Source: Thermoplasmata archaeon (GTDB lineage Archaea > Thermoplasmatota > Thermoplasmata > RBG-16-68-12 > JAGMCJ01). From it: 64,000 nt of DNA. Under the pieces are notes generated by a model, which saw only the letters and a list, made by a program, of their open reading frames with translations, made no database searches and had not been told where the DNA came from. Shown here in pieces: positions 1 to 64,000 of the stretch (position 1 is the stretch's first letter; each line of letters starts with the position of its first letter). The position numbers and the translations under genes are program-made. Location of the stretch: NCBI GenBank assembly GCA_046761045.1, contig JBHIFJ010000001.1, positions 11,795-75,794 on the forward strand, written 5' to 3'.

Positions 1-71
1 ATAATAATCATTGAGAATAACTAGACAGAAAGATTTTTATTAATTTCACCCGATTTGACGCCAGTGATGCG

Positions 72-590
72 ATGGACGTTCTGGATGCTATGAAAGGGAG
101 GAGGAGTGTGAGAAACTACCAGCCCACTCCCCTCTCCGCAGAGCTGATCCAACGGATTTTCAACACGGTCAGAATGGCTCCATCCGTCGACAATCTGCAA
201 CCATGGAGGTTCGTTCTCGTCAATGACGAGGACATCAAGAGACAACTGGCTGCAGCCTCGAACAACCAGAAATGGATTGCGGAAGCACCATTGGTGGTTG
301 TGGCCTGTGGGTTGTTGGATGAGGCACAGGGCATGATTGGGGGTTATATGAACAGCTATCCGGTGGACGTGGCAATGGCCATGGCCTACCTGACTCTGGC
401 GGCTCACAATGAGGGTCTTGGGACCTGCTGGGTGAGCGCCTTCAATGAGGAGAAGGTGAGGGCGGCTATCGGCGCACCGGACGATGTGAAGGTCGTGGCC
501 CTTACGCCCCTCGGCGTGCCCCGAGGAGACCCAGAACCATCTGGGAGAAAGCACCTAAACGAAATCGTGTGCTACAATAGGTATGAGTAA
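72..590 (+). CDS. Nitroreductase-family flavoprotein
   Basis: 172 aa; N-terminal RRSVRNY motif typical of NfnB/nitroreductase fold; compact size; ATG with upstream purine-rich stretch. Confidence 0.7.
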   Translation: MDVLDAMKGRRSVRNYQPTPLSAELIQRIFNTVRMAPSVDNLQPWRFVLVNDEDIKRQLAAASNNQKWIAEAPLVVVACGLLDEAQGMIGGYMNSYPVDVAMAMAYLTLAAHNEGLGTCWVSAFNEEKVRAAIGAPDDVKVVALTPLGVPRGDPEPSGRKHLNEIVCYNRYE

Positions 591-608
591 GCCTCAGAGA
601 GACAGAAG

Positions 609-1742
609 ATGATACCCAAGGCCAGGTTGAGCGATCAGAAGCTGTACTGCTCCTTCTGCGGGACCGAAGTTAGGGAGGAGGAGATCAGCTGCAGCAATTG
701 CGGGTCCGATTTCAGGGACGAGATTGAGGCTGATCGCTGCACCTCCTGTCTATCCCTCATCCGTGCTGGTCTGGATGAATGCCCCAACTGCGGAACGGAA
801 GTGATACTTCTCGATGGCGAGCCCCCTCGCGAAGACGAAAAGCTCGAGGAAGATTTCCTAAGGGAGCTTGTGGAAAGCACATCCCTCGTGGACGCCTCTC
901 ATCGAATTTGGGAGCTGGCGGAGCCTTTCCAGAGAGTCATTAGGCTGAGGAGAAAGAAGCTCGAGCAAATGAACTCTCTTCTCGACTCGGCCCAGAGGAG
1001 AATCGCGGAACTCGAGAACGCCACAAACGAGGTCGAAATGATGGAGAGGGCTGAGCTGGAACGACAGGTGGCTCAGCTGACGGAGGAGAGGAATGAGATC
1101 TTGGAGATAGAGAGGGGAATCATCGAGATGGAGAAGATATACAGAAACCTGCTGTCACTTCAAGAAACCGAGCTCAAGAGGAAGGAGGACAACCTGAAGC
1201 TTAGGCTCGAGGTCTTCAGAAAGGAAATCGAACGGAGGGACAGGGAGAAGAAGAGGCTTCTTCAGTGGGAACGGACCCTGAAGGAGAAGGAGAGAACATT
1301 GCACGAAAAGGCCGAGGAAGTGGAGAGGAGACAGGAAGCATTGGAGAAGCGCAAGAGGGAATTAGAGGCTTCGGAACGACGCATCGTTGAACAACTTGAA
1401 GCCAACCAGGCGGAATCCGGAGAGGCGAGAACGGCGGAAGGAGAACTCTCACAGCTCAAGGATGCCGCCGACAGAGAGCATCGTGAGGAAGGGAACGAGA
1501 AGATTGCGTCACTTGAGAGCAGGATAGGAGATCTCGAGAGCGAAATGTCGAGAATAGTCAAAGCCAAGGAGGTTCTTGAGCAGCAGGCCCTCCAACTTTC
1601 CGATCAGAACCACGAGATGAAGTACGTTCTCAAGAAACTCGATGCACTGCTTGGAGAGTTGCCCGACAACGTCATTCAGGAGTTCGCCAAGTCGAAGGAC
1701 TTCAAGAAGTATGAGAAGGTCATCGAGAGCTGCGAAGGGTAG
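609..1742 (+). CDS. Double zinc-ribbon plus coiled-coil protein (hypothetical)
   Basis: 377 aa; two CxxC..CxxC pairs in first 70 aa (CSFCG..CSNCG; CTSC..CPNCG) followed by ~300 aa heptad-like E/R/K/L-rich segment; 8 nt upstream of giant coiled-coil ORF. Confidence 0.6.
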   Translation: MIPKARLSDQKLYCSFCGTEVREEEISCSNCGSDFRDEIEADRCTSCLSLIRAGLDECPNCGTEVILLDGEPPREDEKLEEDFLRELVESTSLVDASHRIWELAEPFQRVIRLRRKKLEQMNSLLDSAQRRIAELENATNEVEMMERAELERQVAQLTEERNEILEIERGIIEMEKIYRNLLSLQETELKRKEDNLKLRLEVFRKEIERRDREKKRLLQWERTLKEKERTLHEKAEEVERRQEALEKRKRELEASERRIVEQLEANQAESGEARTAEGELSQLKDAADREHREEGNEKIASLESRIGDLESEMSRIVKAKEVLEQQALQLSDQNHEMKYVLKKLDALLGELPDNVIQEFAKSKDFKKYEKVIESCEG

Positions 1743-1750
1743 TGTGAATC

Positions 1751-4700
1751 ATGGGTCTGAGAGAGAGAGCCAAAGAGATGCTTTCTGAGGGCGTCGAGGC
1801 GGAAGAGGTCGAGGTCTACGATGAGACTGAGGAACTCAGAGAAGAGATCGAGAGATTGAAGGAGGAACTGAAATCAGTCCGTGGGGAGATGGATTCCCTT
1901 CGCGATGAGCTTGAGGAGCGGGAGAAGGAGATTTCCACACGTGAGAGACAGATTAAGGAAGCCGAGGAAGAACTCGCAGCCACAAGGAGGCAGCTCAAGA
2001 AGGCCGAGAAGGCATCCGAGCGGTTCACAAAGGACGAGAAGAGAAAGCTGGAGGCTGAGATCAAGAAGCTGAAGGCCGACCTGGAGAAGAGTGAGGGGCA
2101 CCTCAAAGAACTGGAGGAGACGCTCAAATCCACGCGTGATGAACTTGGACTCAAGGCCAAGGAGGCGAAGAAAGCCAACAAGCTGGCCGAGGAAGTCAAG
2201 AAGCTGCAGGATCATCTGAAGAGTGTTGCGAAGGAACGGGAGCAGGAGGAGAAATCCCGCTCAGAGCTTGAGGAGAGGGCGTCAGAGCTTCAGAGCGAGA
2301 TTGAAGCAAGGGATAAGCGAATCTCGGAACTGGAGAAGGAGATTGAGGAGAGAGAGAGCAAACACAGGTCGTTCGACAAAGATGCCGAGTCTCTGGAGAG
2401 AAAGAAAAAGGCCTTGGAACGGAAGAGAAGAAAGATCAGAGCTGTCGAAAAGGAATTGCGGTCAAAGGAGAAAGACGTGCGTGAGTTGGAGCAGTCTCTC
2501 AAAGAGAGGGAGAAGGAAATCGAGGAGAAATGGAGAGAGACTGAGGAAGAGCTGGAGAGGACAAAGAAGGAGTTGGAGACAAGGGAAAAGGAACTGATCG
2601 ATAGGGAGGCCGTTCTTGCTGAAGAGCGCAAAGATCTGGAAGGCATCCGCAATGGCATGAGCCTGACGAAGGAAGAGCTCGGTGAGAGGGAGGCCCAACT
2701 GCTCAAGAGGTGGGAGGAGGCAGAGGCCAAGGTCAAGGAGATTGAGCGTCGTGAAACCATGCTGAAGGAGGCCATGAAATCCTTCTCCGAGGAGTCCAAG
2801 AGATCGTCAAGCAAGAAGAGGTCACTCACCCTCAGAGAGAAGAACCTTCAAAGGAAAATGGAAGAATTCGAGCAGAATCTCCAGTCTTGGAAACAAGAGA
2901 AAAAGGCAATGAAGGCCCAAGAGAGAAAGTTGAAAAAGAGCATGGAGCAGGAGAGAAGGGCCCTAGACCTCGGGAAAGCAGAACTGGAGAAGCGCGAGGA
3001 ATCCGTAGCCGCGAAGGAGAAGGAACTCAGGCAGGCTGTGAAGGATCAAGAAGCTGAAGGGAAGAGACTTGACCAGGAGGGCAGGGACATCTTCAAGCGA
3101 AAGGAGAAACTCGAGAAGTGGCGGGAGAAACTCTCTGACAAGGAGGTCCAACTGAAGGAGAGGGAGATCCAGCAGAGGAAACAGGAGAAGTTCCTGACAT
3201 CCAGGGAGAAAATGCTTGAGGCCAAGTACACCGAACTCGCGGAGCTGGAAGCGAATCTGGAAATCCAAAGAGAGACACTGCTGGCTAGGGAGAAAAGAGT
3301 GAAGCGAATTGAGGCCGAGAGTGAGGATCAGCTGTCGATTCTGAAGGATAAACAGAAGGCGATTTCCGCCAAGGCGAAGGAACTGAAGAACAAGGACCGA
3401 AGGATAGCAAAGAGGGAAAAGGAACTCCTCGCCAAGGAAGACGAGTTGTCATTCAAGTTCGATGAGATATCCGAGATTGAGGAGTCCCTGATTGCCTACA
3501 GGGAAAGGCTCAAATGGATGGAGGAGGAGATGCGAAGCAGAGAAAAGGACCTGAAGGATGTTGAGGCCCGCTTGGCCAGTGAAAGGGAAGAGATGGGAAG
3601 GGAGAAGGAGGCGTTGAAGGAACGAGAGTCCATAGTTGTGAAGAACGAAGACGAGGCTAGCACGAGACTCTCCGAGGTCAGAAAGAGGGAGAAAGCTCTG
3701 CAACAAGAGACAAGGCAACTCGAGAAAGAGAGATTGGAGCTGGACAAAAGCCTGAGGAATCTGAACAAGAGTGTGGAGGTCTTTGAGCGGGAGAAGTCAA
3801 GGACAGAGAGAAGCCTCCATAAACAGCAGGAGGAGATCAATCGAGAACTCGTGAAGATCAGGAAGGAGAAGGACCTCCTGGGCAAGAGGAAGAGGGGACT
3901 CAACGTACTGGAGGGAGAGATCGAAGGAAAGAAGATTGCGATAGACGAAATGGAAAAAGAGATGGCAAGAAAAATGGACAGACTGAAATCCGATGAGGAA
4001 GACCTCAAGAAACGAATGGACTATGTGGAAAAAAGGGAGGCGGAGATATCTGAGTTCGAGGCGGATCTTGTGGGTAGGGAGGACGAGGTCAGCCTCCAGC
4101 GCACGGAGCTTGAGAAGAAGAAATCTGCCCTGCAGGAATTGGAGGAACGCCTAGCGGAGGAAGAGAAGCGGATGGCAAAGGAGAAGCTGAAGCTCGACGA
4201 ACTCTGGAAGAACCTTGGGCGGGAAGGCAAACGCCTGGAAGGTCTCAGAAGAGCAACCCTGGAGGAGGAGAAGACCATCAAGGAGAAGAGAAAGAAGCTT
4301 GACAAGAAGGCAGAGAAACTGCTTGAGTCGGAGACCAAGCTCAACCTGAAGAAGAAGGAATTGGAGAGCAGAGAGGAAGAACTCCGCGAGGGCATAGAGA
4401 AGATAGGAAGGGATCAAGAGGAGCTCAGGTCAAGGGCAGAAGAACTCGGGCAGTTTGAAAGGAAGCTCTCAAAATGGTCCAAAGAGTTGGAGGAAAAGCA
4501 GAACAGCCTGGATCAGCGTAGTGTGGAGCTCGAGGCCGAGCGAAAGAAGCTTGAGAACTTGGAGACGGAACTGCCGACGAAGCTCAGCTCTCTTGAGGCC
4601 AAGGAAAGGGCTCTTGCCGAGAAGACTCTTGAACTGGAGAGGACATCCAAGCTGATTGATCAGGAGATGAGCAGATTCGAGGACGAGAGGGAGGATCTTA

Positions 4701-5338
4701 GGGAGAGAGAGAAAGAAATCGCAGAGATGAAGAAGACATCAGCCTCGCTGCTGGAATACGCGGAATCCTTGGTCGAGAGCAAGAAAACCAAGATGAAAGA
4801 GGAGATTGAGGAAGCCCTCCTGGAACTCGAGTCGAGGCAGAAGGAAGTTGACGAGAAGATGAGGATTGCGGAGGAGGCCTTGGCAAGGAAGGCCGAGGTC
4901 GAGGATTCCATCAAGAGCCTCAAAGAAAAGGAATCAGAGATGCTCGTCCTGAAGAAAGAGCTCGAGCTCGAAAGAGAATCCCTTCGAAAGGAACGAAAGA
5001 GCGTAAACGAAATGCTGAGTAGGATCGAGAGGGAAAGCCAGAATCTCTCTGAGCGGGAGAAGAGATTGGAGAAGGAGGTTGAGAGGGCCCTAGCCAAGGA
5101 GAGAAAGAGGCTGAAAGCCGAATCCAAGAGGCTGAAGGAAGAGCAGAGGGAAGTTTCGAAGACCTTGGAGGAGCTCAGGGTCAGGGAGAAGAACCTCGAA
5201 AGGAAGGAAAAGGAGATATCCTCTCTCGAAGAGAAGAACCGCAGGAGAGAGCGGGAGCTTCTGAAGGCCCGAGAGGAGGTTGAGACGAGGTCAAAGCGCA
5301 TCGATGAGATGAGGGCCAGATTGTCCAAGATCCTCTAG
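1751..5338 (+). CDS. Giant coiled-coil protein (1195 aa), E/K/R-rich, no NTPase motifs seen
   Basis: Single uninterrupted ORF; composition dominated by E,K,R,L with recurring heptad-like periodicity from residue ~20 to the C-terminus; no GxxxxGK[ST] P-loop; opposite-strand ORFs are low-complexity Ser/Leu artefacts. Confidence 0.7.
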   Translation: MGLRERAKEMLSEGVEAEEVEVYDETEELREEIERLKEELKSVRGEMDSLRDELEEREKEISTRERQIKEAEEELAATRRQLKKAEKASERFTKDEKRKLEAEIKKLKADLEKSEGHLKELEETLKSTRDELGLKAKEAKKANKLAEEVKKLQDHLKSVAKEREQEEKSRSELEERASELQSEIEARDKRISELEKEIEERESKHRSFDKDAESLERKKKALERKRRKIRAVEKELRSKEKDVRELEQSLKEREKEIEEKWRETEEELERTKKELETREKELIDREAVLAEERKDLEGIRNGMSLTKEELGEREAQLLKRWEEAEAKVKEIERRETMLKEAMKSFSEESKRSSSKKRSLTLREKNLQRKMEEFEQNLQSWKQEKKAMKAQERKLKKSMEQERRALDLGKAELEKREESVAAKEKELRQAVKDQEAEGKRLDQEGRDIFKRKEKLEKWREKLSDKEVQLKEREIQQRKQEKFLTSREKMLEAKYTELAELEANLEIQRETLLAREKRVKRIEAESEDQLSILKDKQKAISAKAKELKNKDRRIAKREKELLAKEDELSFKFDEISEIEESLIAYRERLKWMEEEMRSREKDLKDVEARLASEREEMGREKEALKERESIVVKNEDEASTRLSEVRKREKALQQETRQLEKERLELDKSLRNLNKSVEVFEREKSRTERSLHKQQEEINRELVKIRKEKDLLGKRKRGLNVLEGEIEGKKIAIDEMEKEMARKMDRLKSDEEDLKKRMDYVEKREAEISEFEADLVGREDEVSLQRTELEKKKSALQELEERLAEEEKRMAKEKLKLDELWKNLGREGKRLEGLRRATLEEEKTIKEKRKKLDKKAEKLLESETKLNLKKKELESREEELREGIEKIGRDQEELRSRAEELGQFERKLSKWSKELEEKQNSLDQRSVELEAERKKLENLETELPTKLSSLEAKERALAEKTLELERTSKLIDQEMSRFEDEREDLREREKEIAEMKKTSASLLEYAESLVESKKTKMKEEIEEALLELESRQKEVDEKMRIAEEALARKAEVEDSIKSLKEKESEMLVLKKELELERESLRKERKSVNEMLSRIERESQNLSEREKRLEKEVERALAKERKRLKAESKRLKEEQREVSKTLEELRVREKNLERKEKEISSLEEKNRRRERELLKAREEVETRSKRIDEMRARLSKIL

Positions 5339-5368
5339 ACCGGAATTTTTCGTCAGGCTTTTATAGGT

Positions 5369-5376
5369 AAAGTGCA
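5369..5376 (+). promoter_or_regulatory. Putative TATA box (TTTATAGG) upstream of ABC-transporter operon
   Basis: AT-rich TATA-like octamer ~38 nt upstream of GTG start at 5414, followed by strong SD GAGGAGG at 5400-5406. Confidence 0.35.
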
Positions 5377-5413
5377 TTTTACTTTCATAAAGTCTGCTTG
5401 AGGAGGCGGAAAT

Positions 5414-6340
5414 GTGGCTCAAAGGACAAGTGCTGCGCTAGTGGCGATGATTGTTGCAGTCGTGTTCCTCGCTGGGTTCTCAATGGGGTACCTGGCGGCT
5501 CCTTCCCTCCAAGGAGGTGGTGGAACGAGAGGGGAACGCGTCACCGACGACTTCGGGAGGGAGGTCATCGTTCCACAGCCCGTTGAGCGGATCGTCTCGC
5601 TAGCTCCCAGTAACACAGAAATCTTGTTTGCTTTGGGTCTTGGCGATCGCGTCGTCGGTGTGGACCAGGCCTCAGACTACCCCCCGGAGGCTCTTGAGAA
5701 GACTGTCGTGGGTGGCTACTTCGGCGGCTACAACATGGAAGTGATCTCTGTTCTTGATCCCCAATTGATACTGGCTTCATCAATCAACGATCCACAGCTG
5801 ATTGGGGAGCTTGAGAACAAAAGCTTCGCCGTGGTGGTTCTGGACGCTTCGGACATTGCTGGAGTCTTTCGAGATATAGAACTGGTGGGTAACATCACTG
5901 GCGCTTCGGCCGCGGCCAATGCGCTCGTTGCTAATCTTACCCAGAGAGTGGAGAATGTTACCGGCCTGACACTGGAGGGTGGTGCAGGGACTCCCAGGGT
6001 CTATGTCGAGCTCGATTTCAACCTGTGGACATACGGTCCTGGCTCGTTCGGTGATAACCTCCTCGGGCTTGCTGGGGGAGAGAATATCGCTGGAGACCTG
6101 GGCCATCCGTATGTACAGCTCGACGAGGAGTTTGTTGTGGCCTCCGCCCCAGACATCATAGTATCCGTCTTCACGCCTGTGGAGGACATCAAGTCCAGGC
6201 AAGGTTGGTCCGACGTTCCTGCCATCCAGAGCGACAGAGTGTACGCAATTGATGGCGACCTAATTTCTCGTCCAGGTCCCAGAGTCGTTGATGGTCTTGA
6301 GGAACTGGCCAGGCTAATACACCCCGAGCTATTTCCATGA
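5414..6340 (+). CDS. ABC transporter substrate-binding protein, iron-siderophore/cobalamin (BtuF/FecB) type
   Basis: 308 aa; N-terminal hydrophobic anchor; motif IVSLAPSNTEILFALGLGDRVVGVD typical of periplasmic-binding-protein family 2; SD GGAGG 6 nt before GTG start; overlaps permease by 4 nt. Confidence 0.7.
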   Translation: MAQRTSAALVAMIVAVVFLAGFSMGYLAAPSLQGGGGTRGERVTDDFGREVIVPQPVERIVSLAPSNTEILFALGLGDRVVGVDQASDYPPEALEKTVVGGYFGGYNMEVISVLDPQLILASSINDPQLIGELENKSFAVVVLDASDIAGVFRDIELVGNITGASAAANALVANLTQRVENVTGLTLEGGAGTPRVYVELDFNLWTYGPGSFGDNLLGLAGGENIAGDLGHPYVQLDEEFVVASAPDIIVSVFTPVEDIKSRQGWSDVPAIQSDRVYAIDGDLISRPGPRVVDGLEELARLIHPELFP

Positions 6341-7413
6341 CAGGAAGACCCTCATCCGAGCCGGACATTGTGAAAAGGATCCGCTTGAGACGGACCCTTT
6401 CAATTGGTCTGTTTCTTCTATTGCTGGCCTCGGTGTTCCTGTCTCTGATGTTTGGGACCGTGGGTCCAATAGGCCCCGATATCCCTGAGAGGAAAGGCTG
6501 GGGACAATTCTTCGATTCAGTCATCGGGTCAGGTCCCAGTTTCGATGAGAATATGAGAACAATCCTGCTCGAAATGCGGTTGCCAAGGATTCTGCTTGCC
6601 TGCCTCGTGGGGGCAGCGCTTTCCATCTCTGGTGCCGTTATGCAGGCCCTGTTTAGGAACCCTCTGGCCGAACCATACATTCTGGGCATCTCCTCAGGCG
6701 CTGCCGTGGCGGTCTCCCTGGGGTTGGTCTTGGGTCTCACCTTCTCCGTCCTTTCCATTCCAGCCCTCGCATTTTCCGGGGCTCTTCTCACCGTCGCGGC
6801 TGTCTACGGCATTTCTCAGGTGAGAGGGCGGATCAAGACAGACACTCTCTTGCTTGCTGGTGTTGCTATCGCATCATTTCTTTCAGCGGTGAGTTTCTAT
6901 ATCCTCTACGCGGCCGGCAAGGACAGGGACCTGATAATCTCGTGGATAATGGGCAGCTTCACCATGACGACCTTTGACGAAGTGCTCATCACGTTCTCGG
7001 TTGTGGCGGTTGGCGGGCTCCTTGTTTTCCTCTTCGCGAGGGATATGAATGTGATGCTCATGGGGGAGGAGACCGCGAAACAGCTCGGGGTGAACGTGGA
7101 TTTTGTCAAGCTTGTTGTTCTGGCCACGGCTTCGATTCTTGCAGCAATCGCGGTTTCCTTTGTCGGCATAGTGGGATTCGTTGGACTGATAATCCCCCAC
7201 GTGGTCAGGATGATTCTGGGTCCTGACAACCGCATTCTCATACCCGCGAGTGCTTTTGCAGGTGGAACGTTTCTCATCTGGATGGATGTTTTGGCTAGGA
7301 CTCTCATGGGCGGGCAGGAGATCCCCATTGGGATAATCACCGCGTTCTGCGGGGCTCCCTTCTTCGTCTACCTCCTCCGCTCAAGGAAAACGGGTTATTC
7401 ATATGCTGCTTAG
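6337..7413 (+). CDS. ABC transporter permease, FecCD/BtuC family
   Basis: 358 aa polytopic membrane protein with the FecCD signature region (GAALSISGAVMQALFRNPLAEPYILGISSGA); translationally coupled to flanking genes. Confidence 0.8.
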   Translation: MTGRPSSEPDIVKRIRLRRTLSIGLFLLLLASVFLSLMFGTVGPIGPDIPERKGWGQFFDSVIGSGPSFDENMRTILLEMRLPRILLACLVGAALSISGAVMQALFRNPLAEPYILGISSGAAVAVSLGLVLGLTFSVLSIPALAFSGALLTVAAVYGISQVRGRIKTDTLLLAGVAIASFLSAVSFYILYAAGKDRDLIISWIMGSFTMTTFDEVLITFSVVAVGGLLVFLFARDMNVMLMGEETAKQLGVNVDFVKLVVLATASILAAIAVSFVGIVGFVGLIIPHVVRMILGPDNRILIPASAFAGGTFLIWMDVLARTLMGGQEIPIGIITAFCGAPFFVYLLRSRKTGYSYAA

Positions 7414-8212
7414 GGTTGACAGGATTGAGTGCAGATACGACAGCATCAAGGTCTTGGAGGATGTGACATTCGAAGTACCGTCCGGAGCCATATTTGGCGT
7501 GGTCGGACCTAACGGGTCTGGAAAGACGACGCTCATACGGTGTATGAGCAAGGTTCTTGAACCGGCAAGGGGCGTTGTCTGGCTCAACGAGGAAAACCTC
7601 TCACACATGAGCTTCCGCGACGTGGCCAGGAATGTTGGTGTCGTCCCTCAGACCACCCGCCCTGGGTTCGCCTTCACCGCCTACGAGATCGTCGCAATGG
7701 GTAGAACCCCCTACATCGGCCGCCTCCAAGTGGAGACGAAAGAGGAATTCGATGTCATCAAGGAGGCAATGGTCTCCGCTGACTGTTGGAACCTGAGGTC
7801 GAGGCTATTCTTCGAACTCAGCGGCGGAGAGCAGCAGAGAGTCATAATTGCCCGAGCCCTGGCTCAGAATCCAGGAGTGCTCCTGCTTGACGAGCCAACG
7901 TCACACCTGGATCTCGGCTACCAATTGGAGATGATGGACATGATCGAGGGGCTGGCGGAAGAGAGGAATCTCGTCGTCATCGCAATATTCCACGACCTCA
8001 ATTTGGCGGCCAGATACTGCAAGAACATCGCCCTTCTCAGCAAGGGAAAGATAGAGAGAGTCGGCAAGACCTTCGATGTGCTCACCGACAAGAACATCAA
8101 GAAGGTCTACGGTGTTGATGTTGTCATTGAGGAAAGTGATGCAACGGGCTTCAAGACCATAATCCCGATGAGAACAAGAGCGACCCAGAGAAATATCCAT
8201 GGACGTGATTGA
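7403..8212 (+). CDS. ABC transporter ATP-binding protein (BtuD/FecE-like)
   Basis: Walker A GPNGSGKTT, ABC signature LSGGEQQRV, Walker B LLLDEPTSHLD, H-loop; 269 aa. Confidence 0.85.
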   Translation: MLLRVDRIECRYDSIKVLEDVTFEVPSGAIFGVVGPNGSGKTTLIRCMSKVLEPARGVVWLNEENLSHMSFRDVARNVGVVPQTTRPGFAFTAYEIVAMGRTPYIGRLQVETKEEFDVIKEAMVSADCWNLRSRLFFELSGGEQQRVIIARALAQNPGVLLLDEPTSHLDLGYQLEMMDMIEGLAEERNLVVIAIFHDLNLAARYCKNIALLSKGKIERVGKTFDVLTDKNIKKVYGVDVVIEESDATGFKTIIPMRTRATQRNIHGRD

Positions 8213-9007
8213 TTGACCTTGCTTAGGGACCTTAGAGAGACAACTAAGCTCCTCATCCTGCTGGAGATGATTAGACGGGAGCATTCCAAGCTCAAGACGC
8301 TTGCCGAGAGATTTGGAATGACCGTTCAGGGTGTCTCCGACTACCTGAGGATGATGACCTCCGAAGGCTTGGTTCACAACATCGGGGGCATGTACAAACC
8401 CACGAAACGAGGTGTTCAGTTCTTGCACGACGGATTCTCCGAACTGAAGAGATTCATCGAATCATCTGCGAAAGACCTGGCAATAATAGATGTCTGCTGG
8501 GCAATCGCTGCATCGGACATCAAGAAGGACGAGAGGGTGGGGCTTGTCATGGAAAACGGCTACCTGATAGCACACCCGAGAAAGAAATCACCCTCGACAG
8601 GGCGAGCATTGTTCGACGGCAAGAAAGGCCAGGATATCGCGGTGACAGAACTGGATGGCATCGCCAGTCTCAAACCAGGCAGAATAGTGATTGGGAAGAT
8701 CCCCGGAACTGAGCGGAAAGGCAGTAGAGGAGCGAGCATTCCCAAACTGAGACGCCTGATGAAGGAGGAGAGTCCAGATCTCGTTGCCATTTCGGGTGCC
8801 TCAGCGAAGGCTCTTGTCAAGAGCGCAGGGCTGAGACCCGACATCGAGTTCGCGTCTTTGGCGGCTTCGCTGGAAGCGAGCGAGAAGGGTCTGAATGTGC
8901 TCTATCTTTGCGGGGAAGAGCACTGCAATGAGGTCATGTCGCATATTCTCGAGAGGAATTCGAGTTCCGAGGATGCGATAGATTTCGAGGTAGTTTCGCT
9001 GGCATGA
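8213..9007 (+). CDS. Winged-helix transcriptional-regulator-like protein with uncharacterised C-terminal domain
   Basis: 264 aa; N-terminal ~70 aa resembles a wHTH (LKTLAERFGMTVQGVSDYLRMMTSEGLV); starts 1 nt after ABC ATPase stop (TTG start, alternative ATG downstream). Confidence 0.4.
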   Translation: MTLLRDLRETTKLLILLEMIRREHSKLKTLAERFGMTVQGVSDYLRMMTSEGLVHNIGGMYKPTKRGVQFLHDGFSELKRFIESSAKDLAIIDVCWAIAASDIKKDERVGLVMENGYLIAHPRKKSPSTGRALFDGKKGQDIAVTELDGIASLKPGRIVIGKIPGTERKGSRGASIPKLRRLMKEESPDLVAISGASAKALVKSAGLRPDIEFASLAASLEASEKGLNVLYLCGEEHCNEVMSHILERNSSSEDAIDFEVVSLA

Positions 9008-9079
9008 CTCATTTGGTCACGCCTGAGAAAACGGACAAAAGAGTTAAATCGAACCTGAGATTCTTATGCGAGTGGTATC

Positions 9080-10270
9080 ATGAAGGCGGTCATTCTTGCA
9101 GCTGGCGAGGGGAGCAGACTCTGGCCTTTCACATATTCCAAACCAAAGGTCATGATTCCCGTGGCAAACAAGCCTATCTTGGAGTACGTCGTGAGATCAT
9201 TGGTCTCGAACGGAATCAATGACATCATTATGGTTGTCGGATACAAGAAAGAAAGGATAATGACGTACTTCGAGGACGGACGCAGTTTTGGGGCTCGCAT
9301 TGACTATGTTGTGCAGAAGAAGCAGCTCGGCACTGCCCATGCTCTATTGGCTGCCAGCAAGAGGACGAAGGGTGCCTTCATAGTCCTTCCGGGCGATAAT
9401 GTGATTGATTCCCAAGTAGTCGACGACTTGCTTTCTGCGGGTGAGTGTCCATGCGCTCTCATTACCGAGAGCGAGATACCTTCGAAGTACGGCGTCGTCC
9501 AGATTCAGGAAGGAAAGGTTGCCGACATAATGGAGAAGCCCGAGGAGATGATTGGCAATCTCATAAGCACTGGCATATATATGATGGGAAGTGAGGCATT
9601 CTCGAGAATCAGATCACAATCAAGGAAGGGAGTGCATGATCTCACTTCCATAGTAAGGGACATTGCGGCAAGTGACGATGTCGTTGCTGTACACACAAGC
9701 GGGAAGTGGATAGATGCTGTCTATCCGTGGGACCTCCTGAGAGTCAATGAGACAGTCCTCCAGGATGTTGGGGAAATGAAGTCCGGGAAAATCGAGAAGA
9801 ACGTCATGGTCAACGGGCCAGTTTTGATGGGGGAGGAATCCCTGCTGAGGTCCGGAACCTACATCTTGGGTCCCGTCGTCATCGGAAGCGGTTGTGAGGT
9901 AGGTCCAGGAGCCGTGATATATCCTTCGACGAGCATCGGGGACAACGTCAGGATATCCGCGAATTCCGTGATCGAGGAGAGCGTGATAATGTCAGACGCC
10001 ACAATCGGTCCAGGATCCCATCTCTCGCACTGCGTCGTGGGAGAGGGCGCTTTCTTGAGATCGAGGTTCTCCTCCAGTTCATCGGTCTCAGCAATAGAAG
10101 TCGAGGGCGAGTTCCACAAAGTGAGCAATATCGGGGCCTTTTTAGGGGAGGACGTCCTGTGCGAGGATGGTGTCGTTGCCCTGCCAGGTTCCATCGTGGG
10201 AGCGAAATCCAGGGTCGGCGCGATGAAGGTCCTCAGGGGCAACATTCCTGACAGAAGCATCGTGGTGTAG
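9080..10270 (+). CDS. glmU: Bifunctional sugar-1-phosphate nucleotidyltransferase/acyltransferase (archaeal GlmU-like)
   Basis: 396 aa; N-terminal NTP-transferase motif MKAVILAAGEGSRLWPFT..KPKVMIPV; C-terminal left-handed beta-helix hexapeptide repeats; directly upstream of glmS. Confidence 0.7.
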   Translation: MKAVILAAGEGSRLWPFTYSKPKVMIPVANKPILEYVVRSLVSNGINDIIMVVGYKKERIMTYFEDGRSFGARIDYVVQKKQLGTAHALLAASKRTKGAFIVLPGDNVIDSQVVDDLLSAGECPCALITESEIPSKYGVVQIQEGKVADIMEKPEEMIGNLISTGIYMMGSEAFSRIRSQSRKGVHDLTSIVRDIAASDDVVAVHTSGKWIDAVYPWDLLRVNETVLQDVGEMKSGKIEKNVMVNGPVLMGEESLLRSGTYILGPVVIGSGCEVGPGAVIYPSTSIGDNVRISANSVIEESVIMSDATIGPGSHLSHCVVGEGAFLRSRFSSSSSVSAIEVEGEFHKVSNIGAFLGEDVLCEDGVVALPGSIVGAKSRVGAMKVLRGNIPDRSIVV

Positions 10271-10272
10271 AG

Positions 10273-12063
10273 ATGTGCGGGATTGTGGGCTACACAGGAT
10301 TCAGAAAGGCTGCACCTCTGCTTCTCGAGTCCCTCAAGAGGCTGGAGTACAGAGGATACGACTCTGCGGGAGTCGCCATAGTCGAAAAGAGGCTGAGAAT
10401 CTATAAGGACAAGGGGGAGATCGACAAGCTCAGGGAGACCATGCCAAACATCCCAGGTACGTCTGGAATAGCTCACACAAGGTGGGCGACGCACGGTCAA
10501 CCCACCAAGGCCAACGCTCATCCTTTCGCTGATTGCAGGGGCGAGATTGCCGTAATCCACAACGGCATCATTGAGAACTACATGGATCTGAAGCAATCAC
10601 TCTTGAAGAGAGGGCACAAGTTCAAGTCGGAGACGGACACAGAGACCTTCGTCCATCTGCTTGAAGAGAACTATGACGGAAGCCTGGAATCGACATTCAG
10701 GAAGGTTCTGCCAAGCCTTGACGGTTCCTTTGCTTTTGCCGCGGTGCACCTCAAAGAGAGGGGCAAGATTGTCGTTGCCAGAAAGGAGAGCCCGCTCGTA
10801 GTGGGCATGGGAGAGGGTGAAAACTTCGCGGCATCTGATGTTCCCGCTCTGCTCAAAGAGACCGACAGAGTGATAAGCCTTCATGATAATGAGATGGCGG
10901 TTCTGACTCCCGATTCGATTGAGATAACGACCTTTGACGGGAAGAAGGTTACCCGTCAGCCCAAGAGAATAAGGTGGACCATTGAGGATGCCAAGCGGGG
11001 CGGATACGAGCATTTCATGCTGAAAGAAATCTTCGAGCAACCCCAAGCGGTCCACAGCACACTACTGGGAAGGATTGCCGACTTTGACGTCAACCGCTTC
11101 GGCCGAGGTGCCTTCTCCTCCGTCAAGACCGTGGCATGTGGGACATCCTATCACGCGGCCTTGGCGGGGAAGTACATACTCGAGGATATAGCCAAGGTGC
11201 CTACGGAGGCCCAGCTGGCTTCCGAGTACCGATACTCTACAGCCGCCTTCGGAGAACCTCTGGTCGTTCTGATAACTCAAAGCGGTGAAACAGCCGATAC
11301 GCTCGGGGCTGCAAGGGAGGCTCGGAAAAGGGGACGGAGGACATTGGCCATAACAAACTACGTGGGAAGCTCGATTACCCGGGAAGTCGGGGATGTAATG
11401 TACACCCGCGCGGGACTCGAAATTGGCGTGGCAGCCTCGAAGACTTTTCTCACTCAGCTCATCGCCCTCTACATTCTATCCATCCAGCTCGGACTCGCTA
11501 GGAGAACCTTGAGCCTCGATGAGTCTAGGAAGATGAAGGAAGAACTCAGACTCATGCCGCGGGTGGTTCAGGGCGTTCTTGATGAGCACAAGCAGATTGA
11601 GAAGATTGCGAAGAAGTACCATAATGTCCGTGACATATTCTTCCTTGGTCGGAATGTGAACTACCCCACAGCCCTTGAGGGGGCCCTCAAGATGAAGGAG
11701 ATTTCCTATATCCATGCAGAGGGCTATCCCGCCGGGGAACTGAAGCACGGACCGCTGGCATTGATAGGAAAGGAGACACCGATAGTTGCCATTGCCGTCA
11801 AAGACCATACCTATGGGAAGATGCTCGGAAACATCAAGGAAGTCAGCGCAAGAAACTCTCCTGTCGTGGCAATTGCCTCCGAAAGCGACAGAGACATCGA
11901 GAAGTATGTTGACCACGTGCTGCACATTCCTGATGTTCCGCCGATTTTCACACCCATTCCGGCAACAGTTGTGCTGCAACTTCTCGCGTACTACGCCGCC
12001 AGAGAGCGGGGATGCTCTATAGACAAACCCAGACATCTCGCAAAGAGCGTCACAGTGGAGTAG
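10273..12063 (+). CDS. glmS: Glutamine--fructose-6-phosphate aminotransferase
   Basis: 596 aa; N-terminal MCGIVGY catalytic Cys (class II amidotransferase), two SIS domains, C-terminal ..KSVTVE. Confidence 0.9.
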   Translation: MCGIVGYTGFRKAAPLLLESLKRLEYRGYDSAGVAIVEKRLRIYKDKGEIDKLRETMPNIPGTSGIAHTRWATHGQPTKANAHPFADCRGEIAVIHNGIIENYMDLKQSLLKRGHKFKSETDTETFVHLLEENYDGSLESTFRKVLPSLDGSFAFAAVHLKERGKIVVARKESPLVVGMGEGENFAASDVPALLKETDRVISLHDNEMAVLTPDSIEITTFDGKKVTRQPKRIRWTIEDAKRGGYEHFMLKEIFEQPQAVHSTLLGRIADFDVNRFGRGAFSSVKTVACGTSYHAALAGKYILEDIAKVPTEAQLASEYRYSTAAFGEPLVVLITQSGETADTLGAAREARKRGRRTLAITNYVGSSITREVGDVMYTRAGLEIGVAASKTFLTQLIALYILSIQLGLARRTLSLDESRKMKEELRLMPRVVQGVLDEHKQIEKIAKKYHNVRDIFFLGRNVNYPTALEGALKMKEISYIHAEGYPAGELKHGPLALIGKETPIVAIAVKDHTYGKMLGNIKEVSARNSPVVAIASESDRDIEKYVDHVLHIPDVPPIFTPIPATVVLQLLAYYAARERGCSIDKPRHLAKSVTVE

Positions 12064-12922
12064 GCTCCTCCCTCGTCCAGGACGCGAGGATTACGGCGGT
12101 GAGAATGAGCAGTCCACCAAGCACCAGAGCTGTCGTAATTTGCTCACCGAGGAAGAATATCGATAGCAGAATCGCGAACAGGATTTCCGCTGTCAGGAGG
12201 ATGGAGGAGACCGTTGCGCCAACCCTTGTGAGCCCTAGTACATATATGAAAAGGGCCAAAGTCGTGCACACAAATCCAAGGTATAGAATGCCCATCCAAC
12301 CCTCCAGTGCTATGCCTGTCCCAGGGTAGAACAGGAGAAAGGGAGAGAGAATGAGCGCCGTTTCCGCAACCACGACCATCGATAGGTCCACAATTCGGTG
12401 GTTCCCTAGACACCTCTTTGTGAGGACTATGTAGGCCGCCCATGAGAGTCCTGCAGCGAGGATTATCACTTGACCCAATAGCTCTTGTGAATTAGGATGG
12501 GATATATCTCCCTTCGTCACGAGAATCAGAATCCCAACCACACCGAGTGACAGGGCTATGGCCTTCAGGGCGGTCACCCTCTCCCTAAGGAGATATGCAG
12601 CAAGGATCGCGACGAAGATTACGTTGACGTTGATTAGGAGAGCGGATTCCGAAGCGAGAGCGAATTGCATCCCGATGTGCTGAAGGCCGTACCCGAGCGC
12701 ATTGAGACCTGAAAGCGCCCAGATTGCCTTACTCCTGAATGCGCTAGTGCGCGAGAATCTGAGGACGAAGATGAATCCCCCAGCACCTGCGATGAGCATC
12801 CTCATGGACGTCAAGAAGTAGGGGTTCACCAGGTCCAACGTAACCTTGATGAGGGGGAAGGATGAACCCCATAACAAGGCCGATGCCAATATCAGCAGGC
12901 GAAAAGTCTTGCTTGACCCCAT
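12050..12922 (-). CDS. EamA/DMT-family transporter
   Basis: 290 aa, ~10 predicted TM helices, duplicated EamA-like halves; convergent 14-nt overlap with glmS. Confidence 0.7.
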   Translation of the reverse strand: MGSSKTFRLLILASALLWGSSFPLIKVTLDLVNPYFLTSMRMLIAGAGGFIFVLRFSRTSAFRSKAIWALSGLNALGYGLQHIGMQFALASESALLINVNVIFVAILAAYLLRERVTALKAIALSLGVVGILILVTKGDISHPNSQELLGQVIILAAGLSWAAYIVLTKRCLGNHRIVDLSMVVVAETALILSPFLLFYPGTGIALEGWMGILYLGFVCTTLALFIYVLGLTRVGATVSSILLTAEILFAILLSIFFLGEQITTALVLGGLLILTAVILASWTREEPTPL

Positions 12923-12966
12923 TTCCCATGCGAAAGCCAGCCCTCCTCTATTACGTTTTTCGTGAA

Positions 12967-12976
12967 AACCTTTAAG
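12967..12976 (+). promoter_or_regulatory. Putative TATA box (CTTTAAGT) for hisS
   Basis: AT-rich element ~30 nt upstream of ATG at 13001; lies inside the GTG-extended ORF-track call, arguing for the downstream start. Confidence 0.3.
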
Positions 12977-13000
12977 TCAACGCTGCTCAATCGGCCGGCA

Positions 13001-14269
13001 ATGATTCACCGCCCGAAAGGCACCAGAGATTTCTCGGTCGAGGAAATGGATAGGCACAACCAGGTCGAGAGTCTGTTTCGAGATGTGTGCAGGCGCTTTG
13101 GCTTCAGGGAGATCCGGACGCCGACCTTCGAGCATACCGAACTGTTCACCGCCCGCTCTGGGCCCGGAGTCGTGAGAGACATGTACTCCTTCAAGGACAA
13201 GGGTGGGAGAGAGATCTCTCTAAGGCCAGAGGTCACAGCATCCGTGTTTCGCTATTTTGTCAACGAAATGAGGAATGCGCCCAAACCGCTCAAGTGGTTC
13301 TACATGGCGAACTGCTTTCGATATGAGGAGCCTCAGATGGGACGGTACAGGGAGTTCTATCATTTCGGGGCCGAGCTCATAGGGGCCAAGCCTCTCTATG
13401 GGGACGCTGAGATAGTGTCTCTCGCTATGGATTGCCTGTCCTCGACCGGAATAAAGAGAATGGATGTCCGCGTAGGCAACATAGGCGTCCTCAGAGGAAT
13501 CCTCGACATTCCCCGCGAAGAGCAGACGAGGTGTCTGCAGTTGCTGGACAAAAGGGACTTCGATGGTGTCAAAGCAAGGCTTGAATCGTTGGGCAGAACC
13601 GAGTTGTATGGGACATGCGTCGATCTGGTGAACCTTCGCGGCGGAGAAGAGATTATTGACGAGGGTTGCGAACTCGTTTCCTCAGAGTCTGTCAAGACTC
13701 AACTCGAGTATCTTCGTGCCCTTGAAGGGAGACTGAGGAACTATGGAGTGGAGGATTTCGATCTGGACCTTGGTGTCATAAGGGGACTGGACTACTACAC
13801 GGGAATGGTCTTCGAAGTGGACTCTCCAGACCTCGGGGCAGAGAAGCAGATATGCGGCGGAGGATCGTATTCCTTCGCGGATGCTATTGGAGGCGGAGAC
13901 ATCTTCTCCACCGGATTTGCGATCGGCTTTGACAGGGTCCTTTTGGTTCTTGAGAAGCAAGGAATCGAGATGCCATCTTCAAAGCTCGACGCATTTGTAG
14001 TACCCATCGGGAAAAGCATGCAGGAGAGCGCTCTGCAAGTCCTTCGTAAGTTGCGAGAGGCCGGATTGTCCTCTGACATCGATCTGAACGAAAGGGGTCC
14101 CTCCAAGAACTTGGACTATGCGAACTCTGTCGGTGCAAGATTTGTGGTTCTCGTTGGTGAGGATGAGTGGTCCAGAGAATCGGTGTCCGTCAGAGAGATG
14201 GAATCTGGCGATCAGAAGGAGGTCCCAGTTGAGCGGTTGGTGGAGGAGGTCTCCACCATGCTCCATTAG
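13001..14269 (+). CDS. hisS: Histidyl-tRNA synthetase
   Basis: Class II aaRS motifs: motif1 region EIRTPTFEHTELF, motif2 FRYEEPQMGRYREFYHFGAE, motif3 GGGSY; C-terminal anticodon-binding domain; start moved to ATG 13001 (MIHRPKGTRDF) from GTG 12962. Confidence 0.85.
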   Translation: MIHRPKGTRDFSVEEMDRHNQVESLFRDVCRRFGFREIRTPTFEHTELFTARSGPGVVRDMYSFKDKGGREISLRPEVTASVFRYFVNEMRNAPKPLKWFYMANCFRYEEPQMGRYREFYHFGAELIGAKPLYGDAEIVSLAMDCLSSTGIKRMDVRVGNIGVLRGILDIPREEQTRCLQLLDKRDFDGVKARLESLGRTELYGTCVDLVNLRGGEEIIDEGCELVSSESVKTQLEYLRALEGRLRNYGVEDFDLDLGVIRGLDYYTGMVFEVDSPDLGAEKQICGGGSYSFADAIGGGDIFSTGFAIGFDRVLLVLEKQGIEMPSSKLDAFVVPIGKSMQESALQVLRKLREAGLSSDIDLNERGPSKNLDYANSVGARFVVLVGEDEWSRESVSVREMESGDQKEVPVERLVEEVSTMLH

Positions 14270-14342
14270 CGCCCCGAACGGAATTTGAATCCGTGTCCCG
14301 AGCTCGACAGGCTCGGATGATAGGCCGCTACACCATCGGGGC
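14270..14342 (-). tRNA. tRNA-Asp (anticodon GTC)
   Basis: Reverse complement folds as a cloverleaf: acceptor GCCCCGA/TCGGGGC, anticodon stem CGAGC/GCTCG with loop CTGTCGA (GTC), T-arm CGGATTCAAATTCCG, discriminator G; no encoded CCA; TATA-like CTTAATATT ~30 nt upstream on the minus strand. Confidence 0.8.
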
Positions 14343-14430
14343 TTCCCTAAGAGATTCCCTTTCCGAATATTAAGGTTTGTCTGGGGCCAACCATCCAATG
14401 GAATGTGCCAACTGATCTCGCCAGGTCCGA

Positions 14431-14985
14431 TTATCGAGGAAAGATGGATAGAAACAGCAATGAGATGAGGAACAGGATGGAGAAGAACACGGCGCTCCAG
14501 ATGCTTGTTGCACCAAGTGTTGATTGCACTGCGACTGTGTAAAGGAGAATGGACAAGAAGTAGGCGGATGCACCGGCAAGGGTCAACCTGGCGAATGAAC
14601 TCCTGAGCACGGAACTGCTTTCGCTCAACATCTCTGCATCTCCCTTCATTGACTCAATGATTTCCCTGAAGAAAGTTCTTTGTCTGGCAAGGAGAAAGAC
14701 GTAGATTGCGATTGTGACGAATGAGAAGAGCATGGTCGGTGGCTTGGGGAGAATGAACACGTTCTGCATGAGAAACACAGCTGCGATGAGTGAAAGCGAA
14801 GTCGTTTCCACGGAGTTCCTGTCGGTGACTAGACCAAACAACGCCAGAGAGGCTGCCAGGACAGTGATGGCCATCGCAGGCGGGACGAACTCACTGTCAA
14901 AGCTGGCTGCGAGAGAATGGATCGTCCAACCACAAAGTGTGAGGATGAGAGAGGCCTCAATCAGCGGCAGAGCCCTCAGCATCAC
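14431..14985 (-). CDS. Polytopic membrane protein (hypothetical), last gene of MoxR operon
   Basis: 184 aa, 5-6 hydrophobic helices; 4-nt overlap with upstream DUF58 gene. Confidence 0.4.
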   Translation of the reverse strand: MMLRALPLIEASLILTLCGWTIHSLAASFDSEFVPPAMAITVLAASLALFGLVTDRNSVETTSLSLIAAVFLMQNVFILPKPPTMLFSFVTIAIYVFLLARQRTFFREIIESMKGDAEMLSESSSVLRSSFARLTLAGASAYFLSILLYTVAVQSTLGATSIWSAVFFSILFLISLLFLSIFPR

Positions 14986-16244
14986 CTTCGTCCTGGGTAT
15001 GGTCTCACCCCCTTCAGTGCTGCAGCGAGTGGTCTGGAGGTTTCCCAGTCCACTACGTTCGCATATCTTCTCAGTCTTCTGATGATGTTGTCCCGCTCCA
15101 TGGATAGTGTCAGTCTGGCCACGCTTTCTGGTGAGTCTTTAGCGGCTTCCCCGAACTCTAGCGGAGAAGGAGAGATGATGAGGACGTCATGTCCCCTGGC
15201 ACAGAGGTCAATCACACAGCCAACTGCCTTCTTGTCTATCAATGGCGTTATCATGATTATCTGGGACTGAGCAGGGAAGAATCTCGACACCACCCAAGTG
15301 ACGTGTTCGAAGGGCCATCTTCCACCTGGACGAACGCGAACGAGTGCATCGATGATTCTGAATAGCTGCTTCCGTCCGTAGCCTGGATAGACCCAGTCGA
15401 GAACATCTCTTTGAATCACGAGTCCGACACGATTTCGTGTTTCAAGGATTTTCGCCGCGATGCTGACAGCAGCTCTTATGCCACTCTCCAGAGTGGTTCT
15501 CTGGGCGAGTCCAACATCGGACTCCTTTCTTGCGTCAAGTACGATTATGGCGTCACCGCTCCTCTCACCCTCGAACTGGTTGCAGAATAGCTTGTCGAAT
15601 CTTGCCGAGGCCTTCCAGTTGATTTTCCTCAGATCGTCCCCTGCGTAGTATTCCTTGATTCCCCAGAAATCCGTTCCGACTCCTGCCCTTCTGGACCTCA
15701 CTTGTCCAAACCACATTCTCGTCTTTCTCGGACTGATCTTGAGCTTTCTTATGTCCTCACTTTTCGGTGTGACTGTGATGGCGTCCCAGCTTGGAAGGAT
15801 TCTCTCATCGTAGGTCGTTCCCATCAGGCTCCAGGTCCTCAGGACCGTGGGTCCAATCGTGTACCTGCCCTTCCTGAGACACTCAACCTTGTAAAAGAAA
15901 TCCCTCCTCTCATTGGGAGCCAGCTTCGTGGCGAAGTGGTTGCTTCCCTCCTTGACTCGGAGGTCGGCGGGGAGCACGTCGAAAACCTCAAGAATGGAGA
16001 TTCTTGGCCCCTTGTTCTCAAGTCGAATGTAAATTTCGATGGTTTTCCCCTCTGGAAGTCTCCTTGAGTCCAGGCCCCTTGCTACCCCCACATCCAACCT
16101 CGGGGCCGAGAAGATGATGAAAAGAGCGATGAAGGTGACGAAGGGGATAGTGAGGGTCAGGAGCAGCCAGTTGCCTGTAAAGAGACTCACGATTAGCAGG
16201 ATGGCAACGATGGTAGTGAACCAGGAAGATACCGGCGTTCTCAC
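14982..16244 (-). CDS. DUF58-family protein (vWA-like), MoxR partner
   Basis: 420 aa; N-terminal two TM helices then DUF58-like region (GTDFWGIKEYYAGDDLRKINWKASAR); immediately downstream of and coupled to MoxR ATPase, the canonical arrangement. Confidence 0.75.
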   Translation of the reverse strand: MRTPVSSWFTTIVAILLIVSLFTGNWLLLTLTIPFVTFIALFIIFSAPRLDVGVARGLDSRRLPEGKTIEIYIRLENKGPRISILEVFDVLPADLRVKEGSNHFATKLAPNERRDFFYKVECLRKGRYTIGPTVLRTWSLMGTTYDERILPSWDAITVTPKSEDIRKLKISPRKTRMWFGQVRSRRAGVGTDFWGIKEYYAGDDLRKINWKASARFDKLFCNQFEGERSGDAIIVLDARKESDVGLAQRTTLESGIRAAVSIAAKILETRNRVGLVIQRDVLDWVYPGYGRKQLFRIIDALVRVRPGGRWPFEHVTWVVSRFFPAQSQIIMITPLIDKKAVGCVIDLCARGHDVLIISPSPLEFGEAAKDSPESVARLTLSMERDNIIRRLRRYANVVDWETSRPLAAALKGVRPYPGRR

Positions 16245-17201
16245 CTAATCGACCTTTGGAACGGGAACCTTTTCAAGGATTTCGGAGACGATGCTCTCGG
16301 TCCTGACGCCCTTGATCCATGGATCCGGCTTGAGAATTATCCGGTGGGCTAGACCTGGCACGGCAACATCCTTTACATCATCAGGGATGACGAAGTCTCT
16401 GCCATGAATCGCTGCTCTCGCCTTCGACAACTTGAAGAGGGCTAGCGACCCCCGCGGACTTGAGCCTATCTCGACCTGGGGATGCTGTCGTGTCCTGCTA
16501 ACGACCTCGACGATGTACTCCTCTATGCCATCATCCACGTGAATGTCCTCAACGGCAGACTGCATCTCTATCACAAGCTCTGGACTTGCGATCTGGTCAA
16601 TGTCAACCTCGTCCTTGCGCCTGGTCTTCCTTCTATCGATGATGGCCTTTTCCTCAACACGGGTCGGATAGCCAATATCGATTCGCATGAGGAACCTGTC
16701 GATCTGAGCCTCTGGAAGAGGGTACGTTCCCTCATACTCAATCGGATTCTGGGTCGCGAGAACGATGAATGGTTCGGGCAAGGCAATGGTTTCCCCGCCA
16801 AGGGTCGTTTGCTTCTCTTGCATGGCCTCGAGCAGTGCAGCCTGAGTCTTGGGCGGGGCCCTGTTTATTTCGTCTGCGAGAAGGATGTTCGTGAATACTG
16901 GTCCTTCTCTGAGCACGAAGTCGCTCGTCTTCCTGTCGAAAATGTGAGTTCCTGTTATGTCCGCCGGTAGGAGGTCTGGTGTGAACTGTACGCGTGTGAA
17001 CTTGCAGCCGAGAGACGCGGCGAAACTCTTGGCCATCAGTGTCTTTGCCAGTCCAGGGACATCCTCAAAGAGGAGATGCCCATTGGAGAGTATCGTTATT
17101 AGAACCTTTTCCAGAACCTTCTCCTTGCCTACTATTGCCTTTCCCACTTCCGTGTTGAGCCTGTCCACAACATGCGTGAGTTCCTCGATTCTCATCGCCA
17201 T
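16245..17201 (-). CDS. MoxR-family AAA+ ATPase
   Basis: 318 aa; Walker A variant EDVPGLAKT, LLADEINRAPPKTQAALLEAMQE sensor region, VLATQNPIEYEGTYPLPEAQIDRF; stop abuts the DUF58 start. Confidence 0.9.
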   Translation of the reverse strand: MAMRIEELTHVVDRLNTEVGKAIVGKEKVLEKVLITILSNGHLLFEDVPGLAKTLMAKSFAASLGCKFTRVQFTPDLLPADITGTHIFDRKTSDFVLREGPVFTNILLADEINRAPPKTQAALLEAMQEKQTTLGGETIALPEPFIVLATQNPIEYEGTYPLPEAQIDRFLMRIDIGYPTRVEEKAIIDRRKTRRKDEVDIDQIASPELVIEMQSAVEDIHVDDGIEEYIVEVVSRTRQHPQVEIGSSPRGSLALFKLSKARAAIHGRDFVIPDDVKDVAVPGLAHRIILKPDPWIKGVRTESIVSEILEKVPVPKVD

Positions 17202-17857
17202 TCCTCCATCTTCTCAAGAATGTGAAGAACATTCTGGTTGAAGCTCCGTGAGGCCCCCAGCGAGCTCATTATCGGAAGCTTCTCCTTGATTATTGATGAC
17301 CAGTTTGAAAGGTCCTTCTCGCTTTGCAGCAGAAAGTCGGCCACTTCCTCATCATCGAGAAGCCCGACCAACCTACTCCTATCATGGAGTATTCCTTCCA
17401 TCTCGTCCTCGTCGATATCCCGTTGCGTTTGAATAGTCTCGACTATCGCTGTCCTTACTCTCTCCACCGCGGTGAGCTGGCTATACGGGTAGTTCTTCTC
17501 CGCCCTTCTCAGCATCCGAATCAGCCTTGCGACCTCGTTCCACTGCTTCTTTTCCTGGGCGGGGGGTGAAGAGAGCCGTTCTGGAGCGGATGTCTTCCGT
17601 GAGGCTATGAAGGCAATGCCGAACGCTGTTGCAGATACGAGTAGCACCACGATTATCCATCTCAGTTTCCCGCTGAATTGAGCGTAGAACAAGAGCACTG
17701 ACAAGAATCCGAGAAGCAGGGCCACCGTGATGTAGAATCCGGTGATATTCATTCTGGATGCAACGTACCCGCCTCTAGCGTCCTTTCCGGGGACGTACCC
17801 ATGAGTGGCGCGGAGAAGGCTCTCCGACCGGTGGTCCATGTCGCTCTTCATTCTCAT
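17192..17857 (-). CDS. MoxR-operon membrane protein (hypothetical)
   Basis: ~222 aa from ATG 17857 (ATGA overlap with upstream stop, SD GGAGGAGGG); two TM helices then a soluble helical domain; overlaps MoxR start by 10 nt. Confidence 0.4.
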   Translation of the reverse strand: MRMKSDMDHRSESLLRATHGYVPGKDARGGYVASRMNITGFYITVALLLGFLSVLLFYAQFSGKLRWIIVVLLVSATAFGIAFIASRKTSAPERLSSPPAQEKKQWNEVARLIRMLRRAEKNYPYSQLTAVERVRTAIVETIQTQRDIDEDEMEGILHDRSRLVGLLDDEEVADFLLQSEKDLSNWSSIIKEKLPIMSSLGASRSFNQNVLHILEKMEEWR

Positions 17858-18768
17858 CCGCCCTCCTCCAATTCTGACTGAATCTCTTTGAGGCTGCAAA
17901 TCGCCATGTCCCTCTGCTCCTCAGAGATGTCGTGATCGCTGTATCTTGCGATTTCGAAAATGCCAGTGAGAGTCGCAATTGAGTCCTCTGAAAGGCCCGC
18001 TTCTTTCCGTGCAATGACCTCGAATTCCCTCGGAGTCAACGAAGGATGGCCCTCCACTCCTGTGCTGAGAAGTATGAAGCACATGTCTGAGTAGCATCTT
18101 AGGACAGTCGACCGAAAATCCCCTCCAGACTCGAGCCCGCTTATGGTCCTTCTCACCTTCCTGGCGAGGATTCTCCTCCTCCTCGCCCTTTCCCGCCCCT
18201 CGGCCAGGACAGCGTCTTTGAACGAAGGGAGGAAGTGGTACAGGAACAGCGAGGTCAGAAGTACGAGGCTGGCCAATAGGGTGATGGTGAAGTAGATCGG
18301 GAACTCCCGTGTCGTCTTGATTCCCCCGCCTGGACCCGTTGGCCCTCCGCCCTCTGCAGGCTCGCCGAAGGAGAAGTACTTAATCAAAGCCTCAAAGGAC
18401 CCCGATATATCGTGAAAGAAGAGGACCGCACCTATGATGAATGCAATGGCGAGGATTCCGCCGAGGAATTCAAAAAGGGGGAGATATTCTCCCAGGTTCT
18501 CTCCTCTGTAGATCGCGTAGGCAATACCAGTGACTATGACCACCAGGAGACAAACAAAGAAGGCAATGAAACCGACTTTCAGAACTTCCGGATCCGCACC
18601 AAACGCTGTCCCGTTGACTTCCTCCGGCCTTTCAGAAGGAAACTCGGGTATGACCTCTTCTCCCGTGACCACGTTTGCCACGTTGAAGGAAAGGTTTCCT
18701 ATGGCGACCGCTGAAAGCAAGAGAAGGGAAATGGAGATTACCGGAGCGAAATCCCTCCGTATGTCCAT
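17854..18768 (-). CDS. Membrane protein, possibly DUF4129-like, first gene of MoxR operon
   Basis: 304 aa; four TM helices, Gly-rich linker, C-terminal soluble domain (TPREFEVIARKEAGLSEDSIATLTGIFEIARYSDHDISEE) reminiscent of DUF4129 found with MoxR/DUF58. Confidence 0.4.
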   Translation of the reverse strand: MDIRRDFAPVISISLLLLSAVAIGNLSFNVANVVTGEEVIPEFPSERPEEVNGTAFGADPEVLKVGFIAFFVCLLVVIVTGIAYAIYRGENLGEYLPLFEFLGGILAIAFIIGAVLFFHDISGSFEALIKYFSFGEPAEGGGPTGPGGGIKTTREFPIYFTITLLASLVLLTSLFLYHFLPSFKDAVLAEGRERARRRRILARKVRRTISGLESGGDFRSTVLRCYSDMCFILLSTGVEGHPSLTPREFEVIARKEAGLSEDSIATLTGIFEIARYSDHDISEEQRDMAICSLKEIQSELEEGG

Positions 18769-18849
18769 GTCTTGGAATATTCCGCTGACACTATTTAAGT
18801 TGATATCTGGGGTGGCCGCGTGGTCGAAGCGATTGGAAAAGAGCGGGTC

Positions 18850-19494
18850 TCACTTCGGAATCTTCTCGTAATCTTCGAGGAACTTCCTGATTCCCACATC
18901 CGTCAGTGAATGCCTCACCATTTTCTGTAGGACGTTGAAGGGGACAGTGGCGATGTGGGCGCCCACCAGGGCGGATTCGACCACATGAATCGGATGCCTC
19001 ACACTTGCGACAATGATTTGTGTGTCGAAATCGTAGTTCTCGAAGATGGCGACGGTTTCTCTGATGACGTCCATGCCAACCTGGCCCTGGTCGTCGAGCC
19101 TTCCAATGAAGGGACTGACAAACGCGGCTCCCGCCTTCGCTGCGAGAAGCGCTTGATTCGAGGAGAATATCAGAGTCACATTTACCTTGATGCCCTCCTT
19201 CTTGAGCGCCTTTGTCGCCTTCAGACCGTCGGGAGTCATCGGAATCTTTATGACAATGTTCTTGTGAATCCTCGCCAGCTCTCTGGCTTCCTTTACCATG
19301 CCTTCCCAGTCCTCGCTTACGACTTCCGCGCTGATGGGGCCATCGACGATTTCGCAGATTTCCTTGACGACCTCCTCAAAGTTTCTCCCCTCCTTTGCGA
19401 TCAACGTCGGATTCGTGGTCACGCCATCGATTACTCCCCAGCTATTGGCCTCGCGTATATCGTCAACGTTTGCTGTGTCCAAGAATATCTTCAT
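18850..19494 (-). CDS. tal: Transaldolase / fructose-6-phosphate aldolase (type 3B)
   Basis: 214 aa; [23 protein letters not shown]-terminus and Lys-containing IKIPMT region typical of short TalC/Fsa. Confidence 0.85.
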
Positions 19495-20453
19495 AGACCT
19501 CCACCCTTCCTTCTCATGACGTCGTGTGCAGCCTTGATTACGTTTTCGGCTGTCAATCCGTACTTCTCCATCAGCTCGTCCGAGTCCCCAGACTCTCCGA
19601 AAACGTCGGGAATCCCCACGCGCTTCATCGGAATATGTGCGTTTTCAGCTAGGTCCATGGCAACTGCAGCACCCATTCCTACCATCACACTGTGCTCCTC
19701 CGCCGTCACCACGGCGCCCGTTTCTCTTGCTGCCTTTATCACCGCCTCTTTGTCCAATGGCTTGATTGTGCTCATGTTCAAGACCCTGGCATCTATTCCT
19801 TCTTTGGCCAGTTCGTCTGACGCAATCAGACACCTCGAAACCATGATGCCCGTGCCTATGAGGGTGACGTCGTCACCGTCCCTCAGAACCGTTGCCCTAC
19901 CAAGCTTGAATTCGTCCTCAGTGGACATGATTGTTGGGACATCTGCGCGACCCATCCGAAGGTATACAGGGCCCACATAGTCGGCCACAGCCTTTATCGC
20001 CAGGTATGTTTCCGGTGCGTCGGCCGGGACAACAACCGTGATGTTGGGAAGGGCGCGCATCAGTGCCACGTCCTCAACGATTTGGTGAGTCGCTCCGTCA
20101 CCGCCTACAGTTATCCCCGCATGAGTCGCTATTATCTTTACGTTGAGCTTGGGGTAAGCGATTGACTGCCTTATCTGATCATACACTCTCCCCGTTCCAA
20201 AGGCTGCGAAGGTGCTGGCGAACACGGTCTTTCCAGATGCTGCCAAGCCGGCTGCTATGCTCATCATGTTCTGCTCTGCGATTCCAACATTGAAGTGCCT
20301 TTCTGGGAACTCGTCCGCGAACAAGGACGTCTTCACAGACGTTGACAGATCCGCACTCAGAACCACGATGTCCTTTCTTTCCTTACCGAGTTCCACAAGA
20401 GCTCTTGCCCACAAGGCTCTCTGGCTCTCCTTCTTCCATGAACCGTAGTTCAT
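19491..20453 (-). CDS. Transketolase, C-terminal (pyrimidine-binding) subunit
   Basis: 320 aa; split-tkt arrangement, 4-nt overlaps with neighbours; transketolase pyr/C-terminal domain features. Confidence 0.85.
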
Positions 20454-21286
20454 GGCTCACCTCCGAGTTCGATCATGGCCTGTTTGTATTGCTCCTCGTC
20501 CGGCGCCTTGCCGTGAAATGCCACAGAGCCCTCCATGAAGCTGACGCCCTTTCCCTTGAGGGTTCTTGCGATTATCACCGTAGGTCTCCCTTTGACAGTT
20601 TCGGCCTTGTCGAAGGCCTCCAGTATCTCCTTGAAATTATGCCCGTCGATTTCGATGACTTTCCAGCCGAAGGCTTTCCACTTGTCAGCGAGCGGTTCAA
20701 GCGACATTATCTGCTCCGTTGGGCCGTCGAGCTGCATCAGATTCCTGTCAACGATTGCGCAAAGGTTGTCCAGTCTGAAGAATGCCGCTGCCATGGCGGC
20801 CTCCCATGTCTGGCCACAGTCGTTCTCCCCGTCACCAACCATGACATAGACACGGTAGTTGCGTCGGTCCAGCCTTGCAGCCAGGGCAATGCCGATGCCG
20901 ACGGAGAGCCCCTGCCCCTCAGATCCAGTGGAGGCCTCGACTCCCGGCGTTTTCCTCATGTCGGGATGACCCTGAAGTCTGCTCCCGGTTTTCCTGAGCG
21001 TGTCCAGCTCCGCAACGGGAAAGAACCCCCTCTCAGCAAGGGCTGCGTACCATGCGGGACAGGCGTGGCCCTTGCTCAAGACAAACCGATCTCTGTCCTC
21101 CCAGGAGGGGTTCTTTGGGTCCACATTGAGAACATGAAAGTAGAGGGCCGTGATCACGTCCGTGGCAGAGAGGGACCCACCAGGATGTCCTGATCCGGCC
21201 TGATACACCATTCGAATGATGTGCTGGCGAATCTTGCGGGCTTCGTCTTCGAGTTTGCCTATGAATTCCTGACTGTACCTGGCCAT
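20450..21286 (-). CDS. Transketolase, N-terminal (TPP-binding) subunit
   Basis: 278 aa; [10 protein letters not shown] and GDGENDCG(E) TPP-binding motifs. Confidence 0.85.
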
Positions 21287-21414
21287 GAAGTGTCCTCCCC
21301 ACCTCCTGAGTGGGTAAAGGGCTCAAATGTAATAAGATTTGGCGTTTTGGCCCTGACCTCGTTTCGAGACGGGGCCTCAAAAGTCTTTAATAACGACCGG
21401 ACATTAGCCGGAAT

Positions 21415-22077
21415 GTGGTTAAGATAGCACCTTCCATACTGTCTGCTGACTTCTGCAGGTTGGGCGAGGAAGTCATCGCCGCGGAGAAGGGCGGCGCCGA
21501 CATGATTCACATAGATGTCATGGATGGCGTCTTCGTGCCAAACCTCACGATCGGGCCTCCTGTTGTCAAGGGGATTAGGAAATGCACAGCGCTCGAGTTC
21601 GACTGCCATCTCATGGTTCAATCACCGGGGCCCCTCGTAGCTGACTTCATGAAAGCGGGGTCAAACCTCATCACGGTGCACGCAGAATCAGAAGGCGATA
21701 TTGGCAAGGTCCTCAGAGAGATCAGGTCAGGCGGGAACAGGGCTGGCCTGTCTCTGAATCCTCCAACACCCCTTTCGAGAGCCGAGCCTTTTCTTGAGAT
21801 GTTGGACCTTCTACTGGTCATGACAGTCAATCCCGGTTTCAGTGGACAGAGATTCATGCCCGAGGTTATTCCCAAGATCGAAGAGGCCCACAGGCGGATT
21901 GAGGATCTTGGAGTAGGAATCGACTTGCAGGTCGACGGCGGGATAAGCCCCGAGACAGCACACTCTGTCGTCAGGGCGGGCGCCAATGTGCTTGTGGCGG
22001 GTTCCGCAATCTATGGTGGCAACGTAGCCGAAAGAATCGCGCTACTCAGAGAGGCAGCGGAATCCGAAACTTATTAA
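21415..22077 (+). CDS. rpe: Ribulose-phosphate 3-epimerase
   Basis: 220 aa; KIAPSILSADF..GADMIHIDVMDGVFVPNLT and C-terminal LVAGSAIY motifs; GTG start. Confidence 0.85.
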   Translation: MVKIAPSILSADFCRLGEEVIAAEKGGADMIHIDVMDGVFVPNLTIGPPVVKGIRKCTALEFDCHLMVQSPGPLVADFMKAGSNLITVHAESEGDIGKVLREIRSGGNRAGLSLNPPTPLSRAEPFLEMLDLLLVMTVNPGFSGQRFMPEVIPKIEEAHRRIEDLGVGIDLQVDGGISPETAHSVVRAGANVLVAGSAIYGGNVAERIALLREAAESETY

Positions 22078-22107
22078 GGTCTAGGTACAATAAAAGGACG
22101 ACTCTGC

Positions 22108-22290
22108 ATGGATCCAAACGGAGCAAAGTTCGCACTACTCACCATGTCGGTGATTGTTCCCCTACTCCTCATTATGCTGGGAGTCATATTCGATTTTGGC
22201 GGGATCCTGTTGGTCCTGGGAGCACTTATCTGGATGGGCTCCTCTCTGATAGTATTCCTTCCATTCCTGGAGGAAGAGAAATCCCTGTGA
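22108..22290 (+). CDS. Small two-helix membrane protein (hypothetical)
   Basis: 60 aa, two hydrophobic helices; only ORF in a 255-nt gap; no further support. Confidence 0.25.
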   Translation: MDPNGAKFALLTMSVIVPLLLIMLGVIFDFGGILLVLGALIWMGSSLIVFLPFLEEEKSL

Positions 22291-22332
22291 TGCTGTTCTA
22301 GGTGACACGCGCCTCAGGTTCGTGGTCCGTGC

Positions 22333-24729
22333 CTAGGCTCTTGCCTTGAAGGCCTTCATCGTCTTGTTGAATTCCTTGTCCGTCACTTCTGACATAATCT
22401 TGTGCATTTCCTTCATCTTCGATGCGAATCTCTCGGCCTCCGCAGCTGAAATCCATTCGAGCTGGAGCCTGTTCGGGTCTATTCCCATCTTCTCCAGTTT
22501 CCTCTTCCATCTCTTTACTCTCTTGAGGGTCTGTTGGTTCGCATTGATATAGTGACAATCCTGGAGATGGCATCCCGAGACGAGCACGGCAGCAGCTCCC
22601 CTCTCAAACGCCCTCATGATGAACTTCTCTGCAACGCGGCCTGAGCACATTGTCCTGATGACGCGGGAGGAACTCGGATACTGCATCCTGGACACTCCGG
22701 CCAGATCTGCACCTGCGTAGGAACACCAGTTGCAGGCGAAGACGAGAACCTTATTGTGCGGGTCCCGCTCGAGCGCATGGTCGATTTGCGAAATGATTTG
22801 GTCATCCGTGAAATGTCTCATAGTTATGGCATCGTTGGGGCACTGAGCCCCACATGTTCCGCAACCTGCACAGGCCGCTTCCACAACGAACGCGAGTTTG
22901 GCATCCTTGTCCGCGGTTATCGCACCATAGGGGCACACCTTCTCGCAGGCGCCGCAGCCAGTACATCTCTCCTCATCCACTATGGGGGTGAGAGCCTCCA
23001 CCGTGACCTCTCCGCGTATCATGAGCCTGTTCGCCCTTGCTGCCGCGGCGGAGGCCTGAGTGACGCTCTCCTTTATGTCCTTGGGGGCCTCAGCACTTCC
23101 CGCCAGGAAGACTCCCCCGGTCGGCGTGTCAATGGGCTTGAGCTTCGGATGGGCTTCCAGGAAGAAGCCGTTCGAATCTGTCGATATGTTCAGAAGCCTC
23201 TGAATCTCCTCCTTGTCGTCCTGCGGTTCCAGTCCAATGGAGAGAATCACCATTCCGAAATTGGTGTCATAGATCTCCTGGAGCGTCGTGTTTTCTCCTC
23301 TGACTCTGAGAGTTCCGTCAGGATTCAGCTTGATGTCGAATGGCAGTCCCCTTATGAATCTGACCCCCTCCTCCTTGGCCCTCTTGTATAGGTCTTCGAA
23401 TCCCTTTCCGAAGGCTCTGATATCCATATAGAACACGGTGATATCGATTTCCGGCCAGTGCTCCTTGATCAAAAGAGCATCCTTTATCGTCTCCATACAG
23501 CAAACATTGCTGCAATACGGGTTTCCTCTGTCCTCGGTTCTCGAACCCACGCACTGTACGAAGGCCACGTTTCTTGGTTGCTTCGCATCGCTGGGCCGTA
23601 TGAGATGACCCTCTGTGGGTCCTGATGCGTTTATCAGCCTCTCAAATTCCAACGTCGTAAGCACATCTGGGTACTTTCCATAGCCATATTCCTCGAGGTC
23701 GCGCGGATCAAATGATTTCATCCCTGTCGCGACTATTATCGTCCCCACTTCGAGCTGAACCTCCTTCTCTGGTTCCATGTCAAAGTCAATCGCCTCCCTT
23801 TCGCAGGCTTCGATGCATTTGGCACAAGCCCTGACGTTCGGCTCGTTCAAGCAGAGGTCCATGTCAACGATGTAGCTGGAGGGGACGGACTGCGGGAAGG
23901 GTATGTATACTCCCTTTCTCGTCGTGAGTCCGAGGTCGAACTCGTTCGGCGACGTGACAGGGCAAACATCTGAGCAATCCCCGCAGGCCGTGCAATCGGC
24001 GGTGACGTAGCGGGCTTTCTGCATGACAAGAGCGCTGAAATTGCCGATGTAGCCATCGATGTGCTCTACTGTAGCGTTTGTCAGCACCTCGACATTCGGA
24101 TGTCTGCCGACTTCCGACATCTTTGGGGCGAGTATGCAGATTGAACAATCCATCGTGGGAAAGGTCTTGTCGATCTGTGCCATCCTTCCGCCTATGCTCG
24201 GCTCCTTCTCAACGAGATAGACTTGGTATCCACAGTCACCCAGATCGAGAGAAGCCTGAATTCCGGCCACGCCTCCACCGATGACCAGCGCGCTCTTTCT
24301 TACGGGAACCTTCTTCTCCACCTGCGGCTTCAGCAGTCGAGCCTTGGCGACAGCCATGGCAACAAGGTCCTTCGCCTTCTCCGTCGCTCCTTCCTTGTCG
24401 TGGAGATGAACCCAGCTGCAGTGCTCCCTGATGTTGGCCATCTCGAGAAGGTATCTGTTCAGCCCCGCCTCCTCGCAGGCATTTCTGAACGTCTCCTCAT
24501 GAAGTTTGGGCGAGCAGGAAGCAACGACGACCCTGTTGAGCCCATGCTCCTTTATGTCGTCCTTTATCTTCTGTTGTCCTGGCTCAGAGCAGGTGTACAT
24601 GTTGTGCTCCGCATAGACCACATCATCCAGAGTCTTTGCATGCTCCGCGACTTCCTCGCAGTGAACTGTTGCCCCTATGTTGAGGCCGCAGTGGCACACG
24701 TAAACGCCAATTCTGATCTCCTCTTTCAT
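22333..24729 (-). CDS. hdrA: Heterodisulfide reductase subunit A fused to MvhD-like domain (HdrA-MvhD)
   Basis: 798 aa from ATG 24729 (MKEEIRIGVYVCHCG); N-terminal 4-Cys domain, FAD GxGxxG (ALVIGGGVAGIQ), inserted and C-terminal 2x[4Fe-4S] CxxCxxCxxxCP motifs; last ~140 aa match MvhD (VFACNWCSYAGADLAG..CSGRV..GCHLQDCHY); start 4 nt after hdrBC stop. Confidence 0.85.
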   Translation of the reverse strand: MKEEIRIGVYVCHCGLNIGATVHCEEVAEHAKTLDDVVYAEHNMYTCSEPGQQKIKDDIKEHGLNRVVVASCSPKLHEETFRNACEEAGLNRYLLEMANIREHCSWVHLHDKEGATEKAKDLVAMAVAKARLLKPQVEKKVPVRKSALVIGGGVAGIQASLDLGDCGYQVYLVEKEPSIGGRMAQIDKTFPTMDCSICILAPKMSEVGRHPNVEVLTNATVEHIDGYIGNFSALVMQKARYVTADCTACGDCSDVCPVTSPNEFDLGLTTRKGVYIPFPQSVPSSYIVDMDLCLNEPNVRACAKCIEACEREAIDFDMEPEKEVQLEVGTIIVATGMKSFDPRDLEEYGYGKYPDVLTTLEFERLINASGPTEGHLIRPSDAKQPRNVAFVQCVGSRTEDRGNPYCSNVCCMETIKDALLIKEHWPEIDITVFYMDIRAFGKGFEDLYKRAKEEGVRFIRGLPFDIKLNPDGTLRVRGENTTLQEIYDTNFGMVILSIGLEPQDDKEEIQRLLNISTDSNGFFLEAHPKLKPIDTPTGGVFLAGSAEAPKDIKESVTQASAAAARANRLMIRGEVTVEALTPIVDEERCTGCGACEKVCPYGAITADKDAKLAFVVEAACAGCGTCGAQCPNDAITMRHFTDDQIISQIDHALERDPHNKVLVFACNWCSYAGADLAGVSRMQYPSSSRVIRTMCSGRVAEKFIMRAFERGAAAVLVSGCHLQDCHYINANQQTLKRVKRWKRKLEKMGIDPNRLQLEWISAAEAERFASKMKEMHKIMSEVTDKEFNKTMKAFKARA

Positions 24730-24733
24730 CTCA

Positions 24734-25849
24734 TCACGACTCCAACGACTCAGCCAACATGACGAACAGATCCTTGACCTCCGTGTTGACATCGCTCGGC
24801 TCATCCAAAGCGCACCTGAAGTGTATCAAGCATTTCGGGCACGCGGTTATCATCACATCGGCAATCTGAGATGCTTCCTTCAAGCGGCTCACCTGAATTC
24901 TCTTTGAGTCTTGATCGCAGTTCATCCAGCAGGAGGTCCCACAGCAGACTGACTTCTTTCTGTTGTCCTCCATCTCCACCAGTTCCAGGCCAGGAACCGA
25001 AAGCAATAGCTCTCTCGGGGCCTCGTAGATTCCTTGGAACCTTCCCAGTCTGCAGGAATCCTGATATGTGACCTTCTTTCCGTTCTCCTTGAACCTCAGG
25101 TCATCAAGTCTCTTCTCCAGGAAGTTAGACAGGTGGTGCAGCTCGATATCCTCCCTGAGGTCCACATAGTCCTCCTTGAAGGTGTTGTAGCATTCTGGGC
25201 AAGTGAAGACGATTTGCTTCACCTTGGACCGATTGATCATGGCAGTGTTCAGCTCGGCCAGCTCCGCAAACGTGTCTGTCTCTCCAGACCAAAGCATATC
25301 ATGACCACAACACACCTCATTCCTGAGAAGTCGTGGCTTGATGCCGATGCTGTTGAGCAGCGTTATCGCGCTCTTGGTAATCTCGGTGTGACTCCCCACG
25401 TCGCCTAGAATCAGGTCGTAGTAGGGTGCACAGCCTACAAACAGAAGAGTGGTGCCTCGGGTGTCTGTTTCCAATGAATCATCCAGCCATCCCAGTCTCT
25501 TCTGCTTCAGCTGACCGCTTGCCATTAGTCTCGCCATCGAGTGGAGAATCCCAGCGTGGGCACAGTCGCCATGGTCGTCACGCTTGACCAGTATCGCTCT
25601 GATTTCCCTCACAAAGACAGGGTAGTGAACGTCGGACGGACAATACTGGGAGCACGCCTCACATGTGAGACATTCCCACATCTCATTGGGATCGATTCTC
25701 TTCTCGCCGTAGGCGAGAATCCTCTCGACGATTCTTCGCGGGGAGTAGATGTTTCCGTTGTATGTGAGTGGACAGGCGAGCGTGCACTTGCCGCACGAGT
25801 AGCACATCTGGACCCGGTTTTCCTTGATGACCTCACCCAGTTCCATCAC
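24734..25849 (-). CDS. Heterodisulfide reductase HdrC-HdrB fusion (ferredoxin + two CCG domains)
   Basis: 371 aa; N-terminal 2x CxxCxxCxxxCP (CYSCGKCTLACP; CLTCEACSQYCP) = HdrC; C-terminal CCG motifs (NEVCCGHD; KSVCCGTSCW) = HdrB. Confidence 0.8.
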   Translation of the reverse strand: MMELGEVIKENRVQMCYSCGKCTLACPLTYNGNIYSPRRIVERILAYGEKRIDPNEMWECLTCEACSQYCPSDVHYPVFVREIRAILVKRDDHGDCAHAGILHSMARLMASGQLKQKRLGWLDDSLETDTRGTTLLFVGCAPYYDLILGDVGSHTEITKSAITLLNSIGIKPRLLRNEVCCGHDMLWSGETDTFAELAELNTAMINRSKVKQIVFTCPECYNTFKEDYVDLREDIELHHLSNFLEKRLDDLRFKENGKKVTYQDSCRLGRFQGIYEAPRELLLSVPGLELVEMEDNRKKSVCCGTSCWMNCDQDSKRIQVSRLKEASQIADVMITACPKCLIHFRCALDEPSDVNTEVKDLFVMLAESLES

Positions 25850-26265
25850 TTGCCGCCTCCCAATGGGTTGGGACCCTTGTTCTTGATCTCCTTGACGAAC
25901 TCCTTGACAACCTCAGCGAATCTTGTCCCCTCTGAGGCCGAAATCCATTCGAGGCGGATGCGGTCAGCACCCAGCCCGATGACATCGGCAACCTTTCTGG
26001 CATTCTCCATCCTGATCTCTGCTTTTTCGTTTCCGGAGTTGTAATGGCAGTCACCTGGGTGGCAGCCAGCGACCAGAACGCCATCGATGCCCTTCTCGAA
26101 AGCGCGGAATATATGACCCGGGTCGACACGACCTGAGCACATCACTCTGACTATCTTGACATTGGCTGGGTATTGGAGTCTGGAGGTCCCTGCAAGGTCA
26201 GCCCCAGAATAGGCACACCAGTTGCAGCAGAACGCAAGGATTCTTGGCTCGAACGGTTTCTTCAT
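25846..26265 (-). CDS. mvhD: MvhD-like [2Fe-2S] electron-transfer protein
   Basis: 139 aa; FCCNWCAYSGADLAG, CSGRVDP, GCHPGDCHY - canonical MvhD signature. Confidence 0.85.
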   Translation of the reverse strand: MKKPFEPRILAFCCNWCAYSGADLAGTSRLQYPANVKIVRVMCSGRVDPGHIFRAFEKGIDGVLVAGCHPGDCHYNSGNEKAEIRMENARKVADVIGLGADRIRLEWISASEGTRFAEVVKEFVKEIKNKGPNPLGGGK

Positions 26266-29253
26266 CTAAGCCCATCCCTCCAGACTCTCGATGATTCTGT
26301 CAAGCTGATCGCTCGTGCATCCGTAGACATCCAGCGCGCCAGTTGGGCACGCAACAACACAAGCACCACATCCCTTGCAGAGCACAGTATTCACCATTGC
26401 TGTTTTGATGTCTTCCGACTCCACAACCTCGATTGCGCCGAAATCGCAGACCTCAACACACCTACTGCACCATCTGCATCGTGATTCATTGACGTGAGCG
26501 ACCAAGGGCTCGACTTCTATTCTGTCCTTGGAGAGTAGCCCGAGAGCTTTCGTCGCAGCTCCTCTGCCTTGGGCAATGCTCTCGTCTGAAGGCTTCGCGG
26601 AATGGGCGAAGCCACATAGGAAGATGCCGTCGGTCGCGAATTCAACCGGCCTGAGCTTTCGGTGTGCTTCCAGGAAGAAGCCGTCCCCGCTCAGGGGGAC
26701 CTTCAGTATCTCGGACAGCTTCTCGTTGTCCGGATTCGGTCTTATGCCCGCGCTCAGAATCAGGTATTCCGGTTCGAGGAGAACATCCTCCATCAGGAAT
26801 GTGTCCTTCACGACGACATGCAGCTTCCCCTTCTCCTCCCTCACCTCGGGGGGATTCTCATCGTTGTATCTCAGGAATATGACGCCCCTCTTGGACGCCT
26901 CTCGATAGAACCTCTCCCTGAATCCATACGTCCGTATGTCCTTGTAGAGGACATAGACGGGCGTATCATGATATTTCCTCTTCACCCACAAGGCGTTCTT
27001 GATGGATGTGGAGCAGCATATGCGACTGCAGTTGTGATACTCGGGCACGCGAGAGCCCACGCACTGTATTATCACTATGCTCCTGGGATTGAAGTCCTCG
27101 TGGAGCATCCTCTCCTCCAGCTCGAGCTGGGTCATGACGTGGTCGCTCCTTCCGTACAGATACTCGGTGGGTCTGTACTCGACCGCGCCCGTGGCGACTA
27201 TGACGACCCCGTGATCGATATCGCTCCCATCCGCAAGCGTGGTGTGAAAGTTCCCAACGAATCCGTCGAGGGACTCGACCTCCGTTCCCATGTGCAATGT
27301 GATTCTGTCGTTGCTCCTCACACTCTCTATCGTGTCCGTGAGGAGCTTCTGAGGATCCATTCCCCTCAGCGTATGCGTTATCCTTCTCAGGTTCCCGCCA
27401 AGCTCGTTCGTCTTCTCGACGAGATGCGTCTTTATTCCGTGCTCCGCGAGGGACAGCGCGGCTGTCATCCCCGACAGTCCGCCTCCTATCACGAGGGCGG
27501 TCCTGTTGACGGGGACGGATACCTTCTGGAGGGGTTCCAGAAGCCTTGCCTTCGCGATCGCAGCCGCAACGAGTCCCTTGGCCTTCTCCGTCGCCTTCTC
27601 AGGCTCCTTGGAATGTACCCACGAACAGTGCTCGCGTATGTTCGCCATCTCGAAGAGATAGGGATTCAGTCCCGCCTCCCTTATCGTCTCCTGGAAGAGT
27701 TTCTCATAGGACCTTGGTGAGCAGGATGCAACGACGACCCGATTGAGGTCATGCTCCCTTATGGACTCCTTGATCCTCTCCTGGGTCGTGACGGAGCATG
27801 TGTACAGATTGTCCTCAGCGTGAACGACGTTGGGCAGCGTCCCAACGTACTCGACGACGGAGGGAACGTCCACGACACCGCCTATGTTGATTCCGCAGTG
27901 GCATACGAAGACACCGATGCGGGGGGCTTCCACTTCAACCGAGGTCCCCTCTGGCGAATCCTTGCGAGCTTTGACCTCTTCGAAAACGGGGGTGACCAGA
28001 GAGGCTGCCGATGACTGGCACACCGAGTCCGGGATGTCCTTCGGTTCAGCTATGGTTCCCGCAACGTATACGCCGGGTCTCGTGGTCTGAAAGTTCTCAA
28101 AGGAGATCGTCCTGAAGAAACCATAATCGTTGAGTTCCGCGCCAAGGACCTTGCTGAGCCCTTCCGCGTCCTTCGGCGGTCTCATCCCAACCGACAACAC
28201 GACAAGGTCGAACTCCTTGTCCTCAATCTTGTCATTCTCAGGATACCTGGTGAGGACTGCACCGCTAGGGGCGGGCTCGAGTGCCGAGACCCTATTCCCT
28301 CTGTAGATTCTTATGCCGTGCTCCTCTTCGGCCCTCATCCTGAAGTCTTCGAACTCCTTGCCAAAAGCCCTCAGGTCTATGGAGAAGATGTGGATGTCGA
28401 CTGACGGGTTATGCTCCTTCGCCACAATCGCCTCCTTCAGCGCGTACATGCAGCACACGGAGGAGCAGTACTCTCCTCCGTATACGACGGATCTGCTTCC
28501 CACGCACTGAATGAACGCGATGTTCTTGGGCTCCCTTCCGTCGGAGGGCCTCACCACCCTTCCCTGTGTCGGACCGGATGCGCTGAGGAGCCTCTCGAAC
28601 TCGAGGCTCGTTATGACATTCGGAAGGACGCCGTATCCGTACTCGTGTATCACGGAGGGATCGAAGACATCCGCTCCGGATGCGATTATGACGCTTGCCA
28701 CCTCTATCCTCGTCTCCTCCTCTCTCTGATCGAACTCTATGGCCTGCGCCTCGCAGAACTTCTCGCAGGCCCTGCATTTTCCCGTCTTGAAGTAGATGCA
28801 GTTGTCCCTGTCTATGACATATGTGGAGGGAACGGATTGCGGATATGCCCTATATATCGCCTTTCTGATGGAGCTGCCGGCATCGAACTCATTGAGCACC
28901 TTGGCGGGACACTTCTCGGAGCAGATTCCGCAGGCGACGCACTTCTCCTCGTTCACATACCTGGGATTCCTCCTTATCACGGCGGTGAAGTTCCCCCTCT
29001 CTCCCTCGAGCGCCATGAGCTCGGCGTTTGTGAGAAGCTCTATATTGGGATGTCTTCCCGCCTCCACGAGCTTGGGAGAGAGTATGCACATTGAACAATC
29101 ATTCGTGGGAAAGGTCTTGTCAAGCTGAGCCATCCGACCGCCGATGAATGGGGAGCTTTCGAGAATCGTCACCTGTGCGCCAGCGTTGGCTATATCAATG
29201 GCGCTCTGGATGCCAGCGATTCCTCCTCCTATCACAAGGATGCCCTTGTCCAA
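26266..29253 (-). CDS. Tandem-duplicated HdrA-like flavoprotein (995 aa)
   Basis: First module (aa 1-~430): FAD motif VIGGGIAGIQ, inserted ferredoxin, lacks N-terminal Cys cluster; second module (~aa 440-995): VFVCHCGINIGG Cys-cluster domain, second FAD motif LVIGGGLSGM, C-terminal 2x[4Fe-4S] (CRWCSRCVEVC; CKGCGACVVACP). Begins 1 nt after korG stop. Confidence 0.8.
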   Translation of the reverse strand: MDKGILVIGGGIAGIQSAIDIANAGAQVTILESSPFIGGRMAQLDKTFPTNDCSMCILSPKLVEAGRHPNIELLTNAELMALEGERGNFTAVIRRNPRYVNEEKCVACGICSEKCPAKVLNEFDAGSSIRKAIYRAYPQSVPSTYVIDRDNCIYFKTGKCRACEKFCEAQAIEFDQREEETRIEVASVIIASGADVFDPSVIHEYGYGVLPNVITSLEFERLLSASGPTQGRVVRPSDGREPKNIAFIQCVGSRSVVYGGEYCSSVCCMYALKEAIVAKEHNPSVDIHIFSIDLRAFGKEFEDFRMRAEEEHGIRIYRGNRVSALEPAPSGAVLTRYPENDKIEDKEFDLVVLSVGMRPPKDAEGLSKVLGAELNDYGFFRTISFENFQTTRPGVYVAGTIAEPKDIPDSVCQSSAASLVTPVFEEVKARKDSPEGTSVEVEAPRIGVFVCHCGINIGGVVDVPSVVEYVGTLPNVVHAEDNLYTCSVTTQERIKESIREHDLNRVVVASCSPRSYEKLFQETIREAGLNPYLFEMANIREHCSWVHSKEPEKATEKAKGLVAAAIAKARLLEPLQKVSVPVNRTALVIGGGLSGMTAALSLAEHGIKTHLVEKTNELGGNLRRITHTLRGMDPQKLLTDTIESVRSNDRITLHMGTEVESLDGFVGNFHTTLADGSDIDHGVVIVATGAVEYRPTEYLYGRSDHVMTQLELEERMLHEDFNPRSIVIIQCVGSRVPEYHNCSRICCSTSIKNALWVKRKYHDTPVYVLYKDIRTYGFRERFYREASKRGVIFLRYNDENPPEVREEKGKLHVVVKDTFLMEDVLLEPEYLILSAGIRPNPDNEKLSEILKVPLSGDGFFLEAHRKLRPVEFATDGIFLCGFAHSAKPSDESIAQGRGAATKALGLLSKDRIEVEPLVAHVNESRCRWCSRCVEVCDFGAIEVVESEDIKTAMVNTVLCKGCGACVVACPTGALDVYGCTSDQLDRIIESLEGWA

Positions 29254-29802
29254 CTAACTCGCCACCGAGTTCTTGCCGTACTCGTAGCCCTTCTCAAAGG
29301 CTTCGAGATTGAGCTCTTCCGTTCCCTTTGGAACCGAGTCAAGAATCGACTTCCTCATCGCATCATAGCCGACAACGTCCGATACTGCTGTGAGAAATCC
29401 AAGCATAACGATGTTGGCAACGATCTTCTTTCCGAGGTCTTCCGCCATTCTGGTGGCGGGAGCCTTGTATATCTTGTTCTTTCCACTGAACGATGAGACA
29501 TCGACGAGATCTTCATCGACAATCAGTATCGCATCATCGGCGGCCCTTACATGATATTGATTGTAGGCGTCCTGGGACATTAGAACCAGCACGTCAGGGG
29601 CAGTTCCCATCGGATAGTTGATGTCCTCGTCGCTAATGATGACATCAGCATGGCAGGCTCCGCCCCTCGCCTCTGGACCGTAGGATTGAGTCTGGACCGC
29701 TTCCTTCCTTTCATAGAGCGCGACAGCCTTTCCCAGGATGAAGCCCGCCAAGACAATGCCTTGCCCCCCGAAACCGCCCAGACGGACCTCCTTCCTGCTC
29801 AC
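29254..29802 (-). CDS. 2-oxoacid:ferredoxin oxidoreductase, gamma subunit
   Basis: 183 aa from GTG 29802 (GTGA overlap with korB stop); VRLGGFGGQGIVLAG gamma-subunit N-terminus; the ORF track's upstream extension is an overlap artefact. Confidence 0.8.
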   Translation of the reverse strand: MSRKEVRLGGFGGQGIVLAGFILGKAVALYERKEAVQTQSYGPEARGGACHADVIISDEDINYPMGTAPDVLVLMSQDAYNQYHVRAADDAILIVDEDLVDVSSFSGKNKIYKAPATRMAEDLGKKIVANIVMLGFLTAVSDVVGYDAMRKSILDSVPKGTEELNLEAFEKGYEYGKNSVAS

Positions 29803-30671
29803 TTTATCACACCCTTCGCTTTGAGCATCTCCCTTTCGAGCTCGCAGTAGGTGGGTCGCTCTATGTCTACAAAATCGCCCACGACAATGGGCTCCCCTCC
29901 TCTCATATGAAGCACAAGCTCGTCCCAAGAGGCATCGTTCTTTATCACGGACTTCTCCCTGTAGTAGCGCAGTTCCTGAAGCCCTTCTCCGAGCTTGTTT
30001 GGTCTTCCGAAGCCTGTGGGGCATGGGGAAATAATCTCGATGAACGTGAACCCCTTCTTCTTGAGCGCTTTCTCCATGGACTTCTCAAGCTGGCGGCAGT
30101 GCAAAGTTGTCCATCGTGAGACATAGACCGCTCCCACAGCAGCCGCCAGGTACGGAAGATTGAATGGATGCTCAAAGTTCCCGTAGCGGGTCGTCGTGGT
30201 CTTCGCTTCCACTGGTGTCGTTGGACCCTGCTGACCGCCGGTCATGCCATAGTTGAAGTTGTTTACACAGATTACATTGATGTCGATGTTGCGCCTGGCG
30301 GCGTGAAGGAAGTGGTTTCCCCCTATTGCGAAAAGGTCGCCATCGCCGCTGAATACAGTGATGCAGAGTTCGGGGTTGGCAATCTTGAGCCCAGTTGCGA
30401 ATGGGATGGGCCTACCGTGAGTGGTGTGATATGAGTCGATCTTGACATATCCCGCGATCCTTCCTGTACACCCGATTCCAGATAGGAGCACCTGCCCCTC
30501 AATGGGAATGTCGACCCTTTCCAACGCCTGCGCATAGCAGGTCATCGCAGATCCAAGGCCACAGCCCGAGCACCATATGTGAGGAAGCCGGTCCCGTCTC
30601 AAAATGTGGTCGAGCGGATGCTCCTCTCCAACTTCGATCCTAGTACCATCAGGCGCTTCTCGAACGCTCAA
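29799..30671 (-). CDS. 2-oxoacid:ferredoxin oxidoreductase, beta subunit (TPP-binding)
   Basis: 290 aa from TTG 30671 (SD GGAGGTG 6 nt upstream; overlaps korA stop); CSGCG..GIGC Fe-S Cys, GDGD TPP-binding motif. Confidence 0.85.
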   Translation of the reverse strand: MSVREAPDGTRIEVGEEHPLDHILRRDRLPHIWCSGCGLGSAMTCYAQALERVDIPIEGQVLLSGIGCTGRIAGYVKIDSYHTTHGRPIPFATGLKIANPELCITVFSGDGDLFAIGGNHFLHAARRNIDINVICVNNFNYGMTGGQQGPTTPVEAKTTTTRYGNFEHPFNLPYLAAAVGAVYVSRWTTLHCRQLEKSMEKALKKKGFTFIEIISPCPTGFGRPNKLGEGLQELRYYREKSVIKNDASWDELVLHMRGGEPIVVGDFVDIERPTYCELEREMLKAKGVIK

Positions 30672-31804
30672 GTTGCCACCTCCCTTATCTTGTGAAGAAT
30701 GGCCTCCGGGGACATCATGCCTCCACCTGGGTGAGTGACGCTGAGGACCCTCCCACTTGCGAACCTCTCGACCTCCCTGGAAATCTGTCCCATGTTTATT
30801 TCTGGGACAAGGAACGCCTTGGCGCTCTCGGCCAGCTCTCTTATCCTCGCCTCGGGGAAGGGCCAAGCCGTGATTAGTCGAAGGAGACCCGCCCTCATTC
30901 CCTCCTCTCTCGCGAAATTCACCGCCCTGCCAGCAGATCTTGAAGCAGCTCCATAGGAAACGACAATGATGTCAGCATCCTCCGTCTGGCTCTCCTCGAA
31001 TTCCCATATGTCCGGCGCGTGTTCTCTTATCTTTCTAATAAGGCGTGTCACCATCTCGTGCTGGACCTCTTCGTTTATTGCAGGATAGCCACGGATGTCA
31101 TGGGTCAAACCGGTGACGTGTATCCCATATCCCTCTCCAGCGATCGCCATTGGCGGAATGAGGTCCTCATCGGGTTCGTAGGGCAAGAAGTCCTTCTTGT
31201 GTGTTGGCCTCTTTCGGGACGCGATTTCTATCTCCTCGGGCTCGGGAATGACGACCCTCTCCACCATGTGTCCGATTATCTCGTCCGCCATTACGAGGAC
31301 TGGCTGGCGGAACTTCTCGGATGTGTTGAAGGCTCTAATCGTAAGGTCAAACATCTCCTGGCACGAGTTAGGAACGTAGGCAATGGCTTCGTAGTCACCG
31401 TGGGAACCCCACCGTGCCTGCATCATGTCTGCTTGTCCTACCAGAGTGGGCAATCCCGTTGACGGTCCTCCTCTCTGGACGTTGACTATGACACACGGCG
31501 TCTCCGTCACTATCCCGAGTCCGATGTTCTCCTGCATGAGGCTGAATCCGGGTCCAGAGGTTGCCGTCATTGCCTTAACCCCAGCGCATGAGGCGCCGAG
31601 GACGGCGGCGAGGCTTCCGATTTCATCTTCCATCTGAATATAGTGACCGCCAACCTGTGGCAGCCGCAAGGCCATCCTCTCGGCAGTCTCTGTCGCAGGC
31701 GTAATGGGATAGCCCGCAAAGAACCTGCAACCGGCTGCTAGAGCTCCCTCCGCGGCAGCGATATCGCCCATCATGAAATGCCTGCCAGTCAGCACCGGCT
31801 TCAT
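30668..31804 (-). CDS. 2-oxoacid:ferredoxin oxidoreductase, alpha subunit
   Basis: 378 aa from ATG 31804 ([39 protein letters not shown]); ATGA overlap with korD stop. Confidence 0.85.
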
Positions 31805-32073
31805 TCCTCCTCCTCCGTGTATATCGCGAACTCGGGGCATACTAGCATGCAGAAATTGCAGTTTATGCAGCCATCCTCCTTCCCGTCCTTTATCATTGGT
31901 GGGTGATATCCCTTCCTGTTGATCTCCCTGGACTGCTCCAGAATGCCTTTCGGACAAAACTCGATGCAGAACCCGCACCCCTTGCACCTGTCTGGGATTA
32001 AGTATACTCGCCCTTTCGGCGTCTTGACCTTGTTCCTGTCAAGCGGGGTGCGCCAGTATTTCACGAACACCAT
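31801..32073 (-). CDS. 2-oxoacid:ferredoxin oxidoreductase, delta subunit (2x[4Fe-4S] ferredoxin)
   Basis: 90 aa; [12 protein letters not shown] and [12 protein letters not shown] motifs. Confidence 0.8.
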
Positions 32074-32185
32074 CCTCCGTGACTGTTACGCCTTCGGTCC
32101 GCACGAGGTCCTGAAGTTTCACTTCTGTCCCCTTGCGAAAAGAAAGTACTGGATGGGTTGTGGAACAGACATTCATTATAGGACC

Positions 32186-32205
32186 TCGTCTCCAAAAGGA
32201 GACGA
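32186..32205. promoter_or_regulatory. Perfect 8-bp inverted repeat TCGTCTCC-AAAA-GGAGACGA in divergent kor / regulator intergenic region
   Basis: Read directly in sequence; sits between minus-strand korD start (32073) and plus-strand tandem-HTH regulator gene (32368), flanked by AT-rich TATA-like elements. Confidence 0.35.
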
Positions 32206-32367
32206 CTCGAATTACATTTCAAGAAGTATATAAGCCTTATTTGGTCATTCATGTGAAGCCATTGGATTTCTCGTGATATGGGAACGAATGGCGTTGCCTG
32301 CTTTCCCGAATGACGAATTGCGCAATCCTGATAGGAAATATCGGGATTTCAAAAGCAAACCTTTTTC

Positions 32368-33456
32368 TTGAACTCCTTCATACTGACAAGCGTGCGGAGA
32401 GGCGTGCTTTCAGACAACGAGAAGCGGGTGCTTCACGGCCTGGTTCGCCATACAAATCTGAACGATCGCGAGCTGAGCAGCGTGCTCGACATGAAGCACT
32501 CCACGGTGACGACAATCAAGCACAGACTGGCGAAGAACGGCTACTTCACCAGGAAGAGAGTCCCATTCCTTCAGAATCTCGGATGCGAAATGCTCGGCGT
32601 CACCTATGCGGATTTCAACCCAGCTGTGTCTGCTGAGGCGAGGGTTGAAAAGGCGAGGGAGAAGATTGAGATCTACGACGAACTCTTCTATTCAGTCGGG
32701 GAGACGAACAACGGGTTCTCGCTGAGTTTCTCGAGGAACTACACCAATATCGAGAAGATAGGAGATATCAGGACGCAACTCTTCGCCGAGCTTGGGTTGC
32801 TGGAAGGCAACTTCCCAACACAGGTGGTCTTTCCCTTTGAAACGAGTGAAATACTCAGGTTTCTCGACTATTCGAAATTGCTCGCCCATGACTTCGAAAT
32901 CGAAGAGGATGAGAAGGAAGAGGAGAGGCAATTCGTGAAAGGGGACCCAGTCACATTGAAGAAGCGAGAAAGAATCGCTCTGTATGCCCTTGTGAAGTTC
33001 CCTAACGCAAGAGATGTGCTCGTGGCCGAGAGAACGGGTCTCTCAAGGCATACAATCTCCAACCTCAGGCGGAAACTGGAAGAGCGAGGGCTAATGAGGA
33101 CGATAGTGATACCAGATCTTGGCAAGCTGGGGTTTGAGATTCTCTGCTTCACTCACACGAGACTCAGTCCGAAGACGCCTTTTGATCCAGAGAGCATTGA
33201 CATGAGCTTCCTGAATACCGATTCGGTGATATTCCTGGCGGCCAAGAGATTCGAGAACATCATGCTCTCCATCTATCGGACCTATGAGGATTTCAAGGTG
33301 GAGAATTCGACCCTCGTGCGCTATTTCAAGGAGAACGACATGATTGCAGATATGCCCCTAGTTCGACTCTATAGCATTAGGCGTATGATAACCATCAAGA
33401 ACCTCGTCTTCGGACCCTTCGTCAAGCAGTTACTCGGCCTGAACGTGGACTTCTAG
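32368..33456 (+). CDS. Transcriptional regulator with two winged-helix HTH domains
   Basis: 362 aa; two HTH-like segments (SDNEKRVLHGLVRHTNLNDRELSSVLDMKHSTVTTIKHRLAKNGY and KKRERIALYALVKFPNARDVLVAERTGLSRHTISNLRRKLEERGL) each followed by a helical/beta region. Confidence 0.5.
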   Translation: MNSFILTSVRRGVLSDNEKRVLHGLVRHTNLNDRELSSVLDMKHSTVTTIKHRLAKNGYFTRKRVPFLQNLGCEMLGVTYADFNPAVSAEARVEKAREKIEIYDELFYSVGETNNGFSLSFSRNYTNIEKIGDIRTQLFAELGLLEGNFPTQVVFPFETSEILRFLDYSKLLAHDFEIEEDEKEEERQFVKGDPVTLKKRERIALYALVKFPNARDVLVAERTGLSRHTISNLRRKLEERGLMRTIVIPDLGKLGFEILCFTHTRLSPKTPFDPESIDMSFLNTDSVIFLAAKRFENIMLSIYRTYEDFKVENSTLVRYFKENDMIADMPLVRLYSIRRMITIKNLVFGPFVKQLLGLNVDF

Positions 33457-33719
33457 CTGCTAATCTCTCTTCTGAGTTCGAACACGACCGGGTTTCTCGC
33501 GTCTGGGCAGCAGACAACGGTCCTGTCTGGATCATCCTCCCATGGGAATGAGCCGCCAAATTGCAGAACTCTCACAGCGGGGAAGATTGAATGCATCGCG
33601 CTTGCGCATACCTTCTCTCTGTCATCTGGATAAATGAACTCGTCGCCCACGGAATGCCCAAGGGGGCATTCACCCTTTTCAAGGATTCCTACGATTCTCA
33701 TCCTGACCTTTGAACTCAC
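33453..33719 (-). CDS. Small Cys-containing protein, TIGR04076-like (hypothetical)
   Basis: 88 aa; pattern GECPLGH..GDEF...C.....P....GG.FPWE......CPD..NPVVFELRR recalled as TIGR04076-type; 4-nt overlap with upstream regulator end. Confidence 0.35.
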   Translation of the reverse strand: MSSKVRMRIVGILEKGECPLGHSVGDEFIYPDDREKVCASAMHSIFPAVRVLQFGGSFPWEDDPDRTVVCCPDARNPVVFELRREISS

Positions 33720-33788
33720 GAAATCACCTCCTATGATGAGACCCAGTCGAGCTGGCAGTTGACAGTTTCGTGGAAGATGCAGAAGGGC

Positions 33789-34310
33789 CTATCCCTCGAG
33801 TATGGGAACGTATCCGTACCAGTCTCCTTCGGTCTCAAGATAGCTGAGATTCTCCTCAAGCAGCTTTCGATGGGACTCCTCGAAGCGAGACAGTTTCTCG
33901 AATAGCTCCTTGGCAGACCCCACACTCGTCATCATTCCACATGCAGAGTAGAACTCTATCGACCTCTTCTCTATTTCGAGTGCGAACTTCGTCGCCTCAA
34001 TCGAATCCATGCTTTTGGTTATCTCGTCCTTCTTCGAGAAGACCACCCTGGGGTTTGGCAGATCGATGTTCAGACTCTCATCTGTCATCTTGCCCTCGCT
34101 GATTTCCTTCCCAAGGTTGTCGTGCTCTGCCTTGAGCCATTCCCTATGGTCTACTTCCTGATTCGCAAGGAACTCAAATAGAGCCTTGCCTTTCTCGCTC
34201 TCGACAAACTCGCGGACTTCCCTGTAGAGGCTGTAGCCATACTCCTCCAGTTCCATGGCCGTCCTCAGCGCGTCGAGAAGAGTGGATTCACTGCCCTTTT
34301 TGGCATCCAT
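33789..34310 (-). CDS. Ferritin-like / rubrerythrin-family diiron four-helix protein
   Basis: ~174 aa from ATG 34310 (SD GGGGGT upstream); paired E...ExxH motifs (ELEEYG...EVDH and EIEKRSIEFY...EESH). Confidence 0.55.
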   Translation of the reverse strand: MDAKKGSESTLLDALRTAMELEEYGYSLYREVREFVESEKGKALFEFLANQEVDHREWLKAEHDNLGKEISEGKMTDESLNIDLPNPRVVFSKKDEITKSMDSIEATKFALEIEKRSIEFYSACGMMTSVGSAKELFEKLSRFEESHRKLLEENLSYLETEGDWYGYVPILEG

Positions 34311-34461
34311 GATACGACCCCCTTGCCTCATTGCCGTGCTCATAGATAAGGATGTTGTGGAACGAAGCAAGCCCGCCAGCCCTTCATTCATAACGTTGAT
34401 ATAGAACGAACTGCATAATGTCATACACTGAATCGAACCAGACAGTTAGGAGGAGGCGGAA

Positions 34462-37197
34462 ATGGGAAGACGGTTTGCTAGTCTGTGGGCAGTAATTGTG
34501 GTTGCGTTGTTCGTCGGCTCAGCCTTTGTTGGTTTCAGCTATATTTCTGAGACCTCCGGGTCCAAGGAAACAACTACCCCTGCTATCGGATGTCGGGGCG
34601 GATCAAGCCCCAGGAAGGTGTTGTTGGAGAAGTTCACAGCCGATTGGTGTCCTCCGTGTGTTTCGCAAGGACACACGATCAAGAGGCTGGAACATGAGTT
34701 TGGCCATGAGAACCTTGTGGTTCTGGTCTACCACACTTCTTCTTCCGATCAGTTCTATGTCACGGATATCTCCACTCGCCCTGGATTCTACGCTGATTCA
34801 GGCTACTATTTCCCGACTGTAATCATCGACGGAGGTGGTCCCTATACTGGGGACAGCAACACGCCCTCGCCGAATGGAGCTGAGCTGTGGGACATTGGCG
34901 GTTCCGTTTCAAACAGATACAACAACTACAACAACGACAGGGGAATGATCGAACAGGAACTCCCGCCCTCGGAAATGAGCAACATCACGATAGAATTGTC
35001 AGGCAACATCACGGGAGACACAGGATACGTGCACGCCCGAATCACGGCCACAGATCCAATCACCGAAACCAACCTAAAGGTCAGATTCATGGTCTATCAG
35101 AACCACAACTATCACAGAGACAGCAATACAGCAGAGAACGCAGCGGGGCACAAGAGGGTGTACGACAGAATCGTGCGCAAGGTTCTGAATGAGGAGAGCC
35201 TTCCTCCAAGCTTCAACATGGGCGATTCAGTGGAGTATCACAAGACCTTCCAGGTGGGTCCATGGAACGGGACATTGCCCGATAGTCACACTCAACCCGA
35301 CAAGAGAAATCTCGGGGTTGCAGTCTTTGTCCAGACGGACAACAGAAATATGTGGCATCACAGTGCCTATGGTAAGGATTTCTACAACGCCCCTGTTCTG
35401 CAGGCCGAGGCATACGACTTTGTCGAGAGCACCGTTCTCCTGGTCAATGGGGACAACACTGATACTCTTGACAATGGCTTTGAGAGATTCGAGGATGTGA
35501 TGGCGAAGGTCGGGGTCCCATACGACGTCTGGGATACCCTCGAACCCGGTGATTCCAATGTTCAGAATCTGAGGACGATGCCAGGACTGGCGGATATCGG
35601 GAAGTACGGGGCACTCGTTTGGTTCACTGGGGAGGCGACATCCACACTGTCGATGACCGACAGGACAAACCTGCAAGCGTATCTGGGAGCCACTGGAAGC
35701 TTGTTCGTCACCGGTGAGGATATCGGCCAGGACGCCCAGAGCAACGGCTGGGCCGGATGGCTACTCACCAATCTCCATGCTAGCTTTGTAACTGACACTG
35801 TCATCTATACTACTGCCGAGGGAGTCCCCGCAGACCCGATTACAAATGGGCTCTCAGGTCTGAATGTGGTCGACTCTTCGCCGAGTCGCATTTCTCCGGG
35901 TTTGGGTGCATATGAGATCCTCCGATACACTGGGACCACGAATGTGGCGGGCATCAGGGCCACTCATGACGCCGATTCGCGGGTGGTCTACATTTCATTC
36001 GACTATTTCGAGGGAACCAACACCTATCCCTCCGATCCGAATGCGGAAGCAGTAATGGACAATACCGTCTACTGGCTTGATGGTGTGGCCCCTCCCACAG
36101 TCCAAATCAGCAAGCCTCAGGCCGGCGACCTAGTTCTTCGTGAGACATGGTACACCATCCAGTGGTCCGCACACGACGTCGATATCCCAGAGGACGGTGT
36201 CGACATCGAGTACAGCACGGACTCCGGCATGACCTGGAATGCCGTTACGTCAGCTGATGTGAACGATGGCGCCCACTACTGGTTTGTCCCTGCCGTCTCC
36301 TCCAGCAACTGCAAGGTTCGAGTCTGCGTGCGGGATTCCAATGGCCAGCAATCCTGTGACGAAACAGGACTCTTCAGGATTGGGACACCGAATCTCCCGC
36401 CCGAACCCCCCATGCTTACAGCCGCCTATCTCAGCGGCGGCTCTCAGGATGTGACTCTCGCTTGGGACAAGTCCGCCGATGATGGTGGGGGATTCAACGA
36501 TGTCGTAGAGTATGACATCTATGCGGCTCCCACTCTTGGGGGCCTCCAGACATACATCGGCAGTGAACCGGCGACGGGCGCTGCAAGCTACACCTGGACA
36601 TGCGTCGGATGCGGTGACGGCGACCCGAACCAGTACTTCTTCTATGTGTGGGCTGACGACGGCGAGGAGGTGACGGCCTCTTCTGTGGTTGCAGGGAAGT
36701 TCGTAAGACCTCTTGCGACTGGATGGAATCTGGTTTCGGTGCCACTAATACAGACAGATACATCTGCAAGCGTTGTCCTTCAGACGGTGAACTCAGGGAG
36801 GGCTGTCTATTACGATGCCGCTGATCAGGCCGACCATTGGAAGGACTACGACACCAACCAGTATGTCAATGACCTGGAGGGCATCGATAGAACCATGGGA
36901 TTCTGGCTGTACAGTCCCGCTCCCGACGATTTCGTTGTTGCGGGGATTGTCCCCGATTCCACTGACGTTTACCTGCAGATAGGATGGAACCTCGTCGGGT
37001 TCCCGTCCTTCAGCACAACCTACACGATCCAGGACATGATGTCAATCACTTCAGTCAATGAGGCGGAGGCATTTGATGCAGTGTCCACACCATATCTTCT
37101 CAAGGCAGTTTCGCCAGCGGGCGCCGACCAGATGGTCCCAGGGGATGGCTACTGGGTCTACGCGACCTCCGTGAGTACGTGGACAGTTCTACAGTAG
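34462..37197 (+). CDS. Large secreted multidomain protein with N-terminal thioredoxin-like (WCPPC) domain
   Basis: 911 aa; signal/anchor MGRRFASLWAVIVVALFVGSAFVG; TlpA/ResA-like WCPPC redox motif at aa ~62; many NxS/T sequons; internal beta-rich Ig/FN3-like segments (duplicated GWNLVxxP motif); strong SD AGGAGGAGG. Confidence 0.65.
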   Translation: MGRRFASLWAVIVVALFVGSAFVGFSYISETSGSKETTTPAIGCRGGSSPRKVLLEKFTADWCPPCVSQGHTIKRLEHEFGHENLVVLVYHTSSSDQFYVTDISTRPGFYADSGYYFPTVIIDGGGPYTGDSNTPSPNGAELWDIGGSVSNRYNNYNNDRGMIEQELPPSEMSNITIELSGNITGDTGYVHARITATDPITETNLKVRFMVYQNHNYHRDSNTAENAAGHKRVYDRIVRKVLNEESLPPSFNMGDSVEYHKTFQVGPWNGTLPDSHTQPDKRNLGVAVFVQTDNRNMWHHSAYGKDFYNAPVLQAEAYDFVESTVLLVNGDNTDTLDNGFERFEDVMAKVGVPYDVWDTLEPGDSNVQNLRTMPGLADIGKYGALVWFTGEATSTLSMTDRTNLQAYLGATGSLFVTGEDIGQDAQSNGWAGWLLTNLHASFVTDTVIYTTAEGVPADPITNGLSGLNVVDSSPSRISPGLGAYEILRYTGTTNVAGIRATHDADSRVVYISFDYFEGTNTYPSDPNAEAVMDNTVYWLDGVAPPTVQISKPQAGDLVLRETWYTIQWSAHDVDIPEDGVDIEYSTDSGMTWNAVTSADVNDGAHYWFVPAVSSSNCKVRVCVRDSNGQQSCDETGLFRIGTPNLPPEPPMLTAAYLSGGSQDVTLAWDKSADDGGGFNDVVEYDIYAAPTLGGLQTYIGSEPATGAASYTWTCVGCGDGDPNQYFFYVWADDGEEVTASSVVAGKFVRPLATGWNLVSVPLIQTDTSASVVLQTVNSGRAVYYDAADQADHWKDYDTNQYVNDLEGIDRTMGFWLYSPAPDDFVVAGIVPDSTDVYLQIGWNLVGFPSFSTTYTIQDMMSITSVNEAEAFDAVSTPYLLKAVSPAGADQMVPGDGYWVYATSVSTWTVLQ

Positions 37198-37216
37198 GGC
37201 CATTGAATGTCCTAGC

Positions 37217-38515
37217 TCATTCGGGAGGCGCTCTTCGGCTCCGTAGCGCAACGACTGCTATCACAAGAACCAACACAATGATCATGACGAGAATGATCCA
37301 AGCCATTGGATCCACTGGCGGATTCCACACGCTCGCGTTGAGAGGGTCGTAGTCCTCCTTGTCGTTGACACCGTCACCGTCCGTGTCCGGATTTCTTGGA
37401 TCCGTGCCCTTCTCATCCTCCTCCTCGTCAGTCAGGCCGTCATCATCATCATCGGTATCCGCGTTGTCACCTATCCCGTCATTATCGGTGTCATTCCACT
37501 CTGTGCTATTAAGCGGGAAGACATCAACGGAGTCGAGGTAGCTGTCGCCGTCCGTGTCAGGGTTCTTCGGGTCCGTCTGCAGCCCGGTTTCTTCGTCATC
37601 CAATAGACCGTCATCATCATCATCGGTATCCGCGTTGTCACCCGTTCCATCGTTGTCGGTGTCGATCCACTCGGTCTGGTTGAGGGGAAGGGCATCAGCC
37701 GAGTCATTGTAGCCATCACCATCCGTGTCAGGATTGATAGGACTCGTGCCTATTGTGGCCTCTTGTTCATCAGTGAGCCCGTCATTGTCATCGTCCTCAT
37801 CCAGGTAGTTGGGGGTCCCGTCATTGTCTGTGTCTATGTCCGCCACCTCGAGGGGGACAAGAGTGCTTCTTGTCATCGTCCTATTCACGACAGTTATGTT
37901 CAGAGTATACGGTCCGTGCTGGTCAGGTGCGGCTATGGCAAATGAAAAGCTGCCATCGTTCTTCGTGAAGGAGTCCCAATTCTCTCCCGTTTCAATGACC
38001 TCAAGGGTGACTGCCGACCCTTCTGCAGGCGCACTGACGTTGGCATCATAGATTGCTGTTCCGTTGACCCAGACAGGGTCGTTGACCACTGGGAAAGCGG
38101 GGTCGGGAGCCGCCGAGACATTTATCCAGTGCACCACAGGGAAGTACAGCTTGTCAGTGCTGTTGATGTTTGACTGTTCGTCCCACGCCTCAATCCTGAC
38201 ATCGCCCCAAGTGCTCCCTGGAATGACACTGTACTGTGCGCCGTAGGTGGAGTCTCCATCTGGGTCCAGCATGCTCACACTGTCGCAAAGCCCTCCAGAC
38301 CAACAGATGTATGCGTCAACATTCGTGATGTTGTCCTGATCAGTGACGGTCGCGTTAAACGTCATGGTCTCGCCCTCCATAGGATACTCCGGTGTCCATG
38401 TGACGTTCGAAATCTCCGGAGCGTAGCTGTCTGCCCGTGCGGCTGGGTATGACGAAGCTATCGCGACCGACGTCAAGACCATGAAACCCAGGATTATTGT
38501 CAGAATGCCTTTCAT
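37217..38515 (-). CDS. Secreted thrombospondin-type-3-like Ca-binding repeat protein with C-terminal TM anchor
   Basis: 432 aa; signal peptide MKGILTIILGFMVLTSVAIA; >=4 repeats of DTDNDGxxDxxDxDDDDDGLxDxEE (DxDxDG Ca-binding); C-terminal TM helix followed by RSRRAPPE. Confidence 0.7.
   Translation of the reverse strand: MKGILTIILGFMVLTSVAIASSYPAARADSYAPEISNVTWTPEYPMEGETMTFNATVTDQDNITNVDAYICWSGGLCDSVSMLDPDGDSTYGAQYSVIPGSTWGDVRIEAWDEQSNINSTDKLYFPVVHWINVSAAPDPAFPVVNDPVWVNGTAIYDANVSAPAEGSAVTLEVIETGENWDSFTKNDGSFSFAIAAPDQHGPYTLNITVVNRTMTRSTLVPLEVADIDTDNDGTPNYLDEDDDNDGLTDEQEATIGTSPINPDTDGDGYNDSADALPLNQTEWIDTDNDGTGDNADTDDDDDGLLDDEETGLQTDPKNPDTDGDSYLDSVDVFPLNSTEWNDTDNDGIGDNADTDDDDDGLTDEEEDEKGTDPRNPDTDGDGVNDKEDYDPLNASVWNPPVDPMAWIILVMIIVLVLVIAVVALRSRRAPPE
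37437..37778. repeat. ~171-bp tandem DNA repeat inside TSP3-repeat gene
   Basis: Near-identical units starting CCGTCATCATCATCATCGGTATCCGCGTTGTCACC at 37437 and 37608, with a degenerate third copy after ~37780. Confidence 0.7.
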
Positions 38516-38661
38516 TGTTATCGACAGTTAATTTCCCGCTGCGGATTTAACCTTTGCCCAAATGCGTGGGCAACCTGACGACTGACAAATCCTTAAAAAA
38601 GGAGAGAGATAGCGTAGCTTCCGCTACCCCTTTCAGGAGTTCGAGAGGCAAGATCGCACGT

Positions 38662-40806
38662 TTACTCTGTCGTTGGCGGCTCCTCTTCCTCGAGAGGCTC
38701 CTCAGGCGGTGCTCCTCCTCGCCTCGCGGCTACCACTGCTGCGATGATAATCACGATGATGATTATCACAGCGATGGCGATGTATATCCACATCATGTCC
38801 AGTGGTGGAGCTTCTCCGCCAACATCGACCTCTATGTCGCCCACGTCGGTAGTCTGATCTTTCTGTATCGTGCCACTGACGTCTCCGACATCCCCGTTCT
38901 CATAGAAGACATCAAAGGTCAGCGTGCCTGGAGCGTGGTCGAACGTGAACTCTCCATTCGCGTTCGTGGTTGCCCAGACAGTTCCATCGCTGTCGCGTAT
39001 CTCGGCGTTTTCGAGTGGCTCTCCGTCCTTGTCCTTGATAACTCCGGACATTGACCCTGGAGTCAGGTCATCAACAACCTGAAGCGCAGTCGTGTTTGAG
39101 TAGTCGAGCAGGTCTGTTTGCAGATCGTGATTGTGGACTCCTCCGCTTCCGTCCGCATCTGTGAGTTCGAAGGCGAACAGGGCCTTGTCGTACTTCGCTT
39201 GTGCTGCGCTGACCTGTGCATCTGTGAATCCTAGATCAGTAGCGTCTGCCAGAGCTTGCTCAGCTGATGTCAGTGCACTCTCCGGGTATGGAACCAGTTC
39301 CTCAAAGTCTGCAGTCCAGTTGGTTACTATTTCGTCCGCCTCTTGGTCGGTGTAGGTTGTGCCTGGTGTCGTGTCGGTGTGGCAAGCGACCGTACATGAG
39401 TTGGGCATGTTGTACTGAATCCCGTGTGCTGGAGTTATCGCCCGGAACGTGTGACTCGAGATGTCATAGCTCAACGCCGATTTGGCAACCTTGGGTGTAT
39501 GGCAATCGACGCAACTCACTGCACCACTCATCCACGGACTTCCTGGAACCTCGGTCAGATTCACATCACCCAGAAGCATCTCCTTCTGGGAATGATCTGG
39601 TGTGTCCCCGGGTCCAGCGCCCTCCATGGTGTGGCAGTCTATGCAGAGCTGATCGGTTGGCAGTCTCAGCTGATGCTCGTTCGGATCTTCGTGGGTGTCG
39701 TGGCAGGCCACGCACTCGATGCCCCACTTCGCCGTTGTGAGATTCGGCTTGCTGCCCTCAGGAGCAAGTCTGTAGTCCGTCGACATGCAGTGCAAGCAGT
39801 CGTCCTGAGCGTATGGCTTGGATACGAGATTCACAAGGGAATCCTTGTGCAGTGACTGATTCCAGTCGTTGAACTGCTGATGGTGGCTCTTCGACGTGTT
39901 CCCATCACCCCAGACGCTTGGGTTGTGGTTGTAGTAGTCATCGATGCTGTCACCTGGCTTGAATCTGCCGTTATTCCATGGATATCCAGGGGCCTTTCCA
40001 GCCACTCCCAGATCGTCCTTCGCAGACCCTCGGATATGGCATTGACCGCAGACCTGTGAATCAGCAGACTTCCATATCTTGGTTGCATCTCCGTTATGGT
40101 CGCTTCCAGGTCCGTGACATGCTTCGCATCCCACGTTCAGTTCGCTCCAACTAGCTGTCCATTCCTGTGTCGTGGTATTGTACGTGATGTTGACCCCGGT
40201 GGAGTGGCAGCCCGCACACTTTCTATCCCAGGATGCGTCCTTGGCTATTGGCTTGGGATTTCCCGATGTGTCGTACCAGTCCGACAGATGGTAGGGTACC
40301 CACTCGCTTGTTGCTGTGTTCCACTGGATGGGCAGAATGTATCTGCTGTTCCCTATCTGAGCCAGGTATCTCTGCTTCCAGGCTGAGCCCAACGTCTTCC
40401 AGACCGTATAGTTGTTCGTTCCCATTGCCACGGTGTAGTTTCCGCTTGTCGAGTTGTACCACAGTTCTATGGTGACGTCCGGAATCCCAGCACCGGTGTC
40501 ATTGAAGACTGGATTCGGCCCAAGGAAATCGCCGATTACCGTCGCTGGGCTTGGGTCTTGAAGCATCTTGCTGTGCAAGGTGTTTGCCCAGTTGTCGTTC
40601 TTGTTGCCCCATGCAGCATTGTTGTGGCACGTAGCGCATGCGTCTGAACCGATATAGGTGGCGGTATCCATGTAGGAGTTGTCCTCCTCGGCGCGCGTTC
40701 CAGCGTCCCCGTCAGCCACCGATGTCGTACCAATGTAGACCAAAGCCAGGATGGCCGCCAAGGCTGCAAAAATGCCTATGGCGAGCACTATCTCTTTTCT
40801 TTTCAT
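38662..40806 (-). CDS. Membrane-anchored multiheme c-type cytochrome (7 CxxCH + 1 CxxxCH)
   Basis: 714 aa; N-terminal signal/anchor; heme motifs CATCH, CAGCH, CEACH, CGQCH, CVACH, CIDCH, CVDCH plus CTVACH (CX3CH) and a CLHCM; numerous N-glycosylation sequons; C-terminal TM helix followed by ARRGGAPPEE acidic Pro-rich tail. Confidence 0.8.
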   Translation of the reverse strand: MKRKEIVLAIGIFAALAAILALVYIGTTSVADGDAGTRAEEDNSYMDTATYIGSDACATCHNNAAWGNKNDNWANTLHSKMLQDPSPATVIGDFLGPNPVFNDTGAGIPDVTIELWYNSTSGNYTVAMGTNNYTVWKTLGSAWKQRYLAQIGNSRYILPIQWNTATSEWVPYHLSDWYDTSGNPKPIAKDASWDRKCAGCHSTGVNITYNTTTQEWTASWSELNVGCEACHGPGSDHNGDATKIWKSADSQVCGQCHIRGSAKDDLGVAGKAPGYPWNNGRFKPGDSIDDYYNHNPSVWGDGNTSKSHHQQFNDWNQSLHKDSLVNLVSKPYAQDDCLHCMSTDYRLAPEGSKPNLTTAKWGIECVACHDTHEDPNEHQLRLPTDQLCIDCHTMEGAGPGDTPDHSQKEMLLGDVNLTEVPGSPWMSGAVSCVDCHTPKVAKSALSYDISSHTFRAITPAHGIQYNMPNSCTVACHTDTTPGTTYTDQEADEIVTNWTADFEELVPYPESALTSAEQALADATDLGFTDAQVSAAQAKYDKALFAFELTDADGSGGVHNHDLQTDLLDYSNTTALQVVDDLTPGSMSGVIKDKDGEPLENAEIRDSDGTVWATTNANGEFTFDHAPGTLTFDVFYENGDVGDVSGTIQKDQTTDVGDIEVDVGGEAPPLDMMWIYIAIAVIIIIVIIIAAVVAARRGGAPPEEPLEEEEPPTTE

Positions 40807-41095
40807 AGTCTCCTCTCTTTGTATGGTGTCTGTGCTATGGGTTTAGATGGTGAATGAAAACATCTCACTTAAAGGTATCGGCAAGACACGTGGGTGGTTG
40901 CTTTCAGATCTCCTCTCGTTTTCGGATTTTTGATGAGTTCTTGGAGGACATAGCGATGTTCTCACGAAATTTGGGGCAATAACGATGTTGTAGTTGAAGG
41001 TCCTCCGGGTCTGGACATGTGTCCCGGGATGATGGCCTCGTGGCGATGGAGGAGACGCTGGGACATCTGGGACCGATTCGTGAGGGAGAAGGGAC

Positions 41096-41773
41096 TCATC
41101 CGTTCTCGGGTGACTGTATCAGGCGCATTCCCCACTCCTTCTTGTCGCTCCCGGGCCATCTTCCGGCTCTCTCGTATCTTCCCCAGGTGCCAGCGAGTGT
41201 GCATGGCTTGCATCCGAGGCTTGCGTAGCCTTCGTCATACAACGGATTGTAAGGAATGGAGTTTGCCTTTATGTAATCCCAGACCTCCTCCTTTGTCCAA
41301 TCCGCAATCGGGTTGATCTTCGTGGGCATTCCTTCGTACTCCTCAACCCTCCTGAGGCCACTCCGGAACCGTGTCTCGTCTCTCCTCAGGCCCGTTATCC
41401 AAGCGTCGAGGTCCTTCAAGAACCTTCTTGTCGGCTCGACCTTCAGAATCTCACAGCACAGTTTGGGATTGCGTGAGTAGAGGTCCTCCCCGTATTCCTT
41501 CTCAAGTTCCTCCTTGATCGTTGACGGATGGATTTCCTTGAGGTTGAGATTCCACTCCTCTCTGAGTCTGTCCTTGAATCTCTCCGTTTCCTCAAAGCCG
41601 TATCCAGTTCTGATCATAAAGACCTTGATCCGTGGATCTATCTGGCGGGCCATGCTCAGAACGGTGATGCTGTCCTTGCCAAAGCTGCAGGCAAGGGCTA
41701 TTCTCTCGAACTCGTCGAGTGCCCACGCGAGTGTCTCCCTTGTAACCTCGAGCTTCTTCTGGAAACCCATCAC
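41096..41773 (-). CDS. Phosphoadenosine-phosphosulfate reductase family protein (PP-loop ATP pyrophosphatase fold)
   Basis: 225 aa; PP-loop SFGKDS, C-terminal Cys pair (CKPC); family-level assignment only. Confidence 0.65.
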   Translation of the reverse strand: MMGFQKKLEVTRETLAWALDEFERIALACSFGKDSITVLSMARQIDPRIKVFMIRTGYGFEETERFKDRLREEWNLNLKEIHPSTIKEELEKEYGEDLYSRNPKLCCEILKVEPTRRFLKDLDAWITGLRRDETRFRSGLRRVEEYEGMPTKINPIADWTKEEVWDYIKANSIPYNPLYDEGYASLGCKPCTLAGTWGRYERAGRWPGSDKKEWGMRLIQSPENG

Positions 41774-41901
41774 AGCAATGAATACACGAATGTGCCCCTC
41801 TTTTCGCCTTACGAAGAAGTCTCAAGTCCTCGATACTGCACAGACCTTGACTGAATGAAGACGACTGGGGAGCGAAGCGGACGGTCCGTTGCAGTCCGAC
41901 G

Positions 41902-43242
41902 CTACGGCAGGGCAAGCTGGATTGCCACCATTAGAAGCAACAAGCCAGTTCCTATGACCAACGTGACAATCATGAACGGGAAGGCCTTGCGCATGAAGCC
42001 TCGGAAGGTTATCGGGTATCCAAACTTCTCGGATATGCCTACAGCAACCATGTTGGCGGACGCGCCAACGAGCGACCCGTTCCCACCGAAACAGGCACCA
42101 ATCGAGAGAGCCCACCACATTGGATTGATGAAGAACTTGTCGAGAACAAACAAGGGTTGCATGGCGAAGATGATTGGAATCATCGTCGCGGTGAAGGGGA
42201 TGTTGTCCAGGAACGTGGAGGCAATCGCTGAAATCCAGAGAATGAACACGAGAGCCACAAACAGGTCCCCTCCTGTGAAATCGGCGAGGGCGGTTCCAAC
42301 AATATCCATTACGCCGACATGAACCAGCCCTCCGACCATGATAAAGAGGGCCGCGAAGAAGAGCAGAGTGGACCAGTGAACATGCCTGAGTGCATCTTCG
42401 GGATGTATCCTTCCCCAAACCAGCAATGCCACCGCCCCGCCAAGGGCAATGACAGAAGGTTCCACACCAAGCGTGTGGTGTATCATGAAGAACAGGACAA
42501 CCAGCCCTGTAACCAGAAGGGATTTCTTGAGCAGCCTCATATTCTTGATCTCGTCCCATTCATTCCTGGCAAGGCTTTCCTCAAGGTTTTGAGGGGCCTG
42601 CTTGATCTCCTCTCTGTACATCCACTTGAGGAGAAGTATCGAGACGAGCATGGTGATTATCACGATGGGTGCTATGTTTATGATGAAACTGATGAAGGAG
42701 ATCTGAGGAACCGCACTGCCTATCATGATGTTTGGCGGGTCCCCCACAAGAGTGGCCGTCCCCCCTATGTTGGATGCCAAGATCTCGGCCATGATTAGCG
42801 GGATTGGGTTCACTTCTAAGCTCTTGGAGATTGATATCGTGACGGGTATGAGCAACAGGACCGTGCTCACGTTGTCAAGGAATGCCGAGGCGGCGGCGCT
42901 GACGACCGCGAACATCAGCATGAGCATCCAGTAGTCACCACCAGCTATCTTGGTCATCCTCACGGCGACGAAGTCGAAGAACCCCGTCTCAGCGATCACG
43001 CCAACAATCACCATCATCCCAAATAGTAGTCCGAGAGTGTTGAAGTCTATCGCGGCCAGGCCCATGGCTGGCGTATACATCTCCTCGCCAGGTTGGAAGT
43101 AGCCCGCAAGGATGTGGGCGATGATCATTGCTGCAGCCCCCAAGAGCGCGACCGTAGTCCTGTGCATCTTCTCCAAGATCATCAGAATGAACGTGCCTAT
43201 GAAGATGACAACGCTGATTGCCTGGATCCAAGCCTCGACCAT
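41902..43242 (-). CDS. ArsB/NhaD-superfamily anion permease
   Basis: 446 aa, ~12 TM helices with internal duplication; resembles arsenite/citrate transporter family. Confidence 0.65.
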   Translation of the reverse strand: MVEAWIQAISVVIFIGTFILMILEKMHRTTVALLGAAAMIIAHILAGYFQPGEEMYTPAMGLAAIDFNTLGLLFGMMVIVGVIAETGFFDFVAVRMTKIAGGDYWMLMLMFAVVSAAASAFLDNVSTVLLLIPVTISISKSLEVNPIPLIMAEILASNIGGTATLVGDPPNIMIGSAVPQISFISFIINIAPIVIITMLVSILLLKWMYREEIKQAPQNLEESLARNEWDEIKNMRLLKKSLLVTGLVVLFFMIHHTLGVEPSVIALGGAVALLVWGRIHPEDALRHVHWSTLLFFAALFIMVGGLVHVGVMDIVGTALADFTGGDLFVALVFILWISAIASTFLDNIPFTATMIPIIFAMQPLFVLDKFFINPMWWALSIGACFGGNGSLVGASANMVAVGISEKFGYPITFRGFMRKAFPFMIVTLVIGTGLLLLMVAIQLALP

Positions 43243-43245
43243 CGT

Positions 43246-44085
43246 CTATCCCCTTTCTCCTCCCACCAGCAGCACAGGGATTGGGGCATAGAGGAGTATG
43301 TTCATTTCGCCTCTCGACAGAGGTAAAGCTCTCATCATCATCTTGAGTTGATCTCTAAGCCTGTACCCTCCTCGACTCATCACAACGAGGTCGAATTCCT
43401 CGAGGAACGTAGGTATCTCCTCCTTCATGCTCCATTCGAATTCCCTTATCTCGAAGTCGACCTTGTTCTGCTCCGCGAGTCGAGAGAACCTCTCATAGAC
43501 TGGTGTTCTTGCCTTCCTTCCCGCGTAGCTCATTCCGCATGTCGCGCCGAACTCCCTGCATAGCGTAATGCCTCGCTCAGCCGCTAGCCAGGACTTCGGA
43601 GAGTCCCCAACCACAATGAATATTCTCTTGGGACGGCGAAGGTTTGGCATCCTGTCGAGAATGAGCACATTCTTGATCCGTGTCCTGAATATCTTCTCTA
43701 GGTGCCAGCTGACATGCGACCGCTTTTGGTCCATTTCCATGGGGGTTTCGGTGGCGACTAGGTCTATTCCCTTACGCCTGACGTAGTTCTCCACAATTGC
43801 CTCAAAATTGCCCTTGTAGAATCCCCTCCTTGCCTTGATGCCCATTTCCTTTAGCGTGTCAATGCAATGGAAGAGGGCCCTCACTGCGCTCCGCTCTATC
43901 GAGTCGTCTATGAAGGAAGTGGCCGACATTATGTCATAGCTGTAGTCCACTATGCTCACCACATGAAATTCCGCATCAGGGAATAGAAGAGGAGTGTACC
44001 TGAGCAGAGAGTCGATGAGCTTGTAGTTCTCAGCAATGATCATTATTCGTTTGAACATGATGGAGCGTCCTGACTCTATGCTCAT
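43246..44085 (-). CDS. Tandem universal stress protein (UspA) domain protein
   Basis: 279 aa (alternative start at ATG 44058, MFKRIMIIAE); two Usp-like alpha/beta halves; 3 nt upstream of the permease gene. Confidence 0.6.
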   Translation of the reverse strand: MSIESGRSIMFKRIMIIAENYKLIDSLLRYTPLLFPDAEFHVVSIVDYSYDIMSATSFIDDSIERSAVRALFHCIDTLKEMGIKARRGFYKGNFEAIVENYVRRKGIDLVATETPMEMDQKRSHVSWHLEKIFRTRIKNVLILDRMPNLRRPKRIFIVVGDSPKSWLAAERGITLCREFGATCGMSYAGRKARTPVYERFSRLAEQNKVDFEIREFEWSMKEEIPTFLEEFDLVVMSRGGYRLRDQLKMMMRALPLSRGEMNILLYAPIPVLLVGGERG

Positions 44086-44154
44086 CCAAGAAGAACTACA
44101 TAAATATCTCCTATCGTGAGTGTATGGCCTGATATGAGAAAAGACTGGTGGCTC

Positions 44155-44385
44155 TCAGCGTCTTGCCGACCTTCTCGCAAGCGCGACGGCGCCCGCCACG
44201 ACAAGAATCACCAGACCCAGTGCCAGGGATGTGAGCCCTGCCGGAAGATACGGCCTGATGGTCATGGTCGAGTTGTCAATAGGATCGGAGGCAACGGTCT
44301 TGACCTCCGTTATCACCTGCCCGAAAATACCGATTACGATAAGGACCGTTGCAGCAGCCAAAAGGATAGCCACCTCTGCCCTCAT
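44155..44385 (-). CDS. Small two-TM membrane protein (hypothetical)
   Basis: 76 aa, two hydrophobic helices, Arg-rich C-terminus; weak support. Confidence 0.2.
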   Translation of the reverse strand: MRAEVAILLAAATVLIVIGIFGQVITEVKTVASDPIDNSTMTIRPYLPAGLTSLALGLVILVVAGAVALARRSARR

Positions 44386-44666
44386 GGGCTCGTCCTCCCT
44401 GCCTCTGACGAATCCGTATTACGCCTTCTGTAGCCTATTGCATATTCTCGGTACATCCTCGACCCCTTTTGCGGGAGCGCTTGAAGTCACTCCCTCTCTT
44501 CAATGATACATAAGGCCCTTCGACAACTTAAACCTTTTCAAGCCCCTATCAAGGATGTCAAGGTTCTCCTAGACCCGATGGCGTTATTGAAGATATGGAT
44601 GGGGAACCGTTGGTTCCGCGAGTCAAAGTGTGATGCATCCATCGCATGCTGCAGTTGTGATGGGAC

Positions 44667-45134
44667 CTATGCCCGTATCATTGCCTTCTCACCGAAGATC
44701 TGCGGAATCACCATCCGCGCCTTTTCGAACTCTGGAATGAAGGCGAACACGAAGTGAATCCAGCCCACCCTCCTAGTGTCAAAGAGGATCTCGCCTCCGC
44801 CGTGGGGATATCTTGTCACCGTGACGGACTTCACGTCCTCGAGGGGGACGGCATAGTTCCACTGGTGGGCCTTGAGCATGTCCTCCGTGCTCTTTCCTTG
44901 ATAGAAGGCCCTCCACTGACTTACCGCCTGAGGGTCTCCGCTCGAGCCCGTGATATCATGAAACAGGCCTGACACCGGATCGGGCCTTTCTCCGATATAG
45001 AGGACAACCACCCTTCTATCGGTGAGAATCACATCATAGTCTTGGTTTCCCTTTCTCATCGTCAGCAGAACGCCTTTGATCTCCTCTTTCTGCGCCTCCA
45101 TGACCGATCCCGCCAAAGGAAACATGGTCCACAT
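44667..45134 (-). CDS. Hypothetical protein
   Basis: 155 aa ORF, no recognisable motifs. Confidence 0.3.
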   Translation of the reverse strand: MWTMFPLAGSVMEAQKEEIKGVLLTMRKGNQDYDVILTDRRVVVLYIGERPDPVSGLFHDITGSSGDPQAVSQWRAFYQGKSTEDMLKAHQWNYAVPLEDVKSVTVTRYPHGGGEILFDTRRVGWIHFVFAFIPEFEKARMVIPQIFGEKAMIRA

Positions 45135-45156
45135 TGATATCGTTTTCTGAGATGTC

Positions 45157-45603
45157 TCAGACCTCGTTGCTGTCCCTCTTGCTCAAGTACACGATCGAGT
45201 CATATGGTTCGTAGCCCAGTTTTCCAAAGAACTCCTCGGAGGCCTCATTAGGTCTCTCGATTAGCGCCCCGATGATTCTGTTCCCTCGCGCTCTCAGCCG
45301 CCTCTCCGCCTCACGCAGCAGCGCGGTCCCGATTCCCTTCCTCCGGTGTCTCGGGTGAACGGCGAGGCGGTTAATCCAGCCTTTGCGCGTGTCATCGGTG
45401 CCTATGATGACGCCGACAAGGTCGGGACCTTCGAATGCCCCGAGGAACAACTCAGGTGTGAGACTCATTTGCCTCTGCATCTCGGGTCGGCTGTCTCTGC
45501 CTCTTGGTCTGTGAGAGAGGCCAGATTCGCGCCAGAGCTCGATGATGGCATCATAGTCCTCAATGGTCAACTCACGAATCTCCATCGGAACACCATCAGT
45601 CAA
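45157..45603 (-). CDS. GNAT-family N-acetyltransferase
   Basis: 148 aa; acetyl-CoA binding motif RRKGIGTALL. Confidence 0.8.
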   Translation of the reverse strand: MTDGVPMEIRELTIEDYDAIIELWRESGLSHRPRGRDSRPEMQRQMSLTPELFLGAFEGPDLVGVIIGTDDTRKGWINRLAVHPRHRRKGIGTALLREAERRLRARGNRIIGALIERPNEASEEFFGKLGYEPYDSIVYLSKRDSNEV

Positions 45604-46111
45604 GCCACTTGCTCATTGCCATGAAATCCACCTTCCACCAATGACGTTTTAGATTGCATTCTGGGACCCATCCCCGCCTGAAGTACAGCCTGACAGCATC
45701 CGTGAGACATGGAAGCGTGACGAGGTGCATCTTGTGACAGCCCTGGCCACGCACGTGTTCCTCGACCTCCTCAAGAAGCTCGCTCGCTATGCCACGATTC
45801 CTAAACTCCGGAGCAACGCCTATCCAGCCGAGATGTGCGAGACCGCTCTTCCCGACTATGCGACCTTGGGCCACGCCGACGATCTTGTCATCCACCTTCG
45901 CCACAAACACAAACCCATCAGGAAGGTCGATGTGTTTTCTGTATTCTTCAGCGGTGTGATGTCTAATGTCGAACTCCAAAGCTTCTCTTGGATAGTGGTC
46001 CCTCTCCCAGCGTTCCCAGGCATCCACCATGCACTCCCTTGTGACCTCTGCCGCTTCCTCGGCATCCTTCTCCCTAAGCTCACATATGCTTGTCATCGGG
46101 GGAATATCCAC
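45596..46111 (-). CDS. GNAT-family N-acetyltransferase
   Basis: 171 aa; motif A RNRGIASELL; 8-nt overlap with downstream GNAT. Confidence 0.75.
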   Translation of the reverse strand: MDIPPMTSICELREKDAEEAAEVTRECMVDAWERWERDHYPREALEFDIRHHTAEEYRKHIDLPDGFVFVAKVDDKIVGVAQGRIVGKSGLAHLGWIGVAPEFRNRGIASELLEEVEEHVRGQGCHKMHLVTLPCLTDAVRLYFRRGWVPECNLKRHWWKVDFMAMSKWLD

Positions 46112-46175
46112 CTCCTACGAAAAAACCTTTTCCAGAATCCGTTGAAAATGCAATCCTCCGGGAAGGAACAGTAAA

Positions 46176-47069
46176 ATGACAGCGATGCCATTGGGGTCTG
46201 TGCCTTCGAGGGCCAATCCTCAGATTGCCATTCCAATCGCCATTATCTCGGTGTCCTTTGCCTCCATCTTCATCAAGTGGAGCGAGGCGCCACCACTCGT
46301 CATTGCATTCTACAGGCTTGCATTCGCAACGGCGATACTCCTGATTCCGACTCTTGCCTTTCAGAGTGGAGACCTCTTTCGACTCTCTCGAAAGGAACTG
46401 CTCGCTTTGACTTTGGTGGGCTTCGCGCTCGCGTTCCATTTCGGGTTCTGGATATCCTCACTCAAGCACACGACTGTTGCGAACTCTGTCATACTCGTGA
46501 GCACACATCCGATTCCGATTGCCTTGATCTCCCACTATAAGATGGGTGAGAGGGTGACCGCCCTTGCTGCGGTGGGAATCGTAATGGCCATATTCGGGCT
46601 GGCAATGATAGGGATTAGCGACGCTGTCCTAACCACGGAGAGCCTCATCGGTGACGTTCTGGCTCTTCTTGGGATGGCAGCCTTGGCGGCATACATCCTT
46701 AGCGGGAGAAGGATCAGGAAGAGGATGTCGATCTTGCCGTATGCCTTTGTCGTCTACCTTGCAACAACGATATTCCTACTGCTGGGTTGCGTTGTTTTCG
46801 GGAGCCCCCTTTATCCCTATCCAGAGGGAGAGTGGATTCTGTTCCTAGCGCTTGCCATCGTCCCCATGATTCTCGGTCACACCTTGTACAATTGGGCCCT
46901 CAGGCATGTCACGGCTCTGATGGTTTCCGTGAGCATTCTTCTGGAACCCATTCTTGCCTCGGTGTTGGCTGTCTTCCTTATTCCTGAGATCCCATCCATC
47001 TTCGTGGTCTTGGGCGGACCCCTCGTTTTGGCGGGCATCTTCCTTGTGGCGCTGAAGGGCGGCAGATAG
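46176..47069 (+). CDS. EamA/DMT-family transporter
   Basis: 297 aa, 10 TM helices, duplicated EamA halves. Confidence 0.75.
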   Translation: MTAMPLGSVPSRANPQIAIPIAIISVSFASIFIKWSEAPPLVIAFYRLAFATAILLIPTLAFQSGDLFRLSRKELLALTLVGFALAFHFGFWISSLKHTTVANSVILVSTHPIPIALISHYKMGERVTALAAVGIVMAIFGLAMIGISDAVLTTESLIGDVLALLGMAALAAYILSGRRIRKRMSILPYAFVVYLATTIFLLLGCVVFGSPLYPYPEGEWILFLALAIVPMILGHTLYNWALRHVTALMVSVSILLEPILASVLAVFLIPEIPSIFVVLGGPLVLAGIFLVALKGGR

Positions 47070-47132
47070 TCCTTTCACTTTCACGAATCCCCTAATGTGT
47101 AATTCAAGAGATTCCTCACGCATGCCCATGAT

Positions 47133-47675
47133 GTGGTCCGACTGAAGGAGATCCATTTGAGGAAGAGCATGGAGGCGTTCTTCGCCGAACATGGCTTTCA
47201 GACATTTCGAGAGGTGAGGATGATGAACAGGTGGGTTGACCTCGTTGCGGTTGGGAACGGAACCGTAGTGGCCATCGAGCTGAAGCTGGAGAACTGGCGG
47301 GAGGCGATAAGACAGGCGGTAGCATATCAGCTTGGGGCGGACTTCTCAGCTGTCGGGATGCCCCTCGGGAATGCGATTGATGCTTATCGAAACAGGTACT
47401 ACTTTCGAAAAGAAGGCGTGGGTCTTCTCGGAGTGAGGGTGAGGACTCCAGAAGTGCGTGTGCTGATCGAACCAGAACCTTCCATGCGCGTCATGCCCAT
47501 GATCCGAGATAGCCTCTTTGAGGTGGTTCATTCCGACGGCGAGACAGTCATCATCCCAAGGAGTTCGAAGCGTATAAAAGAGAGAGACAGAGGCCTCGCA
47601 TTTGTGGAGGCCCGTGATTACAGGACCGGAGATGACAAGGACGAAGGTCAGTCGGCCGAGTCAACAGAGGACTAG
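47133..47675 (+). CDS. PD-(D/E)XK nuclease-fold protein, Hjc-like core
   Basis: 180 aa; N-terminal E..(HGF)..D(LVAV)..E.K pattern (EAFFAEHGFQTF..VDLVAVGNGTVVAIELK) resembling archaeal Holliday-junction resolvase Hjc, with ~60-aa acidic C-terminal extension. Confidence 0.4.
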   Translation: MVRLKEIHLRKSMEAFFAEHGFQTFREVRMMNRWVDLVAVGNGTVVAIELKLENWREAIRQAVAYQLGADFSAVGMPLGNAIDAYRNRYYFRKEGVGLLGVRVRTPEVRVLIEPEPSMRVMPMIRDSLFEVVHSDGETVIIPRSSKRIKERDRGLAFVEARDYRTGDDKDEGQSAESTED

Positions 47676-47938
47676 TAGCTCAGGTCGATTCTTCGGCATT
47701 TCCTGCAGATGAAACCCTCGAGATAGACCATCCCGCTCATCCCGGGATCCTTGATTTTCTCCCCGCCAAGGGCAAGAATGGTCTTCTCCTTGAACCATTT
47801 CATCCCACTGATGAAGCTCTCGCTTCCAAGGAATCCACGTTCCATCTGCCCGCCGCAATTAGGACACTTCCTAGTCTGAGGTTCCTGTTCGGCCAAACGA
47901 ATCCCTATTGCGAAGATGATTACCCATTTATAAGTCAT
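47672..47938 (-). CDS. Membrane-anchored zinc-ribbon protein (hypothetical)
   Basis: 88 aa; N-terminal TM helix, CPNCG...CRKC zinc-ribbon pairs. Confidence 0.3.
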   Translation of the reverse strand: MTYKWVIIFAIGIRLAEQEPQTRKCPNCGGQMERGFLGSESFISGMKWFKEKTILALGGEKIKDPGMSGMVYLEGFICRKCRRIDLSY

Positions 47939-47990
47939 TCGATTCGAGCATCCGAATGACCGTTGAATGGCCAGTCTCCTCGTCTCCTAC

Positions 47991-48710
47991 TCACTTAGTC
48001 GTACCCAGTGTCCTGCCGCTTCCTCCGCAGAACTGCGTGATGTAGGTGATGGTCGTGTCCGCTGCGTCTCTCAGTATTCCCCTCTCAATTCCGGGAACGC
48101 CACACATCAAGGAGAGGACGTTGCTCGTTTGCATGGTCACCTTGGTCGCGTCTGAGTCCCGATAGGGGTAGATGGCGACCAGTTTCTCATCATCGGATAT
48201 CACGATCTCCTTCCCTGTCAGAATCTTCGGGGCATTCATGCCTATTCCTGTGAACTCCTCGTTGGGGGAAGCCCAGCGCATCATTAGGGGACCCCTGAAC
48301 TTGTCGAGGTCGAAGGAACCTATCGCCACGTTATGCTTCATGGAGGCCAGATTGTAGGCGTCGACCGCCGTATTGATAGTCGGGACCGGCTTCCCCTGGA
48401 GCACCCTCCTTATGAGGGCCTCGGATGCAGGTCGGTTTTTTGTCGGGTCGATGCCCAGCCGCCAGAAGAAATCCCTGTACCTCCGAACCCGCTCGTCATT
48501 CCTCAGGGCCTCAAGATCGTATCTTCTGGAGATCTCCTCTGCGACTTCCAGCTTGAGATGTTCCAGAGCGCTGGACTTCTTCTGGACTTTCACATCATTG
48601 ATCTCAAGGGCGACAACTTCCAGATCTGGGAACTTCTCTGTCAGCCGTCCGTCCAGAGTGATCATGAGAGCGTCATCGGGCCCGGGTCTAAAGGCTTTTT
48701 GTGCGGTCAA
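47991..48710 (-). CDS. B3/B4 tRNA-binding-domain protein
   Basis: 239 aa; resembles standalone PheT B3/B4-domain proteins (..NTAVDAYNLASMKHNVAIGSFDLDKF..); assignment by recall. Confidence 0.5.
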   Translation of the reverse strand: MTAQKAFRPGPDDALMITLDGRLTEKFPDLEVVALEINDVKVQKKSSALEHLKLEVAEEISRRYDLEALRNDERVRRYRDFFWRLGIDPTKNRPASEALIRRVLQGKPVPTINTAVDAYNLASMKHNVAIGSFDLDKFRGPLMMRWASPNEEFTGIGMNAPKILTGKEIVISDDEKLVAIYPYRDSDATKVTMQTSNVLSLMCGVPGIERGILRDAADTTITYITQFCGGSGRTLGTTK

Positions 48711-49677
48711 TCGGGACCTTCCTTGCGGTGACCTCTGGGGCTTCCCGCCAGACCTTCGTCATCAAGAGAAAGAGGTAGACGATGTAGGAGACACCGACCA
48801 CGCTCATGCCAAGCATACCATTCGCCTCGTGGATGAAAGAGAGGATGATGAATGGCGTCAATATCCCCGTCACGAGGGCGAAGAGAGCCCTCTCGTTGTA
48901 TCTCCTCCCGGCTGAGTACGCCAAAGCGAGAGAGATGCCAACGCAGAGGAGAGCGAGAAGCGTGATGACGGTGGTCGGTGGAACATCCGATTCGGGAAGA
49001 CCGTAGACAATGACAGAAGCGAAGACCATGAAAAGGAAGCCGAGGAGGAAGAAGTGAATGGGCGGGAGAATGGGCCCCTCGCTCTTCATTCTTGGCCAAT
49101 CCCCTGGAACGCCGTAGGCGAGAAACACGAACATGAGAATCACAAGGAGGGTGAGGGCGTAGACGTACCCATCGGGGCGATATGTGAAGTGAAGAATGCC
49201 TGGCACGAATAGGAGAACAACGATGAGGCCGGGGATGAACAGCTGGATGTCAGAGAGAAGCCTTTCCCGCGTGAGCCTCGGATACATGAGATTGAAGAGG
49301 ATTATCGGGACCGCTATGCTGACTATCCCGTGGAACAAGGTGAGCCAGATTGCCCACACCCAATTGACTCCTGCCCATCTTCCATATTCGCCCAATGCTC
49401 CAAGGTCCTGCCAGGTCGGATCGTAGAAGCTCCTTACTACCAATCCCTCCAAGAAAACGCCGTAGGCGGCACCCAACAGGAGGACCGATGGCCAGCCCTT
49501 TTTCCATTTGACGGCGAGTTCTCTCACCGTCAGAACCCCGCAACCGTACAGGCCAACGAGGAAGAGAAATCCCAGAGGGAAGAAGAACTCCAACGGCGGA
49601 GACGAGCCCGAAAGGAGCTCAGCCGTCAGGGGCGAAAGCAGAACGAGCGCTAGGATTGCGGCCTGCTTGTCATTCAT
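48688..49677 (-). CDS. Polytopic membrane protein (hypothetical)
   Basis: 329 aa, ~9 TM helices; 23-nt overlap with downstream gene start. Confidence 0.45.
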   Translation of the reverse strand: MNDKQAAILALVLLSPLTAELLSGSSPPLEFFFPLGFLFLVGLYGCGVLTVRELAVKWKKGWPSVLLLGAAYGVFLEGLVVRSFYDPTWQDLGALGEYGRWAGVNWVWAIWLTLFHGIVSIAVPIILFNLMYPRLTRERLLSDIQLFIPGLIVVLLFVPGILHFTYRPDGYVYALTLLVILMFVFLAYGVPGDWPRMKSEGPILPPIHFFLLGFLFMVFASVIVYGLPESDVPPTTVITLLALLCVGISLALAYSAGRRYNERALFALVTGILTPFIILSFIHEANGMLGMSVVGVSYIVYLFLLMTKVWREAPEVTARKVPIDRTKSL

Positions 49678-49876
49678 CCGACGTGGTTCTCTCTTTTCTC
49701 CTTCTTATAGTTGTTGGAGTCCCTCACTGCAGAGGGCCCATGAGGGATTTCGAAACGAGACCACATCGGAACATGAGCGCCATTTCTGCGATGCAGTTTC
49801 CTAAGAAGAGTTCCCACCCACCCTATGAGGCTGCCCGATCAGCCTCACCCATGAGCCGTCCAGGAAACCTGGGCCG

Positions 49877-50143
49877 CTACGCGTCTAGGAGGTAGTAAAT
49901 CTTAGTCCAGTGGTCCCTTGGACTCCTCAAACACTTAAGGAGCCTGAGGTTCACGAGGATGTCCAGATTCTTCCTCGTTGTCTTGTTTCCCCATCTGTAT
50001 TTCTTGGCCATGTACTCGGTCAGATTCTTCTCCATCTTTACCTCTCCGTCGAAGTGAGATTCGATCACCCGCAAAAGCATAGCCAGATTCCTCAGCTTCC
50101 TTACGTCACGCACATGTTCTTTCAGAACTTCCCATCTTGTCAT
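49877..50143 (-). CDS. Small hypothetical protein, possible wHTH
   Basis: 88 aa; basic, helix-rich; followed upstream by 460-bp non-coding region. Confidence 0.3.
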   Translation of the reverse strand: MTRWEVLKEHVRDVRKLRNLAMLLRVIESHFDGEVKMEKNLTEYMAKKYRWGNKTTRKNLDILVNLRLLKCLRSPRDHWTKIYYLLDA

Positions 50144-50607
50144 TGTCCATCCTCCGAAAGGTTCGGGGCGGAGCGCGGCGCTTGGAAGTACTGGCCAAAA
50201 AAGCTAGGGCTCGTTCTAAATGCTCCGTAGAACCATTTTCGGATTCTGAAGAGGTGATTCCCAAGTGTGAGAATCCAAAAGCCATCGGAAGGGTCTTTCT
50301 GGTGGACGAGCGACGAAACGTGCACTTCTCCCGCCCTTTCTGCGACTGGCGTTGTGGCTGCAGAATCATTCGACCCGTTTCGGAGCATCGCCGAGTTCCG
50401 CTCACGAACCATGGGTCACATAGAATATCGACGTCGGATATTAAGGGTTGTTCGACATGTAAAATACATGTTGGGGATTCTTGAATTTTTGGAATGTCTT
50501 GAATGTACTCTTTCCTTTTTCACGAGCTACTTCCCCAAGACGACAGTTCCATCATTCAGCGGCGAGAGGGCGGTCGTCTTGCCTGAGTTGTTCGTCCCCT
50601 CATGCAG

Positions 50608-51411
50608 TCAGACACCAAGGATCTCCTTCATTTTGAGCGAGTCCTTGTCGAGAACAGGGCTTTCGCTTATGATAGTAATATCATACTTCCTCTTCAGCAA
50701 GACCTTCGCTAGCTTTGAGAAATCTGGCGACTTCGCCTCCATCTCAAGATGCCTTTTCTCACCCCTTTCTCCGTACTCGATGCAGCTAAAATGGCAGTGG
50801 AGGAAATCTGTTGTGAACTCCTCGTACTCCTGAAGGAAATCCTCGAAATCCCGGATCCTCTTGAATCGACCTTGACCGCGAGCATGGGCATGAGCCCAGT
50901 CAATGACGGGATAGACGCCCTCGACGTTCTGGCATACATTGATGATCTCCTCCAGTGTGCCGAAGCCCGCCAGCTTCCCCGTCAGTTCCAGTCCTATGAA
51001 CACCTCCCAGCCCTCGTCCCGTATCCTTTTGATGCAGCTGGAGAGCCGCTTTCTGATATTCCTTGTGACAACAGACGGCTTCATCCCATGCAGGAATCCC
51101 GGGTGGTGCACCAGTATGTATCCGCCCCAGGCATTCATCATCTCTGCTGCTCGATGAATCCATACACAGCTCTTCCTCAGGACTGCCTTGTCCATCGAGT
51201 TGAGGTTGATGTAGTAGGGGGCGTGGCAGCTTATACGTATGCCATTGTCTCTTGCCAGTTCCCCGAGTCTTTCCGCCGTCTCCAGCTTTGTCTGAATCCC
51301 GTACGTGTACTGGACCTCCATGGCGTTCAGCCCCATCTCCTTCAGCATCGGGAGGCCCTCCTCCATTCCTTTGGAATCCATTGGGTGTCCTGCGGGCCCG
51401 AGATAGAACAT
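50608..51411 (-). CDS. nfo: Endonuclease IV (AP endonuclease, xylose-isomerase-like TIM barrel)
   Basis: ~268 aa from ATG 51411 (MFYLGPAG); metal-binding motifs ISCHAPYYINL, ILVHHPG, IGLE, IDWAHA. Confidence 0.8.
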   Translation of the reverse strand: MFYLGPAGHPMDSKGMEEGLPMLKEMGLNAMEVQYTYGIQTKLETAERLGELARDNGIRISCHAPYYINLNSMDKAVLRKSCVWIHRAAEMMNAWGGYILVHHPGFLHGMKPSVVTRNIRKRLSSCIKRIRDEGWEVFIGLELTGKLAGFGTLEEIINVCQNVEGVYPVIDWAHAHARGQGRFKRIRDFEDFLQEYEEFTTDFLHCHFSCIEYGERGEKRHLEMEAKSPDFSKLAKVLLKRKYDITIISESPVLDKDSLKMKEILGV

Positions 51412-51472
51412 CGCTAGTGAATCAGCGGGCCACCGATATAGCCTTTGTGAGCAATCCTTTTCTAGCGGGAGC

Positions 51473-51970
51473 GTGATTCTCATCATCATGGAATTCGAGG
51501 ATGTACAGATTGAGAAGCCCGATGACGTAAATCTCATTCTGGGTCAGACCCATTTCATCAAGAGCGTGGAGGACATCTACGAGGCTGCGGTGACATCCGC
51601 ACCAGGCATCAAGTTCGGCATTGCGTTCTGCGAGGCCTCTGCGGACCGCCTCATTCGATCCGACGGAACGGACGAAGAGCTTCGCGAGCTGGCGGTCAGA
51701 AACGCCGAGAGGATAGGAGCGGGTCATATGTTCATCCTTTTCATGCGGGAGGCCTTTCCCATCAACATACTCCCTCGGATAAAGGATGTGCCGGAGGTCT
51801 GCAGCATCTTCGCCGCGACTGCGAATCCAGTTCGGGTCGTTGTGGCCAGGACGGAGCAGGGCAGTGGGATCGTGGGAGTCATCGACGGGGAGAGTCCCTT
51901 GGGCACAGAGACCGAGCGGGACATCAAGGAGAGGAAGGAGTTCCTGAGGAAGATAGGATACAAGCGCTGA
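51473..51970 (+). CDS. PF04008-like (adenosine-specific kinase / DUF355 family) protein
   Basis: 165 aa (likely start MEFEDVQIEKP); conserved GQTHFIKSVEDIYEA region recalled from this archaeal family; function uncertain. Confidence 0.4.
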   Translation: MILIIMEFEDVQIEKPDDVNLILGQTHFIKSVEDIYEAAVTSAPGIKFGIAFCEASADRLIRSDGTDEELRELAVRNAERIGAGHMFILFMREAFPINILPRIKDVPEVCSIFAATANPVRVVVARTEQGSGIVGVIDGESPLGTETERDIKERKEFLRKIGYKR

Positions 51971-52341
51971 GCATTGCCGACGCCTCCGTGGAGGCCTGTG
52001 AGGATCAAAGCGCCAACTCAACCCCTTCAGGGAACCGCCGCAAGATGGCATGTCATGCTCGTGCTTTCCTCAAGTGGCGACCTCATCGCTCGGGCTTGCC
52101 CCCCTGCCAATATTCGTGGACCTCTCCTCCCTTCATATCGCGACACATCGGCACTCTCTCATCCATAACGACCACTCTCCCGTCCGGTGTTGGCAAGTAT
52201 CTTCTTTCGCAGCGTGAGGAAGGTTGCGAGGCCAGATGTGTTCTGCCTTCAAACCACAAGGAACTGCCAAAACAAATGCTGCGGAAGCTCCCAGAACTCA
52301 AAGTTTGGTGAGATTGCTCGAAATAATGTCAATTTTTCGCA

Positions 52342-52351
52342 AGCAATCCTT
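52342..52351 (+). promoter_or_regulatory. TATA box (CCTTTTATAG) of tfb promoter
   Basis: Canonical archaeal TATA ~30 nt upstream of tfb ATG 52379, preceded by purine-rich BRE-like GCAAGCAATCC; second TTTTATAT immediately before start. Confidence 0.45.
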
Positions 52352-52378
52352 TTATAGTTGAATATCAGTTTTATATTG

Positions 52379-53302
52379 GTCATGGAATCGGATGAGGGGA
52401 GGACTTTTTGTCCGGAATGTCAATGCGAGAGATTCATTAGGGACTACGAGCGCGCAGAGATCGTCTGCGGAAACTGTGGTCTGGTGCTCTCTGATTCCAT
52501 CATAGACGAGGGTCCCGAGTGGAGGGCCTTTGACTCCGACCAGAGGGAGACTCGTGAAAGAACGGGACCGCCCTTGAGCATAATGTCCCACGACTACGGG
52601 CTTTCCACACAGATCGGCTGGAGGAATCAGGACGCCTACGGGAAGGCAATCCCGCACAAGTCGAGATCGCAGATCTACAGGTTGCGGAAATGGCAGCACA
52701 GGATCAGGACATCGAAAGCGGGGGAGAGAAGCCTGGCGCAGGGCTTGACCGAGATCAACACCATGGCCTCCAAGATGGGCCTTCCAAGACATGTTAGGGA
52801 GACAGCCGCCGTCTTCTACAGGAAGGCGTCCTCGAAGAACCTCGTTAGGGGAAGGAGCATCGATGAGGTTGTCGCGGCGACGCTCTATGCGGCGTGCCGG
52901 AAGTGCCAAGTGCCCCGGACACTGGATGAGATGGCAAACGAGGCCAGGGTGGATAGGAAGAGCATCGGGAGAACATATAGGACGATTGCCCGGGAACTCA
53001 ACCTAAGGCTGATGCCGCAGAGCCCGGCGGACTATATCCCGCGGTTCTGCAATAGGCTCAGGCTGGGCATGGATGTCCAGAGGAGGAGCAAGGAGATTCT
53101 TGAGGAAGTTGAGCAGGCCGAGCTTGCCTCCGGCGTCGCGCCCTCTGGAGTTGCAGCGGCGGTCATCTATATCGCCTCGGCAATATGTGGTCAGCCATGT
53201 ACGCAGAAGGATGTCGCCGAGGTTTCTGGTGTCACAGAGGTGACCATTAGGAACAGGTACAAGAGGATAATATCCAGTCTCGACCTGAACTTCAAGAGCT
53301 AG
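52379..53302 (+). CDS. tfb: Transcription initiation factor IIB
   Basis: 308 aa from ATG 52379; N-terminal Zn ribbon CPECQ..CGNCG, B-finger, two cyclin-fold repeats. Confidence 0.9.
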
Positions 53303-53351
53303 CTGGCAAAACGTTTTATGTCAATTCTCATATCCGACCCCAGGTGCTCCA

Positions 53352-54188
53352 ATGGCCGAGGAAGCTGAACTGACCGTTTTGGATGGCGACCTAGTCTATG
53401 TCGACTACGATGTGTGGATAGTGCACCCCGACGGTAGGGAAGACCTTTTCGACACGACAAACAAGGAGCTCGCCGAGAAGCATGAGAAGTACGACAAGAC
53501 GAGGGTCTACGCGCCTCAGCCACTTGTCATCGGCAAAGGCAGGATATTCCCCGGGTGGGAGGACTCGCTGAGGAACACGAAGGTGGGAGTGAAGACGACA
53601 ATCGAGATTCCCCCGGAAAAGGCGGCGGGTGAGAGGGACCCAAGACTCGTGGAACTGCATTCCATCAGGGAGTTCGTGAGAAAGGAGATAACCCCTGAGG
53701 TTGGGAAGGAGGTCATCCTCGGACAGAAGAAGGGCATCATCACTGCAGTCACGGCGGGCCGCGTTCGAGTGGACTTCAACAGCCCTCTTGCTGGAAGGAC
53801 GCTCAGATACGAATACACGGTCACGAAGAGGGCCGAATCGCCCGAGGAGAAGGTCAAGGCGGTCATAGAGATGGACTATGGCAACCCTGAGGAGTTCGAT
53901 GTGAAGGTTGTTGGCGATGGTGTCATCATCAAGTTGCCGGATGTCTGCAAGTATGACGAGCTTTGGTTCGTCTCCAAGTACCGGGTCATCAGCGATTTGA
54001 GGGACATCGCCGGAGTCGAGACGATTCGCTTCGTCGAGGAGTATGTGAGGAAAGAGAGGCCGAGCGAAGAGGCCGAAGAGGAGGCTGAGTCCGAAGAAGA
54101 CGAAGAGGAGGACGAAGAGCCAAAGCCTTCCGAGGAGGCGATCGTGCCCGAAGAGCTTCCCGCCCAGGAAGCTCCTGAGTCCGAGTGA
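53352..54188 (+). CDS. FKBP-type peptidyl-prolyl cis-trans isomerase (long archaeal type with IF domain and acidic tail)
   Basis: 278 aa; DGDLVYVDYDVWI, LVIGKGRIFPGWEDSL, IF-insert and second domain; C-terminal E/D-rich tail; TATA-like TTTTATG ~35 nt upstream. Confidence 0.85.
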   Translation: MAEEAELTVLDGDLVYVDYDVWIVHPDGREDLFDTTNKELAEKHEKYDKTRVYAPQPLVIGKGRIFPGWEDSLRNTKVGVKTTIEIPPEKAAGERDPRLVELHSIREFVRKEITPEVGKEVILGQKKGIITAVTAGRVRVDFNSPLAGRTLRYEYTVTKRAESPEEKVKAVIEMDYGNPEEFDVKVVGDGVIIKLPDVCKYDELWFVSKYRVISDLRDIAGVETIRFVEEYVRKERPSEEAEEEAESEEDEEEDEEPKPSEEAIVPEELPAQEAPESE

Positions 54189-54206
54189 TGGGGCACTCGA
54201 CAGGAT

Positions 54207-54214
54207 TTTATAAC
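54207..54214 (+). promoter_or_regulatory. TATA box (TTTTATAA) for tRNA-Arg
   Basis: Located 22-29 nt upstream of tRNA 5' end at 54236. Confidence 0.45.
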
Positions 54215-54235
54215 CTCATGCATTTTGCGTCAATG

Positions 54236-54310
54236 GGACGTGTGGCCTAGCCTGGATATGGCACCAGCCTCCTAAGCTGGCAGTCGGGGGTTCGAATCCC
54301 CCCACGTCCG
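54236..54310 (+). tRNA. tRNA-Arg (anticodon CCT)
   Basis: Cloverleaf: acceptor GGACGTG/CACGTCC, anticodon stem CCAGC/GCTGG loop CTCCTAA (CCT), T-arm GGGGGTTCGAATCCCCC, discriminator G; no encoded CCA. Confidence 0.85.
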
Positions 54311-54312
54311 TC

Positions 54313-55248
54313 TCACATCGACGTTTTTCCGAAGATCTTCCTGGCCGCCGTGTGCGGATCGATTTCCTTCTTGGCGATCATCCCCACGAGTTCCTCGAAC
54401 TGTGCGCGAAGCTCAGGCTTCTCAGATATCACGAGGAACAGATGGCGAGAGAGGGCCGTGCGGAGCTCGTCCTTTGCCCGCTTGATTTGCTCCTCTTCCA
54501 GTCTGCCGCTTTTCTTGAGGAACTCGAAGTGCTCCTCTATCAAGTCCGCCAGCTCAGGCACACCCTTGTCCTCCGTCGCTACGGTGAGCTGAATCTTCGG
54601 CTTCCAGCCGCTGGGCTTTTCCTGCTCGATTACAAGGCTCAGATTGGCCAATGTGCTGTCCACGCCATCGAGGTCGGCCTTGTTTATGACGAATATGTCC
54701 CCAATCTCGAGGATGCCGGCCTTCATGGCTTGGATGTCGTCGCCAAGACCAGGCATTTCGACGACCACCGATGTGTGTGCGATCTTCGCTATCTCCACCT
54801 CGGACTGCCCGGCTCCTGCTGTCTCTGCGAAGATCTTCTGCATTCCCATCGCATCCAGAACCTTCAGGACATCGGCCGTTGACCTCGAAGTCCCTCCAGT
54901 ATGGCCTCGCGTTCCCATGCTTCTGATGAAGACGCCCTCATCGAGGGTGAGGCCGCCCATTCTAATTCTGTCGCCGAGAAGCGCCCCGCCGGTGTATGGT
55001 GATGTGGGATCGATTGCCACTATTCCCACCTTCATGCCTCTCCTTCTGAACTCCTTTGTCAGGGCGAACACAAGCGTGCTCTTTCCCGTACCAGTCGGTC
55101 CCGTTATCCCGATTATGTGCGCATCTCCAGTGTGTGGATAGATCGCTCCAAGAATCTCGGATGCCCTCCTGTCATCATCCTCTAACATCGATATCGCTTT
55201 GGCGGCCGCCCGCCTATCTCCTTTCAGGAGACGATCGACTAGGTCCAT
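54313..55248 (-). CDS. meaB: Methylmalonyl-CoA mutase-associated GTPase MeaB/ArgK
   Basis: 311 aa; P-loop GITGPTGTGKST, NKAD G4 motif (VINKADL). Confidence 0.85.
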   Translation of the reverse strand: MDLVDRLLKGDRRAAAKAISMLEDDDRRASEILGAIYPHTGDAHIIGITGPTGTGKSTLVFALTKEFRRRGMKVGIVAIDPTSPYTGGALLGDRIRMGGLTLDEGVFIRSMGTRGHTGGTSRSTADVLKVLDAMGMQKIFAETAGAGQSEVEIAKIAHTSVVVEMPGLGDDIQAMKAGILEIGDIFVINKADLDGVDSTLANLSLVIEQEKPSGWKPKIQLTVATEDKGVPELADLIEEHFEFLKKSGRLEEEQIKRAKDELRTALSRHLFLVISEKPELRAQFEELVGMIAKKEIDPHTAARKIFGKTSM

Positions 55249-55647
55249 TCACTTCCTCGCGATTCTCTCGTGGAACTCGACTATTTCCTGAAGAGGCGTT
55301 CCAGGACCGAATACGGCGGCTATACCCATCTTCTTGAGCTTCGGGACGTCCTCATCTGGGATTATCCCCCCGCAGGTCACGACGATATCTTTGATTCCCT
55401 TCTCCTTGAGGATGTCCATCACGCTCTTGAAGAGGGTCATGTGAGCCCCCGAGAGACAGCTCAATCCAATCGCGTTCACGTCCTCCTGGATGGCGGCCTC
55501 CACTATCTGCTCAGGCGTCTGATGGAGGCCGGTGTATATGACTTCCATCCCTGCATCTCTCAGCGCGCGGGCGACGACCTTCGCTCCTCTATCATGGCCA
55601 TCCAATCCGGGTTTTGCGACTAGCACTCTCAACTTCGCCATTGACAC
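55249..55647 (-). CDS. Methylmalonyl-CoA mutase, B12-binding subunit
   Basis: 132 aa; DxHxxG cobalamin-binding motif ([12 protein letters not shown]), GLSCLSG; 1 nt after meaB. Confidence 0.85.
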
Positions 55648-55650
55648 ACC

Positions 55651-57345
55651 TCAGTAGATGATGGGTTCCTTGTACTCCCCAAATACTTCCCTGAACACTC
55701 CACATGTCTCCCCGAGTGTTGCATACGACCGCACACAGTCCAGTATGTGAGGCATCATGTTCTCTTCGCCCTTTGCGGCCTTCCTCAGCTTGTCCAGATT
55801 CCTTTCGACCTTCTTCTGGTCTCTCTTCTCTTTGACTCTGCTGAGCCTCTCGAGATGCCTCCTTTCGCCTTCAGGATCCATCTTGATAAGGGCAATCTCC
55901 AAGGGCTCCTCCTCGACATACTCATTGACACCCACGACTATTCTTTCCTTCTCGTCCGTCTCTTTCTGGTACCTGTATGCCGCACGGGCGATTTCCTTCT
56001 GGAAGAAGCCCTTGTTTATCGCAGCTATGACTCCTCCGAGGGCCTCAATCTTGTCGAAATACCCGTAGGCCTCTTCCTCCATCCGGTCGGTCAGGTACTC
56101 GAGGAAATAGGAGCCGCCGAGCGGGTCGACGGTGTTTGTGACCCCACTTTCATGCGCGATTATCTGTTGCGTTCTCAGTGCAATCTTGACCGCCTTCTCC
56201 GAAGGAACAGCGTAGGCTTCGTCCATGGAGTTTGTGTGGAGTGACTGCGTCCCGCCAAGGACCGCTGCGAGCGCCTGGACAGTGACCCGAACGATGTTGT
56301 TCTCGGGCTGCTGAGCGGTGAGGGAGCATCCTGCAGTCTGCGTGTGGAACCTCATCCACCAGGATCTTGGCTTCTTTGCTCCGAACGTCTCCTTCAGCTC
56401 CCTCGCCCAGATCCTCCTTGCCGCTCTGTACTTTGCAATCTCCTCAAAGAGGTCATTGTGGGCGTTGAAGAAGAAGGATAGGCGGGGGGCGAACTCGTCC
56501 ACATCCAGGCCCCTTTCCATTGCTGCACGCACATACTCGAATCCATCGGCGAGGGTGAAGGCAAGTTCCTGCACCGCAGTTGAGCCTGCTTCACGAATGT
56601 GATAGCCGCTGATTGAGATCGTGTTCCAGAGCGGGACCTCCTTCGAACCGAATTCGAACGTGTCCACGATGAGCCTCATGGACGGTTCTGGAGGGAAGAT
56701 ATATGACTTCTGTGCGATGTACTCCTTCAGGATGTCATTCTGTATCGTCCCCCTTATCTTCGTAGACGGGACACCCTGCTTTTCTGCGGCGACTATGTAC
56801 ATCCCCCATATGACGGAAGCAGGACCGTTTATCGTCATGCTCGTGCTTATCTCGCCGAGAGGAATGCCCTCGAAGAGAATTTCCATATCTTTCAAGGAAC
56901 TGATCGCTACACCGCATTTCCCGAACTCCCCCTTTGCCATGGGATGGTCTGTGTCGTACCCATACAAGGTGGGGAAATCGAAGGCGACGCTCAGGCCAGT
57001 CTCACCGTGCTTGAGGAGGTACTTGTATCTCTGGTTGGTCTCCTCTGCTGTTCCGAAGCCTGAGAACATTCTCATGGTCCAGAGCCTGCTTCTGTACAGC
57101 GTCGGATGCACGCCTCTCGTGAAGGGATATTCCCCGGGCAGGCCAAGCTTCTGTATGTAGTCGAAATCGGGGAGATCATCCGGCGTGTAGAGCCGATCGA
57201 CAGGAGCGCTTGATGTCGTCATGAACACATCCCTCCTTTCCGGAAGGATGTCGAGGGACCTCTTCAGCATCTTGCGCTCCCACTCCAGTTTCCTCTTCCT
57301 GATCTCTTCGAGGTCTTCCTTGAGCATCGACAAGCCCCTTGCCAT
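55651..57345 (-). CDS. Methylmalonyl-CoA mutase, large (catalytic) subunit
   Basis: 564 aa; TIM-barrel mutase domain; 3-nt gap to B12 subunit. Confidence 0.85.
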
Positions 57346-57423
57346 TCATGAAAAGTGAAGTCTGCTTATCTAGTTTGCGGGGAACTAGGACACATAAATA
57401 GATGTTGACCGATTCACGGCCCA

Positions 57424-57990
57424 ATGACCGAATATTACTTCGATATTGAGACAGTCGGAACGGACCCGCTGATGGACAAGATAGTCACGATTCAGTACCA
57501 GCAGCTTGTGGATGGTAACCCTATTGGCGATTTTCGCGTTCTCAAGGAATGGGAGGAGGGCGAGAAGAGAATCATCGAAAGAATCATCGGGGAGAAGCTT
57601 CTCCAACCACACTGGGACTTCGTACCGATCGGAAACAACCTCAGATTTGACATCATCTTCCTGATGGAAAGGGCACAGCAGTACGGGCTGGAGAAATGGG
57701 ACGCTGGAGAGATCAAGCAGTACTTCTTCCTGAAGCCCATGATAGACATCCGTCCCGTCCTCATACTCATGAACGCTGGGAGGTTCAAGGGCTCGGGTTT
57801 GGACGCATTCACGGGGAAGGAGAAGGGTGTTCAGGTCCCGATATGGTACGCGGAGCAGAAGTACGATGAAATACTCAGCTACGTGGAGACGGAACGGGAG
57901 GAGGCCATTGCACTGTACAGGGAGATAGCGAGCCTTCTGGAGGCCTTTGGCAGGAGGAAAAGAGAATCCTCCAGGATGCCGAATCCGTAG
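57424..57990 (+). CDS. Predicted RNase-H-fold 3'-5' exonuclease (PolB-exo-like)
   Basis: 188 aa; N-terminal YFDIETVG (Exo I DxE), downstream conserved acidic residues; family-level call. Confidence 0.45.
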   Translation: MTEYYFDIETVGTDPLMDKIVTIQYQQLVDGNPIGDFRVLKEWEEGEKRIIERIIGEKLLQPHWDFVPIGNNLRFDIIFLMERAQQYGLEKWDAGEIKQYFFLKPMIDIRPVLILMNAGRFKGSGLDAFTGKEKGVQVPIWYAEQKYDEILSYVETEREEAIALYREIASLLEAFGRRKRESSRMPNP

Positions 57991-58239
57991 AGGTTCTTGG
58001 ATATTCTGCTGGCAGGCGTTCAGCGCAAAGAGCCAGATAGGGATGGCGATTCTTGGGAAAAACATAAATACATCCATATGAATCGAAACATCGGAGGATA
58101 AGGGCGAAGCATTATCGAGACTCGAAAGGGGGATTCGTGATAGCGATGACATCGCTCTCGGGCGCAACCTACTCCTTTCTTCGGATTCTGTCTAAAGGGC
58201 TCGCTGGCGGTTGGGGTCCCTCACGAGGAGGCGGTTCAG

Positions 58240-59310
58240 TTGAGGTCGACTGGCACCGGGAAGCTTGAGGGCACAAGGCGAAGTGCTGACGAGGGTTTCG
58301 CCAGGGCATCCGTGCAGGAACTCAGGTCTGTCATCGAGGAAGCCAACAGTCTCGGAATAGAGGCTCCCGAGCTGGAAGAGATGCTACAAGAAAGCATCGA
58401 AGCCCTGGAGGGGCTCTCAAACGAAGACCTCGTTCCATCCTATTCGGCTGCCGCCCAGATTGCAGCGGAGGGAATCAAAGAGGGGCGGCGCTTAGTATCC
58501 TCCTATCTTGAGGCCTCGAACGCCATTGAAAGAACAGAGGACCTCATACGGACCGAATACGAGAATCAGGGGGACATTCATGGCAATGTCTTCCAGCATC
58601 TCATACTGTCGCCGAGCCTTGAGCTTCTAGATGAGTCGAAGTCGTGCCTCACCGACGGGGAGATCCAACGGGTTCAAGAGATTCTCAATCAGATAAGGAA
58701 TCTCCCCAGGAGGGTCAGGAAGGAATGCCAGGAGAACGCTGAGGTGTACCGCTACTGCGAGACTATTCTGGACGAACTGAAGAGCGAGGGGGTCGTGGCC
58801 CAGGAGATCGAGGATATACTTAGGATAGCGAGGACCGCCTTCCTGAATGGTAGATTCGAGCGCGTCAAGGAACTCTCCGAGGTGATTGAGAAAAAGGCCA
58901 TAGAGCTGAGGGAGAGGCACAGGTCAGCAATCCGTGAATTGAAACGAGCGAAAAGCGCTTCCATCTCACTGAAGAAGATCAATGTCCGTTCTGAGGAGGC
59001 GGAGGAGACGTTGGTCGAAGCGTGTGTCTCCATGAAGGACGGTGACTACGAGAAATGCATCCAGCTCGCAAGGGAGGCAATCTCATTGGCCAGCGGAATC
59101 CGTAAGAGGTACAGGACGCTTGTGGAAAGATTGGATGCATTGAAGCGCGAGATGAAACTGATTCAGAGGTCCGGGAAGGATATTCCGAGGGACATCGAGG
59201 GCATGGTCAAGAGGGCCGAGAGTCAGCTCAAGAAAGGGAACCATGAGGGCTCTGAGGCGGAGATTGAGATAGCCTCGTTGCTGCTGAACAGATTTGAGCC
59301 CTCGTTCTAG
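58240..59310 (+). CDS. Alpha-helical hypothetical protein
   Basis: 356 aa from TTG (alternative internal ATG starts); helix/coiled-coil-rich, no motifs. Confidence 0.35.
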
Positions 59311-59360
59311 TCTGCCAAGCTTTTTTAGGAGCGTATCCTTTTCAGTCGAGGGGTGAGAGG

Positions 59361-60506
59361 ATGGATTTCGAGTTGACAGAGGAACAGATGATGCTTAGGA
59401 AGATGGTTCATGATCTTGCGGAGAGGGAGCTCAAGCCGGTCGCCGCAGAGATCGACAGGACAGGAGAGTTCCCGTGGGACAACATAAGGAAGATGGGAGA
59501 ACTCGGTCTGATGGGCATGACGATTGCACCGGAGTACGGCGGGGCTGGCATGGACACAATCAGCTACGCCATCGCAGTGGAGGAGGTCTCTCGTGTCTGT
59601 GGTTCCACAGGTCTCATAATGGCCTCTCACAACTCGCTTTGCTCGGAGCACATCAACATCGCGGGCAGTGAGGAGCAGAAAAGGAAATACCTGCCCGACC
59701 TGGCTGGAGGCAAGGTCATGGGCTCCTGGGGACTCACAGAGCCCGGGGCCGGGTCCGATGCTGGCGCAGTGGCAACTACCGCCGAATCGAAGGGTGGGGA
59801 GTGGATACTGAACGGGAGAAAGGTCTTCATAACGAACGGTCACGAGGCCAAGACATTCGTCATCATTGCATCCACGGACAAGTCCAAGGGAAGCAGGGGA
59901 ATGAGCGCCTTCGTGGTGGAGAGGGACGCACCCGGGTTCAGTCTCGGAAAGAAGGAGGAGAAGCTCGGACTCCATGCTTCGGTGGCATCAGAGATTATTC
60001 TCGAGAACTGCGCTATCCCCGAGGAGAACCTCCTGGGTGAGAAGGACCAGGCGTTTCGGGATGTGCTCAAGGTGTTGGACGGAGGAAGGATAAGCATCGG
60101 TGCGATGGCCTTGGGAATCGCGCAGGGATGCTACGAAGCCTCGCTTGAGTACTCCAAGACAAGGGAGCAGTTCGGGCAGACAATCAGCAGTTTCCAGGCA
60201 ATCCAATGGATGTTGGCGGATATGGCAATGGAGATTGATGCGGCCAGACTCCTTGTGTACCGAGCTGCATATCTCAAGGACCAGGGTAAGAGGTACAAGA
60301 AGGAGGCCTCCATGTGCAAGCTCTTCGCATCCGAAGTGGGCATGCGGACGGCCACCAAGGCCATCCAGATTCATGGCGGGTACGGATACACGAAGGACTA
60401 TCCAGTCGAGCGGATGTTCAGGGACGTCAAGCTCACTGAGATAGGTGAGGGAACGAGTGAGATCCAGCGAATGGTGATCGCTCGAGAGATCCTGAAAGGA
60501 AGGTAG
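59361..60506 (+). CDS. Acyl-CoA dehydrogenase
   Basis: 381 aa; ACAD N/M/C domain order, FAD-binding [13 protein letters not shown] and C-terminal catalytic Glu region ([11 protein letters not shown]). Confidence 0.85.
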
Positions 60507-60612
60507 ACGCCGGAGAAGGGAAGCAGGCCTTCGAGAAAACCAGATAGGAGGCTAAGCCCCTCGCAGAGCTATCCGAAGAATCAGGAGCAGGGAATCCCGG
60601 CCGCTCAAGCCA

Positions 60613-63600
60613 TCATAGGCGGGTGAAGTCCCTTCCTTCGTCCTTGGCAGGCCTGTCTCGCTTCGCTGGTTGTTCTGTCGTCGCGGGTTTCGGCCTGAGC
60701 ACAACATCCTTCTTGAGTGGTCTCTGACAATAGGGGCAGAAGTCCTCATCCTTTGTGCATGCGTTGCAGAGGAACTCACCGCAGTCGTGCTTCATCACGG
60801 CCATGCCGTCGTGCATCCTGCACCGTTTCCCCTCAAGAGGAGACCTCTTGCCGCGAGGTTTCACCTCTTTGGCGGGCTTCTTGGCCACCTCTCCATGGTA
60901 GTCCTCTCCCATCAGAGATCTGACCCGAACAACCTCGGGCGGCAGCTCCTCCGGCGCGAACTTCTTCAAGGACGCCTCAAGTCGCTTTGCTTTATAGATT
61001 CCTATGTTGAAGTTCTTGACGAGATTGAGAAGCGTCCGCTTCTCCGGCGGGAGCGTCAGCGCCTGTCTCAGCAGGGAATCCATTTCAGCATCGTATCCTG
61101 CTTCCACCCTCATGCCGTCGACCTTCTCGATGTAACTGAGGATTCTTCTTGCCCTCTCTATGTCGTACTGCGGGAAGTTGGCCGTTATGTCGCAGAGTCT
61201 CAAGCCGTAGGTGCCCCCAGTCTCGATGCACCGCCTCAGGACGGGGATGGAGGCCCGCTCAAGATCCTCCAGATCCGCTGAGGGCAATCTCTCTACGTCG
61301 ATGGGTTCCCTCTCACGAAGGTAGCCTATGACCTCATCCAGATAGTCGAAGGGGATGTTCAGGTCGCGGAATGCTTCCTCCTTCGTAATTGCCCTACCGT
61401 TCCGGTACTCGAACTCCAGGACCTTCCTGCCGTAGTCCCCCAGCTTCTTCTTCCGCTTCTTTTCCTCGCAGATTCTCTTCCCCTCTATGGAGGATTCATA
61501 GTTCGGGTCGATGGCCAGGGCGCTCTCGAAGGCCCTCTGAGCGCTCTCGTACCTCCCCTGATGCATGAGTGCCAGGCCTTTGCTGTTCCAGGGGACTTTG
61601 TCTTTCGGGTCGAGACCTATTGCGCGGTCATAGGCAGCGATGGCCTCCTCCCAGTTGTTCATCTTCTCGAGAGTGAGACCCATGAGCTGCCAGATCCCCT
61701 TGTCGTCCTCCCTGATCTCCGAGGCCCGCTCATACGAGCTCAGCGCGTTCTCGTAGTCGCCCATTTTCGCCGACAGGAGACCTTTCTCCCGCCACGCGTC
61801 GAAATTGTGGTAGTTGAGGTCAATGACTCTGTCATAGCTGCTGTCAGCCTCCTCGTATCTCTTCATGTTCTCGAGTATTCTTCCCCTTTCGAGCCAAACC
61901 TCGGGAATGTCTTCCCTGATGCCAAGTGTGGAATTGAGAACGTCTAGGGCATCGGGATATCTGCTCCTCTCCGTGAGTATCTTGCCCTTCGTGAGGAGCC
62001 CCTCGATGTTCTTCGGGTCCTTTGAGAAGACGTCCTCGGTCACTGCCAACGCTTCTTCGAACCTCTCCATTTTGGCCAGAGTGAGGGCCTTGCGATTCAG
62101 GAGGTTCGTGTTCTCTCTGTCCATCGTCAGAGCATCTTCGTAGGCTTTCAGGGCCCGCTCATATTTGCCCAGCGTGAAGAAGATATCTCCCCTTTTCCCG
62201 AATGCATGGGAGTTCCCCGGGTCAATCTCCAGGACCTTGTCGTAGCTCTGAATCGCCCCTTCGTAGTTCTTCATCACAAGGAGCGCATCGCCCCTCATGT
62301 TCCACGTGCTCTTGTCCATCGAGTCCATGGAAACAGCTCTGTCGAAGCTTTTGAGAGCCTCCCCGTACTTGCCCATCTTGGCGAGAGCGTATCCCTTCTT
62401 CCTTATCGTGGCGAGATGTTCTGGCTGCATCTGGAGAATGTAGTCGCACAACTCAGTGACGCCCTCATAGTCTCCCATGAGTTCGAGGATGTCCCTCTTC
62501 GCCTCGAAGAGCCTGAGGTCCTTCGGGCTTATGGAGATCGCCGATTCAATTGCGCTGAGGGCGTCATCGTTCCACCCGAGATTCCTTGCGGCAAGCGACT
62601 TCTCATACCAGCCCTCCATGCTTCCATAGTCGATGGTCGTCATGAGGTCTGCCGCCTCGTAGGCTCCTTTCCAGTCACCCAGCCTCTTGAATGTGTCCTT
62701 CTTTGCCCTGGCTACACCAATGTCATTCGGGTCGATCGCGAGAGCGTGGTCGTAGGAACCAAGGGCCTCTTTGTCCCTTCCGAGCTTGACGAGGGCCTCG
62801 GCCCTTCTCACATGGGCAAGCTTGTTGGAGGGATCGAACTCCACCACTTTGTCGAAGGCCTCTCGGGCATCGTCAAACCGCTCGAGTGCCATCAGTGTCA
62901 AACCCCTGCTGTACCAGACGTTCTTGTCCTTTGGGCCGAGCTTGAGCGCCTTGTCGTACGCGACGAGGGCCTCCTCGTAGTTCTTTAGACCCTCGAGAGC
63001 CAGGCCCTTGCTGTACCAGGTGACCCTGTCTGTGGCATCCAGCTGAATCGCCCTTTCGAGACTCTCCAGCGATTGCTCGAAATGGCCTAGTCTTCCCAGC
63101 GATTGCCCTCGATGCTTCCAGGCCTTCGCATCCTTCGGATTGACCTTGATCGCCTCATCGTAGGCCGAGACGGCCTTCTCGTAGTCCCGCATCCTCTCGT
63201 ATATCGATGCCTTCTCCATCCATGCTGAGTAGTCCTTTGGCTTGAGCACCAGGGCCCTGTCAAGGGATGTCAGAGCATCCATGGGGCGTGAGAGGAGGCT
63301 CATTGCGGTCCCTCTGTCCCTCCAAGTCTCCGCGTCGTTGGAGTCGAGGGCCAAGATCGCGTCCGCGCAGGATACTATCTGCTCATTCGCTCGTAGCCCC
63401 TTCAGAACCATGAGCTTCTTTCTCAGCAGCTCGAGGTCCCTCGGCTTCATCTCCAGAGCGATATCGAAGGCATCCTTCGCCTCTCTCAGCTCGCCCAGCT
63501 CGAGCAGGGCGACGCCCTTGTCATGGAGGGCTTCGCTGTTTGAAGGGTCCGACCTCAGGATGTAGTCGCAGACGTTGACGACCTCCCTCCAGTCCTCCAA

Positions 63601-64000
63601 TTCGATGAGGGCTTCCTTCTTGCCCGTTAGAGCATCGATGCTCTCCGGGTTGATCTTCAGGATACCATTGTATGCCCTTATGGCGTTCTTGTACTTCTTT
63701 AGCTTCTTGTATGCATCTCCCATGTCCATGAAGCTCTCTGCGTCATTCGGGTCGAGCCTGGTAATAGACTTGCTCACCTTGACGATCTCCTCCCACTTCT
63801 CCATGGCAACGAACGAACTCTTCTTCCCCCTCAGAGCCTCCAGAGAGTTCGCGTTGACTGCGAGGGCATCATCGAAGGCCTTGACTGCAGCCTCGAAGCT
63901 ATCCGCTTCGAAGAGTATCCTTCCCCTCCAAAGGTGACTCTCCTCGTCCCCCGGCCTGTATATCAGGGCCTTCTCGAAGGACTCCAGTGCCTCCTTGCCT
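60613..64000 (-). CDS. Giant TPR-repeat protein with C-terminal Cys-rich Zn-finger-like domain (5' partial, continues past window end)
   Basis: >1100 aa; >25 consecutive 34-aa TPR-like units (W..G.A......Y..A...Y..A); C-terminal C..C..C/HDC..C..C..C cluster; minus-strand frame upstream of Met at 63804 stays open and TPR-like to position 64000. Confidence 0.8.
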   Translation of the reverse strand, partial: GKEALESFEKALIYRPGDEESHLWRGRILFEADSFEAAVKAFDDALAVNANSLEALRGKKSSFVAMEKWEEIVKVSKSITRLDPNDAESFMDMGDAYKKLKKYKNAIRAYNGILKINPESIDALTGKKEALIELEDWREVVNVCDYILRSDPSNSEALHDKGVALLELGELREAKDAFDIALEMKPRDLELLRKKLMVLKGLRANEQIVSCADAILALDSNDAETWRDRGTAMSLLSRPMDALTSLDRALVLKPKDYSAWMEKASIYERMRDYEKAVSAYDEAIKVNPKDAKAWKHRGQSLGRLGHFEQSLESLERAIQLDATDRVTWYSKGLALEGLKNYEEALVAYDKALKLGPKDKNVWYSRGLTLMALERFDDAREAFDKVVEFDPSNKLAHVRRAEALVKLGRDKEALGSYDHALAIDPNDIGVARAKKDTFKRLGDWKGAYEAADLMTTIDYGSMEGWYEKSLAARNLGWNDDALSAIESAISISPKDLRLFEAKRDILELMGDYEGVTELCDYILQMQPEHLATIRKKGYALAKMGKYGEALKSFDRAVSMDSMDKSTWNMRGDALLVMKNYEGAIQSYDKVLEIDPGNSHAFGKRGDIFFTLGKYERALKAYEDALTMDRENTNLLNRKALTLAKMERFEEALAVTEDVFSKDPKNIEGLLTKGKILTERSRYPDALDVLNSTLGIREDIPEVWLERGRILENMKRYEEADSSYDRVIDLNYHNFDAWREKGLLSAKMGDYENALSSYERASEIREDDKGIWQLMGLTLEKMNNWEEAIAAYDRAIGLDPKDKVPWNSKGLALMHQGRYESAQRAFESALAIDPNYESSIEGKRICEEKKRKKKLGDYGRKVLEFEYRNGRAITKEEAFRDLNIPFDYLDEVIGYLREREPIDVERLPSADLEDLERASIPVLRRCIETGGTYGLRLCDITANFPQYDIERARRILSYIEKVDGMRVEAGYDAEMDSLLRQALTLPPEKRTLLNLVKNFNIGIYKAKRLEASLKKFAPEELPPEVVRVRSLMGEDYHGEVAKKPAKEVKPRGKRSPLEGKRCRMHDGMAVMKHDCGEFLCNACTKDEDFCPYCQRPLKKDVVLRPKPATTEQPAKRDRPAKDEGRDFTRL

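Follow-up and report, generated by a model that had tools for sequence, protein, structure and literature searches.

An OcwA-type multiheme cytochrome within a predicted hypervariable cell-surface island of a Thermoplasmata archaeon

What is the role of a large multiheme cytochrome encoded beside two other exported proteins in a member of the Thermoplasmata, whose uncultured representatives are mostly described in public studies as fermenters? We addressed this question for three adjacent genes within a 64,000-nucleotide stretch of archaeal DNA, referred to here as the window (Table 1). A first-pass annotation, made from the sequence alone, had read these genes as a glycosylated surface redox apparatus. 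All three open reading frames and every motif it listed were recovered, and N-terminal hydrophobic or signal segments in all three products agree with its view that they are extracytoplasmic. By eye, putative promoter-like and terminator-like signals accompany each of the three genes.

Table 1. Coordinates of genes, domains and motifs at the locus, numbered from the first nucleotide of the window
Feature	Position	Strand	Basis or remark
911-aa exoprotein gene	34462..37197	+	ORF
911-aa domains: signal; Omp28-like thioredoxin fold; GATase1/DUF4159-like; Ig- and Fn3-like; C-terminal GWNLV...GYW beta domain			
Omp28/HBP35-like thioredoxin-fold domain, aa about 45-325	34594..35436	+	profiles, PDB match
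WCPPC redox motif, aa 62-66	34645..34659	+	
432-aa TSP3-repeat Ca-binding surface protein gene	37217..38515	-	ORF
TSP3 protein domains: signal; Ig-like + CarboxypepD_reg-like N-terminal part; TSP3 array; TM anchor			
C-terminal TM anchor of TSP3 protein, aa about 405-425	37241..37303	-	
Nine DxDxDG Ca-binding loops, three tandem 57-aa units, aa 226-390	37346..37840	-	
Hairpin GTAGC-GGAA-GCTAC + T6 run, downstream of cytochrome stop codon	38595..38627	-	terminator-like, read from sequence; putative function
714-aa OcwA-type multiheme cytochrome c gene	38662..40806	-	ORF, homology, model
Cytochrome domains: signal 1-31; heme domain about 45-480; three-helix bundle 487-580; beta-sandwich 584-659; TM 672-694; acidic tail			
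C-terminal TM anchor, aa 672-694, then RR + Pro/Glu-rich tail	38725..38793	-	hydropathy, AF2 model
CarboxypepD_reg-like beta-sandwich stalk, aa 584-659	38830..39057	-	profile, AF2 model, Foldseek
Heme site 9, CTVACH (CX3CH, C471-H476)	39379..39396	-	spacing conserved in archaeal family
Heme site 8, CVDCH (C432-H436)	39499..39513	-	invariant
D404-H405, replacing OcwA distal His-His pair over heme 5	39592..39597	-	
Heme site 7, CIDCH (C388-H392)	39631..39645	-	invariant
Heme site 6, CVACH (C365-H369)	39700..39714	-	invariant
Variant site 5, CLHCM (C337-M341), aligned with OcwA CLKCH = NrfA catalytic heme position	39784..39798	-	
H308-H309, aligned with OcwA distal His-His pair over heme 2	39880..39885	-	
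Heme site 4, CGQCH (C253-H257)	40036..40050	-	invariant
Heme site 3, CEACH (C227-H231)	40114..40128	-	invariant
Heme site 2, CAGCH (C197-H201); open-coordination heme in OcwA	40204..40218	-	invariant
Heme site 1, CATCH (C57-H61)	40624..40638	-	invariant
N-terminal signal/anchor segment, aa 1-31	40714..40806	-	hydropathy, AF2 helix 3-31, conserved in orthologues

As the first-pass annotation had stated, the 714-aa product is a genuine multiheme cytochrome c on an archaeal (Thermoplasmata) contig. Eight of its nine heme sites are canonical, comprising seven CxxCH motifs (C57, C197, C227, C253, C365, C388 and C432) and one CX3CH (CTVACH at 471), while site 5 is CLHCM (at 337). The protein follows the nine-heme template of OcwA from Gram-positive bacteria and not the octaheme class to which it had been assigned. 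Using phmmer against the PDB, we found that OcwA (6I5B) matches residues 186-569 (OcwA 121-490) with an E value of 7.3e-51; the N-terminal heme-1 stretch also aligns and all nine motifs are collinear. An AlphaFold2 (AF2) model (pLDDT 90.7, pTM 0.82) reproduced the globular heme domain, beta-sheet insert and three-helix bundle of the OcwA fold, and Foldseek retrieved OcwA as its best match (E 1.7e-33, TM(target) 0.83-0.84), followed by OmhA, MccA, ONR and NrfA. Profiles and Foldseek place the protein in the NrfA/c554/MccA/ONR superfamily. Sequence and model thus mark the 714-aa cytochrome as the predicted equivalent, in archaea, of OcwA, a surface cytochrome with which Gram-positive bacteria reduce iron. 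By its best matches in sequence and in structure, it stands closest to OcwA and OmhA and not to the ANME, Methanoperedens and Ferroglobus cytochromes to which it had been likened; among the 120 listed homologues, none that carried a source name came from ANME or Methanoperedens. Literature searches found no published description of this Thermoplasmata family.

The eight canonical heme motifs are invariant across 70 homologues, as are H78, H237, H320, H372 and H452, and H558 and M426 are invariant in 34 archaeal orthologues. This ligand set would fit six bis-His hemes and one His-Met heme, the same complement that OcwA has. The 714-aa cytochrome deviates at only 3 of the columns that are at least 90% conserved, which is normal for the family; the residue after heme site 8, for instance, is T437 instead of the Met present in at least 90% of relatives.

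In databases, the protein carries the NCBI/PGAP name 'ammonia-forming cytochrome c nitrite reductase c552' (NrfA). We rejected this name on the basis that the protein has nine sites instead of five and no CxxCK, the equivalent site being CLHCM. The match to the Pfam model Cytochrom_C552 (PF02335) is confined to the C-terminal third of the protein, where residues 427-576 align with positions 242-375 of the 438 in the model, and no NrfH or NrfBCD partner genes were found in the 64-kb window. OcwA itself is a characterised surface Fe-oxide reductase in which hemes 2 and 5 have open coordination, each beneath a distal His-His pair, and which also reduces nitrite and hydroxylamine weakly, with a nitrite turnover of about 1 per minute (PMC6703420). 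Because of this side activity, the fold does not reveal which acceptor is the physiological one.

An alternative is that the archaeal protein is a small-molecule reductase acting on nitrite, hydroxylamine, sulfite or polysulfide at an open heme-2 pocket, with the other hemes serving as a wire. Superfamily membership and the nitrite and hydroxylamine activity of OcwA would fit this, although the slow nitrite turnover, the lack of CxxCK and of Nrf partners and the restricted Cytochrom_C552 match all argue the other way. At the pocket, H308, Q310 and Q311 are nearly invariant, but H309 varies (H/R/E/L) among close orthologues, and the site equivalent to the NrfA catalytic heme, site 5, is the degenerate one. 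The surroundings offer some encouragement: a PAPS-reductase-family gene and an anion transporter adjoin the locus, an adjacency conserved at the related loci L003 and L007, and L007 encodes an ONR-like octaheme cytochrome with CAECK at the same locus. On balance, we regard a dedicated reductase as unlikely.

We then considered site 5, where both cysteines are invariant in all 34 archaeal orthologues. The motif is CxxCH, CMSCR (in a Thermoplasmata subclade) or, in the 714-aa cytochrome, CLHCM; its last position can be H, R, M or K, and the site can be absent, as it is from about half of the closest 120 homologues listed. CAHCM occurs in an unrelated paralogue, P0366, within a respiratory cluster, suggesting that CxHCM is a real variant motif. 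An apparent CxxCM in P0352 and three 'CxxC-' cases arose from errors of pairwise alignment; the motif is CxxCH in each of them. Site 5 would form one terminus of the heme wire, remodelled to CLHCM with an altered distal pocket, and would either hold heme with non-His ligation or no longer hold heme. We raise, with considerable doubt, the idea that CxHCM (in the 714-aa cytochrome and P0366) and CMSCR are functional non-CxxCH motifs, in which the Cys pair still carries a Met-ligated heme or a Cys2-His-Met cluster binds another metal. Such a heme, lying at an end of the wire, might be six-coordinate with His/Met ligation and have a high potential. E. coli Ccm fails to mature CxxCM or CxxCR (PMC4158909); a true site-5 heme would point to an archaeal Ccm variant able to handle non-His motifs and, if the motifs are functional, to a new axial-ligand class for c-type cytochromes and a new System I substrate specificity. 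The outsized CcmF proteins (928-1158 aa) encoded beside CMSCR cytochromes were considered as dedicated lyases, a reading weakened by L094, which has the same 929-aa CcmF yet CxxCH at site 5.

These substitutions could also be steps towards loss, with CLHCM, D404 and T437 marking a cytochrome that is decaying in this clade and has no respiratory role left. Site 5 is missing from many homologues, as noted above, and neither Ccm genes nor electron donors are encoded nearby. In L007, the closest sequenced relative, the orthologue is broken into three ORFs (120+178+311 aa), suggesting that cytochrome function may be dispensable in this clade, but the L007 gene is also known in an intact version (P0011). 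In the window the ORF is intact at 714 aa, its three deviations at conserved columns equal those of other members, and the identical protein is present on four Logan contigs. Together with the invariant site-5 cysteines (34/34) and the recurrence of CxHCM in an unrelated respiratory paralogue, these observations make decay very unlikely.

The cytochrome has features expected of an exported, anchored protein. Its signal comprises a KRK n-region, a hydrophobic stretch (7-25) and a putative cleavage point between TSVA and D. The C-terminal membrane anchor described previously was recovered at about residues 672-694 by both hydropathy and the AF2 model. No PGF motif (the archaeosortase A substrate, PGF-CTERM) is present at the cytochrome C terminus, which has TM, RR and an acidic Pro/Glu tail instead, while the orthologues P0023, P0024 and P0027 end in PGFG, TM and RRR, resembling PGF-CTERM. 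The suggestion that all three products are glycosylated stood in part. Compared with shuffled sequences, N-x-S/T sequons are in excess in the cytochrome (12 against 6.0 expected, p about 0.01) and in the TSP3 protein (14 against 4.4, p<0.0005), whereas the 911-aa protein, with its N-terminal hydrophobic segment, is depleted (3 against 7.8) and hence is not a member of a uniformly glycosylated set.

The absence of cytochrome-maturation genes from the window was borne out, as a search for W-rich CcmC/F motifs and tblastn with the CcmB/C/E/F of relatives both came back empty. A CcmC profile search gave 2325 matches, many of them in Thermoplasmata and none on the 236,330-bp contig that contains the window; one candidate for Ccm in the same MAG was dropped as it came from unrelated samples. 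Within the 64 kb, we found no NrfD, small multiheme cytochrome or cytochrome b homologue that could represent an electron-input module, and no second ORF with more than one CxxCH. The cytochrome is not, as had been supposed, otherwise rare, with ~35 full-length orthologue clusters in MAGs of the class Thermoplasmata. Ccm genes and/or cytochrome b modules adjoin orthologues in 5 of the 8 loci examined: CcmABCDE with CcmF, cytochrome b and further multiheme cytochromes (L002, L004 and L094); CcmF, cytochrome b, an EB_dh protein and a Psr-like enzyme with NrfD (L005); and a Rieske/cytochrome b cluster (L093). A contig scan with the archaeal family alignment returned, among the matches listed, only distant bacterial and Hydrothermarchaeota sequences (at most 38% identity, at most 33% full-length) and no Thermoplasmata loci.

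We next analysed the two neighbours. The identification of a Ca-binding TSP3-repeat protein was upheld by Pfam TSP3_bac (PF18884), which matches four stretches at 28.2 bits against a 25-bit cut-off, and by nine DxDxDG loops in three 57-aa units of a 432-aa protein that is 16% Asp. Its anchor has the juxtamembrane motif DPMAWI and a tail, RRAPPE, similar to that of the cytochrome. On sequence grounds, a Ca-dependent adhesin or a matrix protein is its likeliest identity.

The 911-aa protein does contain the thioredoxin fold previously assigned to it, and the CxxC (FTADWC-xx-C) is kept in every homologue whose N-terminal region is present, but the fold looks Omp28/HBP35-like and not TlpA/ResA-like. 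Pfam Omp28 (PF11551) matches 11 of the 17 family members (best E 4.9e-8), the 911-aa protein itself matches the NCBIfam Omp28 model weakly (E 6.3e-5, 22 bits against a 150-bit cut-off) and the best PDB match of the domain is HBP35 (E 3.9e-4). We rejected a TlpA/ResA/CcmG assignment, with the Redoxin, AhpC-TSA and Thioredoxin models scoring 16-19 bits against cut-offs of 23.5-26.6 and all falling on the CxxC region. A Tat signal or lipobox was likewise discarded, as RR and AIGC are not conserved in 79%-identical homologues. An AF2 model built from 17 sequences (pLDDT 49.5) was too poor for a fold search, so the domain calls follow profiles only; these suggest that it acts at the surface as an Omp28/HBP35-type thiol-disulfide oxidoreductase.

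It had been proposed that the WCPPC domain reduces apocytochrome thiols or otherwise services the cytochrome within one glycosylated apparatus. The three genes are indeed adjacent in the window, L003 and L007, the CxxC is conserved and HBP35 is annotated as a hemin-binding protein. However, strand, synteny and Ccm linkage give no support to thiol reduction: the 911-aa gene converges on the TSP3 gene, each gene appears to carry promoter-like signals of its own, and the cytochrome gene is followed by a terminator-like element. No 911-aa-type gene occurs at the Ccm-linked loci L002, L004, L005 and L094, and in the complete genome CP070767.1 the homologue P0136 is surrounded by housekeeping genes and separated by about 1 Mb from the Ccm-cytochrome cluster. 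The five-domain architecture also differs from the small, single-domain, anchored TlpA/ResA/CcmG proteins, and the family is Omp28-like, with the alternative models below their cut-offs. At the equivalent position, L003 holds a differently built gene on the other strand. We therefore give the single-apparatus model hardly any credence.

The locus behaves as a hypervariable surface island and probably not as a joint redox apparatus. Flanking genes are 70-86% identical among the window, L003 and L007, while surface genes are 31-79% identical between related genomes and differ in content between loci. Identities with L003 and L007 are 54% and about 47% for the cytochrome and 61% and 55% for the TSP3 protein; the thioredoxin-fold exoprotein is 79% identical in L007. 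No inverted repeats that might explain the opposite orientation in L003 were found flanking the 911-aa gene. The TSP3 and 911-aa genes are co-located with the cytochrome in the window's clade only. As judged from sequence comparison, the locus is an island of fast-evolving cell-surface genes of a Thermoplasmata archaeon. We consider it probable that this variable island combines an archaeal OcwA-type terminal oxidoreductase cytochrome with a TSP3 adhesin or matrix protein and an Omp28/HBP35-type oxidoreductase.

Under this island reading, the cytochrome would be exported by Sec, loaded with heme at its eight canonical sites by a System I Ccm encoded elsewhere, folded like OcwA (as modelled) and N-glycosylated, with the beta-sandwich stalk and C-terminal TM helix fixing it to the outer face of the membrane. 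A quinol oxidase in the membrane, of the cytochrome b or Rieske type, may supply the electrons, perhaps by way of small multiheme cytochromes; a putative module of this kind adjoins orthologues in other Thermoplasmata. The electrons would leave along the heme wire for Fe(III), humics or similar extracellular or soluble acceptors or, alternatively, for small N/S oxyanions at the open heme-2 pocket, both by homology to OcwA.

These findings show that membrane-anchored OcwA-type cytochromes are widely encoded by uncultured Thermoplasmata. In this major group of sediment archaea they are thus candidates, open to testing, for a part in extracellular electron transfer or in the respiration of oxyanions. 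To our knowledge, OcwA-type cytochromes are the only structurally understood route of mineral respiration in wall-bearing Gram-positive bacteria. A 2022 survey reported them to be very poorly represented (PMC9250108). Systematic database misannotation as NrfA could lead the capacity for DNRA (dissimilatory nitrate reduction to ammonium) to be overestimated. Variation at the labile site 5 is an experiment of nature in how the NrfA superfamily acquires, retunes or loses its catalytic heme, and bears on which motifs archaeal Ccm can mature.

Finally, we compared the locus with known systems. OcwA-type cytochromes of Gram-positive bacteria are already known; what is new is an archaeal variant of this type. 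OcwA of Thermincola potens (TherJR_2595, 6I5B) and the archaeal protein share nine collinear heme sites, the beta-sheet insert, the C-terminal three-helix bundle, the His-His pair over heme 2 and a cell-surface location (predicted for the latter). They differ in sequence (~27% identity over the Foldseek alignment), at site 9 (CX3CH against CxxCH in OcwA) and at site 5, where the archaeal CLHCM and D-H replace CLKCH and H-H. Extra features of the archaeal protein are a conserved N-terminal motif, DNSYMD, together with the CarboxypepD_reg-like stalk and the TM anchor, and its host has no peptidoglycan wall. OmhA of Carboxydothermus ferrireducens (PDB 6QVM), also a surface-anchored cytochrome for extracellular electron transfer, shares the superfamily core (phmmer E 1.4e-12, Foldseek E 2.6e-20) but has eleven hemes and an S-layer-binding domain, and its fold match is much weaker (TM 0.44-0.48). 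The octaheme sulfite reductase MccA, ONR and NrfA have in common the heme-packing core and helix bundle, although they are only 12-17% identical to the archaeal cytochrome, in which no CX15CH or Cu-binding cysteines were identified, and no NrfH-type partner is encoded in the window. MccA has no equivalent of OcwA heme 5 (PMC6703420), the same site that is labile in the archaeal cytochrome, and NrfA has a non-His (Lys) ligand at the position matching site 5. Among the neighbours, the TSP3 protein resembles the myxobacterial surface proteins CglD and MtsC in carrying DxDxDG arrays on a C-terminally anchored exported protein, but it has an archaeal TM anchor and neither VWA nor MYXO-CTERM, so the similarity is at the repeat level only. 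Omp28 and HBP35, surface proteins of Porphyromonas, likewise are exported and have a thioredoxin-fold domain with CxxC, while the archaeal 911-aa protein is three times larger and fused to GATase1-like, Ig/Fn3-like and novel C-terminal domains.

All three ORFs described in the first-pass annotation were recovered in the window and match that description exactly. The 714-aa cytochrome is the only ORF within the 64 kb to hold more than one CxxCH, with seven such motifs at C57, C197, C227, C253, C365, C388 and C432, alongside CTVACH at 471 and CLHCM at 337 (codons tgc ttg cac tgc atg). An N-terminal hydrophobic segment is present in the cytochrome, the TSP3 protein and the 911-aa exoprotein, the first two of which also have a C-terminal TM helix. 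Sequon counts exceed expectation in the TSP3 protein (14 versus 4.4, p<0.0005) and the cytochrome (12 versus 6.0, p about 0.01) but fall short of it in the 911-aa protein (3 versus 7.8); the three proteins are thus not a uniformly glycosylated set. The contig is archaeal, as claimed, since it encodes a TFB and NCBI holds identical proteins (MFQ6106007.1 and MFQ6106005.1) as 'Thermoplasmata archaeon'. GC content across the region is uniform.

Coordinates of features in the window and at related loci
Feature	Locus	Coordinates	Strand	Remarks
911-aa exoprotein	window	34462-37197	+	
432-aa TSP3 protein	window	37217-38515	-	
714-aa cytochrome	window	38662-40806	-	site-5 peptide DDCLHCMSTDYR
Glu-rich ORF	window	1751-5338		1195 aa, no Pfam match
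tRNA-Asp(GTC)	window	14269-14342	-	ARAGORN
MoxR-type cluster	window	14431-18768	-	
Hdr-type genes	window	22333-32073	-	
Cys-rich ORF	window	33453-33719	-	88 aa, CPLGH...CCPD, no Pfam match
Ig-repeat protein	L007	14021-15478	-	485 aa, four Ig-like repeats, sequon-rich
Split OcwA-type gene	L007 (GCA_022848865.1, JAJISE010000015.1)	15743-17657		closest sequenced relative
Octaheme paralogue	L007	17955-19730	+	591 aa, same kind of C-terminal anchor, same island
Long CcmF	L002	12181-15657		
Long CcmF	L004	12226-15012		
Long CcmF	L094	6730-9519		
CAHCM paralogue P0366	L095	8001-9659		552 aa, independent of the window's CLHCM

The best solved relative of the cytochrome is the nonaheme outer-cell-wall protein OcwA of Thermincola potens (6I5B; E 7.3e-51), a characterised Fe-oxide terminal reductase (PMC6703420). 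The nine motifs are collinear with those of OcwA (9/9), CLHCM aligning with CLKCH and CTVACH with CSSCH. An AlphaFold model generated with 70 homologues as input was confident (pLDDT 90.7, pTM 0.82) and again found OcwA as its top structural match (E 1.7e-33, TM 0.83-0.84), followed by OmhA, MccA, ONR and NrfA. Six of the OcwA hemes are bis-His and one is His-Met; the remaining two, hemes 2 and 5, are open, occupy the two ends of the wire and each sit beneath a His-His pair (PMC6703420). Conservation in the cytochrome's family agrees with this ligation scheme: eight heme motifs and H78, H237, H320, H372 and H452 are invariant, as are H558 and M426 in the archaeal set, and the heme-2 distal pair is H308-H309. 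NCBI names the protein 'ammonia-forming cytochrome c nitrite reductase c552'. Because the underlying PF02335 match is partial, covering only the C-terminal third, and the 714-aa sequence contains no CxxCK, we rejected identity with NrfA. The alternative that the cytochrome serves as a small-oxyanion reductase appears doubtful.

Homologues number about 3,300 in all, but across the whole of a 1.84-billion-representative library only 134 clusters matched at E<=1e-30. Some 35 full-length orthologue clusters derive from Thermoplasmata, Thermoplasmatota or 'Methanobacteriota' MAGs; their members are about 700-730 aa long, 36-56% identical to the cytochrome, and have in common a signal segment, a conserved TR..DNSYMD.ATY motif, CX3CH at the last of the nine heme sites and a CarboxypepD_reg-like beta-sandwich. 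The C-terminal TM helix is likewise shared, with three orthologues bearing a PGF-CTERM-like end (PGFG, TM and basic residues) instead.

At three orthologue loci, L002 (complete genome CP070767.1), L004 and L094, CcmABCDE flanks the gene divergently, and the orthologue is followed by CcmF, a 452-453-aa protein and cytochrome b in single or split form; L004 and L094 also encode a 310-aa multiheme cytochrome and further OcwA-like cytochromes. Locus L005 combines CcmF and cytochrome b with an EB_dh protein and a Psr-like molybdoenzyme accompanied by NrfD; at L093, a Rieske/cytochrome b cluster adjoins the orthologue. This respiratory genomic context indicates that the family depends on Ccm and is coupled to quinol-oxidising modules in the membrane. 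The window itself, as noted previously for Ccm, contains no Ccm, cytochrome b or other partner gene: tblastn with all of those partners recovered nothing beyond the cytochrome and a generic ABC ATPase. CcmF is unusually long at L002, L004 and L094 (928-1158 aa versus 712 aa in L005), and the conserved 452-453-aa protein after each long CcmF is without a significant Pfam match.

Taken together, homology, modelled fold, motif conservation, topology features and orthologue context suggest that the protein is probably an exported, Ccm-matured, glycosylated and membrane-tethered heme wire of the OcwA type. These same data are our basis for inferring its heme loading and location as well as its partners and substrates; the role proposed is that of a cell-surface terminal oxidoreductase receiving its input from a cytochrome b-type module encoded elsewhere.

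We compared identities across the window, L003 and L007. Identity is 70-86% for the flanking genes (OFOR, CitMHS transporter, rubrerythrin, TrmB regulator and PAPS reductase). Among the surface genes, the cytochrome matches its L003 counterpart at 54% and P0011, an intact version of the OcwA-type gene of L007, at about 47%; against the L003 and L007 copies, the values are 61% and 55% for the TSP3 protein and 31% (partial alignment) and 79% for the Trx-exoprotein. Gene content also differs, as L007 additionally encodes an Ig-repeat protein and an octaheme paralogue with CxxCK (CAECK, fourth site) that is absent from the window. The lower identity of the surface genes and this differing content mark the rubrerythrin-PAPS reductase stretch as a fast-evolving surface-protein slot, not a fixed operon. 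CAECK corresponds to the Lys ligand of the NrfA/ONR type. The C-terminal anchor of the Ig-repeat protein is near-identical to that of the neighbouring cytochrome fragment (EEAPLDMMWIYLALAV...RRRGAPPEEPYEEEEPPTIE), which suggests an anchor module shared among island genes. The OcwA-type gene of L007 lies in three ORFs (120+178+311 aa, 91-96% identical to P0011) and represents either a pseudogene or assembly frameshifts; P0011 itself is 638 aa and lacks the beta-sandwich stalk.

The TSP3 protein comprises an Ig/CarboxypepD_reg-like N-terminal part, nine DxDxDG loops in three 57-aa units, and an anchor whose juxtamembrane motif and RR..APPE tail resemble those of the cytochrome. For the 911-aa protein, 19 homologues were detectable, 17 of them from Thermoplasmata-type archaea. 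The CxxC of its proposed thioredoxin domain is kept in every homologue with the N-terminal region present, the intervening dipeptide varying (PP, TW, IW, VW, QF, QY, GP). However, Redoxin, AhpC-TSA and Thioredoxin matches were sub-threshold; instead, Pfam Omp28 matched 11/17 family members (best E 4.9e-8), and the top PDB match of the family profile was the Trx-fold hemin-binding HBP35 (E 3.9e-4). The PGAP start lies 53 residues downstream (858 aa), losing the signal encoded at 34462-34620; this segment is conserved in full-length homologues 79% identical to the 911-aa protein.

The first-pass annotation had combined the three genes into an integrated surface redox apparatus in which the WCPPC domain reduces apocytochrome thiols, a scheme we consider very improbable. 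The 911-aa gene converges on the TSP3 gene (stop codons 19 bp apart), and putative TATA-like and SD-like signals precede each of the three genes, with a candidate hairpin and T-run 3' of the cytochrome gene, all read by eye. At the equivalent position in L003 stands an 843-aa protein on the opposite strand, sharing only terminal domains (25-31% identity). The CP070767.1 homologue, at 0.61 Mb, is surrounded by housekeeping genes and about 1 Mb away from the Ccm-cytochrome cluster (1.61 Mb). Comparison of gene order, signals, L003 and CP070767.1 thus revealed no link between the 911-aa protein and cytochrome maturation. The earlier observation is confirmed, and its interpretation stands in part: a multiheme cytochrome is borne out, the apocytochrome-reducing role is not. 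Beside the cytochrome would stand a Ca-binding protein resembling adhesins and a surface thiol oxidoreductase of the Omp28 type, with, at most, a putative relation to it.

Elsewhere in the window, the genes that come immediately after a four-subunit 2-oxoacid:ferredoxin oxidoreductase, on its downstream side, encode a large HdrA-like flavoprotein (995 aa), MvhD/FlpD (139 aa), an HdrB/C-like CCG protein (371 aa) and a second HdrA-FlpD fusion (823 aa), and are predicted to form a cytoplasmic module of the electron-bifurcation type; the arrangement is kept in L007, and the oxidoreductase genes also occur in L003. At its 3' end, the gene for the TrmB-like regulator overlaps with the Cys-rich ORF, which is 76% identical in L007. 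Purine skew is strong over positions 1-6000 (GC skew 0.20-0.34, AT skew 0.24-0.47), spanning the Glu-rich ORF, which a zinc-ribbon protein precedes. The tRNA, on which the Rfam model is silent at its gathering threshold, abuts the end of the 12962-14269 ORF. A MoxR AAA+ ATPase is encoded alongside a DUF58 protein and DUF4129/DUF7269 membrane proteins, a gene cluster typical of MoxR-vWA-type chaperone systems.

Heme site 5, CLHCM in the window's cytochrome, is the variable position of the wire. Of the 120 closest homologues, at least 119 have CxxCH at each of sites 2-4 and 6-8. At site 5, 45 have CxxCH, 13 have CxxCR and one, the query, has CxxCM; in 60 the site is absent. The query further has D404-H405 in place of the distal HH pair, and T437 at a position that is Met in at least 90% of its relatives. 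We assign a low probability to the explanation that the gene is decaying: both site-5 cysteines are invariant in 34/34 archaeal orthologues, the query deviates at only 3 conserved columns (family range 0-6, one divergent trio apart), no more than its relatives, and four Logan contigs encode the identical protein, all of which makes general decay unlikely.

CMSCR, in which the Cys pair is retained and His is replaced by Arg, is fixed across an entire Thermoplasmata subclade with the distal HH pair kept (P0010, P0012-14, P0016, P0017, P0019, P0020, P0022, P0037, P0038, P0040 and P0061). At both loci examined (L002 and L004), the CMSCR genes lie inside the Ccm/cytochrome b cluster. A separate paralogue cluster, only 28% identical to the query, has CAHCM at site 5 and a distal pair read from the sequences as R-H; its members (P0366, P0402 and P0403), taken from metagenome records of ENA and JGI, are mutually 99% identical, and its gene cluster encodes a NapC/NirT-like cytochrome, cytochrome b, an HdrD-like protein and UbiA. 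His occupies x2 of site 5 in 2/2 CxxCM cases and in 0/185 CxxC[H/R] motifs, so that CxHCM seems to be a distinct motif. Site 5 is the equivalent of the CxxCK catalytic heme of NrfA (PMC6703420), and CxHCM/CMSCR variation at this position is the newest element of our findings. According to PMC4158909, citing Allen 2005, the Ccm system of E. coli is unable to mature CxxCK, CxxCM and CxxCR; sites with non-His motifs would either be heme-free in vivo or be served by an archaeal maturation system that differs.
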